Of a DNA stretch of 64,000 nucleotides, positions 1 to 64,000 are shown one piece after another (positions within the stretch are counted from its first letter, which is position 1; each line of letters opens with the position of its first letter). Source of the DNA: Squalus acanthias (lineage: Eukaryota); assembly GCA_030390025.1 (NCBI GenBank), contig CM059431.1:124870001-124934000 (forward strand), read 5' to 3'. Under the pieces are notes generated by a model, which was given only the letters and a program-made list of their open reading frames with translations, had not been told where the DNA came from and did no database searches. A program made the translations under genes and the position numbers.

Positions 1-35
1 TGAGCACTTCTTCAACTGAGGTATATACCTGCAGC

Positions 36-1235
36 ATGGGAACCATTTATTTCCTTTCCTCCTGGACCTCAGATTCGGACAAATACCAGCCGCGGCAGCA
101 GCAGAACCCGAACAACAGCAGCACCAACAGCAGGAGCAACAACAGGAGCGCCAACCTGCTGCTCACCCGCCTGAAGCTGCACAGGCCAGAAGGCGCCAGC
201 GCAGGGAAGGACGTCGCCGCAGGAGATACCCCCAAAACAGGGTTTACAGACAGAGGATCAGCTACCTCAACATGACTGAGCAGCAGTGCCAAAGGAGGCT
301 CAGACTTTCGCGAGAGGTAGTGGGTGACATCTGCGCAATGCTGCAACAAGACCTGGAGCCCAGAGGAGCGGGTGGACACCCCTTACCAGTGGCCGTCAAA
401 GTCACCAACCCACTCAACTTTTTTGCTTCAGGTTCATTCCAGAGATCAACAGCAGACATCAGCGGCATCCCCCAGGTGGCCGCACACACTTGCATCACGC
501 AGGCAACCGATGCCCTCTTTGCCAACGTACACAATTACATCAACTTCTCCAAGGGTCAAGCAAGTGTAACCGCGCGTGCGGTTGGATTTGCTAATCTGGC
601 AGGCTTTCCAAGGGTGCAAGGCGTCGTTGACTGCACACATGTGGCCCTTAAGGCACCCCATCACAATCCAGGTATTTTTGTCAACTGCAAGGGCTTCCAC
701 TCCCTCAACGTGCAGCTGGTGTGTAACCACAAGAAGGAAATTTTGCATGTTTGCACCAATTACCCTGGCAGCTGCCATGACTCCTTCATCCTGCAGCAGT
801 CTAGTGTGCCTCCGCTCTTCAGTCCACCAGACCAACTTTGCGGATGGCTACTTGGAGACAAGGGCTATCCCTTGAAGACGTGGCTAATGACACCGTTGAG
901 GAGGCCATCCAACAAAGCTGAGGAACGCTACAACTCCAGCCACATTTCCACCAGATCCATTATCGAGCAAACCATCGGATTGCTGAAGATGCGATTCAGA
1001 TGCCTTGAAAGATCAGGTGGAGCCCTGCAGTATCAGCAGCCAGGGTCTCCAGAATTGTCGTGGTCTGCTGTGCACTTCACAACATGGCACAGTATCATGG
1101 CTTGCAGCTGCCTGAGGTACAAGTGGCTCATTGCATAGGCTCCTCAGATGAGGATGAGGATGAGGAGGAGGAGAGCGACAACGAACAGCTTGCGGAGGCG
1201 CTTCAACCAGCGGCAGCAGCACGCGAGAACATTGC
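36..1235 (+). pseudogene. Harbinger (HARBI1-like, DDE_Tnp_4) transposase, frameshifted
   Basis: ORF 272-1138 has [47 protein letters not shown] and [16 protein letters not shown]. The C-terminal VCCALHN and acidic tail lie in another frame (1060-1323), and the N-terminus in a third (36-275). Confidence 0.93.
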
Positions 1236-2384
1236 TGAGCCGAGCTGGGAGCGCCCTGCAGCCTCCGACGAGGACTCTCCACTGCTGTCCCTGTCTCCAC
1301 CATCTGCTGATGCTCACTTGTGAGCTGTGATACACCAGGTGACAACATTAATCTATGTCCCGAAGGTCCCACCGAGGTGTGAGTGTCTGCGCTGGTGCTG
1401 GGTACGCTTAATTCTGGTGATGCTACGCCCTCAGAGGTTGCAGCTTCCTCTGAGGAGTCTTGTGGCTCAGGCTGTTCCTCCTGGATAGTGCGGGGGGGCG
1501 GCTGTCGATGGTCCTGTGGGGGAGTAAAGGAAAGAGTTAGACATGTGAGATAAACGTTGCGTGCACATGGAATTGTGCAGATGATCATAAGTCAATCTGT
1601 TAGAGCATCAGAATCAATATCAGTCACTCATGCAATGTCAATGAGAGAGATGAAAAACTATTCTGTCAGCAGCTTGCTCTGATGCGCCCATCTGTCCGTC
1701 CCCCACTTGCACATCCTCCTCGGCTCCCACAATCTCGAGGCCTCCTCCTCTGCGCTGGTGAGCTTGGCTATTGAGGGTGGCCCTCCTCCTGTCTTTGCCC
1801 TTTCCCTCTTATTGTGGGCTCTCTTTTCCTGCAATGAGGGATACAAGTGGAGTTTGAGTGAGAATGAAGGAGTGAGTGTCGAGAATCCAGAGCATAGATG
1901 CTTAGAAGGGCACAAAGATGGAGTGAGGTCCTCCCTGTGTGATGTAAGTTGTTGTCATAGCATCACAGTGATAGGGAGTGTGAGGCCTGCATAGTCGAAT
2001 AGTTAAGTGAATGTGTACATAGAGAGAGAGGGAATGGTTAAGGGTGCAGGGATGTAAGGGTCAAGTGGGATGTGGAAGAGGAGGTTGACAATGAAGAGTG
2101 CTGGTGATGAGAGGCGATGGGGAGCAGATTGAGGGTCATGGTGATGTCATATTCACTTTTCCTGTGCGGAGAAGGTCATGAAACCTCTTTCTGCACTGCA
2201 GCCAGGTTCTGATGGCACTGACCTCCTGTGCCACTTGCAGCCACACAGCTTTGGTCTGCTGGGGAGGTTTTTTCCTCCCAGAGGAAGGAAACAGCACTTC
2301 GTTCTGAGCTCTGGCTCCCTCCACCAGAGCTTGGAGGGAAGCCTCATCAAAGCAGGGTGCGCACTTGGGCCTTGAGCTTGACAT
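1235..2384 (-). pseudogene. Harbinger Myb/SANT-like DNA-binding gene, 3 exons (2384-2157, 1828-~1664, 1513-~1235), 3' part deleted
   Basis: Exon 1 reads PCFDEASLQALV...W..VAQEVS..RTWLQCRKRFHDL then GTGAAT. Exon 2 follows TTGCAG and reads EKRAHNKRERAKTGGG. Exon 3 follows CCACAG and is acidic/Ser-rich. Confidence 0.85.
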
Positions 2385-3049
2385 CTGTGCAAAAGAAATC
2401 CCTCAGAAGTCTCTCCAAAAAAAGTTGTAAAGCAGAAAATGAACCAAGGCTGCTTGCTGGCCTTAAATGCAGCTGCATAGATGACGTCATCAGAGGCAAG
2501 TTTCAGGACCAAAAGACTCATTGGGCCAGGGGTTCCCACACGCTGGAAATCAAGTGCCCAATTAGGGCAAAATCACTAAATTATCCCGCCTCACATCGGA
2601 GGCGGGGGCGGGACCCGCCGACCACCTGACCCGCCCCCATGACAAAATCCAGCCCCAAGTCTCCAGTTCTCCCACAAAGCCTGTACATGCATAGACAGTG
2701 GGCCTCTGTGAATCCCCCAACTCATGTGTATCTGTATTTCATATCTAAAAGTACTTAATCTGACAGGTATCGAACATTGGGGTATGGATGTCAGCACCAA
2801 GCTATCATTCCTGAGACATGGTGATACTGTATTCTCACCCTGCATGCTTAATATCGCCCCTGCAGATGCCAATCATGCTGCATGTTGCTCAGTGGCAGTT
2901 TGTAGAGCAGACAACTTTTGCTCCACTTAAATGATGAACTGAGTGGTAAAAACCACAGTCCATTCCATTCCAAATGGCATTTTCTCATGCACCGAAGGAA
3001 GAGACTTGTTCAGCTGTTCTTGCCGATGTCATGACCCATTTTTCATTGA

Positions 3050-3104
3050 GAGGTCGCACAACACCAGGTTATAGTCCAACAGTTTTATTTTAAATCACAA
3101 GCTT
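3050..3104 (-). mobile_element. 55-bp Penelope-type terminal fragment with 15-bp target-site duplication
   Basis: The reverse complement matches 13343-13398 (AAGCTTGT...TAAA..TGTTGGACTATAAC.TGGTGTTGTGCGAC). It is flanked by the direct repeat CCCATTTTTCATTGA at 3035-3049 and 3105-3119. Confidence 0.8.
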
Positions 3105-3586
3105 CCCATTTTTCATTGACAGTCCTATAAGGATGTAATCACAAAGTCACTCAACAGGGCTCAGTCATGCTTAACTCCCGCTCAGCAGGACGGTGTCATT
3201 CAATACCCACTACTTTGTTACTTCCTCACGCATATGATCAGTAACTCACCCCATGTAGCATCCAGAAGTCCACAATCACCCTATGAAATGTGAGGTGCTG
3301 GGTTGTTGTCTGGAATATGTGCAATGCAGTATCCTCTGGTGCAGGTTGCAGACTGTAAGGGACCAGGTTGATCTTGTCGGTCGTCTTCCAACATGATTAG
3401 CACTTAGCCATTTGAAAGCATTTGTTATTACAGTAGCAGTATATGTTACATTTCAAAGAGGGACATAAATACTGCTTTAAACATAAGTCAAGTGACAGTC
3501 TTTAACACCATGCACAAACACTTATATTAAATACTGCACAAACGTCTACATCATACAGGCCATGCATTGTCTCCTGCCCGATAACC

Positions 3587-4128
3587 TCTGGTCGCCATAT
3601 TATAAAAAGAATATAGAGGCACTGGAGAGGATGCAGAGAAGATTTACAAGGATGATACCAGAAATGCGAGGGTATACATATCAGGAAAGGATGAACAGGC
3701 TGGGTCTCTTTTCTCTTGAAAAAAGAAGGCTGAGGGGTGACCTAAGAGAGGTCTTTAAAATTATGAAAGGTTTTGATAGAGTGGATACGGAGAGAATGTT
3801 CCCACTTGTGGGAAAGAGCATAACTAGAGGCCATCAATACAAGATAGTCACCAAGAAATCCATTAGAGAATTCAGAAGAAACGTCTTTACCCAAACACTG
3901 GTGAGAATGTGGAACTCGCTACCACAGGGAGTGGTTGAAGCAAATAGTATAGATACATTCAAGAGGAGGCTAGACAAGAAGGAAAAGGGAATAGAGGGTT
4001 ATGCTGACAGATTTAGATGAGGAAAGACGGGAGGAGGCTCGAGTGGAGCATAAACGCCGGCATGGACTGGTTGGGCCAAATCGCCTGTTTCTGTGCCGCA
4101 TATCTTATGTAATCCTATGTAATCTATG
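3587..4128 (+). mobile_element. CR1 LINE 3' fragment
   Basis: WSPYYKKNIEALERMQRRFTR...LEKRRLRGDL...WNSLP is the CR1 ORF2 C-terminus; ends in a short (ATGTAATC)n-type tail. Confidence 0.9.
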
Positions 4129-4588
4129 ATGGCTTCTTCATGAGGGGTGACGGGTCTGATGTTTTGGCCCCTGTCCCCCAGTTGATGCTAATTATTGCCA
4201 CCTCAATACCGTTTTTTCTTGGCTATGTAAAGTATACAATGTATGAGAAGAAGTAAAGGCTGCATCACATTTTGTATAATGCTTGGGCAGGGTGAATTCA
4301 TAAACTAAATACCTTGCAGATACTGAATGAGAAAGGCATATTTTAGATAGTTAGAGAATTAACTTGTTTAGCGACACTTTAGTACTTGTGTTTTTAACAG
4401 CCCGTATTTCTCCTTAAACAACAGTCCCAGTACCTGTCTTGCATCATAGCCATAAATAAAGTCAAGTTAATAATACTGTTCAGTGAAATGAATAATTAAA
4501 CCACTGCCTTAGATTACTATTGATATCAATGCAAGATTCATATGTGTACACATAGCAATTAAAGAATATTGCAGGTATGACGATTATG

Positions 4589-6947
4589 ATTCAGGCCATC
4601 TTAGACTGGGTATTATGTAATGAGAAAGGATTAATTAGCAATCTTGTTGTACGAGGCCCCTTGGGTCAGAGTGATCATAATATCATAGAATTCTTCATTA
4701 GGATGGAGAGTGAAGTAGTTGAATCAGAGACTAGGGTCCTGAATTTAAATAAAGGAAACTACGATGGTATGAGGCGCGAATTGGGTAGGATTGATTGGGG
4801 AATGTCACTCAAAGGGTTGATGGTGGATAGGCAATGGCAAACATTCAAAGACTGCATGGATGAACTACAGAATTTGTTCATCCCAGTGTGGCATAAGAAT
4901 AAAACAAAAAGGGTGACTCAACCGTGGCGAACAAGGAAAATTAGGGATAGCATAAGATTAAAGGAGAGGGAATATAAATTGGCCAGAAAAAGCGGTAACC
5001 CTGAGGATTGGGAACAGTTTAGGATTCAACAAAGGAGGACAAAGGGATTAATTAAGAAGGGGAAAATAGAATATGAAAGTAAGCTTGCAGGGAACATAAA
5101 AACTTTTATAGATATGTGAAGAGAAAATGATTACTGAAATCAAGTGTAGGTCACTTGCAGTCAGAAGCGGGGGAAGTTATAATGGGGAACAAAGAAATGG
5201 CAGACCAATTATATGCATATTTTGGTTCTGTCTTCACAAAGGAGGACACAAATAACCTCCCAGAGATGTTGGAGAACATACGGTCTGATGAAAGAGAGGA
5301 ACTGAAAGAAATCAGTATTTGCAGGGAAATGGTGTTAGGGAAATTGACGGGATTGAAGGCCGATAAATCCCCAGGGCCTGATAATCTACATCCTAGGGTA
5401 CTTAAGGAAGTGGCCCTAGAAATAGTAGATGCATTGCTGATCATCTTCCAACATTCGATGGAATCTGGAACTGTACCCATGGATTGGAGGATAGCTAATG
5501 TTACCCCACTATTCAAAAAGGGTGGTAGAGAGAAAGCGGGGAATTACAGACTGGTAAGCCTGACATCGGTAGTGGGGAAAATGCTAGAGTCCATTATAAA
5601 GGATGTAATAGCTGAGCACTTGAAAAACAGTGACAGGATCGGACAAAGTCAACATGGATTTACAAAAGGTAAATCGTGCTTGACTAATCTACTGGAATTT
5701 TTTGAGGATGTAACTGGGAAAATAGATAAGGGAGAACCAGTAGATGTGGTGTATTTGGACTTTCAAAAGGCTTTCGATAAGGTCCCACATAAGAGATTAG
5801 CGTGTAAAGTTAAGGCACATGGGATTGGGGGCAAGGTATTGACTTGGATAGAGAACTGGTTGGCGGACAGAAAGCAGAGAGTAGGAATTAATGGTTCTTT
5901 TTCCGAGTGGCAAGCAGTGACTAGTGGGGTACCGCAGGTATCGGTCCTTGGACCCCAGCTATTCACAATATACATTAATGATCTAGATAAGGGAACTAAA
6001 TGTAATATCTCCAAGTTTGCAGATGACACAAAGCTGGGTGGGAGTGTGTGCTGCGAGGAGGATATCGAGAAACTCCAGAATGATTTAGACAGGTTGGGTG
6101 AGTGGGCAGAAGCGTGGCAGATGCAATATAATGTGGATAAATGCGAGGTTATCCACTTTGGTGTCAAAAACAGAAAGGCAGACTATTATCTGAATGGCAA
6201 TAGATTGGGAGCAGGGGAAGTGCAACGAGACCTGGGTGTCCTTGTGCACCAGTCGCTGAAGGTAAGCATGCAGGTGCAGCAGGCGGTGAAGAAGGCAAAT
6301 TGTATGTTGGCCTTCATAGCGAAAGGGTTTGAGTATAGAAACATGGATGTCCTGTTGCAGTTGTACAGGGCCTTGGTGAGACCACACCTTGAGTAATGTG
6401 TGCAGTTTTGGTCGCCTTATCTGAGGAAGGATGTTCTTGCCATGGAAGGAGTTCAGCGAAGATTCACAAGGCTGATACCTGGGATGGCAGGAATGACATA
6501 TGAGGAGAGATTGGGTCGATTGGGCTTATACTCGCTGGAGTATAGAAGAATGAGAGGGGATCTCATCGAAACATATAAAATTCTGACAGGTCTGGACAAA
6601 CAAGATGCAGGAAGAATGTTCCCGATGGTCGGAGAGTCCAGAACCAGGGGTCATAATCTAAGGATAAGGGGTAAGCCATTTAGGACAGAAATGAGGAAGA
6701 ATATCTTCACCCAGAGAGTGGTGAACCTGTGGAATTCTCTACCACAGAAGGTAGTTGAGGCCAAGTCATTAAATATATTCAAGAATGAGTTAGATATATT
6801 TCTTAAAGCTAAAGGTATCAAGGGATATGGGGAGAAGGCAGGTACAGGGTACTGAGTTTGGATGATCAGCCATGATCTCATCGAATGGCGGAGCAGGCTC
6901 GAGGGGCCGAATGGCCTACTCCTGCTCCTATTTTCTGTGTTTCTATA
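4589..6947 (+). mobile_element. CR1 LINE, 5'-truncated ORF2 (end of APE domain, RT, 3' UTR)
   Basis: ORFs 4577-5119, 5155-6396 (KSPGPD, YLDFQKAFDKVPH, GVPQ, FADDTK) and 6400-6855; TTTCTGTGTTTCTA tail. Same family as 32288-35296. Confidence 0.95.
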
Positions 6948-7136
6948 CAGTAATGTATGATAATTGACAGTCTGCATTACTTAATTTTCTTTAAATCGGA
7001 AATCTCCTTCCTTAATTTTGTGATTTCACTGTTATTCAACTATCTGAGTTGGTAGTTCATCCTCCATGCTGAGATTCCATTTCAGGTCTATTCCATCCTG
7101 TAGATAGTTCTCTGACAAATTGCTTTAAAACTCTTT

Positions 7137-7833
7137 GGGGTAAAAATTCGGTTGCTTTGCACCCTCCGCTGCTCACGCCTCCCGCGAAATTCAGCAGGAG
7201 GTTAGCGGCGGCACTAACCGGTAGCACCCCGCAGCGCTGCGCTGCCGGCGATGACATCATCACCGTGCGGAGCACCCAGCTCGCGCCCCGGCCACGATCA
7301 TTGGGTGCGCTCCCTGACTCACCGCCGGACGCTATGTCCGACGGGGTATGGGGGGCCTCCCTGCGGCCAGGGAGGCGATATTTAAAGACGAGGTGCGCGG
7401 CGGCCATTTTTGTTGCTGGCCACCTGCCAGCACCTGCCTGCACTCCCGTCCCCGGCCTCCTGAACTGCCCCCCCCCGGCCCCCCCGCGGAGTGTCGGCTA
7501 CGCTCCAAGAGCCTGGCACTTCTCTTGAGTGCCGGGCTCTTTTGCCAGCACTCCTGATCCCCGGGGGTCCAGCTGGGCCCCGGGCCGCGTTGCGCAAGGC
7601 CCCACCTCTTTAAGAAGGGGAGGAAGGCCTGCAATACCGTGGCACGTAGCACCGCGATATTCCCTCGCAGCACCCCAAGAGGGATGCGGGGCACTTCTAG
7701 TAGTGCCCTGTTTCCCTCTTGTGGTGCTACCACTCAATTTCCGTTGCGGCGGCGATAATTTTTCCGGGCCGCTAAAAGTAGCGCCCCCGCGAAGATAATG
7801 CCCCAAATGGGGAGCTCCACAAATTTTAGCCCT
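7137..7833. mobile_element. Non-autonomous Harbinger element (MITE)
   Basis: TIRs GGGGTAAAAATT...AATTTTAGCCCT, TTT on both sides, GC/CpG-rich interior. Confidence 0.8.
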
Positions 7834-9594
7834 TTTTAAAAAAAAACGTGAAATGCTGGCTTCCTTGTTGGGCACAATTGAGTGCCTGAGTGACAGAGCC
7901 TCATCCTAACACAATGATGAGAGTCCAGTAGCAACAGAGAAGGAGAAACTCTGCTGCAAAATCACTCACAAGGGCTCTGCTCTGAGATCCAACTTTGTAG
8001 CTGGGATAGGGTAGATTTTGGGTTCCAGTAAACTTCAGTTAAGAATGGCTAGGTGCCAGGGCAAAGCAGAAGAACCATGAGTTAATTGCGCAATTTTTTC
8101 TGGGTTCAGCTCATTTGCATAAATATTAAAAGCTCCCTGTGCAGTTTTGGCCTTACGCAGCGAATTAGCCCAACCAGATTCTGAAGAAGAATGCTTTAGC
8201 CCCAGTGACTTATAGTGGTCAGTGGCCTCATTTCCACCTTGTTCTGGTATTTAACTGTAATTATTGCTGATGGCCAGTGATTAGACAGTTTAAGTAACCA
8301 TCACCAATATATTTGGTCAAGTTGTATTGAAAAAGAGCTACTTATCAGCGTCACAATAACCAGTTACAGCCCAAAGTGTATCTGTGCTAGATTCCCTAAG
8401 AATTAGGTGAGTTGATCCAATTAGTAACTGAGAAATACAGATCAGTAAAAAACATTTTATAAAGTAACTCTGTGCCCATAAATTCGAAAAATAGGGCCTT
8501 TAATCTCCAAATACTATAAATATTTTATTGTGACAGGCTGAGTTTATTGATAAGAAAACCAGATAAATGAACAGTGAGATGGAGCTTTTTGACATGTAAA
8601 TAACCTGCCCCACCCTGACAATGATCTATAATTGTTCCTTCTGTAGCATTTACTGAGTCAGTACAAAATTTACATCTAATGAGCTATCCAAGTTACAGAA
8701 ATAAACCGTGTACAAGCACCTGGTTTGGCTTCCTACTACACTGTTTGCTAAAAATGAATATATACTTCCTGATTATTATTCAGTCAGGGCTGCTATATAT
8801 AATGGCGAAATCTGGATGAAGACAAAAGTAAACTTAAGCTTGAAGAAAAGTATCGACTTATTCATATTATTCATCACATTGTAAAAATGATTGTTTGCCA
8901 CCTACTAAAAGCTATCATTATCTGCCTGTAGAAGTAATTAGCAGCATTCATCAACACCTTATTAGCTCACATTCCTTGCTTTTGGTTAAATGCAACAATG
9001 TGTAATAGTTTTTCTGTTTAATGCATCTACTACATTACATTTCTAAAACTAGCTTCATGCTGCTATCTTAGAATAATTTGTCCCATTTGTGTTGCTACAA
9101 ATGAAGCCACCTCTTTACAGCATTTATACAGGGTTGGAAATTCAAATGGCCTTGAAATTAACCCATGGGATACTAGCACATGAGCACTAACACCTTTGTC
9201 TTAAACAGGTCTCTTTCCTATTTTAACAGGAGTGTTAATTTGTTTAAAGTAACTTGGGTAACACCTCTACTAAAATAGAGGAAAAAGGAATGTCAAATAA
9301 ATACCTTGATCTCATTATGTAACTTCAGAAATAAAATATCTGCTACAAGACAATTAAAATAAAATAAATTGACTGACAATATTATGACATATTGGGTAGA
9401 TATTGTCTTTACCAGCTGGGCGTAAAGCATTGCCTGGATGGAGCAGAGTACAATAGGGTTGGGGTGATCCCATGCCTGTAACAGAGCTCACCTGATTCTC
9501 CTTCTATTTATTTAACTTATCAAATTATTCTATGTACAGTAGTTCTTCCCTTTGATAGGTTACTCATCTGCACTGCCTCTAGCATCTAAATGAC

Positions 9595-9850
9595 TCCATT
9601 ATGCTTTGGTGACTAGAAATGTACGCAGTATTCTAGATACCGTATATATGTTTCAGTGACTAGAAATGTACGCAGTATTCTAGATACTGTACATAATGTT
9701 TTGGTGACTAGAATTATACACAGTATTCTAGATACTGTACATTATGTTTTGGTGACTAGAATTATACACAGTATTCTAGATACTGTACATTATGTTTTGG
9801 TGACTAAAGCTGGACACAGTTTTCTAGATGCAGTCTGGTTTGGGCACTGT
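9595..9850. repeat. Minisatellite, 47-48-bp unit, about 5 copies, with internal near-palindrome
   Basis: GTGACTA recurs at 9609, 9656, 9704, 9752 and 9800; units contain CAGTATTCTAGATACTG or a close variant. Confidence 0.9.
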
Positions 9851-10429
9851 ACGGCTTCAGCATGATCTCTGGGAATTTGAATCCAACTGCTTTGAAGGGC
9901 TAACCCCAGCATTAATACTTTGCTTATTGTTGTGTCACACTGTTTGTAGTGCAATGTTCAACTGCAGTAGTATTGATACACATCAGCTACAGGCAATCCA
10001 TGTCATTGGACACTGAGGCCTGTTGTGTATTGTGCACCATAATCTGTTGGGGAAGAGTGTGTGCTACTGAAGATCTGTACAGCAGGAGTGCACCAGGTTC
10101 AATGAGGCTCCAAAAATGTATGGTGATGGCCCCACAGTGCAGTCTCAGCACTTGAACAGCATTGCAGTTCCTCAGCACCCAATAACATGAGGCAAAAATC
10201 CAGCCATATGGATCCTTTTTCTTAAACTCACAATTTGTCATTTTTTTGCTTCCTTTTTGCTTTTACTACTGAAGCTATGCATATCTTCTTAAAGTTGCAC
10301 CAATCAGTCATATGGAAGTGTTTGCCAAGGAAACTGCAATGGTAATGTGTCTACAAAATCATCTATTCAAATATAACTCGCCACCCCTCTTTATCTGAAT
10401 ATTCTGGAGAGAGAAGAGCAATATCAAAT

Positions 10430-12384
10430 GAGTGCAAGGACACACCTGCAGGTTAATAGAGGTATTCTGCAGACAACCTAATAGTGGAAGGGAAGTGGAG
10501 GAAGAAATATGTAGGCAAATCTATGAAATGAGTAAAAGACAGCAAATAATAATCATGGGAGGTTTAACCTACCCCAAATTAAACTGGCAGGAAGAGGTAG
10601 GGAAAGGGGAAAAGGGAATGGAGTTTGTACAGTGTATAAAGGACTTTCTTACCCAGTACATAAGAAGTCCAACCAGCGAGGAATCACTGCTGGATCTACT
10701 AATGGGAAATGAACCAGAACAGATAAGAGCAGTAAGCATGGGGGAACATCTAGGCAATAACAATCCCAGCATAATAAGCTTTCAAATAATGATTGAGACA
10801 GCCATAAGTAAGACAAAGACCAAAGTACTGGATTGGAGAAAGCTAATTTTGAGGGGATGAGAATAGAACTAGGGAAGTTAAATTGGGGAAAAAATGACAG
10901 ACAAAGAGATAGAACAGCAGTGGGAAATATTGAAAATGATGATCAATAGAGTTCAGGAGAAATATGATCCTTTAAAAAACAAGGGCAAACTAGCTAATAA
11001 TGAAACAATATGGATGAATAAAGACATAAGGGTAAAATTGAAACTGAAGGAAAAGGCATACTCTAAGTACATAGACAGTAAAGGAGAGTATAACAAAAGG
11101 GAATATCAAAAAGTTAGGAAAGTAGTCAAGAAAACAGTTAGGAATGCAAAGAGGAACTACAAAATTAAATTATCAAGGAATATAAAAAGAAATAGTAATG
11201 TATTCCACAGACACATAACGAACAAAAGGGAACTAGGGGTGGGGCTACTACGGGATGCACAAGATAAACTTACTTAATGACAGCAAAATGGCAGAAATAT
11301 TGAATAGTTACTTTGCCTCAGTATTTACCAGGGAGACTTACAAGAAGAGAATAAAAACATTTAAGATAGAAAGGGGGGAGATAATTGATAAACTAATCAA
11401 ACTTAGAGAGGATTAAATGCTTGGCCCAGCTGGATTGCATCTGCACATATTAAAAGAAGTTAGGGAAGAGATAGTAGAGGCACTATTACATATATATAAA
11501 AAATCATTAATAAAGGAAATAGTGCCAGAGGACTGACGGACAGTTAATGTGATTCCTATATTTTAAAAGGGAGCTAGAACAAGTCCAAGGAACTGTATAA
11601 TAGTTAGCTTAACATTGGTGGTTGGGAAGATAATGGAATCTTTGCTCAAAGATCTAATTGAAAAAACATCTAGTGGGAAAAATTGGGTGGCGCTAACGTC
11701 ACCAGCGCCCCGAAAAAGTTCGCGTCCCTCTGCCAGAGATTCAGTAGTAGCGCCCCAAGCAGGAGGTGGAGCTAACGAGAGGCGCAAATCAACCCAATTT
11801 TTCCCCCCATGAAACTGAAAATATAATCGACTAATCAGCACAGTTTTCAAAAGGGAAGACCAAGTTTGACCAACCTTATTGAATTCTTTGAAGAAATAAC
11901 AGAAAGAGTAGACAAGTGTAATGTAGTAGATGTAATATATTTGGATTTTCAAAAGGCCTTCGATAAGGTATCGCATAGTCGACTCATAACTAAGATCAGA
12001 GCATGTGGAGTCAGGGGACAAGTAGCAGAATGAATAGCAAGTTGGCTACAAAACAGAAAACAGAGAGTAGGGGTTAAGGGTAGCTAGTCAGACTGGCAAA
12101 AAGTGGGAAGTAGTGTTCCACAGGGATTGGTGCTAGGACCACTGGTGCTCACAATTTACATTAATGATTTGGACTCTGAAATCAGAAGTGCAATTTCAAA
12201 ATTTGTGAATGACACCAAATTGGGGGGTATAGTTAACACAAAGGAAGAATGCGACAACATGCAAGAGGACATCAATAAACTTGCAGAATAGGCGTACAAT
12301 TGGCAAATTAACTTCAATATAGAAAAGTGTGTGGTGGTGCATTTTGGTAGGAAGAATAATGAGGCCACATACTGCTTGGATAAT
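10430..12384 (+). mobile_element. Older degenerate CR1 LINE (APE to RT), interrupted by a mini-MITE
   Basis: Fragments LLDLLMGNEPEQI, LDFQKAFDKV, VPQGLVLGP and KFVNDTKLGG with many stops. Same family as 44545-49678. Confidence 0.9.
11673..11807. mobile_element. 135-bp Harbinger mini-MITE inserted in CR1 ORF2
   Basis: GTGGGAAAAATTGGGT...ACCCAATTTTTCCCCC; CR1 coding sequence resumes on both sides; flanks CTA/CAT (imperfect TSD). Confidence 0.8.
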
Positions 12385-13030
12385 GGCTGGGATTTTGTGG
12401 TAGAAATAATGTTGAGGCTGCCAGCGCTCACCGTTCTAAGAATAAATTGGACAGCAACTTCCAGCGTCCGCACATGTGGAGTTAAACATGGAAATCAGGA
12501 AGTTGCTGTCCAAGTTTGACCTACTCCTCCAGAAGCTGCATTGGATACTTACCATTGAAATACATGGAAGGGCATGTAGTTGCGGTACTTACCCATTAGT
12601 TACTCATACCAGAAAAAGTTAGGGTTTGTCCATTCAAGTGTAAGTGAATCTTTAACGGCGCGCATATGTCTTATTTACTGCCAAACAATCTCTCTGGCAC
12701 AGAAAATTAACTTTTTCAAGTGTGGTGTCTCATTCCTTCGGATTTTAATTGTTGTTAGAGATTTTTTTAATTAAAAAATTAAAATAATTTTTTGTACTTT
12801 TTCTTTCTGTCCCTTTTATCTCTCTCTCTTAATCTCATCTTTCTTTGCCTCTCTTTATTTTACTTACTGTACATAATTTGGCATTGAATTAACTATTCTA
12901 ACTTATACTTCCTGGTTTAGAATCTGCAGGGGTGAATTTAACCCTACTCGCTCAGCAGAAACCTGGCGGGTGGGCAGTTAAAATCGCCCTGGTTCTTATC
13001 TGTCCAAAAGCCGCCATGATCGCAACGTCT
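12385..13030. mobile_element. Partial non-autonomous Harbinger-like elements (two left ends)
   Basis: TIR-like starts GGCTGGGATTTT (12385) and GGGGTGAATTT (~12928). The first truncates the CR1. Confidence 0.5.
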
Positions 13031-13037
13031 GCAGTCA

Positions 13038-13118
13038 GCAAAATACTATGCATGTTGGAAATCTGAAATAAAAAAAAAGAAAATGCTGGAAATGGCTCAG
13101 CAGGCCAGGCACCACCTA
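13038..13118 (-). mobile_element. Penelope-like 3' end fragment
   Basis: The reverse complement is similar to 41184-41261, the 3' end of the Penelope copy. Confidence 0.7.
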
Positions 13119-13312
13119 GTCATGGGCAATAAATGTGGCCACGTCAGAATTGCCCACATCTCGAGAACAAAAAAATGTTTTTAAATCTGAATTTTACATC
13201 TCATTGTCTTGGCTGTGCTCTTAGTGTGTCTTTGATGTAGGGAAAGATTATATCTCTGCATTTTCTCTGTGTTTATATTCTGTGAATTCTTGTAGATTCT
13301 CTCACAGTAACT

Positions 13313-13352
13313 TTACCTGAAGAAGGGGCAGGATAGCTCCGAAAGCTTGTAA
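13313..13352 (+). ncRNA. Minimal type I hammerhead ribozyme motif in a Penelope-type terminal repeat (element ~13310-13440)
   Basis: TTAC-CTGAAGA-A-GGGGC/GCTCC stem II-GAAA-GC-TT-GTAA: both core boxes are present, stem I is TTAC/GTAA and stem III is the palindrome AGCT. Confidence 0.75.
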
Positions 13353-13934
13353 TTTTAAATAAATCTGTTGGACTATAACTTGGTGTTGTGCGACTTCTCA
13401 TTTTTGTCCACCCCAGTCCAACGCCGGCATCTCCACATCATTTAAATCTGTGGTTTAAGATGTGCCCACTGCACGTTAAGTCTAACTCCTTGTGTTCCCA
13501 TGTCTTTGGTCTGTCAGCTTTTTGGACCTATATCAGATTTTTGAAACTTTCAGTCAGCTTTTGCCAGCTATGTAAGTTGGCATATGTATCTAATTAGTTG
13601 AAACTTTTATTCCATTTCTCCCTTCCCCACCCAAAACCTTGCACACGCTATACTGAATAAAATAAAAACCTTGATAAACGAGTCATATCGTTGCTCAGAA
13701 TCCTGACTGCATTGGGTTCAAAACTATTTAAAAATAACCAGAAACAGATGAGGAGCTTTCAGTCTAACATTTACTATCAAGTTTATTGATCCTTTAATAA
13801 TAATTATGAACTATTTTACAAAATACTTCTTGAAGTAGTTTTAACTCTGTGATTCCCCATAGCGAAAAGACTGTAATCCCCTATATTATAAACCACATGA
13901 AGACTTCAAAGAGAATCCAGTTGTAGGGAAATCA

Positions 13935-14233
13935 ATCATAGAATCATATAATGATACAGCACCGAAGGAGGCCATTCAGCCCATTGTGCCTGTGCCGGCT
14001 CTTTGAAAGGGCTATCCAATTAGTCCCACTACCATGCTGTTTCCCTATAGCCCTGCAAATTATTCTTTTTCAAGTATTTATCCAATTCCTTTTGAAAGTT
14101 ATTATGGAATCTTCTTCCACCGCCCTTTCAGGCAATGTATTCCACATCATAAAAACTCGCTGCAAAAACTTTTTTTCCCCTAATATCGCCTATTGTTCTT
14201 TTGCCAATCACCTTAAATATGTGTCGTCTGGTT
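13935..14233 (-). mobile_element. CR1 LINE 3' end fragment
   Basis: Tail (ATCATAGA)n and GAGGCCATTCAGCCC, a 3'-UTR motif shared with the other CR1 ends in the window. Confidence 0.7.
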
Positions 14234-14234
14234 G

Positions 14235-14695
14235 AAAAGAAAAGAAAGACTTGCATTTATATAGCGCCTTTCACGCCCAAAGTGCTTTTCAGCCAATGAA
14301 GTAATTTTGAAGTGTAGTCACTGTTGTAATGTAGGAAACGCAGCAGCCAATTTGTGCTCAGCAAGCTCCCACAAACAGCAATGTGATAATGATCAGATAA
14401 TCTGTTTTTGTCATGTTGATTAAGGAATAAATATTGGGCAGGACAACGGGGATAACTCCCCTGCTCTTCTTCAAAATAGAGCTATGGGATCTTTTACGTC
14501 CACCTGAAAGAGCAGACGGGGCCTTAGTTTAATATAGCATCCAAAAGACGGCACCTTGGACAGTGCAGCGCTCCCTCAGCACTGCACTGGAGTGTCAGCC
14601 TAGATTTTCGTGCTCAAGTCTCTAGAGTGGGACTTGAACCCACAACCTTCTGACTCAGAGGCGAGAGTGCTACCAACTGAGCCACTGGCTGACAC
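14235..14695 (-). mobile_element. tRNA-derived Deu-domain SINE (SacSINE1-like), full length
   Basis: On the - strand: A box TGGCTCAGTTGG, B box GGTTCAAGTCC, an L2-type tail GCTATATAAATGCAAG and (CTTT)n. A second copy is at 50720-51161. Family name is from recall. Confidence 0.8.
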
Positions 14696-15290
14696 GCTGA
14701 GAGGCTGGCTGGCTGGTGGCGGACAGGTAAGCCTCAGCTGCAAGGGGTCGGTGCAGGGGAGGGATCGCGGGAGGGGGGTTCAGGATTGGCGGGCGGTGGG
14801 TCGTGATTGGCGGGGGGGGCTCGGAATCGGCGGGGGGGATCGGGATCAGGAGGGGGGATCGGCAATCGGGAGGGGGGAGAGCAATCGGGAGGTGGGAGAG
14901 AGGATCGGTCGTGATGCAGGATCAGCAGGTGATGGGAGGTGGTCAGAGATCGTGGGGGCGGGATCAGGGATCGCAGGGGGGGGGGGTCGTGGGTCGGCCA
15001 GGGATCGGTCACGGTGGGGGGGGGGGGGGGGTTGGAGGATCAACAAGGGGGCCCGGATGATCAGGGCCAGCCACTGGTGGATGGTGGCCGGCCTCATCAT
15101 CATCATCATTGCGGGGGGAGGCCTGGGGGTGGGGGGAGGAGGCCTGAAAAGGTGATCAGAGGCCTCGTTGGGGGGGTTCTCAGGTCGCGGTGGGTGGGTA
15201 TGGTAGTGACCCTGGATCCAGGAGGTAGGTATAAATCTATTTACCTCCTGGATGCAGGACTTTTGTAATAAACACATTCACCTATTTTTA
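14696..15290. repeat. G-rich (GATCGGGG-like) low-complexity interior of a non-autonomous element
   Basis: Many GATCG plus G-run units; hairpin TCCAGGAGGTA...TACCTCCTGGA at ~15217-15252. Confidence 0.55.
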
Positions 15291-15694
15291 AAAGTAAAAT
15301 ATATTGTTAAAACATTACCGTATACTCCCACCTTTATTCTGGATCTCAATAGCTGAAAAAGTAGAAATATTGGCGGCGGGGGGGGGGGGGGGGGGAATTG
15401 GCTAACCCCTGAAAAGGGGCGTGGCGATCGCAGTACGCGATTAACCCTTCTCCATTCATTGAGTTGCAGGTAGCACGTTAAATTCATGCTGCCTGCTGTT
15501 TAAAATGATTACTGCGTGCAGCCAATGCGATCCGCGCTGTTCATTGGCTGCATTCATCAGCAGGGGGCCCGATATGGCGAGTGGCTAGCACTACTTAAAG
15601 GCAGCCTGTACCTGTTAAAGGGGAGGTGCACTGTGGCTGCAAGAAGTGGTGGGAGTTTTTTGAAAAGTGAATCTATGCTGTGATACTTTGAGGA

Positions 15695-17568
15695 ATGGCT
15701 GAACTTACGAGACAGCGTGCACCAAGTTTTTCATATAATGCACTGGAGGACTTGGTGCAAGAGGTGGAGAGAAGGAAAGCCATCCTGTATCCACAGGAGG
15801 GCAGGACAACCTCCGAAACATATGCTCAGGAGGCAGTGGGAAGAGGTAGCGCCGAGGTCAATGACAGGAGTATTGTTCCAAGAAAATAGTGCAGTGCAGG
15901 AAGAAGATAATGACCTGACATGAGTTGATTGAGTTCTTTCTTCAAATGGCATATCCTACCAACTGCACCACTAGCCTCATCCACTGCTCAATACACTACA
16001 CCCAGATCACCCACCTACCAATAATCTCCATCAATCAGTACTCAACTCTAAAATTCATAGGCTTTACCTCACCCTCACACACTTAGCACTGTTAATACCC
16101 TCACACCCACAACTCCCAGCTCACACACACAGGCAGCTATTCAACCATGACAGCCACATCACTCAATCATCTTGCATGATACTCACTGGCATACTTCCCT
16201 CTTTCTTGCTGGAGAAGGTGGTGTGTAGCAGGAGGCAGCAAAAACACTGGAGGAGGACGAGCATGCCTGCATGTGTAAACCCCTATTGATTAGATAGGGC
16301 TGGCTATCATGGGATGAGGCATTGATGAGGTTGTGGCTACTGGGGGTGCTGGAGGGATTGATGATGAGGTTATCTGCATACCTAATCTCCCTTCTCTCAT
16401 CCCAATTCTCCATCAACCTACAGTCTCTTCTGATTCACAAGCTGAAGAATGTGTAAGCACACACTTCTTAGTTACTCTTCTCCCCTCACCACAACCCAAC
16501 CCTTGTCTCTTTTTCGTTTCAGATACCCAAGAACTGTAACCTTTCCAGTCAGAGGAGGAAGATGAAGATGAAGATGATAGTGAAGATGAGGAGACACCGT
16601 CACTTGATCTTACACACGCAGCCATCAGCTCAGAGACTGATACTGCGTGTATTTTAGAGGCTAGGATAGAGGAGGGATCTGCACGTGGTGTGACACCGGG
16701 TCTAAGTGCGCAGGAGCCAGGGTGGGGGCAAAAGATAGCACAGATGCCAGCTCACCGGAGGACAAGGTCGCACACTAGTTCTGCTGCAGAGGAGTCAGCT
16801 GAGGACTTCAATGGGCCAGGCTTCATGGGTGTTGATAACCAAATACTTGGTGCACTGGAATGCCTGCCAGAAAGTCTGCACACGATGTCAAGGAGCATGA
16901 AGGAGTCCAGCACCAACTTGGCACAGGACTTTGCACAGCCCTTGGAGCCCATCCTTTCCAACATGGAATGGGTAGTCACTGCCATCAGCACACCTGTGGA
17001 ACCCACCTTAATGCAGCATCTGATGGCCGATGTCACAGCTTCCATTGCAGCACAAACATCTTCCATCAAAAGTCTGATTGCTGTCGTCGAAGCTCAGACT
17101 GCTGCCTTGCAAGCTCAGGCTGCTGCCATTGTGACACTGGATACCACTGTTCAAAGGGGCTTCCAGGGCATAAAAGCAGTCCATCACTCTGTTCTCCAAC
17201 AGATTACTAAAATTGCTGAGGCGTCGCCTCGGGAGAGTGGCTGTGGCTCTGTGGATTATGAACCTGCTATTCTATCTCAGGATTACAGCATTCCTGCTCC
17301 AATCCCTGTCACTCCGCCAGTGCCCTTGCTGTTGCTGTCAGTCAGCCAGCCCAGACTGCTGCAGCCCAGGCCAAGATGGGCTGCAGCAGGCCTTCAAGGC
17401 CCAGAGCTACTCGAGGTCACCCTCCAAGGCCAACTGCAGTCTGCTCAATTGAAGGTCAGCTGCTTTCCACCACATGCTGCAGCCACCGGGGAAGCACCTC
17501 ATAGGATCACTAGGATAGGCAAAGGCACATGGAAGACGGGCACTAAGGGAATGCACAAGGGTGATTAG
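15695..17568 (+). pseudogene. Harbinger B Myb/SANT-like gene, 3 exons (15695-~15920, ~16213-16370, 16523-17568)
   Basis: MAELTRQRAPSFSYNALEDLVQEVERRKAILYP; TTTCAG acceptor at 16522; exon 3 is acidic then coiled-coil-like (ORF 16690-17568); contains stops and frameshifts. Confidence 0.85.
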
Positions 17569-17813
17569 TTTATTTTTGAATGCATTGGCCTAGAAATTGG
17601 ATAATGCCTGTTCATAGTGGTGCAGGCAGCACACAACATTTGTGCTGCCTGCTCATAATAATGATAAATGTGCTGCTGATTGGATTAGCGCTGAACAGGG
17701 GGCCAATGTCGGGTGCAGTCTACTGGCCAATAAAGTTGGCCTTGGCTCTCTGCACTACTTAAAGGGGAGATGCTTTGTTGCAGAAGCACCTCATTGTAAT
17801 TGTGGAGAAAGAC

Positions 17814-19965
17814 ATGGCCCAACAGCCAAGATTGAGGGCGAGAAGATTTTCTGATGGAGCACTGGAGGCCTTGATCCTGGGGGTTCAAAGGCACCGTCAG
17901 GTCCTCTACCCATAGGGGGGCAGGAGGCCTTCAAGGCAGACCAGCAGAAGGCTGTGGGAGGAGATCGCTGAAGCTGTCAGTGCGACGAGTGTCGTCCCCA
18001 GGACCTGGATCCAGTGTCGCAAAAAAGCTTAATGACCTCACACGGGTGGTCAAGGTGAGTGAATGCATCATCAAATGCCATATCCCACCATCTGCATAAC
18101 TAGCCTCACACACTGCTCAATGCACCACACCGCCATCACTCACCTACCAACAATCTCTAGCAGTTGCCACTCATACCTTACAAGCATAGCTTCACTTCAC
18201 CCTTACACACTTACCACTGTGACAAGACTCACACCCACATCTCACATCCTCACACACTTACCACTGTGGCAAGACTCACATTCACATTTCACACCTTCAC
18301 ACACTTACCACTGTGGCAAGACTCACACCCACATTTCACACTCTCACACACTTATCACTGTGGCAAGACTCACACCCATATCTCACATCTTGCACACAAT
18401 TACCACTGTGGCAAGATTCACACCCACATTTCACACCCTCACACACTTATCACTGTGGCAAGACTCACACCCATATCTCACATCTTGCACACAATTACCA
18501 CTGTGGCAAGACTCACACCCACATCTCACACCCTCACACACTTACCACTGTGGCAAGACTCACACCCACATCTCACACCTTGCACACACTGCCAGCTATT
18601 CAACCACACTCACTGATACACTTTCCTTTCTCTTGCAGGCAAAGGTGGCTCATAACCACTGGGAGCAGCAGCAGACAGGTGGAGGGGAAGCCCGTCTGCA
18701 GAACCTGACAGAGCTGGAGTTCATTGTAGGGGCAGTCACGGAGTCCGTGGTGAGCGGGGAAGTTGAAAGCATTGCTGATGATGACAGTATTCTCATACCT
18801 AATCCTTTTTCTCGCATCCCACTTTCCCCTCATCCCACAATCTCTTCTCACTTACAAATTGCTGATAGATATCTTGCTTTCCCCCCCATCCTGACCACAA
18901 CCCGACCCTTGTGCCTTTGTGCCTTTCTCCTTTCAGATACCCAAGAAGTCCCACCAGCACAGCTAGTCCCCAAAGTGATGCAGGAGGAGAGTGAAAGAGA
19001 AGAAGACACACTGTCACTGCATCTGACACTCGCAGGCACCATCTCAGAAACAGGCACTGCGTGGACTTTGGAGGGTAGCATAGAGGTGGGATCTGCACAT
19101 GGTAAGTCATCGGGCACGTGTGGGCTGCAGCCAGGCCAGAGGGAAAGGGTAGTTCGGGTGTCAGCTTCACAGAGGGCGAGTTCGTCGCACGAGTTCTGCT
19201 GCACAGGACTCAGACAATAAATTTGATGAGGCGACGTTCAGAAGAAGCGTGATGGGCATGCACACAGAAATGCTTGGTGCAATGGCAAACCTGCCAGAGA
19301 GCTTCTGGTCATTGTCAAGGAGCATGTAAGAGTCCGGCTCCAACATTGCATGGGGCTTTGCATGGAGCTTGGAACGCATGATTTCCAGGATGTAAATGAT
19401 GGGCAACTCCGTGAGAAACCTTCTGGACCCAACTGGAATACTGCGTGTGATGGGCGATGGCACAGCTTCCATTGCAGCACAGACGGAAACGACCCAACGT
19501 CTCAGCGCTGCACTGGAGCTCAGACTGCTGCCATTGTGGCTGGGTTTACGAATGTGGAAAGGGGCTTGCAGGGTCTCACAGCACCCCACCAATCTATCCC
19601 GCAACAGGTGACTAGAAATGCTGAGGCACTGCTCTGGAGGAGTGGCAATGGGTCTGTGGAGCAGGAACCTGCTGCCCTCTCTCAGGATGACAGCATTCGT
19701 CCTCCCACCACTGCCACTCCGCCTGTGCCCTTGCTGCTGCCTGTCATCCAGCCAGCACAGACTGCTGCCGCCCATGCTCAGGTGGTGCAGACTTCAGCCG
19801 GGGCTTCTACGCCCAGAGCTGCTCAAGGTTGTCCTGCAAGGCCATCTGCAGTCTCCCCCACTGAAAGTCAGCAGCCTTCCACCAGCCATGCTGCAGCCAT
19901 TGGGGGAGCACTTCGTAGGAGCAGGAACACGAAAGATAGACACTAAGGTAATGCACAAGGGTGAT
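17814..19965 (+). pseudogene. Harbinger C Myb/SANT-like gene, 3 exons (17814-18054, 18639-~18787, 18937-~19965)
   Basis: MAQQPRLRARRFSDGALEAL...W..IA..VS...RTWIQCRKK.NDLTRVVK|GTGAGT; exon 2 AKVAHN...TGGG; premature stop and +1 frameshift in exon 1. Confidence 0.88.
18205..18590. repeat. Minisatellite, ~47-bp unit, about 8 copies, in intron 1 of the C Myb gene
   Basis: CACTGTGGCAAGACTCACACCCACAT recurs every 47-48 bp. Confidence 0.92.
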
Positions 19966-20134
19966 TCGTTGACGTTGTTTGATTTGTATTTGATAAATTT
20001 ATAAATTATGTTTGGAATGCTTGTTTTGTGGTGGCTCTCATTTCAGCTTTGTGCCCAAGAGGACACTGTGATGTTTCGTGACAGAAGGATGGTAAGATAG
20101 GGAAGTAGTAAGCAACGGGTATCTGCGGTTTCAT

Positions 20135-20864
20135 TCATTGGAACCGGATACTGATGAGGCGCTCACAGACAGCCTGTATGGAACGGGGATCTGCTGCCTG
20201 CCTCCTCCCATCCTCCTCCTCCTTCTCCTCTTCCTTCTCCTCCTCCTCCTCCTGAGGTGGTCTCGGAACTCGTGGTGACAAGCGCTGCACCCTCATGATG
20301 GCCTTTACGGTTACGGAACATCTCAAGATTGGTATGTGGCGCCTGCAAAGCCACCTGTGTGCAATCGATGATGCCCTGAACCATGGGGAAGCCCAATACC
20401 CTGGCAAAGCCACGTGCACGCTCCCGCTGCTTCTATCCATTTAGAGAAAAGCAATGAAGTCCCTTCTCCTGGAGTACAGAGCCTCTGTGATCTCCTGGAA
20501 GCAGCGATGGACGGCGAACTGTTAGCTATATCTTCCGCTCCAGACTGGAAGGATCAGCTGGTGAAAAAATTGAGGGCCACGGTGACCTGGAGGGCCACTG
20601 GCAGCACTGTTGTCACCCAGCTTTGAGGCTGCAGGTCTGGTTGCAGGAGGTGGCAGAGTTCTGTTCCAACCTCCTAATACACTGCCCCTGACTTAAGTGC
20701 AGGTAGAAGAATTGCTCTTGGAAGTTCGTAGGTGGGGAAGGCCTCCTGATGAGAGCCCTCCTGTCCCTCCTTCCTCTGCGAGCATCTTACCCTCTTCTTT
20801 GCTGTCTCTGCTCCATCTCCCTGGCATACTCAAGCGTGAGGGGAACTGCAAGTAGAGCCCCCAT
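20135..20864 (-). pseudogene. Harbinger C transposase remnant, most of the catalytic core deleted
   Basis: N-terminus MGALLAVPL...RRP.PP..FQEQF.YL, then GFPMVQGIIDCTQVAL...RNRKG joined directly to the C-terminal acidic tail. Confidence 0.85.
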
Positions 20865-21469
20865 GTCTGGGAGCAAGTGGTGTGAGCAGAACCCTTTAAA
20901 TGAAAAGCAGGGTGTTCTCCACTTGCAGCAGCACTCCCTGTCCTCTCAGCCACTTTAAATAACTGTAGAATGCTCAAAGCAGCTGCACAAACTTACGCAG
21001 AGCCAGTAGAAATGACAAAGCAAGTCAGCTGCAACTTGTTGATGATCCCTTTAAATAGCGCTGGTGGGGGAACCTTCCTGCTGCTGAACACATGTTCAGC
21101 TGGCCGTGATGTGGAGAGAGCATTAAAAGGAGCGGCGACATCCAAAAAGTCAGATTGTGCGTCAAATCAGCAGTGCACACTCATTAACGTCATGATCTGC
21201 CTCATTTCCATATCTGCAACGAGCGCAAGCAACGACAGTGCTGCCGACCTGCCCAAAATGGCGGCAGTCATGGGACCAGCCTTAAAGGTCAGCGCAAATG
21301 GGTCTAATTTTCTGGCCATTATGTCATGACTGAATTTATAAAATTGGATTGAAATGTGCATTTTTTTGTTGTGTTTTATTTTCGTGTTGTCGGACAAGGG
21401 ATGATGTGACGGTTAGTGTTAGAGGAAAGGTAAGGAGCGTGGGACTGTTGGTGAATGAGGTTACTGGCA

Positions 21470-22678
21470 TCACTCATGAATTATTTGATCACATAGAGCC
21501 CGGGCAGAAAAGGGCCATCTACATTGTAGCCTCCCTTCCTCTTCTTCCTCCTTCACTTCCTGTTGCACTTCCCCCTCCTCCTCCACTTCCTCCAATTCCT
21601 CCTCTTCCTCATGCTCCTGCTCCTCAACCTCTTTGTTACCTCTAGGCGGTGGCAAGGACTGTTCCCTCATAATGGCCAGATTCTGCAGCATGTAGCATAC
21701 TACCACAAATATTAACACCCGCTCAGCTGAGTACTACAGGGCTCCTCCAGAGCGGTCCAGGCAGCGGAGGCGTTGCTTGAGGATACCGATGGTGTGCTCT
21801 ATAATGTTCCTTATGGCAGCATGACTCTCATTGTAGGCCTGCTGTGCAAATGTGCATGGGTTCCAGACCGGAGTCATGAGGCATGTCATCAGTGGATAAC
21901 CCTTGTCGCCCAGTAGCCACCCTTTGACTTGCCGTGGTGGGTCAAATACAGGTGGCACAGTGGACTGCAGCAGAATGAAGGAATCGTGACAGCTGCCAGG
22001 ATAACGGGCATTCACCTACATGATGAGCTGTCTGTGGTTGCACTCTAGCTGCAGATTGAGAGAGTGGAATCCCATTCGGTTCAGAAAAATGGCCAAGTTC
22101 ACATGAGGCACACATAAGGCAATGTACATGCAGTCAATGGCACCCTGCTCCATGGGGAAGCCTACAATCCGTACAAACCCGTGTGCTCGCTCCGTCTGTT
22201 TGTCTCTGGCAAGGGGGAATGAGATTAAACTGTCTCTTTGTATATAGAGAGTCTCAGTGACCTCCCTTATACAGCAGTGCACTGCAAACTGTGAGATGTT
22301 TCTTATATCTCCAGAAGTAGTCTGGAAGGAGCCAGACGCATAAAAGTTAAGAGCCACGGTCACCTTGACAGCCACAGGCAATGCGGTCCTTGCCCTGCTT
22401 TGAGGTTGCAGTTGTGGCTGCAGCAGATTGCAGATTTCAGTCTTGACCTCTTTTGTGAAACAAAGACATCTCAAGCAATGGTCCTCGCTGAAGTTGAGGT
22501 AAGAGAATTGCTCCCTGAAGACCCTCGGCGGATATGACATCCTGCTGAAAGCCCTTCTCGCCCTCCTCCTTTTCCTTCTTCCAGCAGCTTGTCCTGCTCT
22601 GCATGGCCTCTCTTCATTCTCCCGATAATGTTCAATTCCCAGAGGAAGCCCTACCAGGCCACCCATGTTTGGAAGCAA
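21470..22678 (-). pseudogene. Harbinger B transposase, full length in one frame with two internal TAG stops
   Basis: ORFs 22016-22678, 21734-22015 and 21470-21718 are in the same frame. GAIDCMYI, GDKGYP and IIEHTIG (D, D, E) are all present. Confidence 0.95.
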
Positions 22679-23453
22679 CTTGTTTCAGCACAAGCTTTTA
22701 ACTGAACAAAAAGTACTCCAGTACCAGCCAGACCACTCCCTGTACACTATTCAAACCTTAACCAAGTCTAGGAAAACTCAAAAAAATATACTGCCAGAAG
22801 AAATAATCTAGCAACTAACCTGTAAGTAGTTTATGATCCCTTTAAGTAGCGCTGGTGGGGGGGTTCCTCATTTTATTTAACGTGTGTTCAGTTATGTGAA
22901 GTTAAGACAGGCTGGAGTGTGGCGTTTGAAAATTGCAGTGTTGGCATCAAATCAGCGTGACACACTGATTGACATCATAATTTGTCTGTTCTGCAGGCTG
23001 CCGGCAGTCATTAGGTGCACGCACACAAACTACTGTACCAAGAGGGCGTCCAGCGTACTTCCCATCGGAAGCGTGCGCGCACATCTTGGACCCCATTTTC
23101 GAGTGTTAGGAGGTCATGTAGCGCCTACAAGATGAGCGCTACACAGCACAATTTAACCCCCATCATACTTTGACTAGGAGTATCCTTCCCGATCCTGCCC
23201 GGAATCAGACAGGATTATGGCAGAAAATGATGAAAATGCAAGTGGTGAGACGTACCGCTGTCTGACAGGCCCCCCCCCCCCGGAACACTGTCACCGGAGG
23301 ATAATCGCCAGCTTTAATTCTATCAATTTTAAGGTACAATATTACATCCTGTTGTTGGTGCTTCTTTAAATATTTGTTTTATTCACTGTAGGAATATGAT
23401 AGAAAGGACATGATGCTCCTTTATTACTCACTGGGCTTATCTTGTACCTGAAT

Positions 23454-23770
23454 ACCTGAGCTATACAGACCAAAAAGGTCCCATGTTCAGTCTCTGGTCT
23501 GTGTTGTGTTAGATGATTGCTACAGAGTGGCAGCAGGTACATTACAATTGGTCTCAGTGCAATGTGATAATGAAGGAAAAATCAGGCAGGGTATCAGCTC
23601 CAGATCACTATCCAAAGACTCGTTCAGGCACAACACATGTGTGGACATCAGTTGAAGATCAGACTGTACAGTGATGCCCCGCATGGTTAAATTGCTATCC
23701 ACCGTGGAGAACCTTCACAGATGAATAGTGGCTACTTCATTGAGATATTGAGGATAACCGGTGCCTGTAT
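23454..23770 (+). mobile_element. Old SINE resembling AmnSINE2
   Basis: Ordered blocks CTGAGCTATACAGACC..AAGGTCCCA.GTTCA..C.CTGGTCTGTG, ACAATTGG.CTCAGTGC, AAAAATCAG.CAGGG, TGTGTGGACATC and GTGATGCCC match my recollection of that consensus; not verified by search. Confidence 0.6.
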
Positions 23771-24560
23771 ACCCCAACAAAGAAAGGAGGGGAGATAAAT
23801 TGGTGGAAAAAAAACCAAAGAAAAGAAAAGACATGACAATGGAAGTGTCAAAAGCCACGTGTAATGTTTCTGTCCCTTCCTAAATTGATATCAGAAATGC
23901 AAACTGCAATTTTCTTTGATTTATTTTTTGCCTCACGTAGCAGATGTTCCCTTTTTCATCTGTAGAGAATAACTCGTAACATTGAAAAAGAGGTTATGCT
24001 GTGAAGCACGTGAAATGTAAAATATATCTGGTGCTCAAAAATAAAATGCACATGTAATGAGTTTCCTCAGAGCTTGAGAAGTGCCTATATATTATGCTTC
24101 TACTTCTGCCATTGGGGTACAACATTAGCTATTTAGTCAGTCAAGGATTCTTTGTTGGGTTTTGTGTAACTGTATTATTTTTGGTTACAAGTACAAATAA
24201 CTCACAAAAAGGACATCCTACAGGGAAAAATCTGCTAAGTGCTTCTGATCCAACTCCATCTATTTTCAGCTGTTGTTTGAGTATCAACTCACAAGACCGT
24301 TTCCCAACTCATACAACTCATTCAGTTAGGTAGGCATAAGTTGGACAAACACAAATCCATTTTCAGGAATCATTGTTGAAAACATATTTTATGCTGCCAT
24401 CAGTTTAAATATGTATTCTCATACGTTATCAAACATGCATTTTATGAATTGTTCAATGTGCTCAGTTGAAAAATGTGCTTTGGAAATATTTGCATGCAGA
24501 GGAAGATGGTGAATGCTGACTAACTGAAAAATGAACCAATTAGTGATTGACTGCATTACT

Positions 24561-26277
24561 TGTAGAATTCGCAATATATCGCGATTTGATTAATAAGGAG
24601 AAAACACAAAGTTTCGTTCAAACAGCTTTTATTTCAGCAGAATGCTGGCAGGTTTAAATTGGACACAAGCAGCCTGTAAAATGGCCGCCGCACCTCGTGA
24701 CAGAACATTCTAGACTTTTCAACAGGCAGACAAGATGGCGTTCCAATAAACATTTGTGCAAGATCGATTAAGATTCAGCACAGTGAAGATAATACACGAG
24801 ACATTATGGGTTTGCAGTATAAACATAGATACTGGAATCGGTCTCCCAGGTACAAAGGAAAGCCATTGTACCGAGTAATCAAGGGCCCATCCAAAGGACA
24901 TTAATATGTAAAATCCCAACGACTCTACGATGAGAGAGCCGTTAGCAGGTAGTTATACAGGACACTTGGAAGCCCCAAACCCCTCCAGGGAGAACACCGA
25001 CCGATTTAACAATGGGAGAAATATTAACAGGTACTCAGACATTTACGAGTAGCCCCGAAACCCATTTAAGAACGGAGATCACCCATACAAGACATTTGGG
25101 CGCCAAACCCGAAACAAAAGAAAGGACATTATAGTTGGGCGGGAAACGGAAGATTTTGCACTATAATTGCAGGCTCCAAACCGTCCATTCTTTCTCTTGC
25201 ATTCGCTCGCTTGCTCCTGTGCCTTTATCCGGTCGATTCGTAACCTCGTGGCTGCTCCTGTGTACTCGTAGTTGGGTTTCTGCTTGCCTGTTGCCTCTTC
25301 TGAAAAGACTGTTGAACTTTCTGATCCGTTCGGATCTACCTCGTGTCGCGTAACGAAGACCTATGTTGGTAACTGGCAGCGGAACCGAAGGCCCGAGATG
25401 AGATGAGATGAGATGAGATGAGATGAGAAGAGAGGAAGACCATATCCATCGCCACGGTCAGTAAATCCCGACCGCGCCTGTAGGTCGATTAGCCAAGTTT
25501 TCCTCGCCAGGAAGATTTCTCTTTTGAACTTATAACGAAACATATTGCATCGACGATAACTGGACTGTGTCCAGGGTAACTGGAACGTGAAAACACATCG
25601 TATCGATGATATTGACAACTGTGCTCCAAGAGTACCTGTTAAGCCAACCAACACAGGTCTTCATCACAGCAGACGGTCCAGCCTGCTAGCCGGAGCAGCA
25701 GAAGCAAGTAAACAAGTGGGACCAGGAGATCTCCTGACCGACACGTGGGTGCTGCGGTGAAAAACATCCGATCAGCTATTCGGAATTTCTCCGAGTTATC
25801 ACGAGTGGTGAGCATGAGTCTCGAGATCCTACGAATCTAGTTTAGGATAGATATTGATAGGGGAGGGTTTAAGGATTAAGGATATTTGTAATGTGTGCCC
25901 CTATTTACTTTGTGCCGTTCGTTCCTCGTTTCCCTAAGATCGACTATATAACTGTTTGTAAGATTGTACTGTCATTAATCTGTGCTTATGACATGTACTT
26001 CATAATTTTAAGTATCATGCAATAAAGATTTTCCATTTCGTACCATTCAAACCAAGTCTACATGAGTTTTATCTCCATTACTGCTCTCGCATCTAAGTCC
26101 AGTGTCTAGAACCGTAAGGGAGAGTGATTCGAACCACTCACAGGTGTGTCTAGTGTTCCCAGACTGGCTGGAGACCAGAACAGGCAACAAGGCCTAGACC
26201 CGCACTGACATACAGGCTGCACAGAGCCGCGTGAACCTCACAGGCTGCGAGACACGCAGGGTCAGGAATCCCTTACA
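24561..26277 (+). mobile_element. Solo LTR 1 (1717 bp)
   Basis: TGTA...TACA termini, exact 4-bp TSD TACT, TATA-like CTATAA at 25161, AATAAA at 26021; homologous end to end with 61123-62831. Confidence 0.9.
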
Positions 26278-26489
26278 TACTCATTAACCAAAAGAGTGAG
26301 CAGGTTACGTAGTCTTAATGTCATCATTAAATGATTTACTTACATTTTCCAGTAAACCACTGCCTAGAAGTAATTTATCTAATTGAAACTGACTTTAAGA
26401 ACATAAGAACATAAGAAATAGGAGCAGGAATAGGCCACTTGGCCCCTCGAGCCTGCTCCGCCATTCAGTAAGATCATGGCTGATCTTGG

Positions 26490-29416
26490 GCTCAAAGCCA
26501 CTTCCCAGCCCGCTCCCCATAACCCTTCACTCCCTTATCTTGCAAATATTTGTCTATCTCCACTTTAAATGTATTTAATGACCCAGCCTCCACAGCTCTC
26601 TGGGGCAGAGAATTCCACAAATTTACGACCCTCTAAGAGAAGATGTTCCTCCTCATCTCAGTTCTAAAAGGGCGACCATTTATTCTGAGACTGTGCCCCC
26701 TAGTTCTAGATTTCCCCATGAGGGGAAACATCCTCTCTGCATCTACCCTGTCGAGCCCCCTCAGTATCTTATATGTTTCGATAAGATCACCTCTCATTCT
26801 TCTAAATTCCAATGAGTATAGGCCCAGCCTGCTCAACCTTTCCTCATAAGTCAAACCCCTTCATCTCTGGAATTAACCTAGTGAATCATTTCTGAACTAC
26901 CTCCAATGCAAGTATATCCCTCCTTAAATAAGAAGACCAAAACTGTACGCAGTACTCAAGGTGTGGTCTCACCAATACCTTGTACAGTTGTAGCAGGACC
27001 TCCCTGCTTTTATACTCCAACCCCCTTGAAATAAAGGCCAACATTCCATTTGCCTTTTTGATTACTTGCTGTACCTGCATGCTAACTTTTTGTGTTTCAT
27101 GCACAAGGACCTCCAGGTCCCTCTGAACTGTAGCATTTTGTAATCTCTTTCCATTTAAATAATAGTTTGCTTTTTTATTTTACCTGCCAAAGTGGATAAC
27201 CTTGCACTTTCCCACATTATACTCCATCTGCAAAATGTTTGCCCACTCACCTAGCCTGTCTATATCCCTTTGCAGATTCTTTGAGTCCTCTGCACAACTT
27301 GCTTTCCCACCGATCTTTGTATCATCCGCAAACTTGGCTACATTACACTCGATCCCTTCATCCAAGTCATTCATGTAGATTGTAAATAGTTGGGGCCCCA
27401 GCACCAATCCTTATGGCACCCCACTAGTTACCGTTTGCCAACCAGAAAATGACCCATTTATCCCGAATCTCTGCTTTCTGTTAGTTAGCCAATTCTCTAT
27501 CCATGCTAATATATTACCCCAACTCCGTGAGCTCTTATCTTATGCAGTAACCTTTTATGTGGCACCTTATCGAATGCCTTCTGGAAATCCAAATACACCA
27601 CATCCACTGGCTCACCCTTGTCCACCCTGCTTGTTACATCCTCAAAGAACTCCAGCAAATTTGTTAAATATGATTTCCCTTTCATAAAACCATGCTGACT
27701 CTGTTTGACTGCAGTATGTTTTTCTAAATGCCCTGCTACTGCTTTCTTAATGAAGGACTCCAGCAATTTCCCAATGACAGATGTTGGGCTAACTGGTCTA
27801 TAGTTTCCTGCTTTCTGTCTCCCTCCTTTCTTAAATTGGAGTGTTACATTAGCGGTTTTCCAATCCGCTGGGACCTCTCCAGAGTCCAGGGAATTTTGGT
27901 ATATTGCAACCAATGCATCCACTATCTCTGCAGGCACTTCTTTTAAGACCCTAGGATGCAGGCCATCTGGTCCAGGGGACTTGTCGTCTTTTAGTCCCAT
28001 TATTTTACCGAGTACTATTTCCTTAGTGATAGTGATTGTCTTTAGTTCCCCACTCCCTGTGGCCCCTTGATTATCCATTATTGGGATGTTGTTAGTGTCT
28101 TCTACTGTGAAGACAGATGCTAAATATTTGTTCAGAGTCTCCACCATTTCCACGTACTCCATTATTAATTCCCCAGTCTCATCCTCTAAGGGACCAACGT
28201 TTACTTTAGCTACCCTCTTCCTTTTTATATACCTGTAGAAGCTCTTACTATCTGTTTTAATGTTTCTTGCCAGCTTACTCTCATAATTCATCTTTCTCTC
28301 TCTATTATTTTTTTAGTCATCCTTTGCTGGCCTCCCACCAATCTTGGCAACATTGTATGCCTTTGTTTTCAATTTGATACCATCCTTTACTTTCTTAGTT
28401 AGCCACGGATGGTGCTCCCTTCTCTTAAAATCTTTCTTTCTCACTGGAATATATTTTTGTTGAGAGTTATGAAATATCTCCTTAAATGTCCGCCACTGCA
28501 TTTCAACTGTCTTACCCTTTAATTTGTTTTTCCAGTCCACTTTAGCCAGTTCTGCCCTCATGCCATTATAATTGCCTTTGTTTAAGATCGGGACACTGGT
28601 TTGGGATACAACTTTCTCACCCTCCAACTGAATTTGAAATTCAACCATGCTGTGATCACACTTGCCTGGAGGATCCTTTACTATGAGATCATTTATTAAT
28701 TCTGTCTCATTACATAGTACCAGATCCAAGATAGCCTGCTCCCTGGTTCGTTCCATTACATACTGTTCGAGGAAAACATCCCAGATGCACTCTATGAACT
28801 CCTCCTCCAGGCTACCATGGCCAATTTGATTTGTCCAATCAATATGGAGATTAAAATCACCCATGATTATTACCGTACCTTTTTTACAGGCCTCCATTAT
28901 TTGTTGATTTATACTCTGTCCAACAGTATTGCTACTGTTTGGGGGCCTGTAGACTACGACCACCAGAGACTTTTTCCCCTTATTATTTTTTATCTCCACC
29001 CAAACCGATTCTATACCTTGATCTTCTGAGCCAATATCACTTCTCACCACTGCACTGATCCCATCTTTTACCAACAAAGCCACCCCACCTCACTTTCCTT
29101 TCTTTCTATCCTTCCGAATTATCATATACCCTGGAATATTCAGTTCCCAGCCCTGTTCGCCTTGCAACCACGTCTCTGTAATGGCGATCTGATCATACCC
29201 ATTTGTATCTATTTGTGCCGTCAACTCATTTATCTTGTTACAAATGCTGCATGCATTCAGATATAGAGCTTTTAACTTTGTCTTTTTACTATTTTTCCTT
29301 GTTTTGGCCTTTTTTTCTGTTACACTCTTATTTTTAAACATTCTGTCCCTCCCTGTCACACTCTGGTTATTGTTTTCCCCATCTCTAGCCTGCTCTATTG
29401 CTTTCTCATTTCTCAT
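26490..29416 (-). pseudogene. CR1 ORF2: APE endonuclease plus reverse transcriptase, disrupted
   Basis: YLNACSI, ITETWL, GDFN, CDHS, LDFQKAFDKVPH and FADDTK motifs across several frames. Confidence 0.93.
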
Positions 29417-29465
29417 TGACTTTTTATTTTCCCGCTCACCTGGATCCTCCCCCCCCCCCCACTAT

Positions 29466-30418
29466 TTAGTTTAAAGTCCTCTCTACAGCCCTGGTTATTC
29501 GATTTGCCAGGACTCTAGCCCCAGCATGGTTCAAGTGAAGCCCGTCCAAATGGAAAAGCTCCCTCTTATCCCAGTACTGGTGCCAGTGCCCCACAAATCG
29601 AAACCCATTTCTCCCACACCAGTCTTTGAGCCACTCGTTCATTTCTCTTATCTTATTTACCCTATGCAAATTCGCTCATGGCTCAGGTAGTAATCCAGAG
29701 ATTATTACCTTTGTGGTTCTGCTTTTTAATTTAGCCCCTAGCTGCTCATACTCTCTCAGCAGAACCTCTTTCTTTGTCCTACCTATGTCATTGGTACCTA
29801 CGTGGACCAGGACAACTGGATCTTCCTCCTCCCACCCCAAGTTTCTCTCCAGCCCAGAGGAGATGTCCTTAACCCTGGCACCGGGCAGGCAACACAGCCT
29901 TCGGGACTCATGCTCTCGGCTGCAGAGAACAGTATCTATCCCCCTCACTATACTGTCCCCAATCATTACAACATTTCTTTTTGCTCCCCCACTTGAATGG
30001 CTCCCTGTACCACGGTGCTGTGGTCAGTTTGCTCATCCTCCCTGCAGTCCCTGGCCTCGTCCACACAGGGAGCAAGAATCTTGTACCTGTTGGACAAGGC
30101 CAAGGGCTGAGGCTCCTCCACCACTACTTCCTGGATCCCAATACCTGCCTCGCTTGTAGTCACACCCTCCTGTTCCTGACCATGGGCCAAATTGGAAGTA
30201 ATTATTCTCGTGGGTGTGACTGCCTCCTGGAACATAGTGTCCAGGTAACGCTCCCCCTCCCTAATGTGTCGCAGTGTCTGAAGCTCGGACTCCAGCTCAT
30301 CAACTCTGAGTCGAAGTCCCTCGAGCAGCCAACATTTGCTGCAGATGTGGTCGCTGTGGACCTCAATGGTGTCCACGAGCTCCCACATGCAACAACAACA
30401 CATTGCATGGTCTCCCAT
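29466..30418 (-). pseudogene. CR1 ORF1: Cys-rich zinc finger, coiled coil, SGNH esterase
   Basis: CCCCMWE...CSKC, heptad region LRLRVDELESELQTL, GDSI, HVGTND and DGLHLN motifs; one frameshift and one stop. Confidence 0.92.
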
Positions 30419-30624
30419 CTCAATTAATTAATTAGTTTTAAAATTTGGAACACTTATATATGTTTTAATCTACACCAAGGCACTTAAATTTAGACGCTCA
30501 AATTTGGAAAAAAGCGAGAAATAGAAAAATACTCACCAACCAATCACTTACCTGCTTTCTGGTGACGTCACACTTTGATTACCTTTTACTTCTTTACACT
30601 CACCGGTTCTTTGTATCTCAGCGT

Positions 30625-30924
30625 CTCCCGCTGCTTTTGAACTCTCCCGGGTTTTGGCGCTCTCGCTCTGCTCCCGCTGCTTTTGAACTCTCCCGGGTTT
30701 TGGCGCTCTTGCTCTGCTCCCGCTGCTTTTGAACTCTCCCGGGTTTTGGCGCGCTCGCTCTGCTCCCGCTGCTTTTCAACTCTCCCGGGTTTTGGCGCGC
30801 TCGCTCTGCTCCCGCTGCTTTTGAACTCTCCTGGGTTTTGGCGCTCTCGCGCTGCTCCCGCTGCTTTTGAACTCTCCCGGGTTTTGGCGCTCTCTCTCTG
30901 CTCCCGCTGCTTTAGAACTCTCCC
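30625..30924 (-). promoter_or_regulatory. 46-bp monomer tandem array (6.5 copies) forming the CR1 5' end; putative internal promoter
   Basis: Units start at 30625, 30671, 30717, 30763, 30809, 30855 and 30901. CpG-rich, with a CRE (TGACGTCA, 30563-30570) and a CCAAT (30540) nearby. Promoter role is inferred. Confidence 0.75.
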
Positions 30925-31932
30925 ATAAGGATATTTTAAAAAAGTGGCAAATGGAAACAAAGTACACAACAATATTATAAATAGAATAACACAATGATAT
31001 TAAAAATTAGAAGTCAGACATCAGTATTTTATTTAAGGAAAATAAAAGTTTGTTAATGTGACTAAAGTTATGGATTATATCGCATTTGACATTTAGCACA
31101 TGACAACACCAAATTAACAGTAAGGCTTTCTGTTAGCCCTTATCCAAAATGCAACCACTTAAGTTGACATATATGTAATTATAGTTTGGAACAGGATGAA
31201 CGCTGTATCTCAGTATTCAATCTGTTTTTACCAAAATCTTGGAGGCTCCAAACTTTATGTTTTCTTCCCTTACATGTACCGTATAAACAATTCCCAGTTA
31301 AGTCAGTACAACTTTCGGGGCGCTACTTCAGATACTAGTTTAAACCATAATAAATCAAATTTTAATGTGCCTTTCAACCTCATCGAGTGTGATGTCCATG
31401 CTGCAGGTTAGCACTTACCATCTGCTCACTAATCCATTTTTGTATGACTCATCTGTTGTTGCAGCTTATTTGAACGTGTCCAAGTTTGGATATTTAAAGG
31501 ATACCGCTGTATGAGGAGTCAGATAGAGAGACTGACCCTAAGACTTTGAAGATTTTCATGCCACTGTATTATCAGGCATATAATTAGACAAGATATTGCT
31601 TTAACAGAAACTTTCATGGTGAAAATTTAGTGGAGAAAATTTGACCTGGTGGTGAAGAATTCTGTAATGCAATCACTGTGTGGTTGATGTAAAAAAAAAA
31701 TTTGAATGACTGTCATTTTGTCACTATGTGATTTTCAAAGCTGCCGAGGCTGCAGGGGTAATTTTAGAGTTGCTACTTCTGCAAAAAAAAGCTTAGATAT
31801 GGCAGCTACTGATTTGGTACGTTACTCAGTCAAGTGTAATGTAGTGACCCCAAAAATGCCCCTGGTATTTTTCAGTCAAGAACTTGTGAATATCTAAAGG
31901 TTTATTCCACATTTCATACCATTCAAATGTTA

Positions 31933-34900
31933 GGCCCGATTTTATCTCGGGGCGTGAGTGCATTGTGCGGGGCCATGGTGGGTTTGCAAACCTTCCGGCC
32001 CCCGCAGCCTAAACTCATGGGACTCATTTCAATGTTCCAAGTCAAACCCCTGCCCGAACCTGGCGGGAATCACTACCTGGCCGGTGGGCAGGAGCAGAAT
32101 TTTGGGTGGCAGAAGGCGCCACCGAGGACCCGAGGAAAAGGTCCCCGACATAAGGTAAGTGGTGGGGGAGCATCCGGAGGTTATCGTGATTGGGGTTGGG
32201 GGAGGGAAGCCTGGGGCAGGGGAGGTCCTCCTGGCCTATAAGGAAACCAAAAAATATGATTTTTAATCACTTTTCTGGGCTCTTCTGGTGAAAAGCAAAA
32301 GTGGAAGTCAGAGAAATCAAGGGTGTAAATCAAACATGGCCACAGTAAACAATAATTCTAGAAGGTGTAAGAGTGTTAAAAAAACAAGCCTGAAGGATTT
32401 GTGTCTTAATGCGAGGAGCATTCGTAATAAGGTGGATGAATTAGCTGTGCAAATAGATGTAAACGGATATGATATAATTGGGATTACGGAGACATGGCTC
32501 CAGGGTGACCAAGGTTGGGAATTCAATATCCAGGGGTATTCAATATTCAGGAAGGACAGGCAAAAAGGAAAAAGAGGTGGGGTAGCATTCCTGGTTAAAG
32601 AGGAGATTAACACAATAGTAAGGAATGATATTAGCCCTGATGATGTGGAATCTGTATGGGTAGAGCTGAGAAATACCAAGGGGCAGAAAACGTTAGTGGG
32701 AGTTGTATATAGACCCCCAATCAATAACGCTGAGGTTGGGGATGGCATTAAATGGGAAATTAGAGATGCGTGCAATAAGGGCACAGCAGTTATCATGGGT
32801 GACTTTAATCTACATATAGATTGGGCTAACCAAATTAGTAACAATACTGTGGAAGTGGAATTCCTAGAGTGTATACGGGATGGTTTCCTGGACCAATATG
32901 TCGAGGAACCAACTAGAGATCAGGCCATCTTAAACTGGGTATTATGTAAAGAGAAAGGATTAATTAGCAATCTTGTTGTGTGAGGCCCCTTGGGGAGGAG
33001 CAATCATAATATGATAGAATTCTTCATTAAGATGGAGAGTGAAGTAATAGTTGACTCAGAGACTAGGGTACTGAATTTAAATAAAGGAAACTACGATGGT
33101 ATGAGGCGCGAGTTGGCTAGGATGGATTGGGGAATGTTACTTAAAGGGTTGATGGTGGATAAGCAATGGCAAATGTTTAAAGATCGCATGGATGAACTAC
33201 ATAATTTGTTCATCCCTGATTGGCATAAAAATAAAACAAAAAAGATGACTCAACCGTGGCTAACAAGGGTAATTAGGGATAGCATAAGATCCAAGAAGAG
33301 GACATTTAAATTGGCCAGAAAAAGTAGCAAACCTGAGGATTGGGAGCAGTTTAGGATTCAGCAAAGGAGGACAAAGGGATTCATTAAGAGGGGGAAAATA
33401 GAGTATGAGAGTAAGCTTGCAGGGAACATAAAAACTGACTGTAAAAGCTTCTATAGATATGTGAAGAGAAAACGATTGGTGAAGTCAAGCGTAGGTCCCT
33501 TGCAGTCAGAATCAGGGGAATTTATAATGGGGAACAAAGAAATGTGAGACCAATTAAATACATACTTTGGTTCTGTCTTCACAAAGGAGGACACAAATAA
33601 ACTCCCAGAGATGTCGGGGAACATATGGTCTAATGAGAGGGAGGAACTGAATGAAATCAGTATTTGTAGAGAAATGGTGTTAGGGAAATTGGCGGGATTG
33701 AAGGCCGATAAATCCCCAGGGCCTGATAATCTACATCCTAGGGTACTAAAGGAAGTGGCCATAGAAATAGTAGATGCATTGCTGGTCATCTTCCAAAATT
33801 CTACAGACTCTGGAACAGTTCCCATGGATTGGAGGGTAGCTAATGTAACCCCACTATTTAAAAAAGGTGGGAGAGAGAAAATGGGGAATTATAGACCGGT
33901 AAGCCTGACATCTGTAGTGGGGAAAATGCTAGAGTCCATTATAAAAGATGTAATAGCAGAGCACTTGGAAAACAGTGACAGGATTGGACAAAGTCAACAT
34001 GGATTTACAAAGATAAATCATGCTTGACTGATCTACTTGAATTTTTTGAGGATTTAACTAGTAGAATAGATAAGGGAGAACCAGTGGATGTGGTATATTT
34101 GGACTTTTAAAAGGCTTTCGATAAGGTCCCGCATAAGAGATTAGCGTGCAAAGTTAAAGCACATGGGATTGGGGGTAAGGTACTGACTTGGATAGAAAAC
34201 TGGTTGGCAGACAGGAAGCAAAGAGTTGGAATAAACGGGTCTTTTTCTGAGCGGCAGGCAGTGACTAGTGGGGTACTGCAGGGATCGGTGCTAGGACCCC
34301 AGTTATTCACAATATATATTAATGATCTAGACGAGGGAACTAGATGTAATATCTCCAGGTTTGCAGATGACACAAAGCTGGGTGGGCGTGTGTGCTGTGA
34401 GGAGGATGCAGAGAAACTCCAGTATGATTTGGACAAGTTGGGTGATTGGGCAGATGCATGGCAGATGCAGTATAATGTGGATAAATGTGAGGTTATCCAC
34501 TTTGGAGGCAAAAACAGGAAGGCAGATTATTATCTGAACGGCAATAGATTGGGAAAAGGGGAAGTGCAACGAGACCTGGGTGTCCTTGTGCACCAGTCGC
34601 TGAAGGTAAGCATGCAGGTGCAGCATGCAGTTAAAAAGGCAAATGGTATGTTGGCCTTCATAGCGAGAGGATTCGAGTACAGGAGCAAGGATGTCTAGCT
34701 GCAGTTGTACAGGGCCTTGGTGAGACCACACCTTGAGTATTGTGTGCAGTTTTGGTCACCTTATCTGAGGAAGGATGTTCTTGCCATGGAGGGTGTGCAG
34801 CGAAGATTCACCAGACTGATACCTCGGATGGCAGGAATGATGTATGAAGAGAGATTGGGTCGATTAGGCTTATATTCGCTAGAGTTTAGAAGAATGAGAG

Positions 34901-35575
34901 GGGACCTCATTGAAACTTATAAAATTCTAACAGGACTAGACAGACTAGATGCAGGAAGGCTGTTCCCGATGGCGGGGGAGTCCAGAACCAGGGGTCACAG
35001 TCTAAGGATAAGGGGTAAGCCATTTAGAACTGAGATGAGGAGGAATTTCTTCACCCAGAGAGTGGTGAACCTGTGGAATTCTCTACCACAGAAGGCAGTT
35101 GAGGCCAATTCATTAAATATATCCAAGAAGGAGTTAGATATATTTCTTAAGGCTAAGGGGATCAAGGGATATGGGGAGAAAGCAGGGAAAGGGTACTGAA
35201 TTTGGATGATCAGCCATGATCGCATTGAATGGTGGAGCAGTCTCGAGGGACGAATGGCCTACTCCTGCTCCTATCTTCTATGTTTCTATGTTTCTGTGCT
35301 CCTTTTTGCCGCTTGTTTTCACTGGCAGCTCCGGCATGGTGAGTCACTGCCACGATCAGCAGTTATAATTACGTGAGGGTCCTAATTGCACCAGCGGACC
35401 CTGACACTTAATTATTAGTGAGGCCCCTGCCTGACTGTGGCAGCTGCCTTCGACCCTGCTGAAAATCCAGCAGTTAAAATGGCGGAGGACAGGAGCAAGG
35501 AAGGAAGTGCGCAGCCGTCATTTTAACCACCCACTCGCCCCATTCCCATCAGGCGGGCAGGGTTAAAATCGGCCC
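31933..35575. mobile_element. Non-autonomous Harbinger-like element split by a CR1 insertion
   Basis: Ends GGCCCGATTTTA (31933) and TAAAATCGGCCC (35575) are inverted; GC-rich halves 31933-32287 and 35297-35575. Confidence 0.7.
32288..35296 (+). mobile_element. CR1 LINE with nearly complete disrupted ORF2, no ORF1
   Basis: APE (LNARSI, ITETWL, GDFN) and RT (FADDTK) fragments; (TTTCTATG)n tail. Confidence 0.95.
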
Positions 35576-35960
35576 TGTTGACAGTGCTGTAGTGTGGAGG
35601 AAAAAACTTTCAGAAATAAGATAAAGTATAGAAAAACAAGCAATAGAAATTAGCTGGTGGAAACTAAATTATTTTTTGAGGTCGAATACTTTGTGCTGCA
35701 CCTGAAAGTAAGTAAAACTTGTGTAAGTACCTGTAAATGGGAGTGCAGTACATTTTAAATCTGTAAATTGTTGTGAAAAGGCACAAAATAATCGAATTTA
35801 ATAGACCATGCAAAATTTTGTCTGGGCTGTGTGGGAGAAAAATTTAAATGGGTAATTATGAGAAAAATAGAAAGCATTAATAATAATAGAGAAGCAGGCA
35901 GTAATAGCTTAATGTCGCTATTAGAGAGCTATTGACTAGGTGCTACCTTTTAGAAACAGA

Positions 35961-36670
35961 GAGGGAAAAATTCTTCAGCGACCATTTTGGGTCGTTAACA
36001 TCCCCATGGCGCTAAATTTAGCGCCCGGCGAAAAATAGTGCTGGCGATCGCTAACTTCAGTTTTAGCGCCCCAACAGGGAGGTGGAGCGCTAATTCAAGT
36101 GCTCCACTTCCATCTTTGAGCGCTAACCCCGAATATCTGCAGCTAAGCACTGGGCCACGTCGTGCTGCTGCATGTAAGGGCTCTACCCCTCATTAAAGGG
36201 TAAGGCCCAAGCCCACAACTCTGTGGGGCCCTACCTGGACCACCGGGGAGCGGGTTGCCGTGCCAGCAGCCCGGCACACAAGAGGAGTGCTGGGCTGCCA
36301 GATCGCGGCACGGACCCCGCGTTCAAAGACAAGTAAGTCGGACAATTTTTTTTCCCCCGCCCGCCACCTCCCCTTTACTTAGCGCCTCGCGAGCCTCCTG
36401 TCGCTCTGTTCCCGCCCCTAGAATCGGTCGCTGTCATCGCCCGGCGCTAATTTAGGGGGCGCGGGCCGATTTTGCAGGCAGGGCGAAAGCGGAGCACTGC
36501 AGACGGTGTTGACATCGTCATCACCTGCGCAGCGGAGCGGGGCGTTATCGGTTACCGCCGCCACTAAACTCCTGCTGAATTTAGCAGGAGTCGTTAGCGC
36601 TGCCCCGCCCGGGCAAAAAGCCGTTTGCGCCCCGTTAGCGCCCCCCAGGTAACCTCAAGAAAGAATTCCA
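35961..36670. mobile_element. Non-autonomous Harbinger element (MITE), right end degenerate
   Basis: Left TIR GAGGGAAAAATT; dense TAGCGC/GCGCTA motifs; right subterminal TTTGCGCCCCGTTAGCGCCC is shared with other MITEs. Confidence 0.75.
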
Positions 36671-37092
36671 TGACAATAGCTGAAACTGTGCAACGTTTCC
36701 TAGCCTTAAAGGAAGGTTTAATTCTCAACTTAGCTGTGGGAATATAATTGAAATAAGAAAGCAATAGGATATTAGTAACTGAGGTGGAAAGCAGGAGATA
36801 ACAAGTGTATGTCATTACCATCGGCAAAGACACGTACTGGCACAATGAGGGCAAATCTGAAACATATTAAAATGAGGTATAAAGACCTTTTTAAATACAG
36901 GAGGCATTGTAAACAAATGCCAACTCATTAATGGGAAAAGCTGAGAAACTGACTCCCGTCTCTGCTGCTCAGATATTTTAATTACTTAATAAGCTTCATA
37001 TTTTTTCTGTTGGATCTTAAATAATTTCAAACTATAGAGCCAAGCACAAGATAAAAAGACTGATCGTGCTTTTTTACATTGCAAATATAAAA

Positions 37093-37986
37093 GGGGGAAA
37101 AATTCAGTTGGTTGCTCCTCTCGTTAGCGCCTTAAGAGGGCGCTAATGGGGCGCAAAGCAACTAGCGTCCCGGGCGCGGCGCTATTTGCGCCGCTCGCGA
37201 AATTAACTTGACATTTTGCAGCGGCGCTAAACACTACCGCCACGATCTGCTGCGCCAGCAGATCTTGACATCAGTCGAGTGCGCAACGCCCAGGTAGCGC
37301 CCCGGACCGGATATTGAGTGGCGCCCCCTGCTTTACTGCCTGCCGCTAGCAACGACAGGTTGAGGGGAGCGTTTTGCAGTCAGGAAGGGACTGGGGGAGC
37401 GCTATTTAAAGGCGACTGCTTTCTGCCTTTTTTTGTTGGTGACATTTTTGAACCACGCATTCTGAGAGAGAGAGACAGAGACTTCTGGAGAGATTCAACG
37501 CTGTGTGAAGGAGTTTTGGGTACTGAGCAGCACTTTGCAGGTTCATTTAGATTTGCCCTTCCTTGTATCGATTTAGAAGAGACTGTGGGGGCTGCACTCT
37601 GAGCTCTTTCCCTGGGACTCTCCATTGTTCTTTCCAGCAGATTTGATGTACAGGTCTCTCCAGGCTGAGATTCAAGGCTGCAATGAGCAGGGTGTGGATG
37701 GAAAACAAGATCAGCCCTCCCCTTTAAGAACTGGCTGGCACCATTGTGTCTGTGTTCCATTGCTGACTGACATCACATGAGCTTCACCAGCGCTCTGAGT
37801 TAGCGCCTTGCTCTTCGGTCTTTGCACCTTAAGACAGATATGTAGCGCCTGATTTAGCGCTCCAATCACCTCCAGGGGCGATAAAAGTCAAGTTTGCAGT
37901 CGGAGGCGATAATTAGCACCAGGCGCTAATCTTTGCGCCCAGCCGATAATTGCGCCCCAAATGGGACGATACTGAATTTTTCCCCC
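37093..37986. mobile_element. Harbinger MITE, family X copy 1 (894 bp)
   Basis: Perfect TIR GGGGGAAAAATTCAGT / ACTGAATTTTTCCCCC; TSD AAA. Confidence 0.92.
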
Positions 37987-37995
37987 AAAGATTTT

Positions 37996-38668
37996 GGAGA
38001 CGAAATTTGGTTCAGCCCCGTTTGGGGGTGGTAACTGAATTAGCGCCTCACATTTAGCGCCTGGGACGGGAGTACTGCCCTGGCCACTAAATTAGGCTTA
38101 CCGCCCTGGCGATGAAGCGGAGCGCTATCTCAGGTGCTCCACTTCCTCACGGGGCGGTGCATGGGGCGCAAAGCGCGGTCGTGCCGGAGCGCTACGCATA
38201 GCGCTGACGCGTTTCAGCACCCCTCCCCATTTAATGGCATCCACTAGTCCACCAGGGCGGCATGGTGCCATGGCCGCAGCCCGGCACCGAGACGCAGTGC
38301 CGGACGGCGTGATGGCAGCCACGGACCACGCCAAGGGCCGCCAAAATAAAAAATGTCGGCGCGGCGCGCATCTAGACCACCACTTTAATTAGCGCCCCGC
38401 CAGCCGTGTGCCACCCGGCGCGCGACCCGCGAGGCTGTTGCTGACATCACCCACAGCAACCTCGCTGGGCACAGCCAAATTTCCGCCGCAGGGCGCTAAG
38501 GGGTCGCATCGTCGCCGATGACGTCATCGCTGACGGTGCAGCGGCCCGGGGCGCTACCGGCGGGGGCACGGCACTATCGGATTTCTCCCAGCCGATAAGC
38601 CCTTTGCGCCCCATTAGCGCCCCCTGGAGGTGCTAACGGCCGGCGCAAGGAAGACGAATTTCTCCCCC
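37996..38668. mobile_element. Harbinger MITE (673 bp), 9 bp from the previous one
   Basis: TIR GGAGACGAAATT / AATTTCTCCCCC; TSD TTT. Confidence 0.85.
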
Positions 38669-39356
38669 TTTATCTGTTGAATTGCTTACTAAGCTATTTG
38701 AGCAGTCAGACCTTAAGGAAATGCTGCAAAAGATATTTAATACAAAATCTTTGGAACACCAGAGTTCATAAGGTACTCAATCAAGGGATGTTGGCTTTTG
38801 TCAGTATTTGATCTGCTTTTGCCCTTACACACACTATCAGGCATTTGTGATTTCTACTTCAGCACCTGTGACATAAATGACAGCTGCTCTTGTGTTACAT
38901 TTAGATATTACAGTTCAAATCAGGTATGGTACAGACAAACTACTTCTGGGTGACTATCATGTTTAGGGATTGTTGGCTATTTGATCCAGGAGGAATTTTT
39001 ATTTAAGTCACCACTCGTTTATGATCTAAACTCAAGTTTGAGAATTTAAAAGATTAATTTACAAAACTTCTTCCCACTTGTTTTTAACAGAGGGAAATGA
39101 TGGAGCCTCTGGGACAGAGGGGCATTGGTATGTTAATCAGATAGCCATTAACTTATCCATAATGAAAACAGATACTTAATTGGCCCGTATTTTCCGACGC
39201 CTACGGGTGTGTACGCGCTGTGTACACACCTCTCGGGACATCGGAAATGCCAGTTTAAGGCATGCGAAGCGCATGCGCTGAAAGTCGGCATTTCCGATCT
39301 GTCAAGAATCCTCTTGACAGATCGGACGCCTGCCCTAGAGAAGGGCCTCTGTGGAT

Positions 39357-40846
39357 GGCCTCTATTTTTTCTCCCCTTGTCCAGTCTCTTCCACCTACAT
39401 CCGCGACTCTTCCGACGCCCTCCGCCACTTTAACAGTTTCCAGTTTCCCAGCCCCAACCGCCTCCTTTTCACTATGGACGTACAATCCCTCTACACCTCC
39501 ATTCCCCTACCAGGATGGCCTGAGGGCGCTCCGCTTCTTCCTTGAACAGAGGCCCAACCAGTCCCCATCCACCACCACCTCCTCCACCTGGCTGAACTTG
39601 TTCTCACATTGAACAACTTCTCCTTTGACTCCACCCATTTCCTCCAAATCAAAGGTGTTGCTTTGGGTACCCGCATGGGTCCTAGCTATGCCTGTCTTTT
39701 CGTGGGATATGTGGAACACTCTTTGTTCCAGTCCTACTCAGGTCCCCTCCCTCACCTCTTTTTCTGGTATATTGATGACTGTATCGGTGCCGTCTCCTGC
39801 TCTCGCCCTGAACTAGAACATTTCATTCACTATGCTTCCAATTTTCACCCTTCCCTCACCTTCACATGGTCCATCTCCGACTCTTCCCTTCCCTTCCTCG
39901 ACTTCTCCGTCTCCATCTCTGGGGTTAGGTTATTGACAAACATTCACTACAAGCTCACTGACTCCCACAGCTACCTGGACTACACTTCCTCCCACTGTAG
40001 TGTTCCTCCTCCTGTAAGGACTCTATTCCATTCTCCCAGTTTCTCCGTCTCCGCCGCATCTGCTCTGACGATGCCACCTTCCATACCAGTGCTTCCGACA
40101 TGTCTTCCTTTTTCCTCAACCGAGGATTCCCCTCTACTGTGGTTGACACGGCCCTCGACCGTGTCCGTTCTATCTCCCGTACTTCTGCCCTCACCCCTGC
40201 CCCTCCCTCCCAGAACCACGATAGAGTTCCCCTTGTCCTCACCTTTCACCCCACCAGCCTCCACATTCAATGGATCATCCTCCGCCATTTCCGCCAGCTC
40301 CTGTGTGATCCCACCACCAAACGCATCTTCCCCTCACCTCCCCTTTCAGCATTCCGCAGGGACCGCTCCCTCCGCGACACCCTAGTCCACTCCTCTACCA
40401 CCCCCAGCACCCCTTCCCCTTCGCCCGGCCCCTTCCCATGCAAGCGCAGGAGTTGCAACACATGCCCTTATACCTCCCCTCTTCCCACTGTCCAGGGCCC
40501 CAAACACCCCTTCCAGGTGAAACAGCGAATTACTTGTACTTCCTGCAATTTAGTATACTGTATTCGCTGCTCACGATGTGGTCTCCTCTACACTGGGGAG
40601 ACCAAACGCAGATTGGGTGACCGCTTTGCGGAACACCTCCGTTCAGTCCGTAAGGGGGACCCCGAGCTCCCGGTGGCCTGTCACTTTAATTCTCCGCTCC
40701 ACTCCCACTCAGACCTCACCGTCCTCGGCCTATTACACTGTTCCACGGAAGCGCAGCGTAAGCTCGAGGAACAGCACCTCATCTTTCGTTTAGGCACCCT
40801 ACAGCCCTCTGGACTCAACATCGAGCACAACAATTTTAGATCATAA
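39357..40846 (+). pseudogene. Penelope RT plus GIY-YIG endonuclease, frameshifted
   Basis: TMDVQSLYTSIP, QIKGVALGTRMGPSYA, YIDD, then VYCIRCSRCGLLYTGETKRRLGDRFAEH and GLN. Confidence 0.93.
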
Positions 40847-41130
40847 CCTCAGCCGCTATCACATTTATATTTTTATTTTATTTTTTCATCCACCCTTTTG
40901 TTTGGCCCCCCCGCTTTTTTTTCCTCCCAGAAGCTGGCAGCTGTCCTTCATTCTGCCAGTGCATTTCACACTTCATTTAGCCTCAACCTGTCACATCAAC
41001 ACCTCCTCTTGCCTTGATCATCTCTTAATGTCTCTCAATGTCTCTTAATCTCTCCTTTTGTTCTTTCATCCCCTCCCCCTTTTCCCAGCTTTAACTTGCT
41101 TTAAATCTATTTCATTTCCTGCTTTTTTCC

Positions 41131-41167
41131 AGTTCTGACGAAAGGTCTTCGACCTGAAACGTTAACT
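41131..41167 (+). ncRNA. Minimal type I hammerhead ribozyme motif
   Basis: AGTT-CTGACGA-A-AGGTC(TTC)GACCT-GAAA-CG-TT-AACT: intact core, perfect stems I and II, palindromic ACGT stem III. Confidence 0.85.
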
Positions 41168-41408
41168 CTGTTTCTCTCTCCACGGATGCTGCCTGGCCTG
41201 CTGAGTTTTTCCAGCGTTTTCTGTTGTTATTTCGGATTTCCAGCATCCGCAGTATTTTGCTATCGTAAAAGAACGTTTGAGATCAGCTACCCCTCTACCT
41301 TTACATGATGAAAGCAGTATATCTATAACCTCATATCAGCTGTCTGATGACCAGGGAGTTAGCTCTCAAATGCTTCCATTCATCTGCTTCACTCAATCTA
41401 GTTAGAGG

Positions 41409-41560
41409 AGAAAGTTGCACACAATGCCTGTGAAAGGCAGGACACTGGAGGGAGAATTCTGGACTTCAGAGAAATGATCATCTGTGAGGAGCAGGCCATG
41501 CAGCTGCTGGGGGTGGGAGGGTGGGGGAGGGGGAGGGAGGGCAATCTGATCTTGCAACGA
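41409..41560 (+). pseudogene. Old Harbinger Myb-gene exon 2 remnant
   Basis: Translates EKVAHNACERQDTGGRILDFREMIICEEQAMQLL, matching the exon 2 pattern of elements A, C, E and F. Confidence 0.6.
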
Positions 41561-42253
41561 GCGATGATGAGATCAGTGGGACAACTGAAGTAGCAGGTTA
41601 GTGGGTACAAATCATGAGAGTTTCCATTATATACCTATGCAACAGCACACAACCAAAACCTTGCACATCCTTCTCTGCATCTGTAATCCAGGTTATATTC
41701 ATCCATTCTTAGTTTATACCCTCATTGCTGCATAGAGGCGAGGGGAAGTGGGTGGAGGGGGGTTGGGGGGAGGAGAAGATAAATAGGAGGAAAATTATGA
41801 TGAAGAGGAATTGGATATAATAAGCCTGGTCTTCCTTATCGACTATGATGATTATGATGAAAGTAAGCATTGTGGTGTTGAAGAAAAATCCACAGGAGTC
41901 CCCGGAGAAACATTCTGCCATATGTTCCTCTACCACAACCTCCTCAATATCACCCCCTACATCGCTCCCATGCACCAGCTCAAATACTTTCACCCAGGGG
42001 GATATTAGTTACTGTTAGTGATATGACAACAGATGATTCACAGAGTATGAGGAAGTCAGAGTGGTGGGGAGTGGATGAAGTAATGACAACTTCCCAGAGG
42101 AGATAGAGGCGAAGACTGTCCCTGACCTCAAAGTAATGGGATCCAGAATCATGGACATTCACCTGAAAAGAATGATGTTTGAGGAACATCACACCTGCAT
42201 GCAGGCTCTGAGGTCAGTCTGAGGATGGGTAGGAACTGACAGTTAAGAATCTG

Positions 42254-42989
42254 GGGGGAGAAATTGGCTTCCTTTGTGCCTCCCATTAGCGCCTCCGGGG
42301 AGCGTTAACGAAATGCTACCAGCTTTGCAACTGGGCGCAGCGAGAGTACCGACACCCGCAAACTTACCCTGCAGGTTAGCGGTGGCAGTAAACCCTAACG
42401 CCATAATCTCCTGCGCCCCGGAGATCGTGACATCATCGGTGCACAGCGCCCCGGTACCGCCCGGATGCGACCTTGGCTTCCGGCACCTGCAGCATCGCCG
42501 GGCGTCAACACCGGCAGCTGCAGGAGGCGTTGTCATGGCTGCTTGGGGAGCGGTAGTTAAAGGGATTGCCGGTGAGGTAGGCGAAAATTGTTTCATCAAG
42601 ACCCTGTGCTTTTTTTCCTTTTTTTCCGGTGCCGCGCTTGATCAGCCCTGCACTCTGTTAGAGTGCTTGGGGCTGATTGATGCCGATTGGAGGTGCCGTC
42701 GGTGATCAGGGGATTTGTTTTCTTGCAGAGCCTGCAGCGATGGCCCTTCTCTTTAAGGGAGGGAAGGAGCCTTCCAATGTGCCAGTGCTGCACGGCCCAT
42801 TGTGCAGCGCTGCTCACCTACCACCCCGCCTGCTGCCTGTTGAGCTCCAGGAAGGAAGCGGAGTGCACCACTTCCTCCCTGGAGCGCAAAACCGAATGTT
42901 TTTAAAGTTGAAAAGCATTTGCGACTGGCTCATCTTTTCAACTTTTAAAAGTTAGCGCCCCAAACGGGGCTCTAATGAATTTCTGCCCC
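42254..42989. mobile_element. Harbinger MITE (736 bp)
   Basis: TIR GGGGGAGAAATT / AATTTCTGCCCC; flanks CTG/TTG (one mismatch). Confidence 0.85.
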
Positions 42990-43137
42990 TTGAGTCTAAA
43001 ACTCTAATTTGCTGATTTTTTTTTGTAGTTGTCGGCATTAATGGAGCACCTAGCAGCTTCAATGGAATCTGCAGCAGCTCCCTACCTCAAAAGCTGTCTA
43101 GGACCAATTGATGAGTCCGCTTCCACAGAAACACAGA

Positions 43138-44027
43138 GGGGGAAAAACTCAGTTGGTTTGCGCCTCCCGTTAGCGCCTTAAGAGGGCGCTAATGGGGCGC
43201 AAAGCAACTAGTGCCCGGGCGCGGCGATGTTTGCGCCGCTCACAAAATTAACTAGACATTTTGCAGCGGCGCTAAACACTACCGCCACGATCTCCTGCGC
43301 CGGCAGATCGTGACGTCAGTTGAGTGCGCAACGCCCCGGTAGCGCCCCGGACCGGATATTGAGTGGCGTCCCCTGCCTTACCGCCTGCCGCTGGCAACGA
43401 CAGGTTGAGGGGCGCGTTTTGCAGTCAGGAAGGGACTGGGGGACAGCTATTTAAAGGCGACCGCTTCCTGCCTTTTTTTGTTGGTGACATTTTTGCACAA
43501 CGCATTCTGAGAGAGAGAGAGATTTCTGGAGAGATTCAATGCTGTGTGAAGGAGTTTTGGTTACTGAGCAGCACTTTGCAGGTTCATTTTGATTTGCCCT
43601 TCCTTGTATCGATTTAGAAGAGACTGTGGGGGCTGCACTCTGAGCTCTTTCCCTGGGACTCTCCATTGTTCTTTCCAGCAGATTTGATGTACAGGTCTCT
43701 CCAGGCCGAGATTCAAGGCTGCAATGAGCAGGATGTGGATGGAGAGCAAGATCAACCCGCCCCTTTAAGAACTGGCTGGCGCCATTGTGTCTGTGTTCCA
43801 TTGCTGACTGACATCACATGAGCTTCGCCAGCGCTCTGAGTTAGCGCCTCGCTCCTCGGCCTTTGCGCCTTAAGACAAGTGTGAAGCACCTGATTTAGCG
43901 CTCCAATCACCTCCAGGAGTGATAAAAGTCAAGTTTGCAGTCGGAGGCAATAATTAGCGCCAGGCGCTAATCTTTGCGCCCGGTCGATAATTGCGCCCCA
44001 AATGGGGCGACACTAAATTTTTCCCCC
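43138..44027. mobile_element. Harbinger MITE, family X copy 2 (890 bp)
   Basis: Colinear and highly similar to 37093-37986, same orientation, different TSD (AGA). Confidence 0.92.
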
Positions 44028-44544
44028 AGACTGTTTCCCTAGTGACAGTTGGGGACAGATCAGACAGCACCCTTTGGATTAGCTTGCAGACACTGGTTGC
44101 CAGGATGCAGGCAACTGTCAGGATCAGATAGCTACCATTTGAACCGTCAGTCTCTGATCGGTGGACATATAGATACAGGGCCGAATAAAATGGCAATGGC
44201 TGGAGGTAACCTGCATGTGGCTGTTGCTTCTCAACCCAGTAGCATATGCCAGGCATTTGGCATTCCCCGTCAGAGCATCATGCATGTGGTACCAAGGAGG
44301 TGCCATCAGGCTGCCTTGGCATAGGTTCCAGAGAGGAAACCAGCAGCGGCTTTCCCCCAGGACCAAATTGCCATGACAGGAACATCATCTTTGAGAATTA
44401 ACCTATTGTACCATAGGAGAAGTCAGACGCCTCTTGCAATTTTGGCTCTCCAGATGTGTTTTGGAGAAGCACTAGAATGGGAGAAAGATACCTAGGGGAA
44501 GCATAATATGAGCAAAAAATAGGATGCCTTATTTTTACTTTTGA

Positions 44545-47500
44545 GTTACATAGAATTACATAGAATATACGGCACAGAAACAGGCCATTCAGCCCAACCA
44601 GTCCATGCCGGCGTTTATGCTCCACTTGAAGCTCCTCCCATCCTTCCTCATCTAAATCTATCAGCAGAACCCTCTATTCTCTTCTCCCTCATATGCTTAT
44701 CTAGCTTCCCCTTAAATGCATCTATACTATTCGCCTCAACTACTCCCTGTGGTAGCGAGTTCCACATTCTCAGCATTCTCTGGGTAAAGAAGTTTCTTCT
44801 GAATTCCCTATTTGATTTCTTGGTGACAATCTTATATTGATGGCCTCTAGTTTTGCTCTTCCCCACAAGTGGAAACACTCTCCCTGTGTCTACTCTATCA
44901 AAACCTTTCATAATTTTAAAGACCTTTATTAGGTCACCCCCTCAGCTTTCTCTTTACTTGAGAAAAGAGACTCAGCCTATTCATTCTTTCCTGATAAGTA
45001 CAACTTCGCAGTTCTGGTATTATCCTTGTAAATCTTTTTTGAACCCGCTCCAGTGTCACTATATCCTTTTTATAATATGGCAACCAGACTGTACACAGTA
45101 CTCCAAGTGTGGTCTAAGCAAGGTTCGCTACAAATTTCGCATAACTTCTCTACTTTTCAATTCTATCCCTCTAGAAATAAACCATAGTGCTTGGTTTACT
45201 TTGTTATGGCCTTATTGACCTGCGTCGTAACATTTAGTGATTTGTGAATTTGTACTCCCTTTGTTCCTCTACCCCATTTAAATTCTTATTTTCCAATTAA
45301 TATGTGACCTCCTTATATTTCTTACCAAAATGTGATACCTCACACTTATCTACATTGACATTAATTTATTAATGTCTTGTAATTTGTTGCAGTCCTCCCC
45401 AGTGTCCCAATTAGTGTTGTCCAAAAAATTAGAACTGTGGTCCCAGCACTGATCCTTGTGGAACAGTACTTCCCACCTTCTGCCACTCTGATTAGTTACC
45501 CTTTACCCCTATTCTCTGCATTCCGTCTTTCAACTATCCAGCTATCCACTCAGCTACTTGTCCCCTGACTCTGCATGCTCTGACCTTATTCATTAATCTA
45601 TTATGTGGCACCTTATTCAAGCCCTTTTGGAAATCTAGACAAATTATATCTACTGCATTACCCTTGTCTACTCTTTCTGTTACCTCTTCAAAGAATTCAA
45701 TGAGGTTGGTTAAGCAAGATTTTCCCTTTCTAATCCATGTTGACTATTCATTATTATATTTATGGTTTCTAGATGTTTTTCTATTTTCACATTTAGTCGG
45801 GATTCCATTATTTTTCCTATTACCGATGTTTAGCTGACTGGTCTATAGATCCCTGGGCATGTTCTATCTCCCTCTTAAGGTGCTCAACCACATCATCACC
45901 TCCCCCTTTGATGCCCTAGTCCCCATTAAAACCAGTACTCACTTTCACCCTGGCCATTCCCCCTGGTACAGCCCTTATCTCCACTCCCTTAAGTCTAAGG
46001 GAAGCAGGCTTGAACAGACACGGCGGACAAATAGTTTAGCTATTTACCGCCAGATCTGGCTGGACCGCATAAAGCACAATCGGGTTCTGCTCTCGTCTGC
46101 CAAAACTGCTCACTACTCCAGGATCATCCTGGAATGCAAAGGTAACCCCAGGCTTCTTTTCTCTACTGCAAACCGTCTTCTTAAACCCCTCTCTCCTGTC
46201 TCCTCCACCCCCACCTCCTAACACAAGTGCCAGGAGCTCATGGACCTCTTTGTCACTAAGACCATCTGATCAGCTACCTCTGCCATTTCCCTCTGTTCCC
46301 CTAGCCCACTAGACCAAACCTCCTCTAAGGTTCCTCCGTGCCCTAGCCCTGAACTCACATCTTTCTTCAGTTTCTCTCCTCATGCCCTGTCTGAGCTCAT
46401 CTTGTCCACTAGACCCACTTCCTCCTCCCTCGTCACTATTCTGACTAAACTGCTGAACATCCAAATTCCATTCCTGGCTCCCATGTTAGCTGATATTGTT
46501 AACGGTTCTCTCCCCTCAGGTACTATCCCCCTCTCCTTCAAATTTGCCATCATCACCCCTCTCCTCAAAAAAAAACCTTGACCCCTTCTTCCTTGCAAAC
46601 TACCACCTGCAACTCTAACCTGCCATACCCCTCTAAAGTCCTTGAATGTGTTGTCGCCTCCCAAATCCGTGCCCTTCTTTAGCGGAACTCCATGTTGGAA
46701 TCCCTCCAATCAAGTTTACGCCCCTGCCACATTACCAAAACGGCTAATATCAAAGTCACAAATGACATTCTATGTGACTGTGACAAAGGTAAACTATCCC
46801 TCTTTATCCGTCTGACCTGTCTACAGCCTTTGACAGGGCTGATCAAACCATCCCCCACCAACGCCTCTCCACTGTCGTCCAGCTGGGTGGGAATGCACTC
46901 GCCTAATTCCATTCTTATCTATCTAATTGTAACCAAAGAATCACCTGCAATGGCTTCTCCTCCCACTCCTGCAATGTTACCTCTGGTGTCCCCCCAAGGA
47001 TCTATCCTTGGCCCCCCTCCTATTTCTCATCTACAGGATGTCCCTCGGTGATATCTTCGAAAGCAAAGCATCAGTTTCCACATGTACGCTGACGACACCC
47101 AGCTCTAACTTACCACCACCTCACTCGAACCCTCCCCGTCTCTAAGTTGTCAGACTGCTTGTCCGAGATCCCGTACTGGATGAGTAGAAATTTCCTCCAA
47201 TTAAATATTGGGAAGACTGAAGCCATTGTCATCGGGCCCCGCCACAAACTCTGTTCCCTAGCCACTGATTCCAACCCTTTTCCTGGAAACTGTCTGAGGC
47301 TGAACTAGACTGTTCGCAATCTTGGTGTTATATTTCACTCCAAGATGAGCTTCCAATCGCATATCCACACCATCACTAAGACCTCCTATTTCTGCCTCCG
47401 GAACATTACTCAACTGCGCCCTTGCCTTAGTTCATCTGCTGCTGAAACCCTCATCCAGGCCTTTGTTACCTCTAGACTTGACTATTCCAATGCACTCCTG

Positions 47501-49678
47501 GCTGGTCTCCCATATTCTACCCTACATAAACTTGAGGTTATCCAAAGCTCTGCTGCCCGTGTCCTAACTTGCACCAAGTAACATTCACCCGTCACCCCTG
47601 TGCTCGCTGACCTACACTGGCTCCTGGTTATGTAACGCTTTGGTTTTAAAATTCTCATCCTTGTTTTCAAATCCCTCCATGGCCTCGCCCCTCCCTATCT
47701 CTGTAATCTCCTCCAGCCCCACAACCATCCGCGATATCTGCGCTCCTTTAATTCTGGCCTCTTGAGCATCCCGATTTCAATCACTCCACCATTGATGGTC
47801 ATGCGTTCAGCTGCCAAGGCCCTAAGCTCTGGATTTTCCTCCCTAAATCTCTCCGCCTCTCTACCTTTCTTTCCTCCTTTAAGACGTTCCTTAAAACCTA
47901 CCTCTTTGACCAAGCTTTTGGTCATCTGCCCTAATATCTCCTTATGTGGCTCTGTGTCAAATTTTGTTTGATAATGCTCCTATGAAGCACCTTGGGACAT
48001 TTTACTACATTAAAGGTGCTATATAAATACAAGTTGTTATTGTTGTTGTAAATATATTTATAACGTTAGCTATCCGCCAGTCCACTGGCACTACACCTAT
48101 TTCCAATGAATTATTAAATATGTGTAATTGTGCCTCAGCTATCTCTTCTCTAGATTCATTAGAATGTGCAGATGCAATCCGCCCAGACCAATGGTTTTAT
48201 CCTCTTTGAGTTTGATTAGTTTATTTAATATTTCTCCTCTTTTGATTTAAATGCGGTTATATAATTTCTAATCTTATCTTCTGATGTCATGTCCACTTGA
48301 TCCGTCTCCCTTGTAAATACTGAAGCAAAATAATTATTTAATATTTCTGCCATTTGACTATCGCTGCCTGTTATTTTATCCTAACCATCCTTAATGGCCC
48401 TATTCCCATCCCGACTTTCCTTTTTTTATTTATGTGCTTGTAGAATATTTTACTATTTTGTTTCATGTTTGTTTTCCTTGATAATGAAATTTCATAGTTC
48501 CTCTTTGCCTTCCTAATTGTTTATTTGACCTAGTCTCTTCGTATTCTCGCTTGTTTTGCTCTCCTCTGCTGTCCATGTACTTAGTGTATGTCCCTTTCCT
48601 GACCCTAAATTTTTCTTTTATGTCTTTATTCATCTATTGTCTCTCATTAGTGTTTAGTTTGTTCTTGATTTTGGTGAAATATATTTTTTCTGGGCTCTGT
48701 TGAACACTGTTTTAAATGTTTCCCATTGTTATTCTATGTCATTATTTTCCAATATTGTTGTCCATTTTATTTTCCCAAGTTCTATACTCAACCCTTCAAA
48801 ATCAGCTTTTCTCCAATCTATTACCCTGGTCTTTGTCATACGTATGTCCTTCTCAATTATTATCTTAAAGCGTATTATATTATGGTCACTATTGCCTAGA
48901 TGTTCCCCTACTTTTACTTCTCTTATCTGCTCTGGTTCATTCTCCATTACGAGATCTAGTAGTGAATCTCCCTTGTTGGGCTTCTTACATATTTGGTTAG
49001 AAAGGAGTTCTGTTCACATTGCAGGAACTCCATTCTCTTATTCCCTTTACCTACCTCTTCCGACCAATTCATTTCAGGGTATTTGAAAGCCCCCATGATT
49101 ATTATTCTATTTTTTTTGCATATTTCTTCCTCCACCTCCCTTCCACTATTAGGTGGTCTGAAGACTACCCCTATTAGTGTGATTGATCCTTTTTTATCTT
49201 ATCGCTATCCACATGGATTCTATTTCTGTTTTACTGATGGCTGTGTTACTTTTTTTCTACTCCCATTATGTTATCTCTAATACGTACAGCGACTCCACCT
49301 CCCTTTTTTTCCTATCTATCTTTTCAAAATATTTTATACCCTGCAGCGTTTAATTCCCAGTCCTGATTTTTCTGTAGCCATGTCTCAGTAATCCCAGCTA
49401 TGTCTGGTTCCTCGCAATGTATTATTGCCTCCAGTTCCCCTGTTTTATTACAGACACTGTGTGCATTGCTGTACAGTCAGTTTAATTCAGTTTTAATTGC
49501 AATTCCTGTCACTTTATTTTTAACCATCTTTTTACACTCCTGTTCTATAGCTCTAGTTGTTCCTGGGCCATTTATATCCTCCCTTAGTTTAGTCTATCCC
49601 ATGTTCTTATTTCTTGTTTCATTTAAATTTAAGCTTGTTTCATTTCTTGTAGATCCCACCCCCCACTTTACTAGTTTA
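44545..49678 (-). mobile_element. Degenerate CR1 LINE (ORF2 span) interrupted by an L2 insertion
   Basis: 3' tail at 44545, C-terminal ORF 44648-44911 and APE fragments 48729-49450; CR1 sequence stops at ~45877 and resumes at ~48049. Confidence 0.88.
45878..48048 (+). mobile_element. L2-clade LINE, 5'-truncated, nested in CR1
   Basis: GVPQGSILGP-like block, MYADDTQL at ~47082 and AFVTSRLDYSNALL; tail GCTATATAAATACAAG(TTG)n. Confidence 0.9.
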
Positions 49679-50719
49679 AAGCCTTTGTTGCTTGTAATAA
49701 AGGTGAATGCACTTATTTTGTGCTCAGATACTTGTGGAAATTACAGTGACACAGTAAAAAGTGCACCTACATAATGCTCAGCTATTTATTCATATGTTGA
49801 TGTGCATGGTCATGTAAGATGGAAGAGGTCCGATGTGATAAATGAACTAGGATGGTACTGGATTGAAGGATTTGAAATTTATGTGAGGTAGGGATAAGGA
49901 ATTCTTGCAGTTGTGACAAAGGTAGACTGTGTTAAACAGATGAGAGCACTCATTGATCAATTTAGTTCTGATGCCCCCTTGCAATCATCACTGAGGAGTC
50001 CTCTGAGTGATGGTCCTATTGGTCCACTCCATGTTCTAAGCTCTTTTATCTACAAAGCAGCTAGGGCCACCTCCCTTAAAAATCTCTGTGTTTAGAACTT
50101 TTCGGAAGGCAAAATTGTGCCGGATGCAGGAGATTACAACTACGCACACCGCACGCACTGACTCACTGACTATATCGCAGAGTCTCTTCTGATTTATCAA
50201 AACAGCAAAAATGCCTCTTTCTCAATGACAACTCTGGTTGAGGCTTGTGCTTATTGTAGTGTTCATCAGCTGCTGGTCTTGCAAGTCTTAAAGGGGTATT
50301 TATCTACAGAAGAAAGATCTACGCCTTGTCACCAATGTTGCTCGCAATTAATTTTTGGGCCATGCGGCCCCTTTAATGGGCTGCGTGGCCCATTCAAAAG
50401 TCCGTACATGTGCGTTTTTTTCAATTTAAAAGCTGGCTTACCAGCTGTGCAGCTTAAAGAGAGCATTGCTTCTCACCCACAAACCATCTATTCATTTGAC
50501 TATCTACCTCGAAGATCTCAGGGAGCACAGAATTACTGAGGATGAACGCAACCCGGCAACATTTAGCAAATCTGGTGTATATTTGAAGGATTCCCTGTAT
50601 TTGTTGTACACAATCTGGACATTCAGCGACTGGTACCTCGTTCAATTAATAAAGTTGAAGCGGTTCATGGTAGGAGCTAATAATACTTTGTGCGTGCCAT
50701 CTATTGTGCCCTGAGCTTT

Positions 50720-51161
50720 GTGTCAGCCGTGGCTCAGTTGGTAGCACTCTCAGAAAGTTGAATTTTCAAGTCCCACTCCAGAGACTTGAGCACAAATTCG
50801 AGGCTGGCATGTCAGTGCAATATTGAGGGAATGCTGTATTGTCAGAGGTGCCATCTATCGGATGAGATGTCTGGCCCTCTCAGGTGGACGTAAATGATCC
50901 CATGGCACTATATTGAAGAAGAGCAAGGGAGTTCTCCCCAGTGTCCTGGCCAATATTTATCCCTCAGCGAACTCCTAGAAACAGATTACCTGGTCATGAT
51001 CACATTACTGTTTATGGAACTTTGCTGTGTGCAAATTGGCTGCCGCATTTCCTACAGTACAACAGTGACTACACTCAAAAGTACTTCATTGGTTGTAAAA
51101 TACTTTGGGATGCCTGAGGTGGTGAAAAGTGTGATATAAATGCAGGTCTTTCTTTTTCTTT
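50720..51161 (+). mobile_element. tRNA-derived Deu-domain SINE (SacSINE1-like), second copy
   Basis: Colinear with the reverse complement of 14235-14695. Confidence 0.8.
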
Positions 51162-51284
51162 GTTTGGGCATTCCATCAATGCAATGAAATTGGATAGCCC
51201 TACCACACTACTGCCTTCCTCTCATGCCAAACTGAGTGATTCCCCAGCTTCTAAAATATGTATCACTAACCTAACGAATGCATG

Positions 51285-51390
51285 CTCGATGATACGCTGG
51301 ATGAATTTGCACAGATTCCCCCTGGCTGCTTGAAATGAACCTGTGATATAAAAATGGAGTGCAGCTATCAACTTCCACGGCCACATGCAG
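51285..51390 (-). pseudogene. Old Harbinger transposase fragment
   Basis: IAALHFYITGSFQAARGNLC matches the ALNFYASGSFQ block. Confidence 0.65.
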
Positions 51391-51404
51391 AGCTTTCTGA
51401 GCAG

Positions 51405-51600
51405 AAACAACAACTTGCATTTATATAGTGCCTTTAATGCAGTAAAACCATCCAAAGTGCTTCAGTGTAATCAGATAAAAATCGACACTGAGCAAAAGAT
51501 GAAGATATTAAGACAGCAGACGAAAAACTTGGTCAAAGAGGTAGGTTTTAAGGAGCATCTTAAAGGATGAAAGAGAGATGGAGAGGTTAAGGATTCCAGA
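51405..51600 (-). mobile_element. L2 3' end fragment
   Basis: The reverse complement is similar to 47830-48048. Confidence 0.75.
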
Positions 51601-52652
51601 GCAAGAACATAGCAATAGATGAAAAAATACATTGTTAAAAATTCAACATACTTGCATTTTAAAGAATGATTGTACAAAGAATCTAAAAAAACATTATGAA
51701 TCTCGACAGCATTTTGTGCGATGGATGCAGTGTGACAATTCAGTAAGCATATAGTCATTTTAGGCAATTACATTTACACAGCCTAAAGAATGTGATTTCA
51801 AAGTACAAAGCTCATATTATGGTTTCATGAAATTTAGAAGATTCCAACTGCAAGCATAATTGCACCACCTACTCAGAAAATATCTTCTCATATTTCTGCT
51901 GGTTGTGTTGTAACTTTCTACAGGGATTATACGTTTGTGGATTGCTTTCTCGATTAAATTCTCAAAAGAAGCATTGAGTTCTGATATGTTTATATTTATT
52001 CATTCTATTACTCGCAGATAGTTTGCAGTGAGGGTTTCAATAAGATTTTTATAAAACAAATTAAATCCAATTTTTGTCAAAGGGGTATTGTTGAAATTTC
52101 TGCTAAGTAACAAGTTAAGGTACAAATGTCAAAGGGTTGGATTCTCCTTTCCCACTGGAAACTTGTTGCGCAGGGCAGGACTTGCATGGGCACACAAGGT
52201 ATCGCTGACAATCCCCGGCGTGTAATCCCTGTAGAAAATTACAACACAACCAGCATTAAATATGAGAAGATATTTCCTGTGTAGGTTGTGTAATTATGCT
52301 TGCAGTTGGAGTCTTCTGGACTCCATGAAACCATAATATGAGCTTTGTAGTTTGAAATCACATTCTTTAGGCTGTGTAAATGTAATTGCCTAAAATGACT
52401 ATATGCTTACTGAATTGTCACACTGAATCCATTGCACAAAATGCTGTCGAGACTCGTAATAAATTTTTTAGATTCTTTGTGCAATCATACTTTAAAATGC
52501 ATGTATGATGAATTTTTAACAATGTATTTTTTCATCTATTGCTATGTTCTTGCTCTGGAATCCTTAACCTCTCCATCTCTCTTTCTTCCTTTAAGATGCT
52601 CCTTAAAACCTATTTCATCACCTGTCTTAATATCTTCTTCTTTGGCTCAGTC
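51487..52652. repeat. Inverted duplication: arms ~51487-51933 and 52219-~52652, spacer ~285 bp
   Basis: The arms are reverse complements over about 0.4 kb (e.g. CAATTCAGTAAGCATATAGTCATTTTAGGCAATTACATTTACACAGCCTAAAGAATGTGATTTCAAA is exact). Confidence 0.93.
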
Positions 52653-52979
52653 TTTAGAGGCTCCCATGGAAATGTTCCAGCCACCCACCTCTCAACCTTC
52701 TGTCACTAATGCAGAATTACATAGAAGCAAAAGGTTAAGAGTATAAGTAAGAAAGCAGGTACACTGGATAGACATGGTGGTAGGAAGTAGAAGTAGTCTG
52801 AGATGACTTATTGACATCAGGAAAACATTAATTTGCTAGCCAAAGTGTGTGATTGTGTGCAGTTAGTATTGGTTCATGCAAATGCAAATTAGATAGATTT
52901 CTTTCATGAAAATAACATTTTGGTCGATGGTATATGAAAAATTTGAGACAAGACAGGGTGTTAAATTGGGTCACGTAGC

Positions 52980-54020
52980 AGGAAGCCATATCTGTGGAGG
53001 ACTTCAGGGAACAAATCTCTTACCTCAACTTCAGCGAGGACCAATGCATGAGGCATCTTCAGTTCACAAAGAAGGTTGTGACTGGAATCTGTCAACTGCT
53101 GCAGCCACAACTGCAGCCTCAAAACAGGGCAAGGACAGCATTGCCTGTGGCTGTCAAGGTGTCCATTGCTCTTAATTTTTATGCCTCTGGCTCCTTTCAG
53201 GCTGATGCTAGAGATATAAACAACATCTTGCAGTTTGCAGTGCACTGCTGTATAAGGGAGATGACTGAGGCTCTTTATACAATGAGAAACACGTACATCT
53301 CATTCCTTCTTGCCAAAGACAAGCAGGAGGAGTGAGCATGAGGTTTGCCCAGGTTGTAGGCTTCCCCATGGTGCATGGTGCCATTGAGTGCATGCACATT
53401 GCCTTGCATGCTCCTTACCTGAACTAGGACATATTCATAAAAAAAAAGGGATTCCACTCCGTCAATGTGCAGTTGGTGTGTGACCTCAGGCATCACGTCA
53501 TGCAGGTGAATGCCCACTATCCAGGCAGCAGTCACGATTCCTTCACTCTGTGGCATTCCTCTGTTACACCTGTATTTGAACCACCATGGCTAGTCGAAGG
53601 CTGGTTACTAGGCAAAAAAGGTTATCCCCTCATGACATGGCTCATGACTCTGGTCAGGATCTTGCACACACCTATACAGCAGACCTGCAATGAGAGCCAT
53701 CCTGCCACAAGGAACATTATAGAATCAACCATCAGTGTCCTCAAGCAATGATTCCGCTGCCTGGACCGCTCAGGAGAATCCCTGCAGTAGTCAGCTGAGT
53801 GTGTATCGAGATTTGTGGTAAAATGCTGCAATTGGACAACATGGTCATTAAAAGGGAACAGCCCTTGACACCACATAACAGGCGAGCAGCTGAACAGCAG
53901 GAGCATGAGGAGGAGGAGAAGGAAATGCAAGAGGAAGTGGAGCAAGAGGAAGGGAGGCTACAACATAGACAGCCCTTTTCTGCCAGGGCTCCACGTGATC
54001 AGACTATTCATGAGCGATAA
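52980..54020 (+). pseudogene. Harbinger E transposase
   Basis: FREQISYLNFSEDQC, ALNFYASGSFQ, YPGSSHDSF, WLLGKKGYP, IIESTI; several stops and the first two catalytic Asp substituted. Confidence 0.92.
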
Positions 54021-54218
54021 CCTCAACTACACCTCCCCATTCACCAACAATCCAACATTCCTGACCACTCCTTTCTCACTGACCATCACATTGTCCTCTT
54101 TCTGACAAACCTTATTGGTTCCTCCCTCAGTTCACCATGGAAATAAAAATAACACCAAAATGCAAAGTCAAATCAAAATTTATCAATTCAATCACTAAAT
54201 AACACATACAAAATGAAA

Positions 54219-56042
54219 CTAATCACCCTTGTGCATTCCCTTAGTGCTTATCTTCCATGTGTCTTTACCTTTCCTATTGCTCCTACGAGGTACTTCCCCA
54301 ATGGCTAGAGCATGGGTGGTGGAAGGCTGCTGACCTTCAATTGAGGAGACTGCAGATGGCCTTGGAGGATAACCTCAAACAGCTCTGAACCTAGAAGGCC
54401 CAGCATCAGACTGCACCATCTCAGGCTGGGCTGCATCAGTCTGGGCCAGCTGCCTGACAGGCAACAGCAGAGTGGCAGGGGTGGGAGCAGAAATTATCCT
54501 GAGAGAGGATAGCAGGTTCCTGTTCCGTGGAGACACTGCCACTCTCTTAGGGCGGTGTCTCAGCAATGCTACTGATCTGTTGTAGAATAGATAGCTGCAC
54601 TGTTGTGATGCCCTGGAAGCCTCTTTCCACAGTAGTGCCCAGAGCCATAAAGGCAGCAGTCCAAGCTTCCAAGGCAGCAGACAGAGCATTGATGGAAGCT
54701 GTTTGTGCTGCAATGAAGCTGCAACAGTGGCCTTCAGATGCTGCATCATGGTGGGTTCCATAGATGTGCTGATGTTGGAATGAATGGGCTCCAAGCTCTG
54801 TGCAAAGCCGTGCGCCAAGTTGGAGGTGGACTCCTCCACGCTCCTTGCCATTGTGCGCAGGCTTTCTGCAGGCTTTCCAGTGCACCAAGCATTTGAGTGT
54901 GTATACCCATCAGCCTTCTTCTGTAGCCTGGGCCATTGAAGTCTTCATCTGACTCCCCTGCAACAGAACTAGTGGGCGACCTGGCCCTCTGGTAAGTTGG
55001 CACCTGCGGTGTCCTTTCCCCCAGTCCTGGCTCCTGTGCACTTGTGCCCGGTGTCTCACCACATGCAGATCCACCTCTATCCTAGCCTCTAATGTATGTA
55101 CAGTGTCCATCTCTGAGCTGGTGGCTGTAAGTGTAAGATCAAGTGACAGTGTTTCTTCATCATCACTGTCTTCTTCCTCTTCCTCCTCTGACTGGAAAGG
55201 TTCCAGTTCTTGGGTATGTGAAATGAAAAAGGGACACGGTATGGTGAGGGGAAAGTAGAAAGTAAGAAGTGCGTGCTTACACCATCTGCAGCTTGTGAGT
55301 CAGAAGAGATTGTGGGATGAGGAAGAAGTGGGAAGAGAGAAGTAGGATTAGGAATGCAGAGACCATCAACATCGATCCCTCCAGCACCACCAGTGGCCCC
55401 AGCCTCAGCGATGCAGCTTCCCATGATAGCCAGCACTGTCTCTTCTATGAGAATAAAAATGTGCAGGCATGCTTGTCCTCCTCCAGTTTCTTGCTGCTGC
55501 CTCCAGTTATGTGCCACCTTCTCCTACAAGAAAGAAGGAAGTGTGTCGGTGAGTGTCCTGCAATATGTTTGGGTGATGTGGCTGTTATGGTTGCATAGCT
55601 GCCAGTATGAGTGTGCTGTGAGTTGTGGGTGCAAGGCTTGCAACAGTACTAAATGTAAGGGTGAGGTGTACCATATGAATTTAAGAGTTGAGTATTGATT
55701 GATAGAAATTGTTGGTAGGTGGTTGTAGTTTATTGAGCAGTGGATGAGGCTAGTGGTGCAGTTGGTAGGATATGCCATTTGAAGATTGAACGTACTCACC
55801 TTGACAACTCGTGTCAGATCATTAAACTTCTTTGAACACTGCATCCATGTTCTTGGAGCTATACTCCTGGCATTGACCTCTGCCTCTACTTACTCCCACT
55901 GCCTCCTGAGCATATGTCTCGAGGGCCTCCTGCCCCCCCCCCTCCCCCGCAGATGTCTTTCCTTGTCTCCATGTCTTGCACCAAGCCCTCTAGTGCAGCA
56001 TCAAAAAATCTTGGTGCACGCTTCCTTGCAAGTTGAGCCAGC
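54219..56042 (-). pseudogene. Harbinger E Myb/SANT-like gene, 3 exons (56042-55800, 55523-55364, ~55217-54219)
   Basis: RKRAPRFFDAALEGLVQ; QCSKKFNDLTRVVK|GTGAGT; exon 2 AHNWRQQQETGGG; exon 3 homologous to that of B. Confidence 0.87.
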
Positions 56043-56991
56043 TTGACAGAATTCTTCCAAATAAATTCACTTCCTGACACCACTTCCAGCAGCCACAATG
56101 CACCTCTCCTTTAAGAGGTGCAGGCTACCTTTAAGTAGCACTAACCACTCGCAATATCGGGCCCCCTGCTGATGCATGCAGCCAATGCAAGCAGGAATCA
56201 TAGAAATCAGTTGGTAGGATGAATTTAACGTGCTTCCTGCAATGGAATGAAAGGGTGCGAGTTAATCGCGTACCGCGATCCTCACGCCTGTTTTCGGTGT
56301 AATCCAATTTAACCCATGACATATGATAAGTGCAGCATGCTTGGGAGGAAAGGTGACTTTAGACCTATGGTTACCAAAGCTCTCCACCAATGGGGTTTTC
56401 CTCATGTCATGTTTGGGTCTGTTGTAGACTAATTGATTGCTATAATTAGGCAGGGCTCCATTATTTGAAACGTATAATTGGGCAACATGCAGCAGGCAGC
56501 AATATTTCTCAAAGGTCTTTTCAGACTGTAATGCAGGGATTCTCCATATCTATTGAGGCATCTAAAACGGAAATTTAACATGCCAGCTTGCTCTTTACAA
56601 TTTGGGTGAAGACTAGTGCCTTATTATAACTGTTCTCTCTTGCAGCGGTTGGATGTCAGAGACATGTCATCAACTGGGGCTACAAGGAATACAGTGCTCT
56701 TGGCTGATTAATTGGGATATAGTTGATGTGAGAAATACAAATGCATCATGTAGCTTTCTGGGTAACAAGCATTCACACGCAAAATGATGGAATGGTCATG
56801 ATACACTCGCTGCACATTAATAGAATGATACCTCTTTCGGTTGATGAAACTTTAGGGGTTCTCAAAAGCAGATGAGCTCCATCGGTCACACTCTGAACCT
56901 GGAGGAATCCTCCTGTTCAATGAAAGCTCATTGCTTGGCAGGGTCTATAGAGAAATATATAAATTGATGCTGTGGTAAACTGCAGATGAAC

Positions 56992-58575
56992 TTCTTCTCT
57001 CTTAGGCAGTCCCTCGGAACCGAGGATGACTTGCTTCCACACTAGGAATGTGTTCTCAGGTGACTGATGAGTCCAATGCGGGACCTACAGCCTCTGTCAC
57101 AGGTGGGGCAGACGGTGGTTGAAAGGGTGGGTGGGTGGGCTTCTTGGGTTGACGTGCGCTCCTTCCGCTGTTTGCGCTTGGCTTGCGCTTGCTCCCGGCG
57201 AAGAGACTCGAGCTGTTTGGCGCCTTCCCAGATGCTTCTCCTCCACTTTGTGCGGTCTTGGGGCCGGGATTCCCAGATGTCAGTGGGGATGTTGCACTTT
57301 TTCAAGGAGGCTTTGAGGATGTCCTTGAAGCATTTCCTCTGCCCACCTGGGGCTCTCTTGCCGTGTCAGAGCTCCGAGTAGAGTGCTTGCTTTGGGAGTC
57401 TCGTATCAGGCATGCGGACGATGTGGCCCATCCATCGGAGCTGATCGAGCGTGGTCAAAGCTTCGATGCTGGGGATGTTGGCCTGAGCGAGAACACTGAC
57501 GTTGGTATGCCTATCCTGCCAATGGATTTGCAGGATCTTGCGGAGGCAGCATTGGTGGTACCTCTCCAGTGCTTTGAGGTGCCTGCTGTACATGGTCCAT
57601 GTCTCTGAAGCATACAGGAGGGCAGGTATCTGTAGACCATGAGCTTGGTGCTAGGTTTGAGGTCCTGGACTTCAAACACTCTCTTCCTCAGGCAACCGAA
57701 GGCTGCACTGGCACACTGAAAGCGGTATTGGACTTCGTCATCGACGTCTGCCCTTGTTGACAGTAGGCTCCAGAGGTATGGAAAGTGGTCCACGGTTGTC
57801 CAAGGCCTCGTCATGGATTTAGATAATCGGGGAACAGTGCTGTGTGGCGGGGGCAGGTTGGTAGAGGACCTTTGTCTTACGGATGTTTAGTGTATGGCCC
57901 ATGCTCTTGTATGCTTCAGTGAAGGTGTTGACGATAGTTTGGAGTTCGACCTCAGAGTGTGCGCAGACGCAAGCGTTGTCTGCATACTGTAATTCGATGA
58001 CAGAGGATGGGACGACCTTGGATCTGGACTGGAGGCGACGGAGGTTGAACAGTTTCCCGTTTGTTCTGTAGATTAGCTCCACTCCAGCGGGGAGCTTACT
58101 GAGGGTAAGATGGAGCATTGCAGCCAGGAAGATCGAGAAGAGCATTGGTGCGATGACACAGCCTTGCTTGACCCCAGTCCGTACGTGAACTGGGTCTGTG
58201 GTGGATCCGTTGGTCAGGATCACGGCTTGCATGTCATCGTGAAGCAGGCGGAGGATGGTAACAAACTTTTGAGAGCAGCCGAATTTGAGGAGGACACTCC
58301 ATAATCCCTCACGGTTGACAGTGTCGAAGGTATTTGTGAGGTCAAAGAAGGCCATGTACAGTGGTTGGTGCTGTTCCCTGCATTTCTCTTGTAATTGACG
58401 TGTGGTGAAGATCATGTCCATTGTGCCCCTTAGTGGGTGGAAGCCATATTGCGACTCTGGGAGGAGCTCTTCAGCCACTGGGAGAAGGCGTTTGAGGAGG
58501 ATTCTTGCGATGACTTTCCCTGTGACAGACAGCAGGGAGACTCCTCTGTAATTACCGCAATCGGACTTGTCACCT
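56992..58575 (-). mobile_element. RTE-clade LINE, 5'-truncated
   Basis: LPESQYGF..RGTMDMIF..RQLQEKCREQ, GVKQGC, QYADNA, C-terminal CPTC..C..H..H finger, short 3' UTR and (AGA)n-like tail. Confidence 0.92.
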
Positions 58576-59357
58576 GCTGGCTTTACTTACATGACTGAGG
58601 TTACCCAAGGCTACCTGGAATGACCTGGTGATATTAAAATTCAGGGCTGTGGCCACTATTACAAGGCTACAAAACTAGTAGAGTTGGGCTGGAAGACTGC
58701 ATCCAGCATCTGGAATAACTCACCGGGGGTGGGGGGCGGCCGGGGGGGAGCAGAATGCTGTCTTCTAAAACATTGCCTTGTCGAAAAATCAAGGTTGTTT
58801 TCTGAGGTTAATAAAACTTATGGAGTGGATATCAATAGGTATGTTAAAGTTGGCTTTTGTGTTGTAGTACCCTTCTTATTTCCATTCTCTCCTCTTGTCT
58901 ACATCACCCTCTTCCTCATAACACAGGAACAAGGGTATTTCCATAGGAAAATTCATTCCTTGCCCCAAAATGTTTTTTTTACTCATGGTAAAGTTCAGGG
59001 GCTAGAAATTCATTATAGCCAAGGAATGGGTGGTGTCAGTGGAAAAGTAGGAGAATTAGCGCTAGCCGCAAATCTTTTAGATGGCACGAAAAATTTGTGC
59101 TCGCTGCTTAATAAAATGATTGGAGTCTGAAATGAAGTCTGAAACCCCAAGCACATTGGTGTTACACTTAACGGGTGGACCAATATCGGGTGCTGTCGAA
59201 TCGCAACTCATCATTGCCACGGGCTTTTATCACTACTTAAAGGGGAGGTTCATTAAAGCTGCAGCACATCATTCTCACCATTGCTGGCTGTGCAGCTGCC
59301 TCAGCAAGGAGAAACAGAACAAGGAAAAGGTGCCGGAGGACTGAAACAGGTGTGCTC

Positions 59358-62300
59358 ATGGCAGGTCCACGCTCCAGGGAGAGAGCCCGCAGATTCTGCG
59401 ATGAATCATTGGAGGCGTTGGTCTTCACTGAAGAGAGATGGAGGGCAGTGCTGTACCCAGAAAGTGGCAGGAGGCCCTCGCCACAAGTATTCCACACCAT
59501 GTGGAGGGAGGTTGCGCAGCACGTCTCGGGCAGCACTGTGGTCCCCAGGACCCACACACAGTGCAGGAAGAAATTTAACGATCTCACTCGGGTGGTCAGG
59601 GTGAGTCAATGCTTCAACAAATGCTACATACCACCATCTGAACCACAGTCTGCACACACTGCCCAAAGCACCACACCCCCAGCACTCACCCACCAACAAT
59701 CTCTACCTACCAACACTCACACCCACATCTCACACCTTGCATACAATGACAGGCACATCACCCAAACACATTGCTCCACACTCACTCACACACTTTCCTT
59801 TCTCTTGTAGGCCAAGGTGCTCACAACAGGAGGAAGCAGGAGCGCACAGGCGGGGGACAAGCCGACACCCAACCACTGTCTGCGCTGGAGAATCGAGTGC
59901 TGCAGATTATTGAGCGCCAGGTGGTGGGCGCTATGGCCACTGGCGATGTTGACCCCCTTGGGGACAACAACGGTATGTTCATCCCGACTCCTTCTTCTCA
60001 CATCCCACTTTGCCCTCACCCCACAAGTGTTTTGTACTTTCCAGCTAATCGTGCTGTATGCATGCATTTCTCCCTCCCTGCCCCCTCTCCTCACCTTAAG
60101 CCGAATCTTGCACTTTAATGCTTTCAGATAATGAGCAAGCACCTGAGCAACCTGTCCCTGAGGGCACGGTAGAGAGCGAGGCGGGAGAAGAGGAGGAAGA
60201 AGAACACACTGCGTCACTGCATCTCTCACCCACAGACACCAGCTCAGGTATTGATACCACGTGTTCTATAGAGGCTAGTACAGTAGCAGGATCGGCACAG
60301 GGTGATGCACCAGGGACGAGCGGCCTGCAGCAAGGCCAGGGGGATAGGGTAGCTCGGGGGCCAGCTCCCCGGAGGGCGAGTTCACGCGTGAGTTCTGCTG
60401 CACAGGACTCAGATGATGACCTCGATGGGGAGGCATTTAGCTGAAGGGAGATGGGCATGCACACGGAGATGATAGATGCAATGGCAAAGGTGTCTGAGAG
60501 CCTCTCAGCAATGGTAAGGAGCGTGGAGGTGTCCGCCTTCAACATTGCACAAGGCTGTGAGCACACCATGGAGCCCAACATTTCCATTCTGCAAAGGATG
60601 GTAGACTCCCAGAGAGACCGTGGCGACCCAGACCTGATGCCGCGTGCGATGGACGATCTGGCAGCTTTCATTGCAGCACAGGCAGAAGCGACGCAATGTC
60701 TTAGTGCTGTAATGGAGTCTATGCTTGGTGGCATTCAATGGCAGACTGCTCTCATGCAGTCTCAGCTTGATGCCATGAAATCTCTGAGTGCTGCCATTGT
60801 GGCTGGGTCTACCACCATTGACCAGGGCTTTCACGGTGTTGCAGCAGGCCTGCAATCTGTGCTCCAACAGATTGCTCGGGATGCTGAGGTTCTGTCCCAG
60901 GGGAGTGGCAGTGGGTCAATGGAGCAGGAACTTGCTGTCTGCTGTCACGATGACAGCATTTCTGTTCCCACCACTGCCACTCCGCCATTGTCCTTGTCGC
61001 TGCCTGTCATCCAGCTAGCCCAGACTGCTGCCTCCCATGCTAAGATGGTGCAGTCTAGAGCCAGACCTTCCAGGTCCAGAGCTGGTCGAGGACATTCTGC
61101 GAGGCCATCTGAAGTCTCCCACTGTAAGGGGTTTTGTGTCGTGCTTGTATCGCAGACGGTGCTGGTGCGGGGTTAGGCCTTCGTTGCCTAATACTATTGC
61201 TTGCTCTGGTCTCCGGCCAGCCTTGTTGCAATAAGCACCCGTGAGTGGTTCGACCCACTCACCCTTACGGTTCTAACACTGGACTTAGGTGCGAGAGCAG
61301 TAATGCAGAGAAAAACTCAAATAGACCCGGTTGAATAGTACGAAATGGAAAGCTTTATTGCATAGCATCCAAGATCATGAAGTACATGTCATAGGCGCAA
61401 ATTAACGAGAGTACAAGTATACATACATTCATAAAGCTTGGTCTATGGTAATGAAGAACGCAGGGCACATCGTAAAAAGGGGAACACATGATACTTTATC
61501 CTTAATAAAACCACCCTCCCTTATCAATACCTACACTACATCTAGATTTGTAGGATCGGGAAACATGCTCACCACTCGTGATACTTCGGAGAATTTTAAA
61601 GTGAGGCACTCGGCTCGTTCGCTGCAGCGCCTGACTGTCACGTGTTTGGAGGGGTCTCTGTACCCCACTTGTTTATCTTCGCTGCTGCTGCAAGCAGGCT
61701 GGGCTCCCCATTGTCATGAAGAACTCGACAGTGCTCGGGCCCGGTTGTAGAACTCAAAGAAAAGTCTTCCTGGACCGACACCAGTTGCCGGTAGAATTCA
61801 AAGAAGTGTTTTCCTGTATCGACACCAGTTGTCGATAAAATTCGAGGAAGAGTCTATGACCAGTTCGTGCAGTAACTGATAGAGTTCGTATAAATTCGGC
61901 GCGGTCGGGGTATACTGACCGCGGCGGCACGTGGATTCTTCTTCTTCTCTTCTCATCTCGTCTCGTCTCTTCGGGCCTTCGGGTCCAAAACACCGTTTAC
62001 CGACACTCGGGATGGTGCACCCGGTTACTCGCCCTTCGTCGAGGCGGCTCGTCCCGATTGAGCTCCACCCAACATTCGAATAACCGTCCAGTGCGGCTAA
62101 AAGTCCAGAGTCAACAGTCCAGAGAAACAAGAGCACGAATCAAGCGAATAAGAGTCGAATCAAGAGCATCAGCCGAGATAAGAGAAAAATAAGAGCGATG
62201 CCAGCGAATAAGAGACCGATGGACATTTGTTGTCTATAGTTATAGTGCTGTGTTCCCTTATCTCCCACCCAAATCTTAATGTTTGTCCTTTGTGAAATAT

Positions 62301-62961
62301 TGGCGCTCAAAACTCCCAGCATGGGGTAATTCTTGTCTTTAACGGGTTTCGGTAGCACCTGAGACTGGCCAACTACCCGTTAATGTTTTCCCCATTGTTG
62401 AACCGGCTCGGAGCCTCCCTGGTTGGGTTTTGGGGGCCTCCGAATACTTGTTTAATCACCCGAAAATGGCTCTCTCATTGTAGAGCCGTGGGGGTATTTG
62501 CGTGTTGATGTGTCTGGATGGGCCTTCGATTGCCCAGTACAATGGTCCTTACTTGTGCATGGAAAACGATTCCAGCACTCATATCTTTTCCTATTGTCAC
62601 AAATGCAAACAGGTTGCATCCTGTCTTTATCAGTGCTTATCGAAAATGTTTATTCGAACGCCATCTTGTCTGCCCACTGTACTTCTGGAAACTTCTGCCA
62701 CGATGCGCGGCGGCCATTTTACAGGCTTCTGTGTCCTGTTTAATCATGACAGCATTTTGTTTAAATAAACTGATCAAACGAATCTGCTTCTATCTCGTTA
62801 TTTCGAATTGCGATAATTGCGAAACTTTACACCACACAGACACTCAGCAGCCTTCCACCCGCCATGCTGCAGCCTTTGGGCCAACACTTTGTAGGAGCAC
62901 TAGAGCAGGAAAAGGCACAGTAACGACAGGCACTAAGGGATTGCAAAAGGGTGAAAAGTAA
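59358..62961 (+). pseudogene. Harbinger F Myb/SANT-like gene, exons 59358-59600, 59811-59972 and 60128-62961 (exon 3 split by the LTR)
   Basis: Intact 81-codon exon 1 (MAGPRSRERARRF...QCRKKFNDLTRVVR|GTGAGT) with canonical GT/AG at all four sites; 1-nt deletion in exon 2 and a stop in exon 3. Confidence 0.9.
61123..62831 (-). mobile_element. Solo LTR 2 (1709 bp)
   Basis: TGTAA...TTACA termini and exact TSD CCAC. The reverse complement shares blocks with LTR 1 (GCCTGTAAAATGGCCGCCGC, GCAGACAAGATGGCGTTC, CCCGACCGCGCC, TCACGAGTGGTGAGCATG, GCAATAAAG). Confidence 0.92.
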
Positions 62962-63118
62962 ATATTTTTGGTGTAAATATGTGTCCATTACTTTTTGATA
63001 AATTTATTACTTCACTTATCATTCTTTTGTGGTATCTCTAATTTCAGCTTTGCGCTGTGATATGGGCTGTGAGAGGGATGGAATGATAGGGATGTGGTGA
63101 GCTAAGGGGATCTGGGGT

Positions 63119-63397
63119 TTAAGTCATCCTGGTGTGAGGCTGGAGTTCTGTTTGGTGAAGGTGGCAGAGTTCTGTGACCACCTCCTTGTTGAAGTGGAGC
63201 TGTCTAATACACAGCTTCTCAATTACTTGAAGGTAGGAGAAGTGCTCTTGGAATACCCTCAGAGGGTAAGGCCTCCTGGTGAGAGTCCCAATGTCCCTCC
63301 TCATCTCCCTGTGCACACGTTCCCATATTTCTCGCTGCCTACACTACCTCCGCCATAGATCCTGGAGGGCAAGGTGGCATGCCAATACAGCCGCCAT
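63119..63397 (-). pseudogene. Harbinger F transposase N-terminal remnant
   Basis: RRPYPLRVFQEHFSYL...LHFNKEVVTELCHL; everything downstream, including the DDE core, is absent. Confidence 0.8.
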
Positions 63398-64000
63398 TAA
63401 TGTTACCAAGTGTAGCAGTTTGAATCTTTGAACAATAAATGTAGCTACTTTTTAGTTGCCAGAAGATTCCTGATACAAAAGAAACTTGAAATTACTGAAT
63501 GAAACTGTTGCAGTGGGTGAAACTAACAAAAAAGCAATGAAACTGCACTAATTGATAGCGGCAAGTGATTACTGATGATCCCTTTAAATGACATCCCTGG
63601 AGATGGCTTCCTGGTTCTCCCTGTCGGTGTGTACTCCAGGTGGTGAGGTAAGTGACGAGAATCAACTTTGCAAATTGGGCAGTCAGTGAGCGTTACACAC
63701 TCACTGATGTCACGATCTAGCTGGTGTTGACGTTCCCGGCGATACCTCTTACCGGTGGCACTACGGGGGTGCCGGATTTGGTGTGCAGCGCTGTATTCGC
63801 CTCGCCCCGTGACACTGATCTAGCGCCCCATAAGCGCCATCTAATTGCACTAACAGGAGGCGCTAAGGGGTTGAATTTTTCCCCCCGAACTATTATATTG
63901 CCTAAATGGAAATCATGGGGGCCGATTTTATTAATGGGGGAGCGTTGGAGGCGGGACTGCTGCTTGGCAGGGTCGATGTCCTGCCTCCATCGATTTGTGG

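What the first reader, a model, noticed from the sequence alone, without database searches (positions are those of the whole stretch)
24561..26277. A family of ~1.7-kb solo LTRs with an apparently very long R region containing a conserved splice donor
Seen: two independent insertions (here, and 61123-62831 on -) of nearly equal length, each with TG..CA ends and its own exact 4-bp TSD. They have clearly diverged yet keep the same ordered motifs: CACTATAA (~25159), a pyrimidine-rich start region (~25185), a purine-rich (GAGAT/GAGAC)n tract, CCCGACCGCGCC, TCACGAGTG|GTGAGCATG (~25800) and GCAATAAAG (26021). Inference: U3 is about 0.6 kb, R about 0.85 kb and U5 about 0.25 kb, so each solo LTR would be a self-contained transcription unit for a ~0.85-kb RNA, or a splice-out first exon. 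Known: 4-bp TSDs occur in Gypsy, ERV1-type and foamy elements; foamy viruses have similarly long LTRs and a splice donor in R upstream of the poly(A) signal, but much shorter R regions. The parent class cannot be read from this window.
Basis: partly seen in the sequence, partly recalled or inferred. Interest (0 to 1): 0.72.

Follow-up and report, generated by a model that had tools for sequence, protein, structure and literature searches.

The report
BHIKHARI-style long-R shark retroviral LTRs
These are two leftover end-repeats of a very abundant, recently mobile retrovirus-like element, likely built like the zebrafish BHIKHARI repeat so that each would make its own roughly 0.85-kb RNA with a predicted small intron, although no RNA data here show where transcription starts or that splicing occurs.

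Summary
Both 1.7-kb copies have TG..CA ends and exact 4-bp duplications. An empty allele of copy A stands in two DNA runs, and thousands of contigs match the repeat. The only TATA shared by both copies and the better-supported poly(A) signal lie 859-885 nt apart, so R is likely about 0.85 kb. No RNA start, end or junction was seen. The donor motif alone is common, and four other donor-like sites are also shared. New here: the best acceptor of both copies lies 130 nt behind it, so R likely holds a small intron. Zebrafish BHIKHARI LTRs (about 1.72 kb, mapped start, expressed solo LTRs) show the same layout, with R about 0.6-0.67 kb by my hand count. The architecture therefore has a precedent; the parent class is untested. 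The scan noted long LTRs and a tRNA-Arg ERV family elsewhere in this genome, but no note on a long R turned up.

The parts
24557..24560 (+). Left target-site duplication of copy A (TACT)
   Evidence: empty allele skips LTR + 4 nt
24561..26277 (+). Solo LTR copy A, 1717 bp, insertion polymorphic
24561..25189 (+). Inferred U3 of A (about 0.63 kb); A-rich, non-coding
   Evidence: skew turn at LTR position 593; 12 indels against B, 0 of 12 a multiple of three
24671..24755 (+). Most conserved U3 block: two YY1-like motifs (label recalled) and a proximal AATAAA at 24745 that is likely not used
   Evidence: exact runs of 21, 19 and 11 nt; 34% identity behind the hexamer, 1 UGUA upstream
25137..25166 (+). 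GC box and TATA-like box (TATAA at 25162): predicted core promoter
   Evidence: the only TATAW kept in both copies, of 6 in A and 1 in B
25190..26047 (+). Inferred R of A (about 0.86 kb); both ends predicted
   Evidence: TATA to AATAAA 859 nt in A, 885 in B; 5' part CpG o/e 1.0-1.1, GC 49-51%
25396..25478 (+). Purine-rich GAGAT tract, then a second shared donor-like site (GT at 25457) and the CCCGACCGCGCC block
25797..25815 (+). 19-nt exact block holding the candidate donor (GT at 25808)
25808..25938 (+). Predicted 131-nt intron inside R: donor, G-runs, branch-like motif, pyrimidine tract, AG
   Evidence: top-ranked acceptor 1 of 25 in A and 1 of 32 in B, same aligned site; no junction seen
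26021..26026 (+). Distal AATAAA, predicted poly(A) signal
   Evidence: 3-4 UGUA in the 100 nt upstream, 84% identity over the 70 nt downstream
26048..26277 (+). Inferred U5 of A (about 0.23 kb). Its last 165 nt are predicted to be closed by a stem pairing 26114-26120 with 26270-26276, and hold a hairpin with a TCGAAC loop
   Evidence: z -2.3 and -2.9; window chosen
26278..26281 (+). Right target-site duplication of copy A (TACT)
61119..61122 (-). Target-site duplication behind copy B (GTGG on -)
61123..62831 (-). Solo LTR copy B, 1709 bp. TATA at 62244, donor GT at 61572, acceptor AG ending 61443, AATAAA at 61359
62832..62835 (-). Target-site duplication before copy B (GTGG on -)

Best explanation
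These are two solo LTRs of a high-copy, recently mobile retroelement family whose primer site follows the right end and is likely of tRNA-Arg type; they are likely built like the zebrafish BHIKHARI LTR, with a predicted start near 25190, a predicted poly(A) site near 26047 and a predicted 130-nt intron between them. SHOWN: the insertions with 4-bp duplications, the empty allele of A, high abundance, orientation, and the lack of coding frames. INFERRED mechanism: RNA polymerase II starts about 30 nt behind the TATA box and copies a CpG-rich first exon of about 620 nt that ends at the donor at 25808. In a full provirus's 5' LTR the donor would bind U1 and splice to internal acceptors, which hides or removes the 5' poly(A) site. 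In the 3' LTR or a solo LTR, the nearest acceptor (25938) would be used or recognised instead, defining a terminal exon of about 110 nt that ends at the AATAAA. A solo LTR would then give a capped, polyadenylated non-coding RNA of about 0.86 kb unspliced or 0.73 kb spliced. The packaged RNA would have to keep the intron in its 5' R, because the family retains it. The last 165 nt of U5 would fold into a closed domain beside the primer site. My odds by step: insertion and orientation 0.97; R longer than 0.6 kb 0.75; this donor and acceptor really used 0.5; parent inside the lokiretrovirus clade by RT 0.35.
For: Empty allele in 2 of 2 DNA runs laid; 4906 and 6975 contigs laid in X1 and X2. The junction LTR-CA, GAAAA, TGGCGACCGCG appears among the loose ends of X7 and X9, and its first letters in X2; X12 shows only other flanks. 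It matches at 10 of 11 letters a site that PMC11905727 assigns to tRNA-Arg. One TATAW is shared, with a GC box before it and the A-T skew turning at positions 593 and 606. The distal AATAAA has UGUA elements and a conserved downstream region; the proximal one does not. The best acceptor of each copy is the same aligned site, 130-131 nt behind the donor and 83-84 nt before AATAAA, and GC falls from about 50% to 35-38% behind the donor. Precedent, counted by eye on the first row of each published alignment (PMC12067270 Dataset S1). [quoted passage not shown] Bik-2: 1720 bp by its header, with TATA-like box, donor-like site, AG and AATAAA at about 786, 1130, 1223 and 1391. Both end in a TTCGAA-bearing U5 and have 3-6 nt before the primer site. 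Two strongly upregulated bhik-2 loci are solo LTRs, and 14 bhik-2 loci are expressed independently of genes in poly(A)-selected RNA (PMC13476778). Long-read TE-alone transcripts labelled BHIKHARI_LTR are listed in PMC12006353 source data.
Against: No start, 3' end or splice junction was observed: all runs laid were contigs, and no joint from 25807 stands among the 15 joints listed (4 not shown). The donor motif is at chance frequency. On a simple U1-pairing count it ranks only joint third of 94 GT sites in A and joint seventh of 92 in B, and four other donor-like sites are shared. Copy A has a better TATA (TATATAA, 25945) that would give a short R. The two copies are homologous, so their agreement is not independent evidence. 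Local folding of R shows no strong signal (z between -1.9 and +1.6). The BHIKHARI comparison is by eye on one row per family, without an alignment, and its poly(A) site and intron are my inference. The primer site differs from BHIKHARI's. The lokiretrovirus screen lists 0 of 3 cartilaginous-fish genomes as positive (PMC7947760 supplement). Earlier scan notes place a 1.7-kb-LTR, tRNA-Arg family of this genome near snakehead retrovirus (unchecked).
Confidence: 0.6

Rival explanations
1. R is long, but the conserved 19-nt block is a DNA-level factor site (it holds a CACGAG N-box-like motif, label recalled) or a packaging element. The working donor would be another one, such as 25457 behind the purine tract, or none lies in R.
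For: The block extends 11 nt upstream of the GT, further than U1 pairing needs. The 25457 site pairs with U1 as well as 25808 does (7-8 against 7.5) and follows a purine tract of the kind that enhances exons. No junction was seen.
Against: A conserved branch-like motif, pyrimidine tract and AG follow at intron-like distance in both copies. A similar donor-acceptor pair precedes AATAAA in Bik-1 and Bik-2 (by eye).
Confidence: 0.2
2. An ordinary short-R LTR with a long U3: transcription starts near 25975, behind the TATATAA at 25945, and the middle of the LTR is enhancer DNA.
For: A has a consensus TATATAA 76 nt before AATAAA, with GATA-like and G-rich motifs upstream. Most retroviral R regions are short: foamy 193 nt, HTLV-1 228 nt (PMC3694450).
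Against: B reads TTTATGAA at that place, and B-like forms without the TATA occur among X1 and X2 contigs. The stretch is U- and UGUA-rich, like a 3'-end region. The upstream TATA is the conserved one. BHIKHARI has a mapped upstream start.
Confidence: 0.1
3. A foamy-like ERV LTR in which U1 at the R donor blocks 5' polyadenylation, and U3 pairing masks the donor at the 3' end.
For: Teleost foamy-like ERVs have LTRs compared over about 1.4-1.7 kb in most pairs listed, and 4-nt duplications (PMC5210030). The foamy donor lies in R before the poly(A) signal. The donor block's best U3 partner is the homologous conserved block in both copies (-19.2 and -18.3 kcal/mol; 9 and 21 of 200 shuffles as low).
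Against: Primer sites reported for fish and amphibian foamy-like ERVs are Lys, Thr or Asn, not Arg. U3 shows no coding signal. The duplex was 1 of 8 combinations tried, and in whole-RNA folds it changes donor accessibility little (0.19 to 0.13 and 0.39 to 0.27). The polypurine-tract junction could not be read.
Confidence: 0.07
4. A Gypsy (Metaviridae) LTR with tRNA-Arg priming.
For: Animal Gypsy elements can use tRNA-Arg, and animal Helenus elements, thought to be mobilised by Gypsy, make 4-bp duplications (PMC10886601). No internal gene was recovered here.
Against: Length, layout and U5 end resemble BHIKHARI. Earlier notes tie tRNA-Arg long-LTR elements of this genome to env-bearing ERVs (unchecked).
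Confidence: 0.05

Closest known systems
Zebrafish BHIKHARI (Bik-1) and BHIKHARI-2/crestin LTRs, endogenous lokiretroviruses (PMC12067270: passages, Dataset S1 parts 1 and 113; PMC13476778 and PMC12006353: passages and supplement rows; Vogel and Gerster 1999 not read)
   Same: LTR about 1.72 kb; TATA and start in the middle third; AATAAA 0.6-0.7 kb later; a donor-like site and a pyrimidine-tract acceptor before AATAAA; U5 about 0.3 kb with TTCGAA motifs and a CTTACA or CCTACA end; 3-6 nt before the primer site; many solo LTRs; polymorphic insertions; solo LTRs expressed (compared by eye).
   Different: R is about 0.86 kb here against about 0.6-0.67 kb. The predicted intron is 130 against about 95-100 nt. 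The primer site is Arg-type here and of another type there. The host is likely a cartilaginous fish (from earlier notes and repeat content, not tested). No alignment or RT comparison was made.
Snakehead retrovirus and CmiERV lineage I of the elephant shark (PMC12193657: passages; PMC4422223: first part of the text and supplement 1 part 1)
   Same: Basal retroviruses of fishes and sharks. Earlier scan notes assign a young, 1.7-kb-LTR, tRNA-Arg family of this genome to this group (unchecked). tRNA-Arg priming of SnRV is recalled, not seen in a call.
   Different: The SnRV LTR is 518 bp. The CmiERV scaffold 2 LTR is about 0.83 kb, with AATAAA about 60-70 nt from the end and another primer site (by eye). 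Neither has this layout.
Foamy viruses and teleost/amphibian foamy-like ERVs (PMC3694450: abstract and Background; PMC5210030 and PMC5512871: passages)
   Same: Long LTR, 4-bp duplication, donor inside R upstream of the poly(A) signal.
   Different: Prototype foamy R is 193 nt. Primer sites are Lys, Thr or Asn. Here there is no reading frame in U3, and there is a candidate acceptor inside R.
HTLV-1 and BLV (long-R deltaretroviruses; PMC3694450 Background, listing)
   Same: R longer than usual.
   Different: HTLV-1 R is 228 nt, and its poly(A) signal lies in U3 and is bridged by RNA structure. Here the signal would lie at the 3' end of an R nearly four times longer.

Membership tests
Solo LTR of an LTR retroelement | TG..CA ends with a short target-site duplication | tested here: met
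Solo LTR of an LTR retroelement | Other family copies are followed by a primer-binding site | tested here: met
   junction in X7 and X9, partly in X2; 11 letters read
Lokiretrovirus / BHIKHARI | RT groups with the lokiretrovirus clade | not testable with these tools
   no genome held; no related contig found
Lokiretrovirus / BHIKHARI | Env like fusion protein F0; dual RNase H | not testable with these tools
   internal region not recovered; earlier notes claim an F-type env for a similar family (unchecked)
Lokiretrovirus / BHIKHARI | About 1.7-kb LTR with mid-LTR start, distal AATAAA and long U5 (descriptive, not a formal criterion) | tested here: met
   (by eye; start here predicted)
Lokiretrovirus / BHIKHARI | Same primer tRNA as Bik-1 and Bik-2 | tested here: not met
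Foamy virus / foamy-like ERV | 4-nt target-site duplication and long LTR | tested here: met
   PMC5210030
Foamy virus / foamy-like ERV | Primer site tRNA-Lys (Thr or Asn in some fish and newt elements) | tested here: not met
   Arg-type
Foamy virus / foamy-like ERV | GGG|TG at the polypurine tract-LTR border | not tested
   both read-laying runs were used; the left junction was not among the rows shown
Foamy virus / foamy-like ERV | Accessory reading frame running into U3 (recalled feature) | tested here: not met
   0 of 12 U3 indels keep frame; stops in all six frames
Foamy virus / foamy-like ERV | Spumaviral RT and separate pol mRNA | not testable with these tools
   internal region not recovered
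SnRV-related ERVs (CmiERV lineage I) | Pol groups with snakehead retrovirus | not testable with these tools
   internal region not recovered
SnRV-related ERVs (CmiERV lineage I) | LTR of 0.5-0.8 kb with poly(A) signal near the end (descriptive) | tested here: not met
Helenus/Ajax TRIMs with a small-RNA gene in the LTR | tRNA- or 5S-derived sequence in a short LTR | tested here: not met
   no tRNA gene in the window; no Rfam match at gathering score in copy A; LTR 1.7 kb

The most novel reading that the evidence does not exclude
A lineage of fish and shark retroviruses has moved its whole first exon and a complete small intron into an R region of 0.6-0.9 kb, three to four times HTLV-1's. One donor then silences the 5' poly(A) site and, with the R-internal acceptor, activates the 3' one. 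Every solo LTR becomes a ready-made two-exon non-coding gene, present in very many copies in this genome. If the parent's Pol is snakehead-retrovirus-like, as earlier notes suggest, a BHIKHARI-type LTR and env module sits on the enzymes of another clade, in a host group where lokiretroviruses were not reported. The primer site also holds an ATG in good context, so gag may start there, which would leave R-U5 as the only leader.
Probability: 0.3. Interest if true: 0.72.

Novelty: new variant of a known kind. Interest (0 to 1): 0.43.

Why it matters
[quoted passage not shown] An R of 0.85 kb with its own predicted intron would be a further solution, and it could be tested at once in zebrafish through BHIKHARI. 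It would also explain why such solo LTRs give abundant poly(A) RNA; for bhik-2, expressing that RNA sped up melanoma in fish (PMC13476778). In this genome the family is abundant and polymorphic, so it may be a large source of promoters, first exons and non-coding RNAs. If the RNA tests fail, these are ordinary solo LTRs of one more shark ERV family.

Tried and rejected
No whole genome is held, so paired copies could not be sought. Only two family members lie in the window. Scans for LTR or junction motifs gave nothing related: 0 hits, and 1, 1 and 14 hits. None of those 16 loci aligns to either LTR (best E 0.22); one looks like a phage tRNA gene and the rest are chance words. No RNA holder is listed as such. 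Runs X8, X9 and X12 are only guessed to be RNA and are contigs. X8 and X9 cover the whole LTR and not the unique flanks, and contig depth cannot place a start or an end, so I drew nothing on expression from them. The reverse orientation, suggested by a shared AATAAA on the other strand near the left end, was rejected by the primer site. A short-R, long-U5 layout at the proximal AATAAA was judged unlikely. Coding in the LTR was rejected. Rfam gave 4 matches, all far below gathering score. Pairing of U5 with the donor block is no better than shuffles (185 and 131 of 200); U3 pairing is borderline. The small U5 hairpin alone is not significant in A (z +0.55) though it is in B (z -2.5). Sequence look-ups in earlier findings returned nothing, so identity with families noted elsewhere is not established. 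Literature: 'long R region' with LTR and retrovirus gave 3 papers, all on BLV; shark, ERV, LTR and tRNA-Arg gave 0; solo LTR, R region and zebrafish gave 5, of which I read passages of 2, with no such R described. Dfam and Repbase could not be searched. Subscription papers (Vogel and Gerster 1999; the cartilaginous-fish foamy virus paper) and picture-only supplements (PMC12006353 file 2, with the BHIKHARI LTR map) were not seen and may already state the R length.

Full report
Observation. Copy A spans 24561-26277 on + with TACT on both sides; copy B spans 61123-62831 on - with GTGG on both sides; both start TG and end CA. A profile of the two finds no third copy in the window. Their similarity is patchy, from 40% to 81% per 100 nt. 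CpG is barely depleted (observed/expected 0.87 and 0.96, against 0.46 for the window), which fits youth or low methylation.

They are true insertions. No genome is held, so I laid public run contigs. In both DNA runs laid on the whole element, one contig joins 24556 to 26278 and skips 1721 letters, the LTR plus one target copy. Copy A is therefore polymorphic; X1 may be the source sample, X2 is another sample and study. In the same call 4906 and 6975 contigs matched the stretch, with summed depth thousands of times the flank's. That is no copy number, but it marks an abundant family. Copy B interrupts another repeat whose LTR-free paralogues in the window carry both flanks; an upstream frame of that repeat matches the Myb/SANT family PF13873.

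Orientation and primer. Orientation was open, because both copies also share an AATAAA on the opposite strand about 70 nt from the left end. Laying four runs on the right end showed a recurring continuation: the LTR's final CA, five letters (GAAAA), then TGGCGACCGCG. It stands in X7 and X9, and its first letters in X2; X12 showed only other flanks (21 loose ends shown, 14 not). It matches at 10 of 11 letters a site that PMC11905727 (passages) assigns to tRNA-Arg. Only 11 letters were read. The junction also spells an ATG with A at -3 and G at +4.

Where R begins and ends. Of six TATAW words in A only the one at 25162 is kept in B, where it is the only one; a GC box precedes it, and the cumulative A-minus-T curve turns at LTR positions 593 and 606. 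A's better-looking TATATAA at 25945 is absent from B. Of the two shared sense AATAAA, the distal one has 3-4 UGUA upstream, about 40% T upstream and 84% identity downstream; the proximal one has 1, about 20% and 34%. TATA and distal signal are 859 and 885 nt apart. It is an inference: all runs were contigs, none is on record as RNA, and no start or end was seen.

The donor. A G|GTRAG occurs in 56% of shuffles of A, and five donor-like sites are aligned in both copies. The named one sits in a 19-nt exact block that local identity does not explain (6 of 2000 shuffles), but on U1 pairing it is not the strongest site. Ranking AG sites by their pyrimidine tract puts the same aligned site first in both copies (1 of 25 and 1 of 32), with a branch-like motif, 130-131 nt behind the donor and 83-84 nt before AATAAA; GC falls from about 50% to 35-38% across the donor. 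A small intron inside R is thus predicted. Against it, no such joint is among the 15 listed (4 hidden), and a U-rich stretch is expected before any poly(A) site. A second candidate donor (25457) follows the purine tract. A foamy-like masking of the donor by U3 is borderline: best duplexes at the homologous U3 block, 9 and 21 of 200 shuffles, 1 of 8 combinations, little effect in whole folds.

Other anatomy. The LTR is non-coding: 0 of 12 U3 indels and 2 of 17 R indels keep frame. The last 165 nt of U5 fold better than shuffles in both copies (z -2.3 and -2.9, window chosen) and are closed by a stem that pairs a conserved GTAAGG with the LTR end. This accounts for one of the five shared donor-like words without splicing.

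Comparison with what is known. Bik-1's LTR is about 1717 bp, with TATA at about 740, the oligo target that the authors place right behind the mapped start at about 783, and AATAAA at about 1420: R about 0.67 kb. Bik-2 is 1720 bp, with a TATA-like box at about 786 and AATAAA at about 1391. Both have a donor-like site and a pyrimidine tract with AG about 95-100 nt apart before AATAAA, a long U5 with TTCGAA motifs, and 3-6 nt before the primer site. Solo bhik-2 LTRs are expressed independently of genes in poly(A) RNA (PMC13476778), and long-read transcripts labelled BHIKHARI_LTR exist (PMC12006353). So a long-R LTR that works as its own transcription unit has a precedent. Foamy-like fish ERVs share LTR length and 4-bp duplications but use Lys, Thr or Asn primers, and prototype foamy R is 193 nt. 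SnRV's LTR is 518 bp, and the elephant-shark lineage I LTR is about 0.83 kb with its signal near the end, so neither matches. The lokiretrovirus screen found none in 3 cartilaginous-fish genomes. Membership in any clade needs the RT, which I could not recover. The shark-type host rests on earlier notes and recalled repeat types.

Verdict. The elements work, most likely, like BHIKHARI LTRs with a longer R; they are not shown to be lokiretroviruses. I found no paper that states an R of this length or an intron inside R, but key papers and repeat databases were out of reach. New variant of a known kind; interest 0.43, rising to about 0.7 if RNA confirms the start and the intron.

Noticed in passing
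window 20-1138 (+): 372-aa frame with a DDE_Tnp_4 domain (PF13359, E 2e-31): a PIF/Harbinger-type transposase. A decayed relative lies at about 21700-22700 (-).
   Followed up: partly
window 15400-20140, 54150-56300 (-), 59240-63300: At least four diverged copies (65-77% identity) of a repeat with a Myb/SANT frame (PF13873 at 59241-59807), likely the Harbinger companion gene; LTR copy B sits in one.
   Followed up: partly
window 4591-6946, 26400-29290 (-), 32300-35290: Three LINE copies with RT (PF00078 at 5131-6393), two of them 90% identical over 2.4 kb; CR1-like by recall.
   Followed up: no
window 39546-40846 (+): Frames with RT-like motifs and a weak GIY-YIG match (E 5e-4, below cut-off): likely a Penelope element.
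   Followed up: no
window 37092-37987 and 43137-44028: Two direct copies of about 895 bp, 93% identical, 6 kb apart, with the Penelope-like element between them; could be paired LTRs or two copies of a short transposon.
   Followed up: no
window 51487-51933 and 52219-52651: Inverted repeat of about 445 bp, 90% identical, 285 bp apart.
   Followed up: no
window 18190-18590 and 30625-30924: Tandem arrays with units of about 47 and 46 bp (self-matches at 92-95%).
   Followed up: no
window 25188-25262: Run contigs show length-variable CTCTT-type insertions just behind the predicted start, so the 5' end of R varies in short tandem units across the family (table 5c).
   Followed up: no
window 24671-24755: The longest exact matches between the copies (21 and 19 nt) are two YY1-like motifs in U3. 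The primer-site junction spells a third such motif (AAAATGGCG). The label is recalled.
   Followed up: partly
PMC12067270 Dataset S1 (outside the window): Zebrafish Bik-1 and Bik-2 LTRs seem to hold an intron of about 95-100 nt inside a 0.6-0.67-kb R; I saw no mention of it in the passages read.
   Followed up: partly
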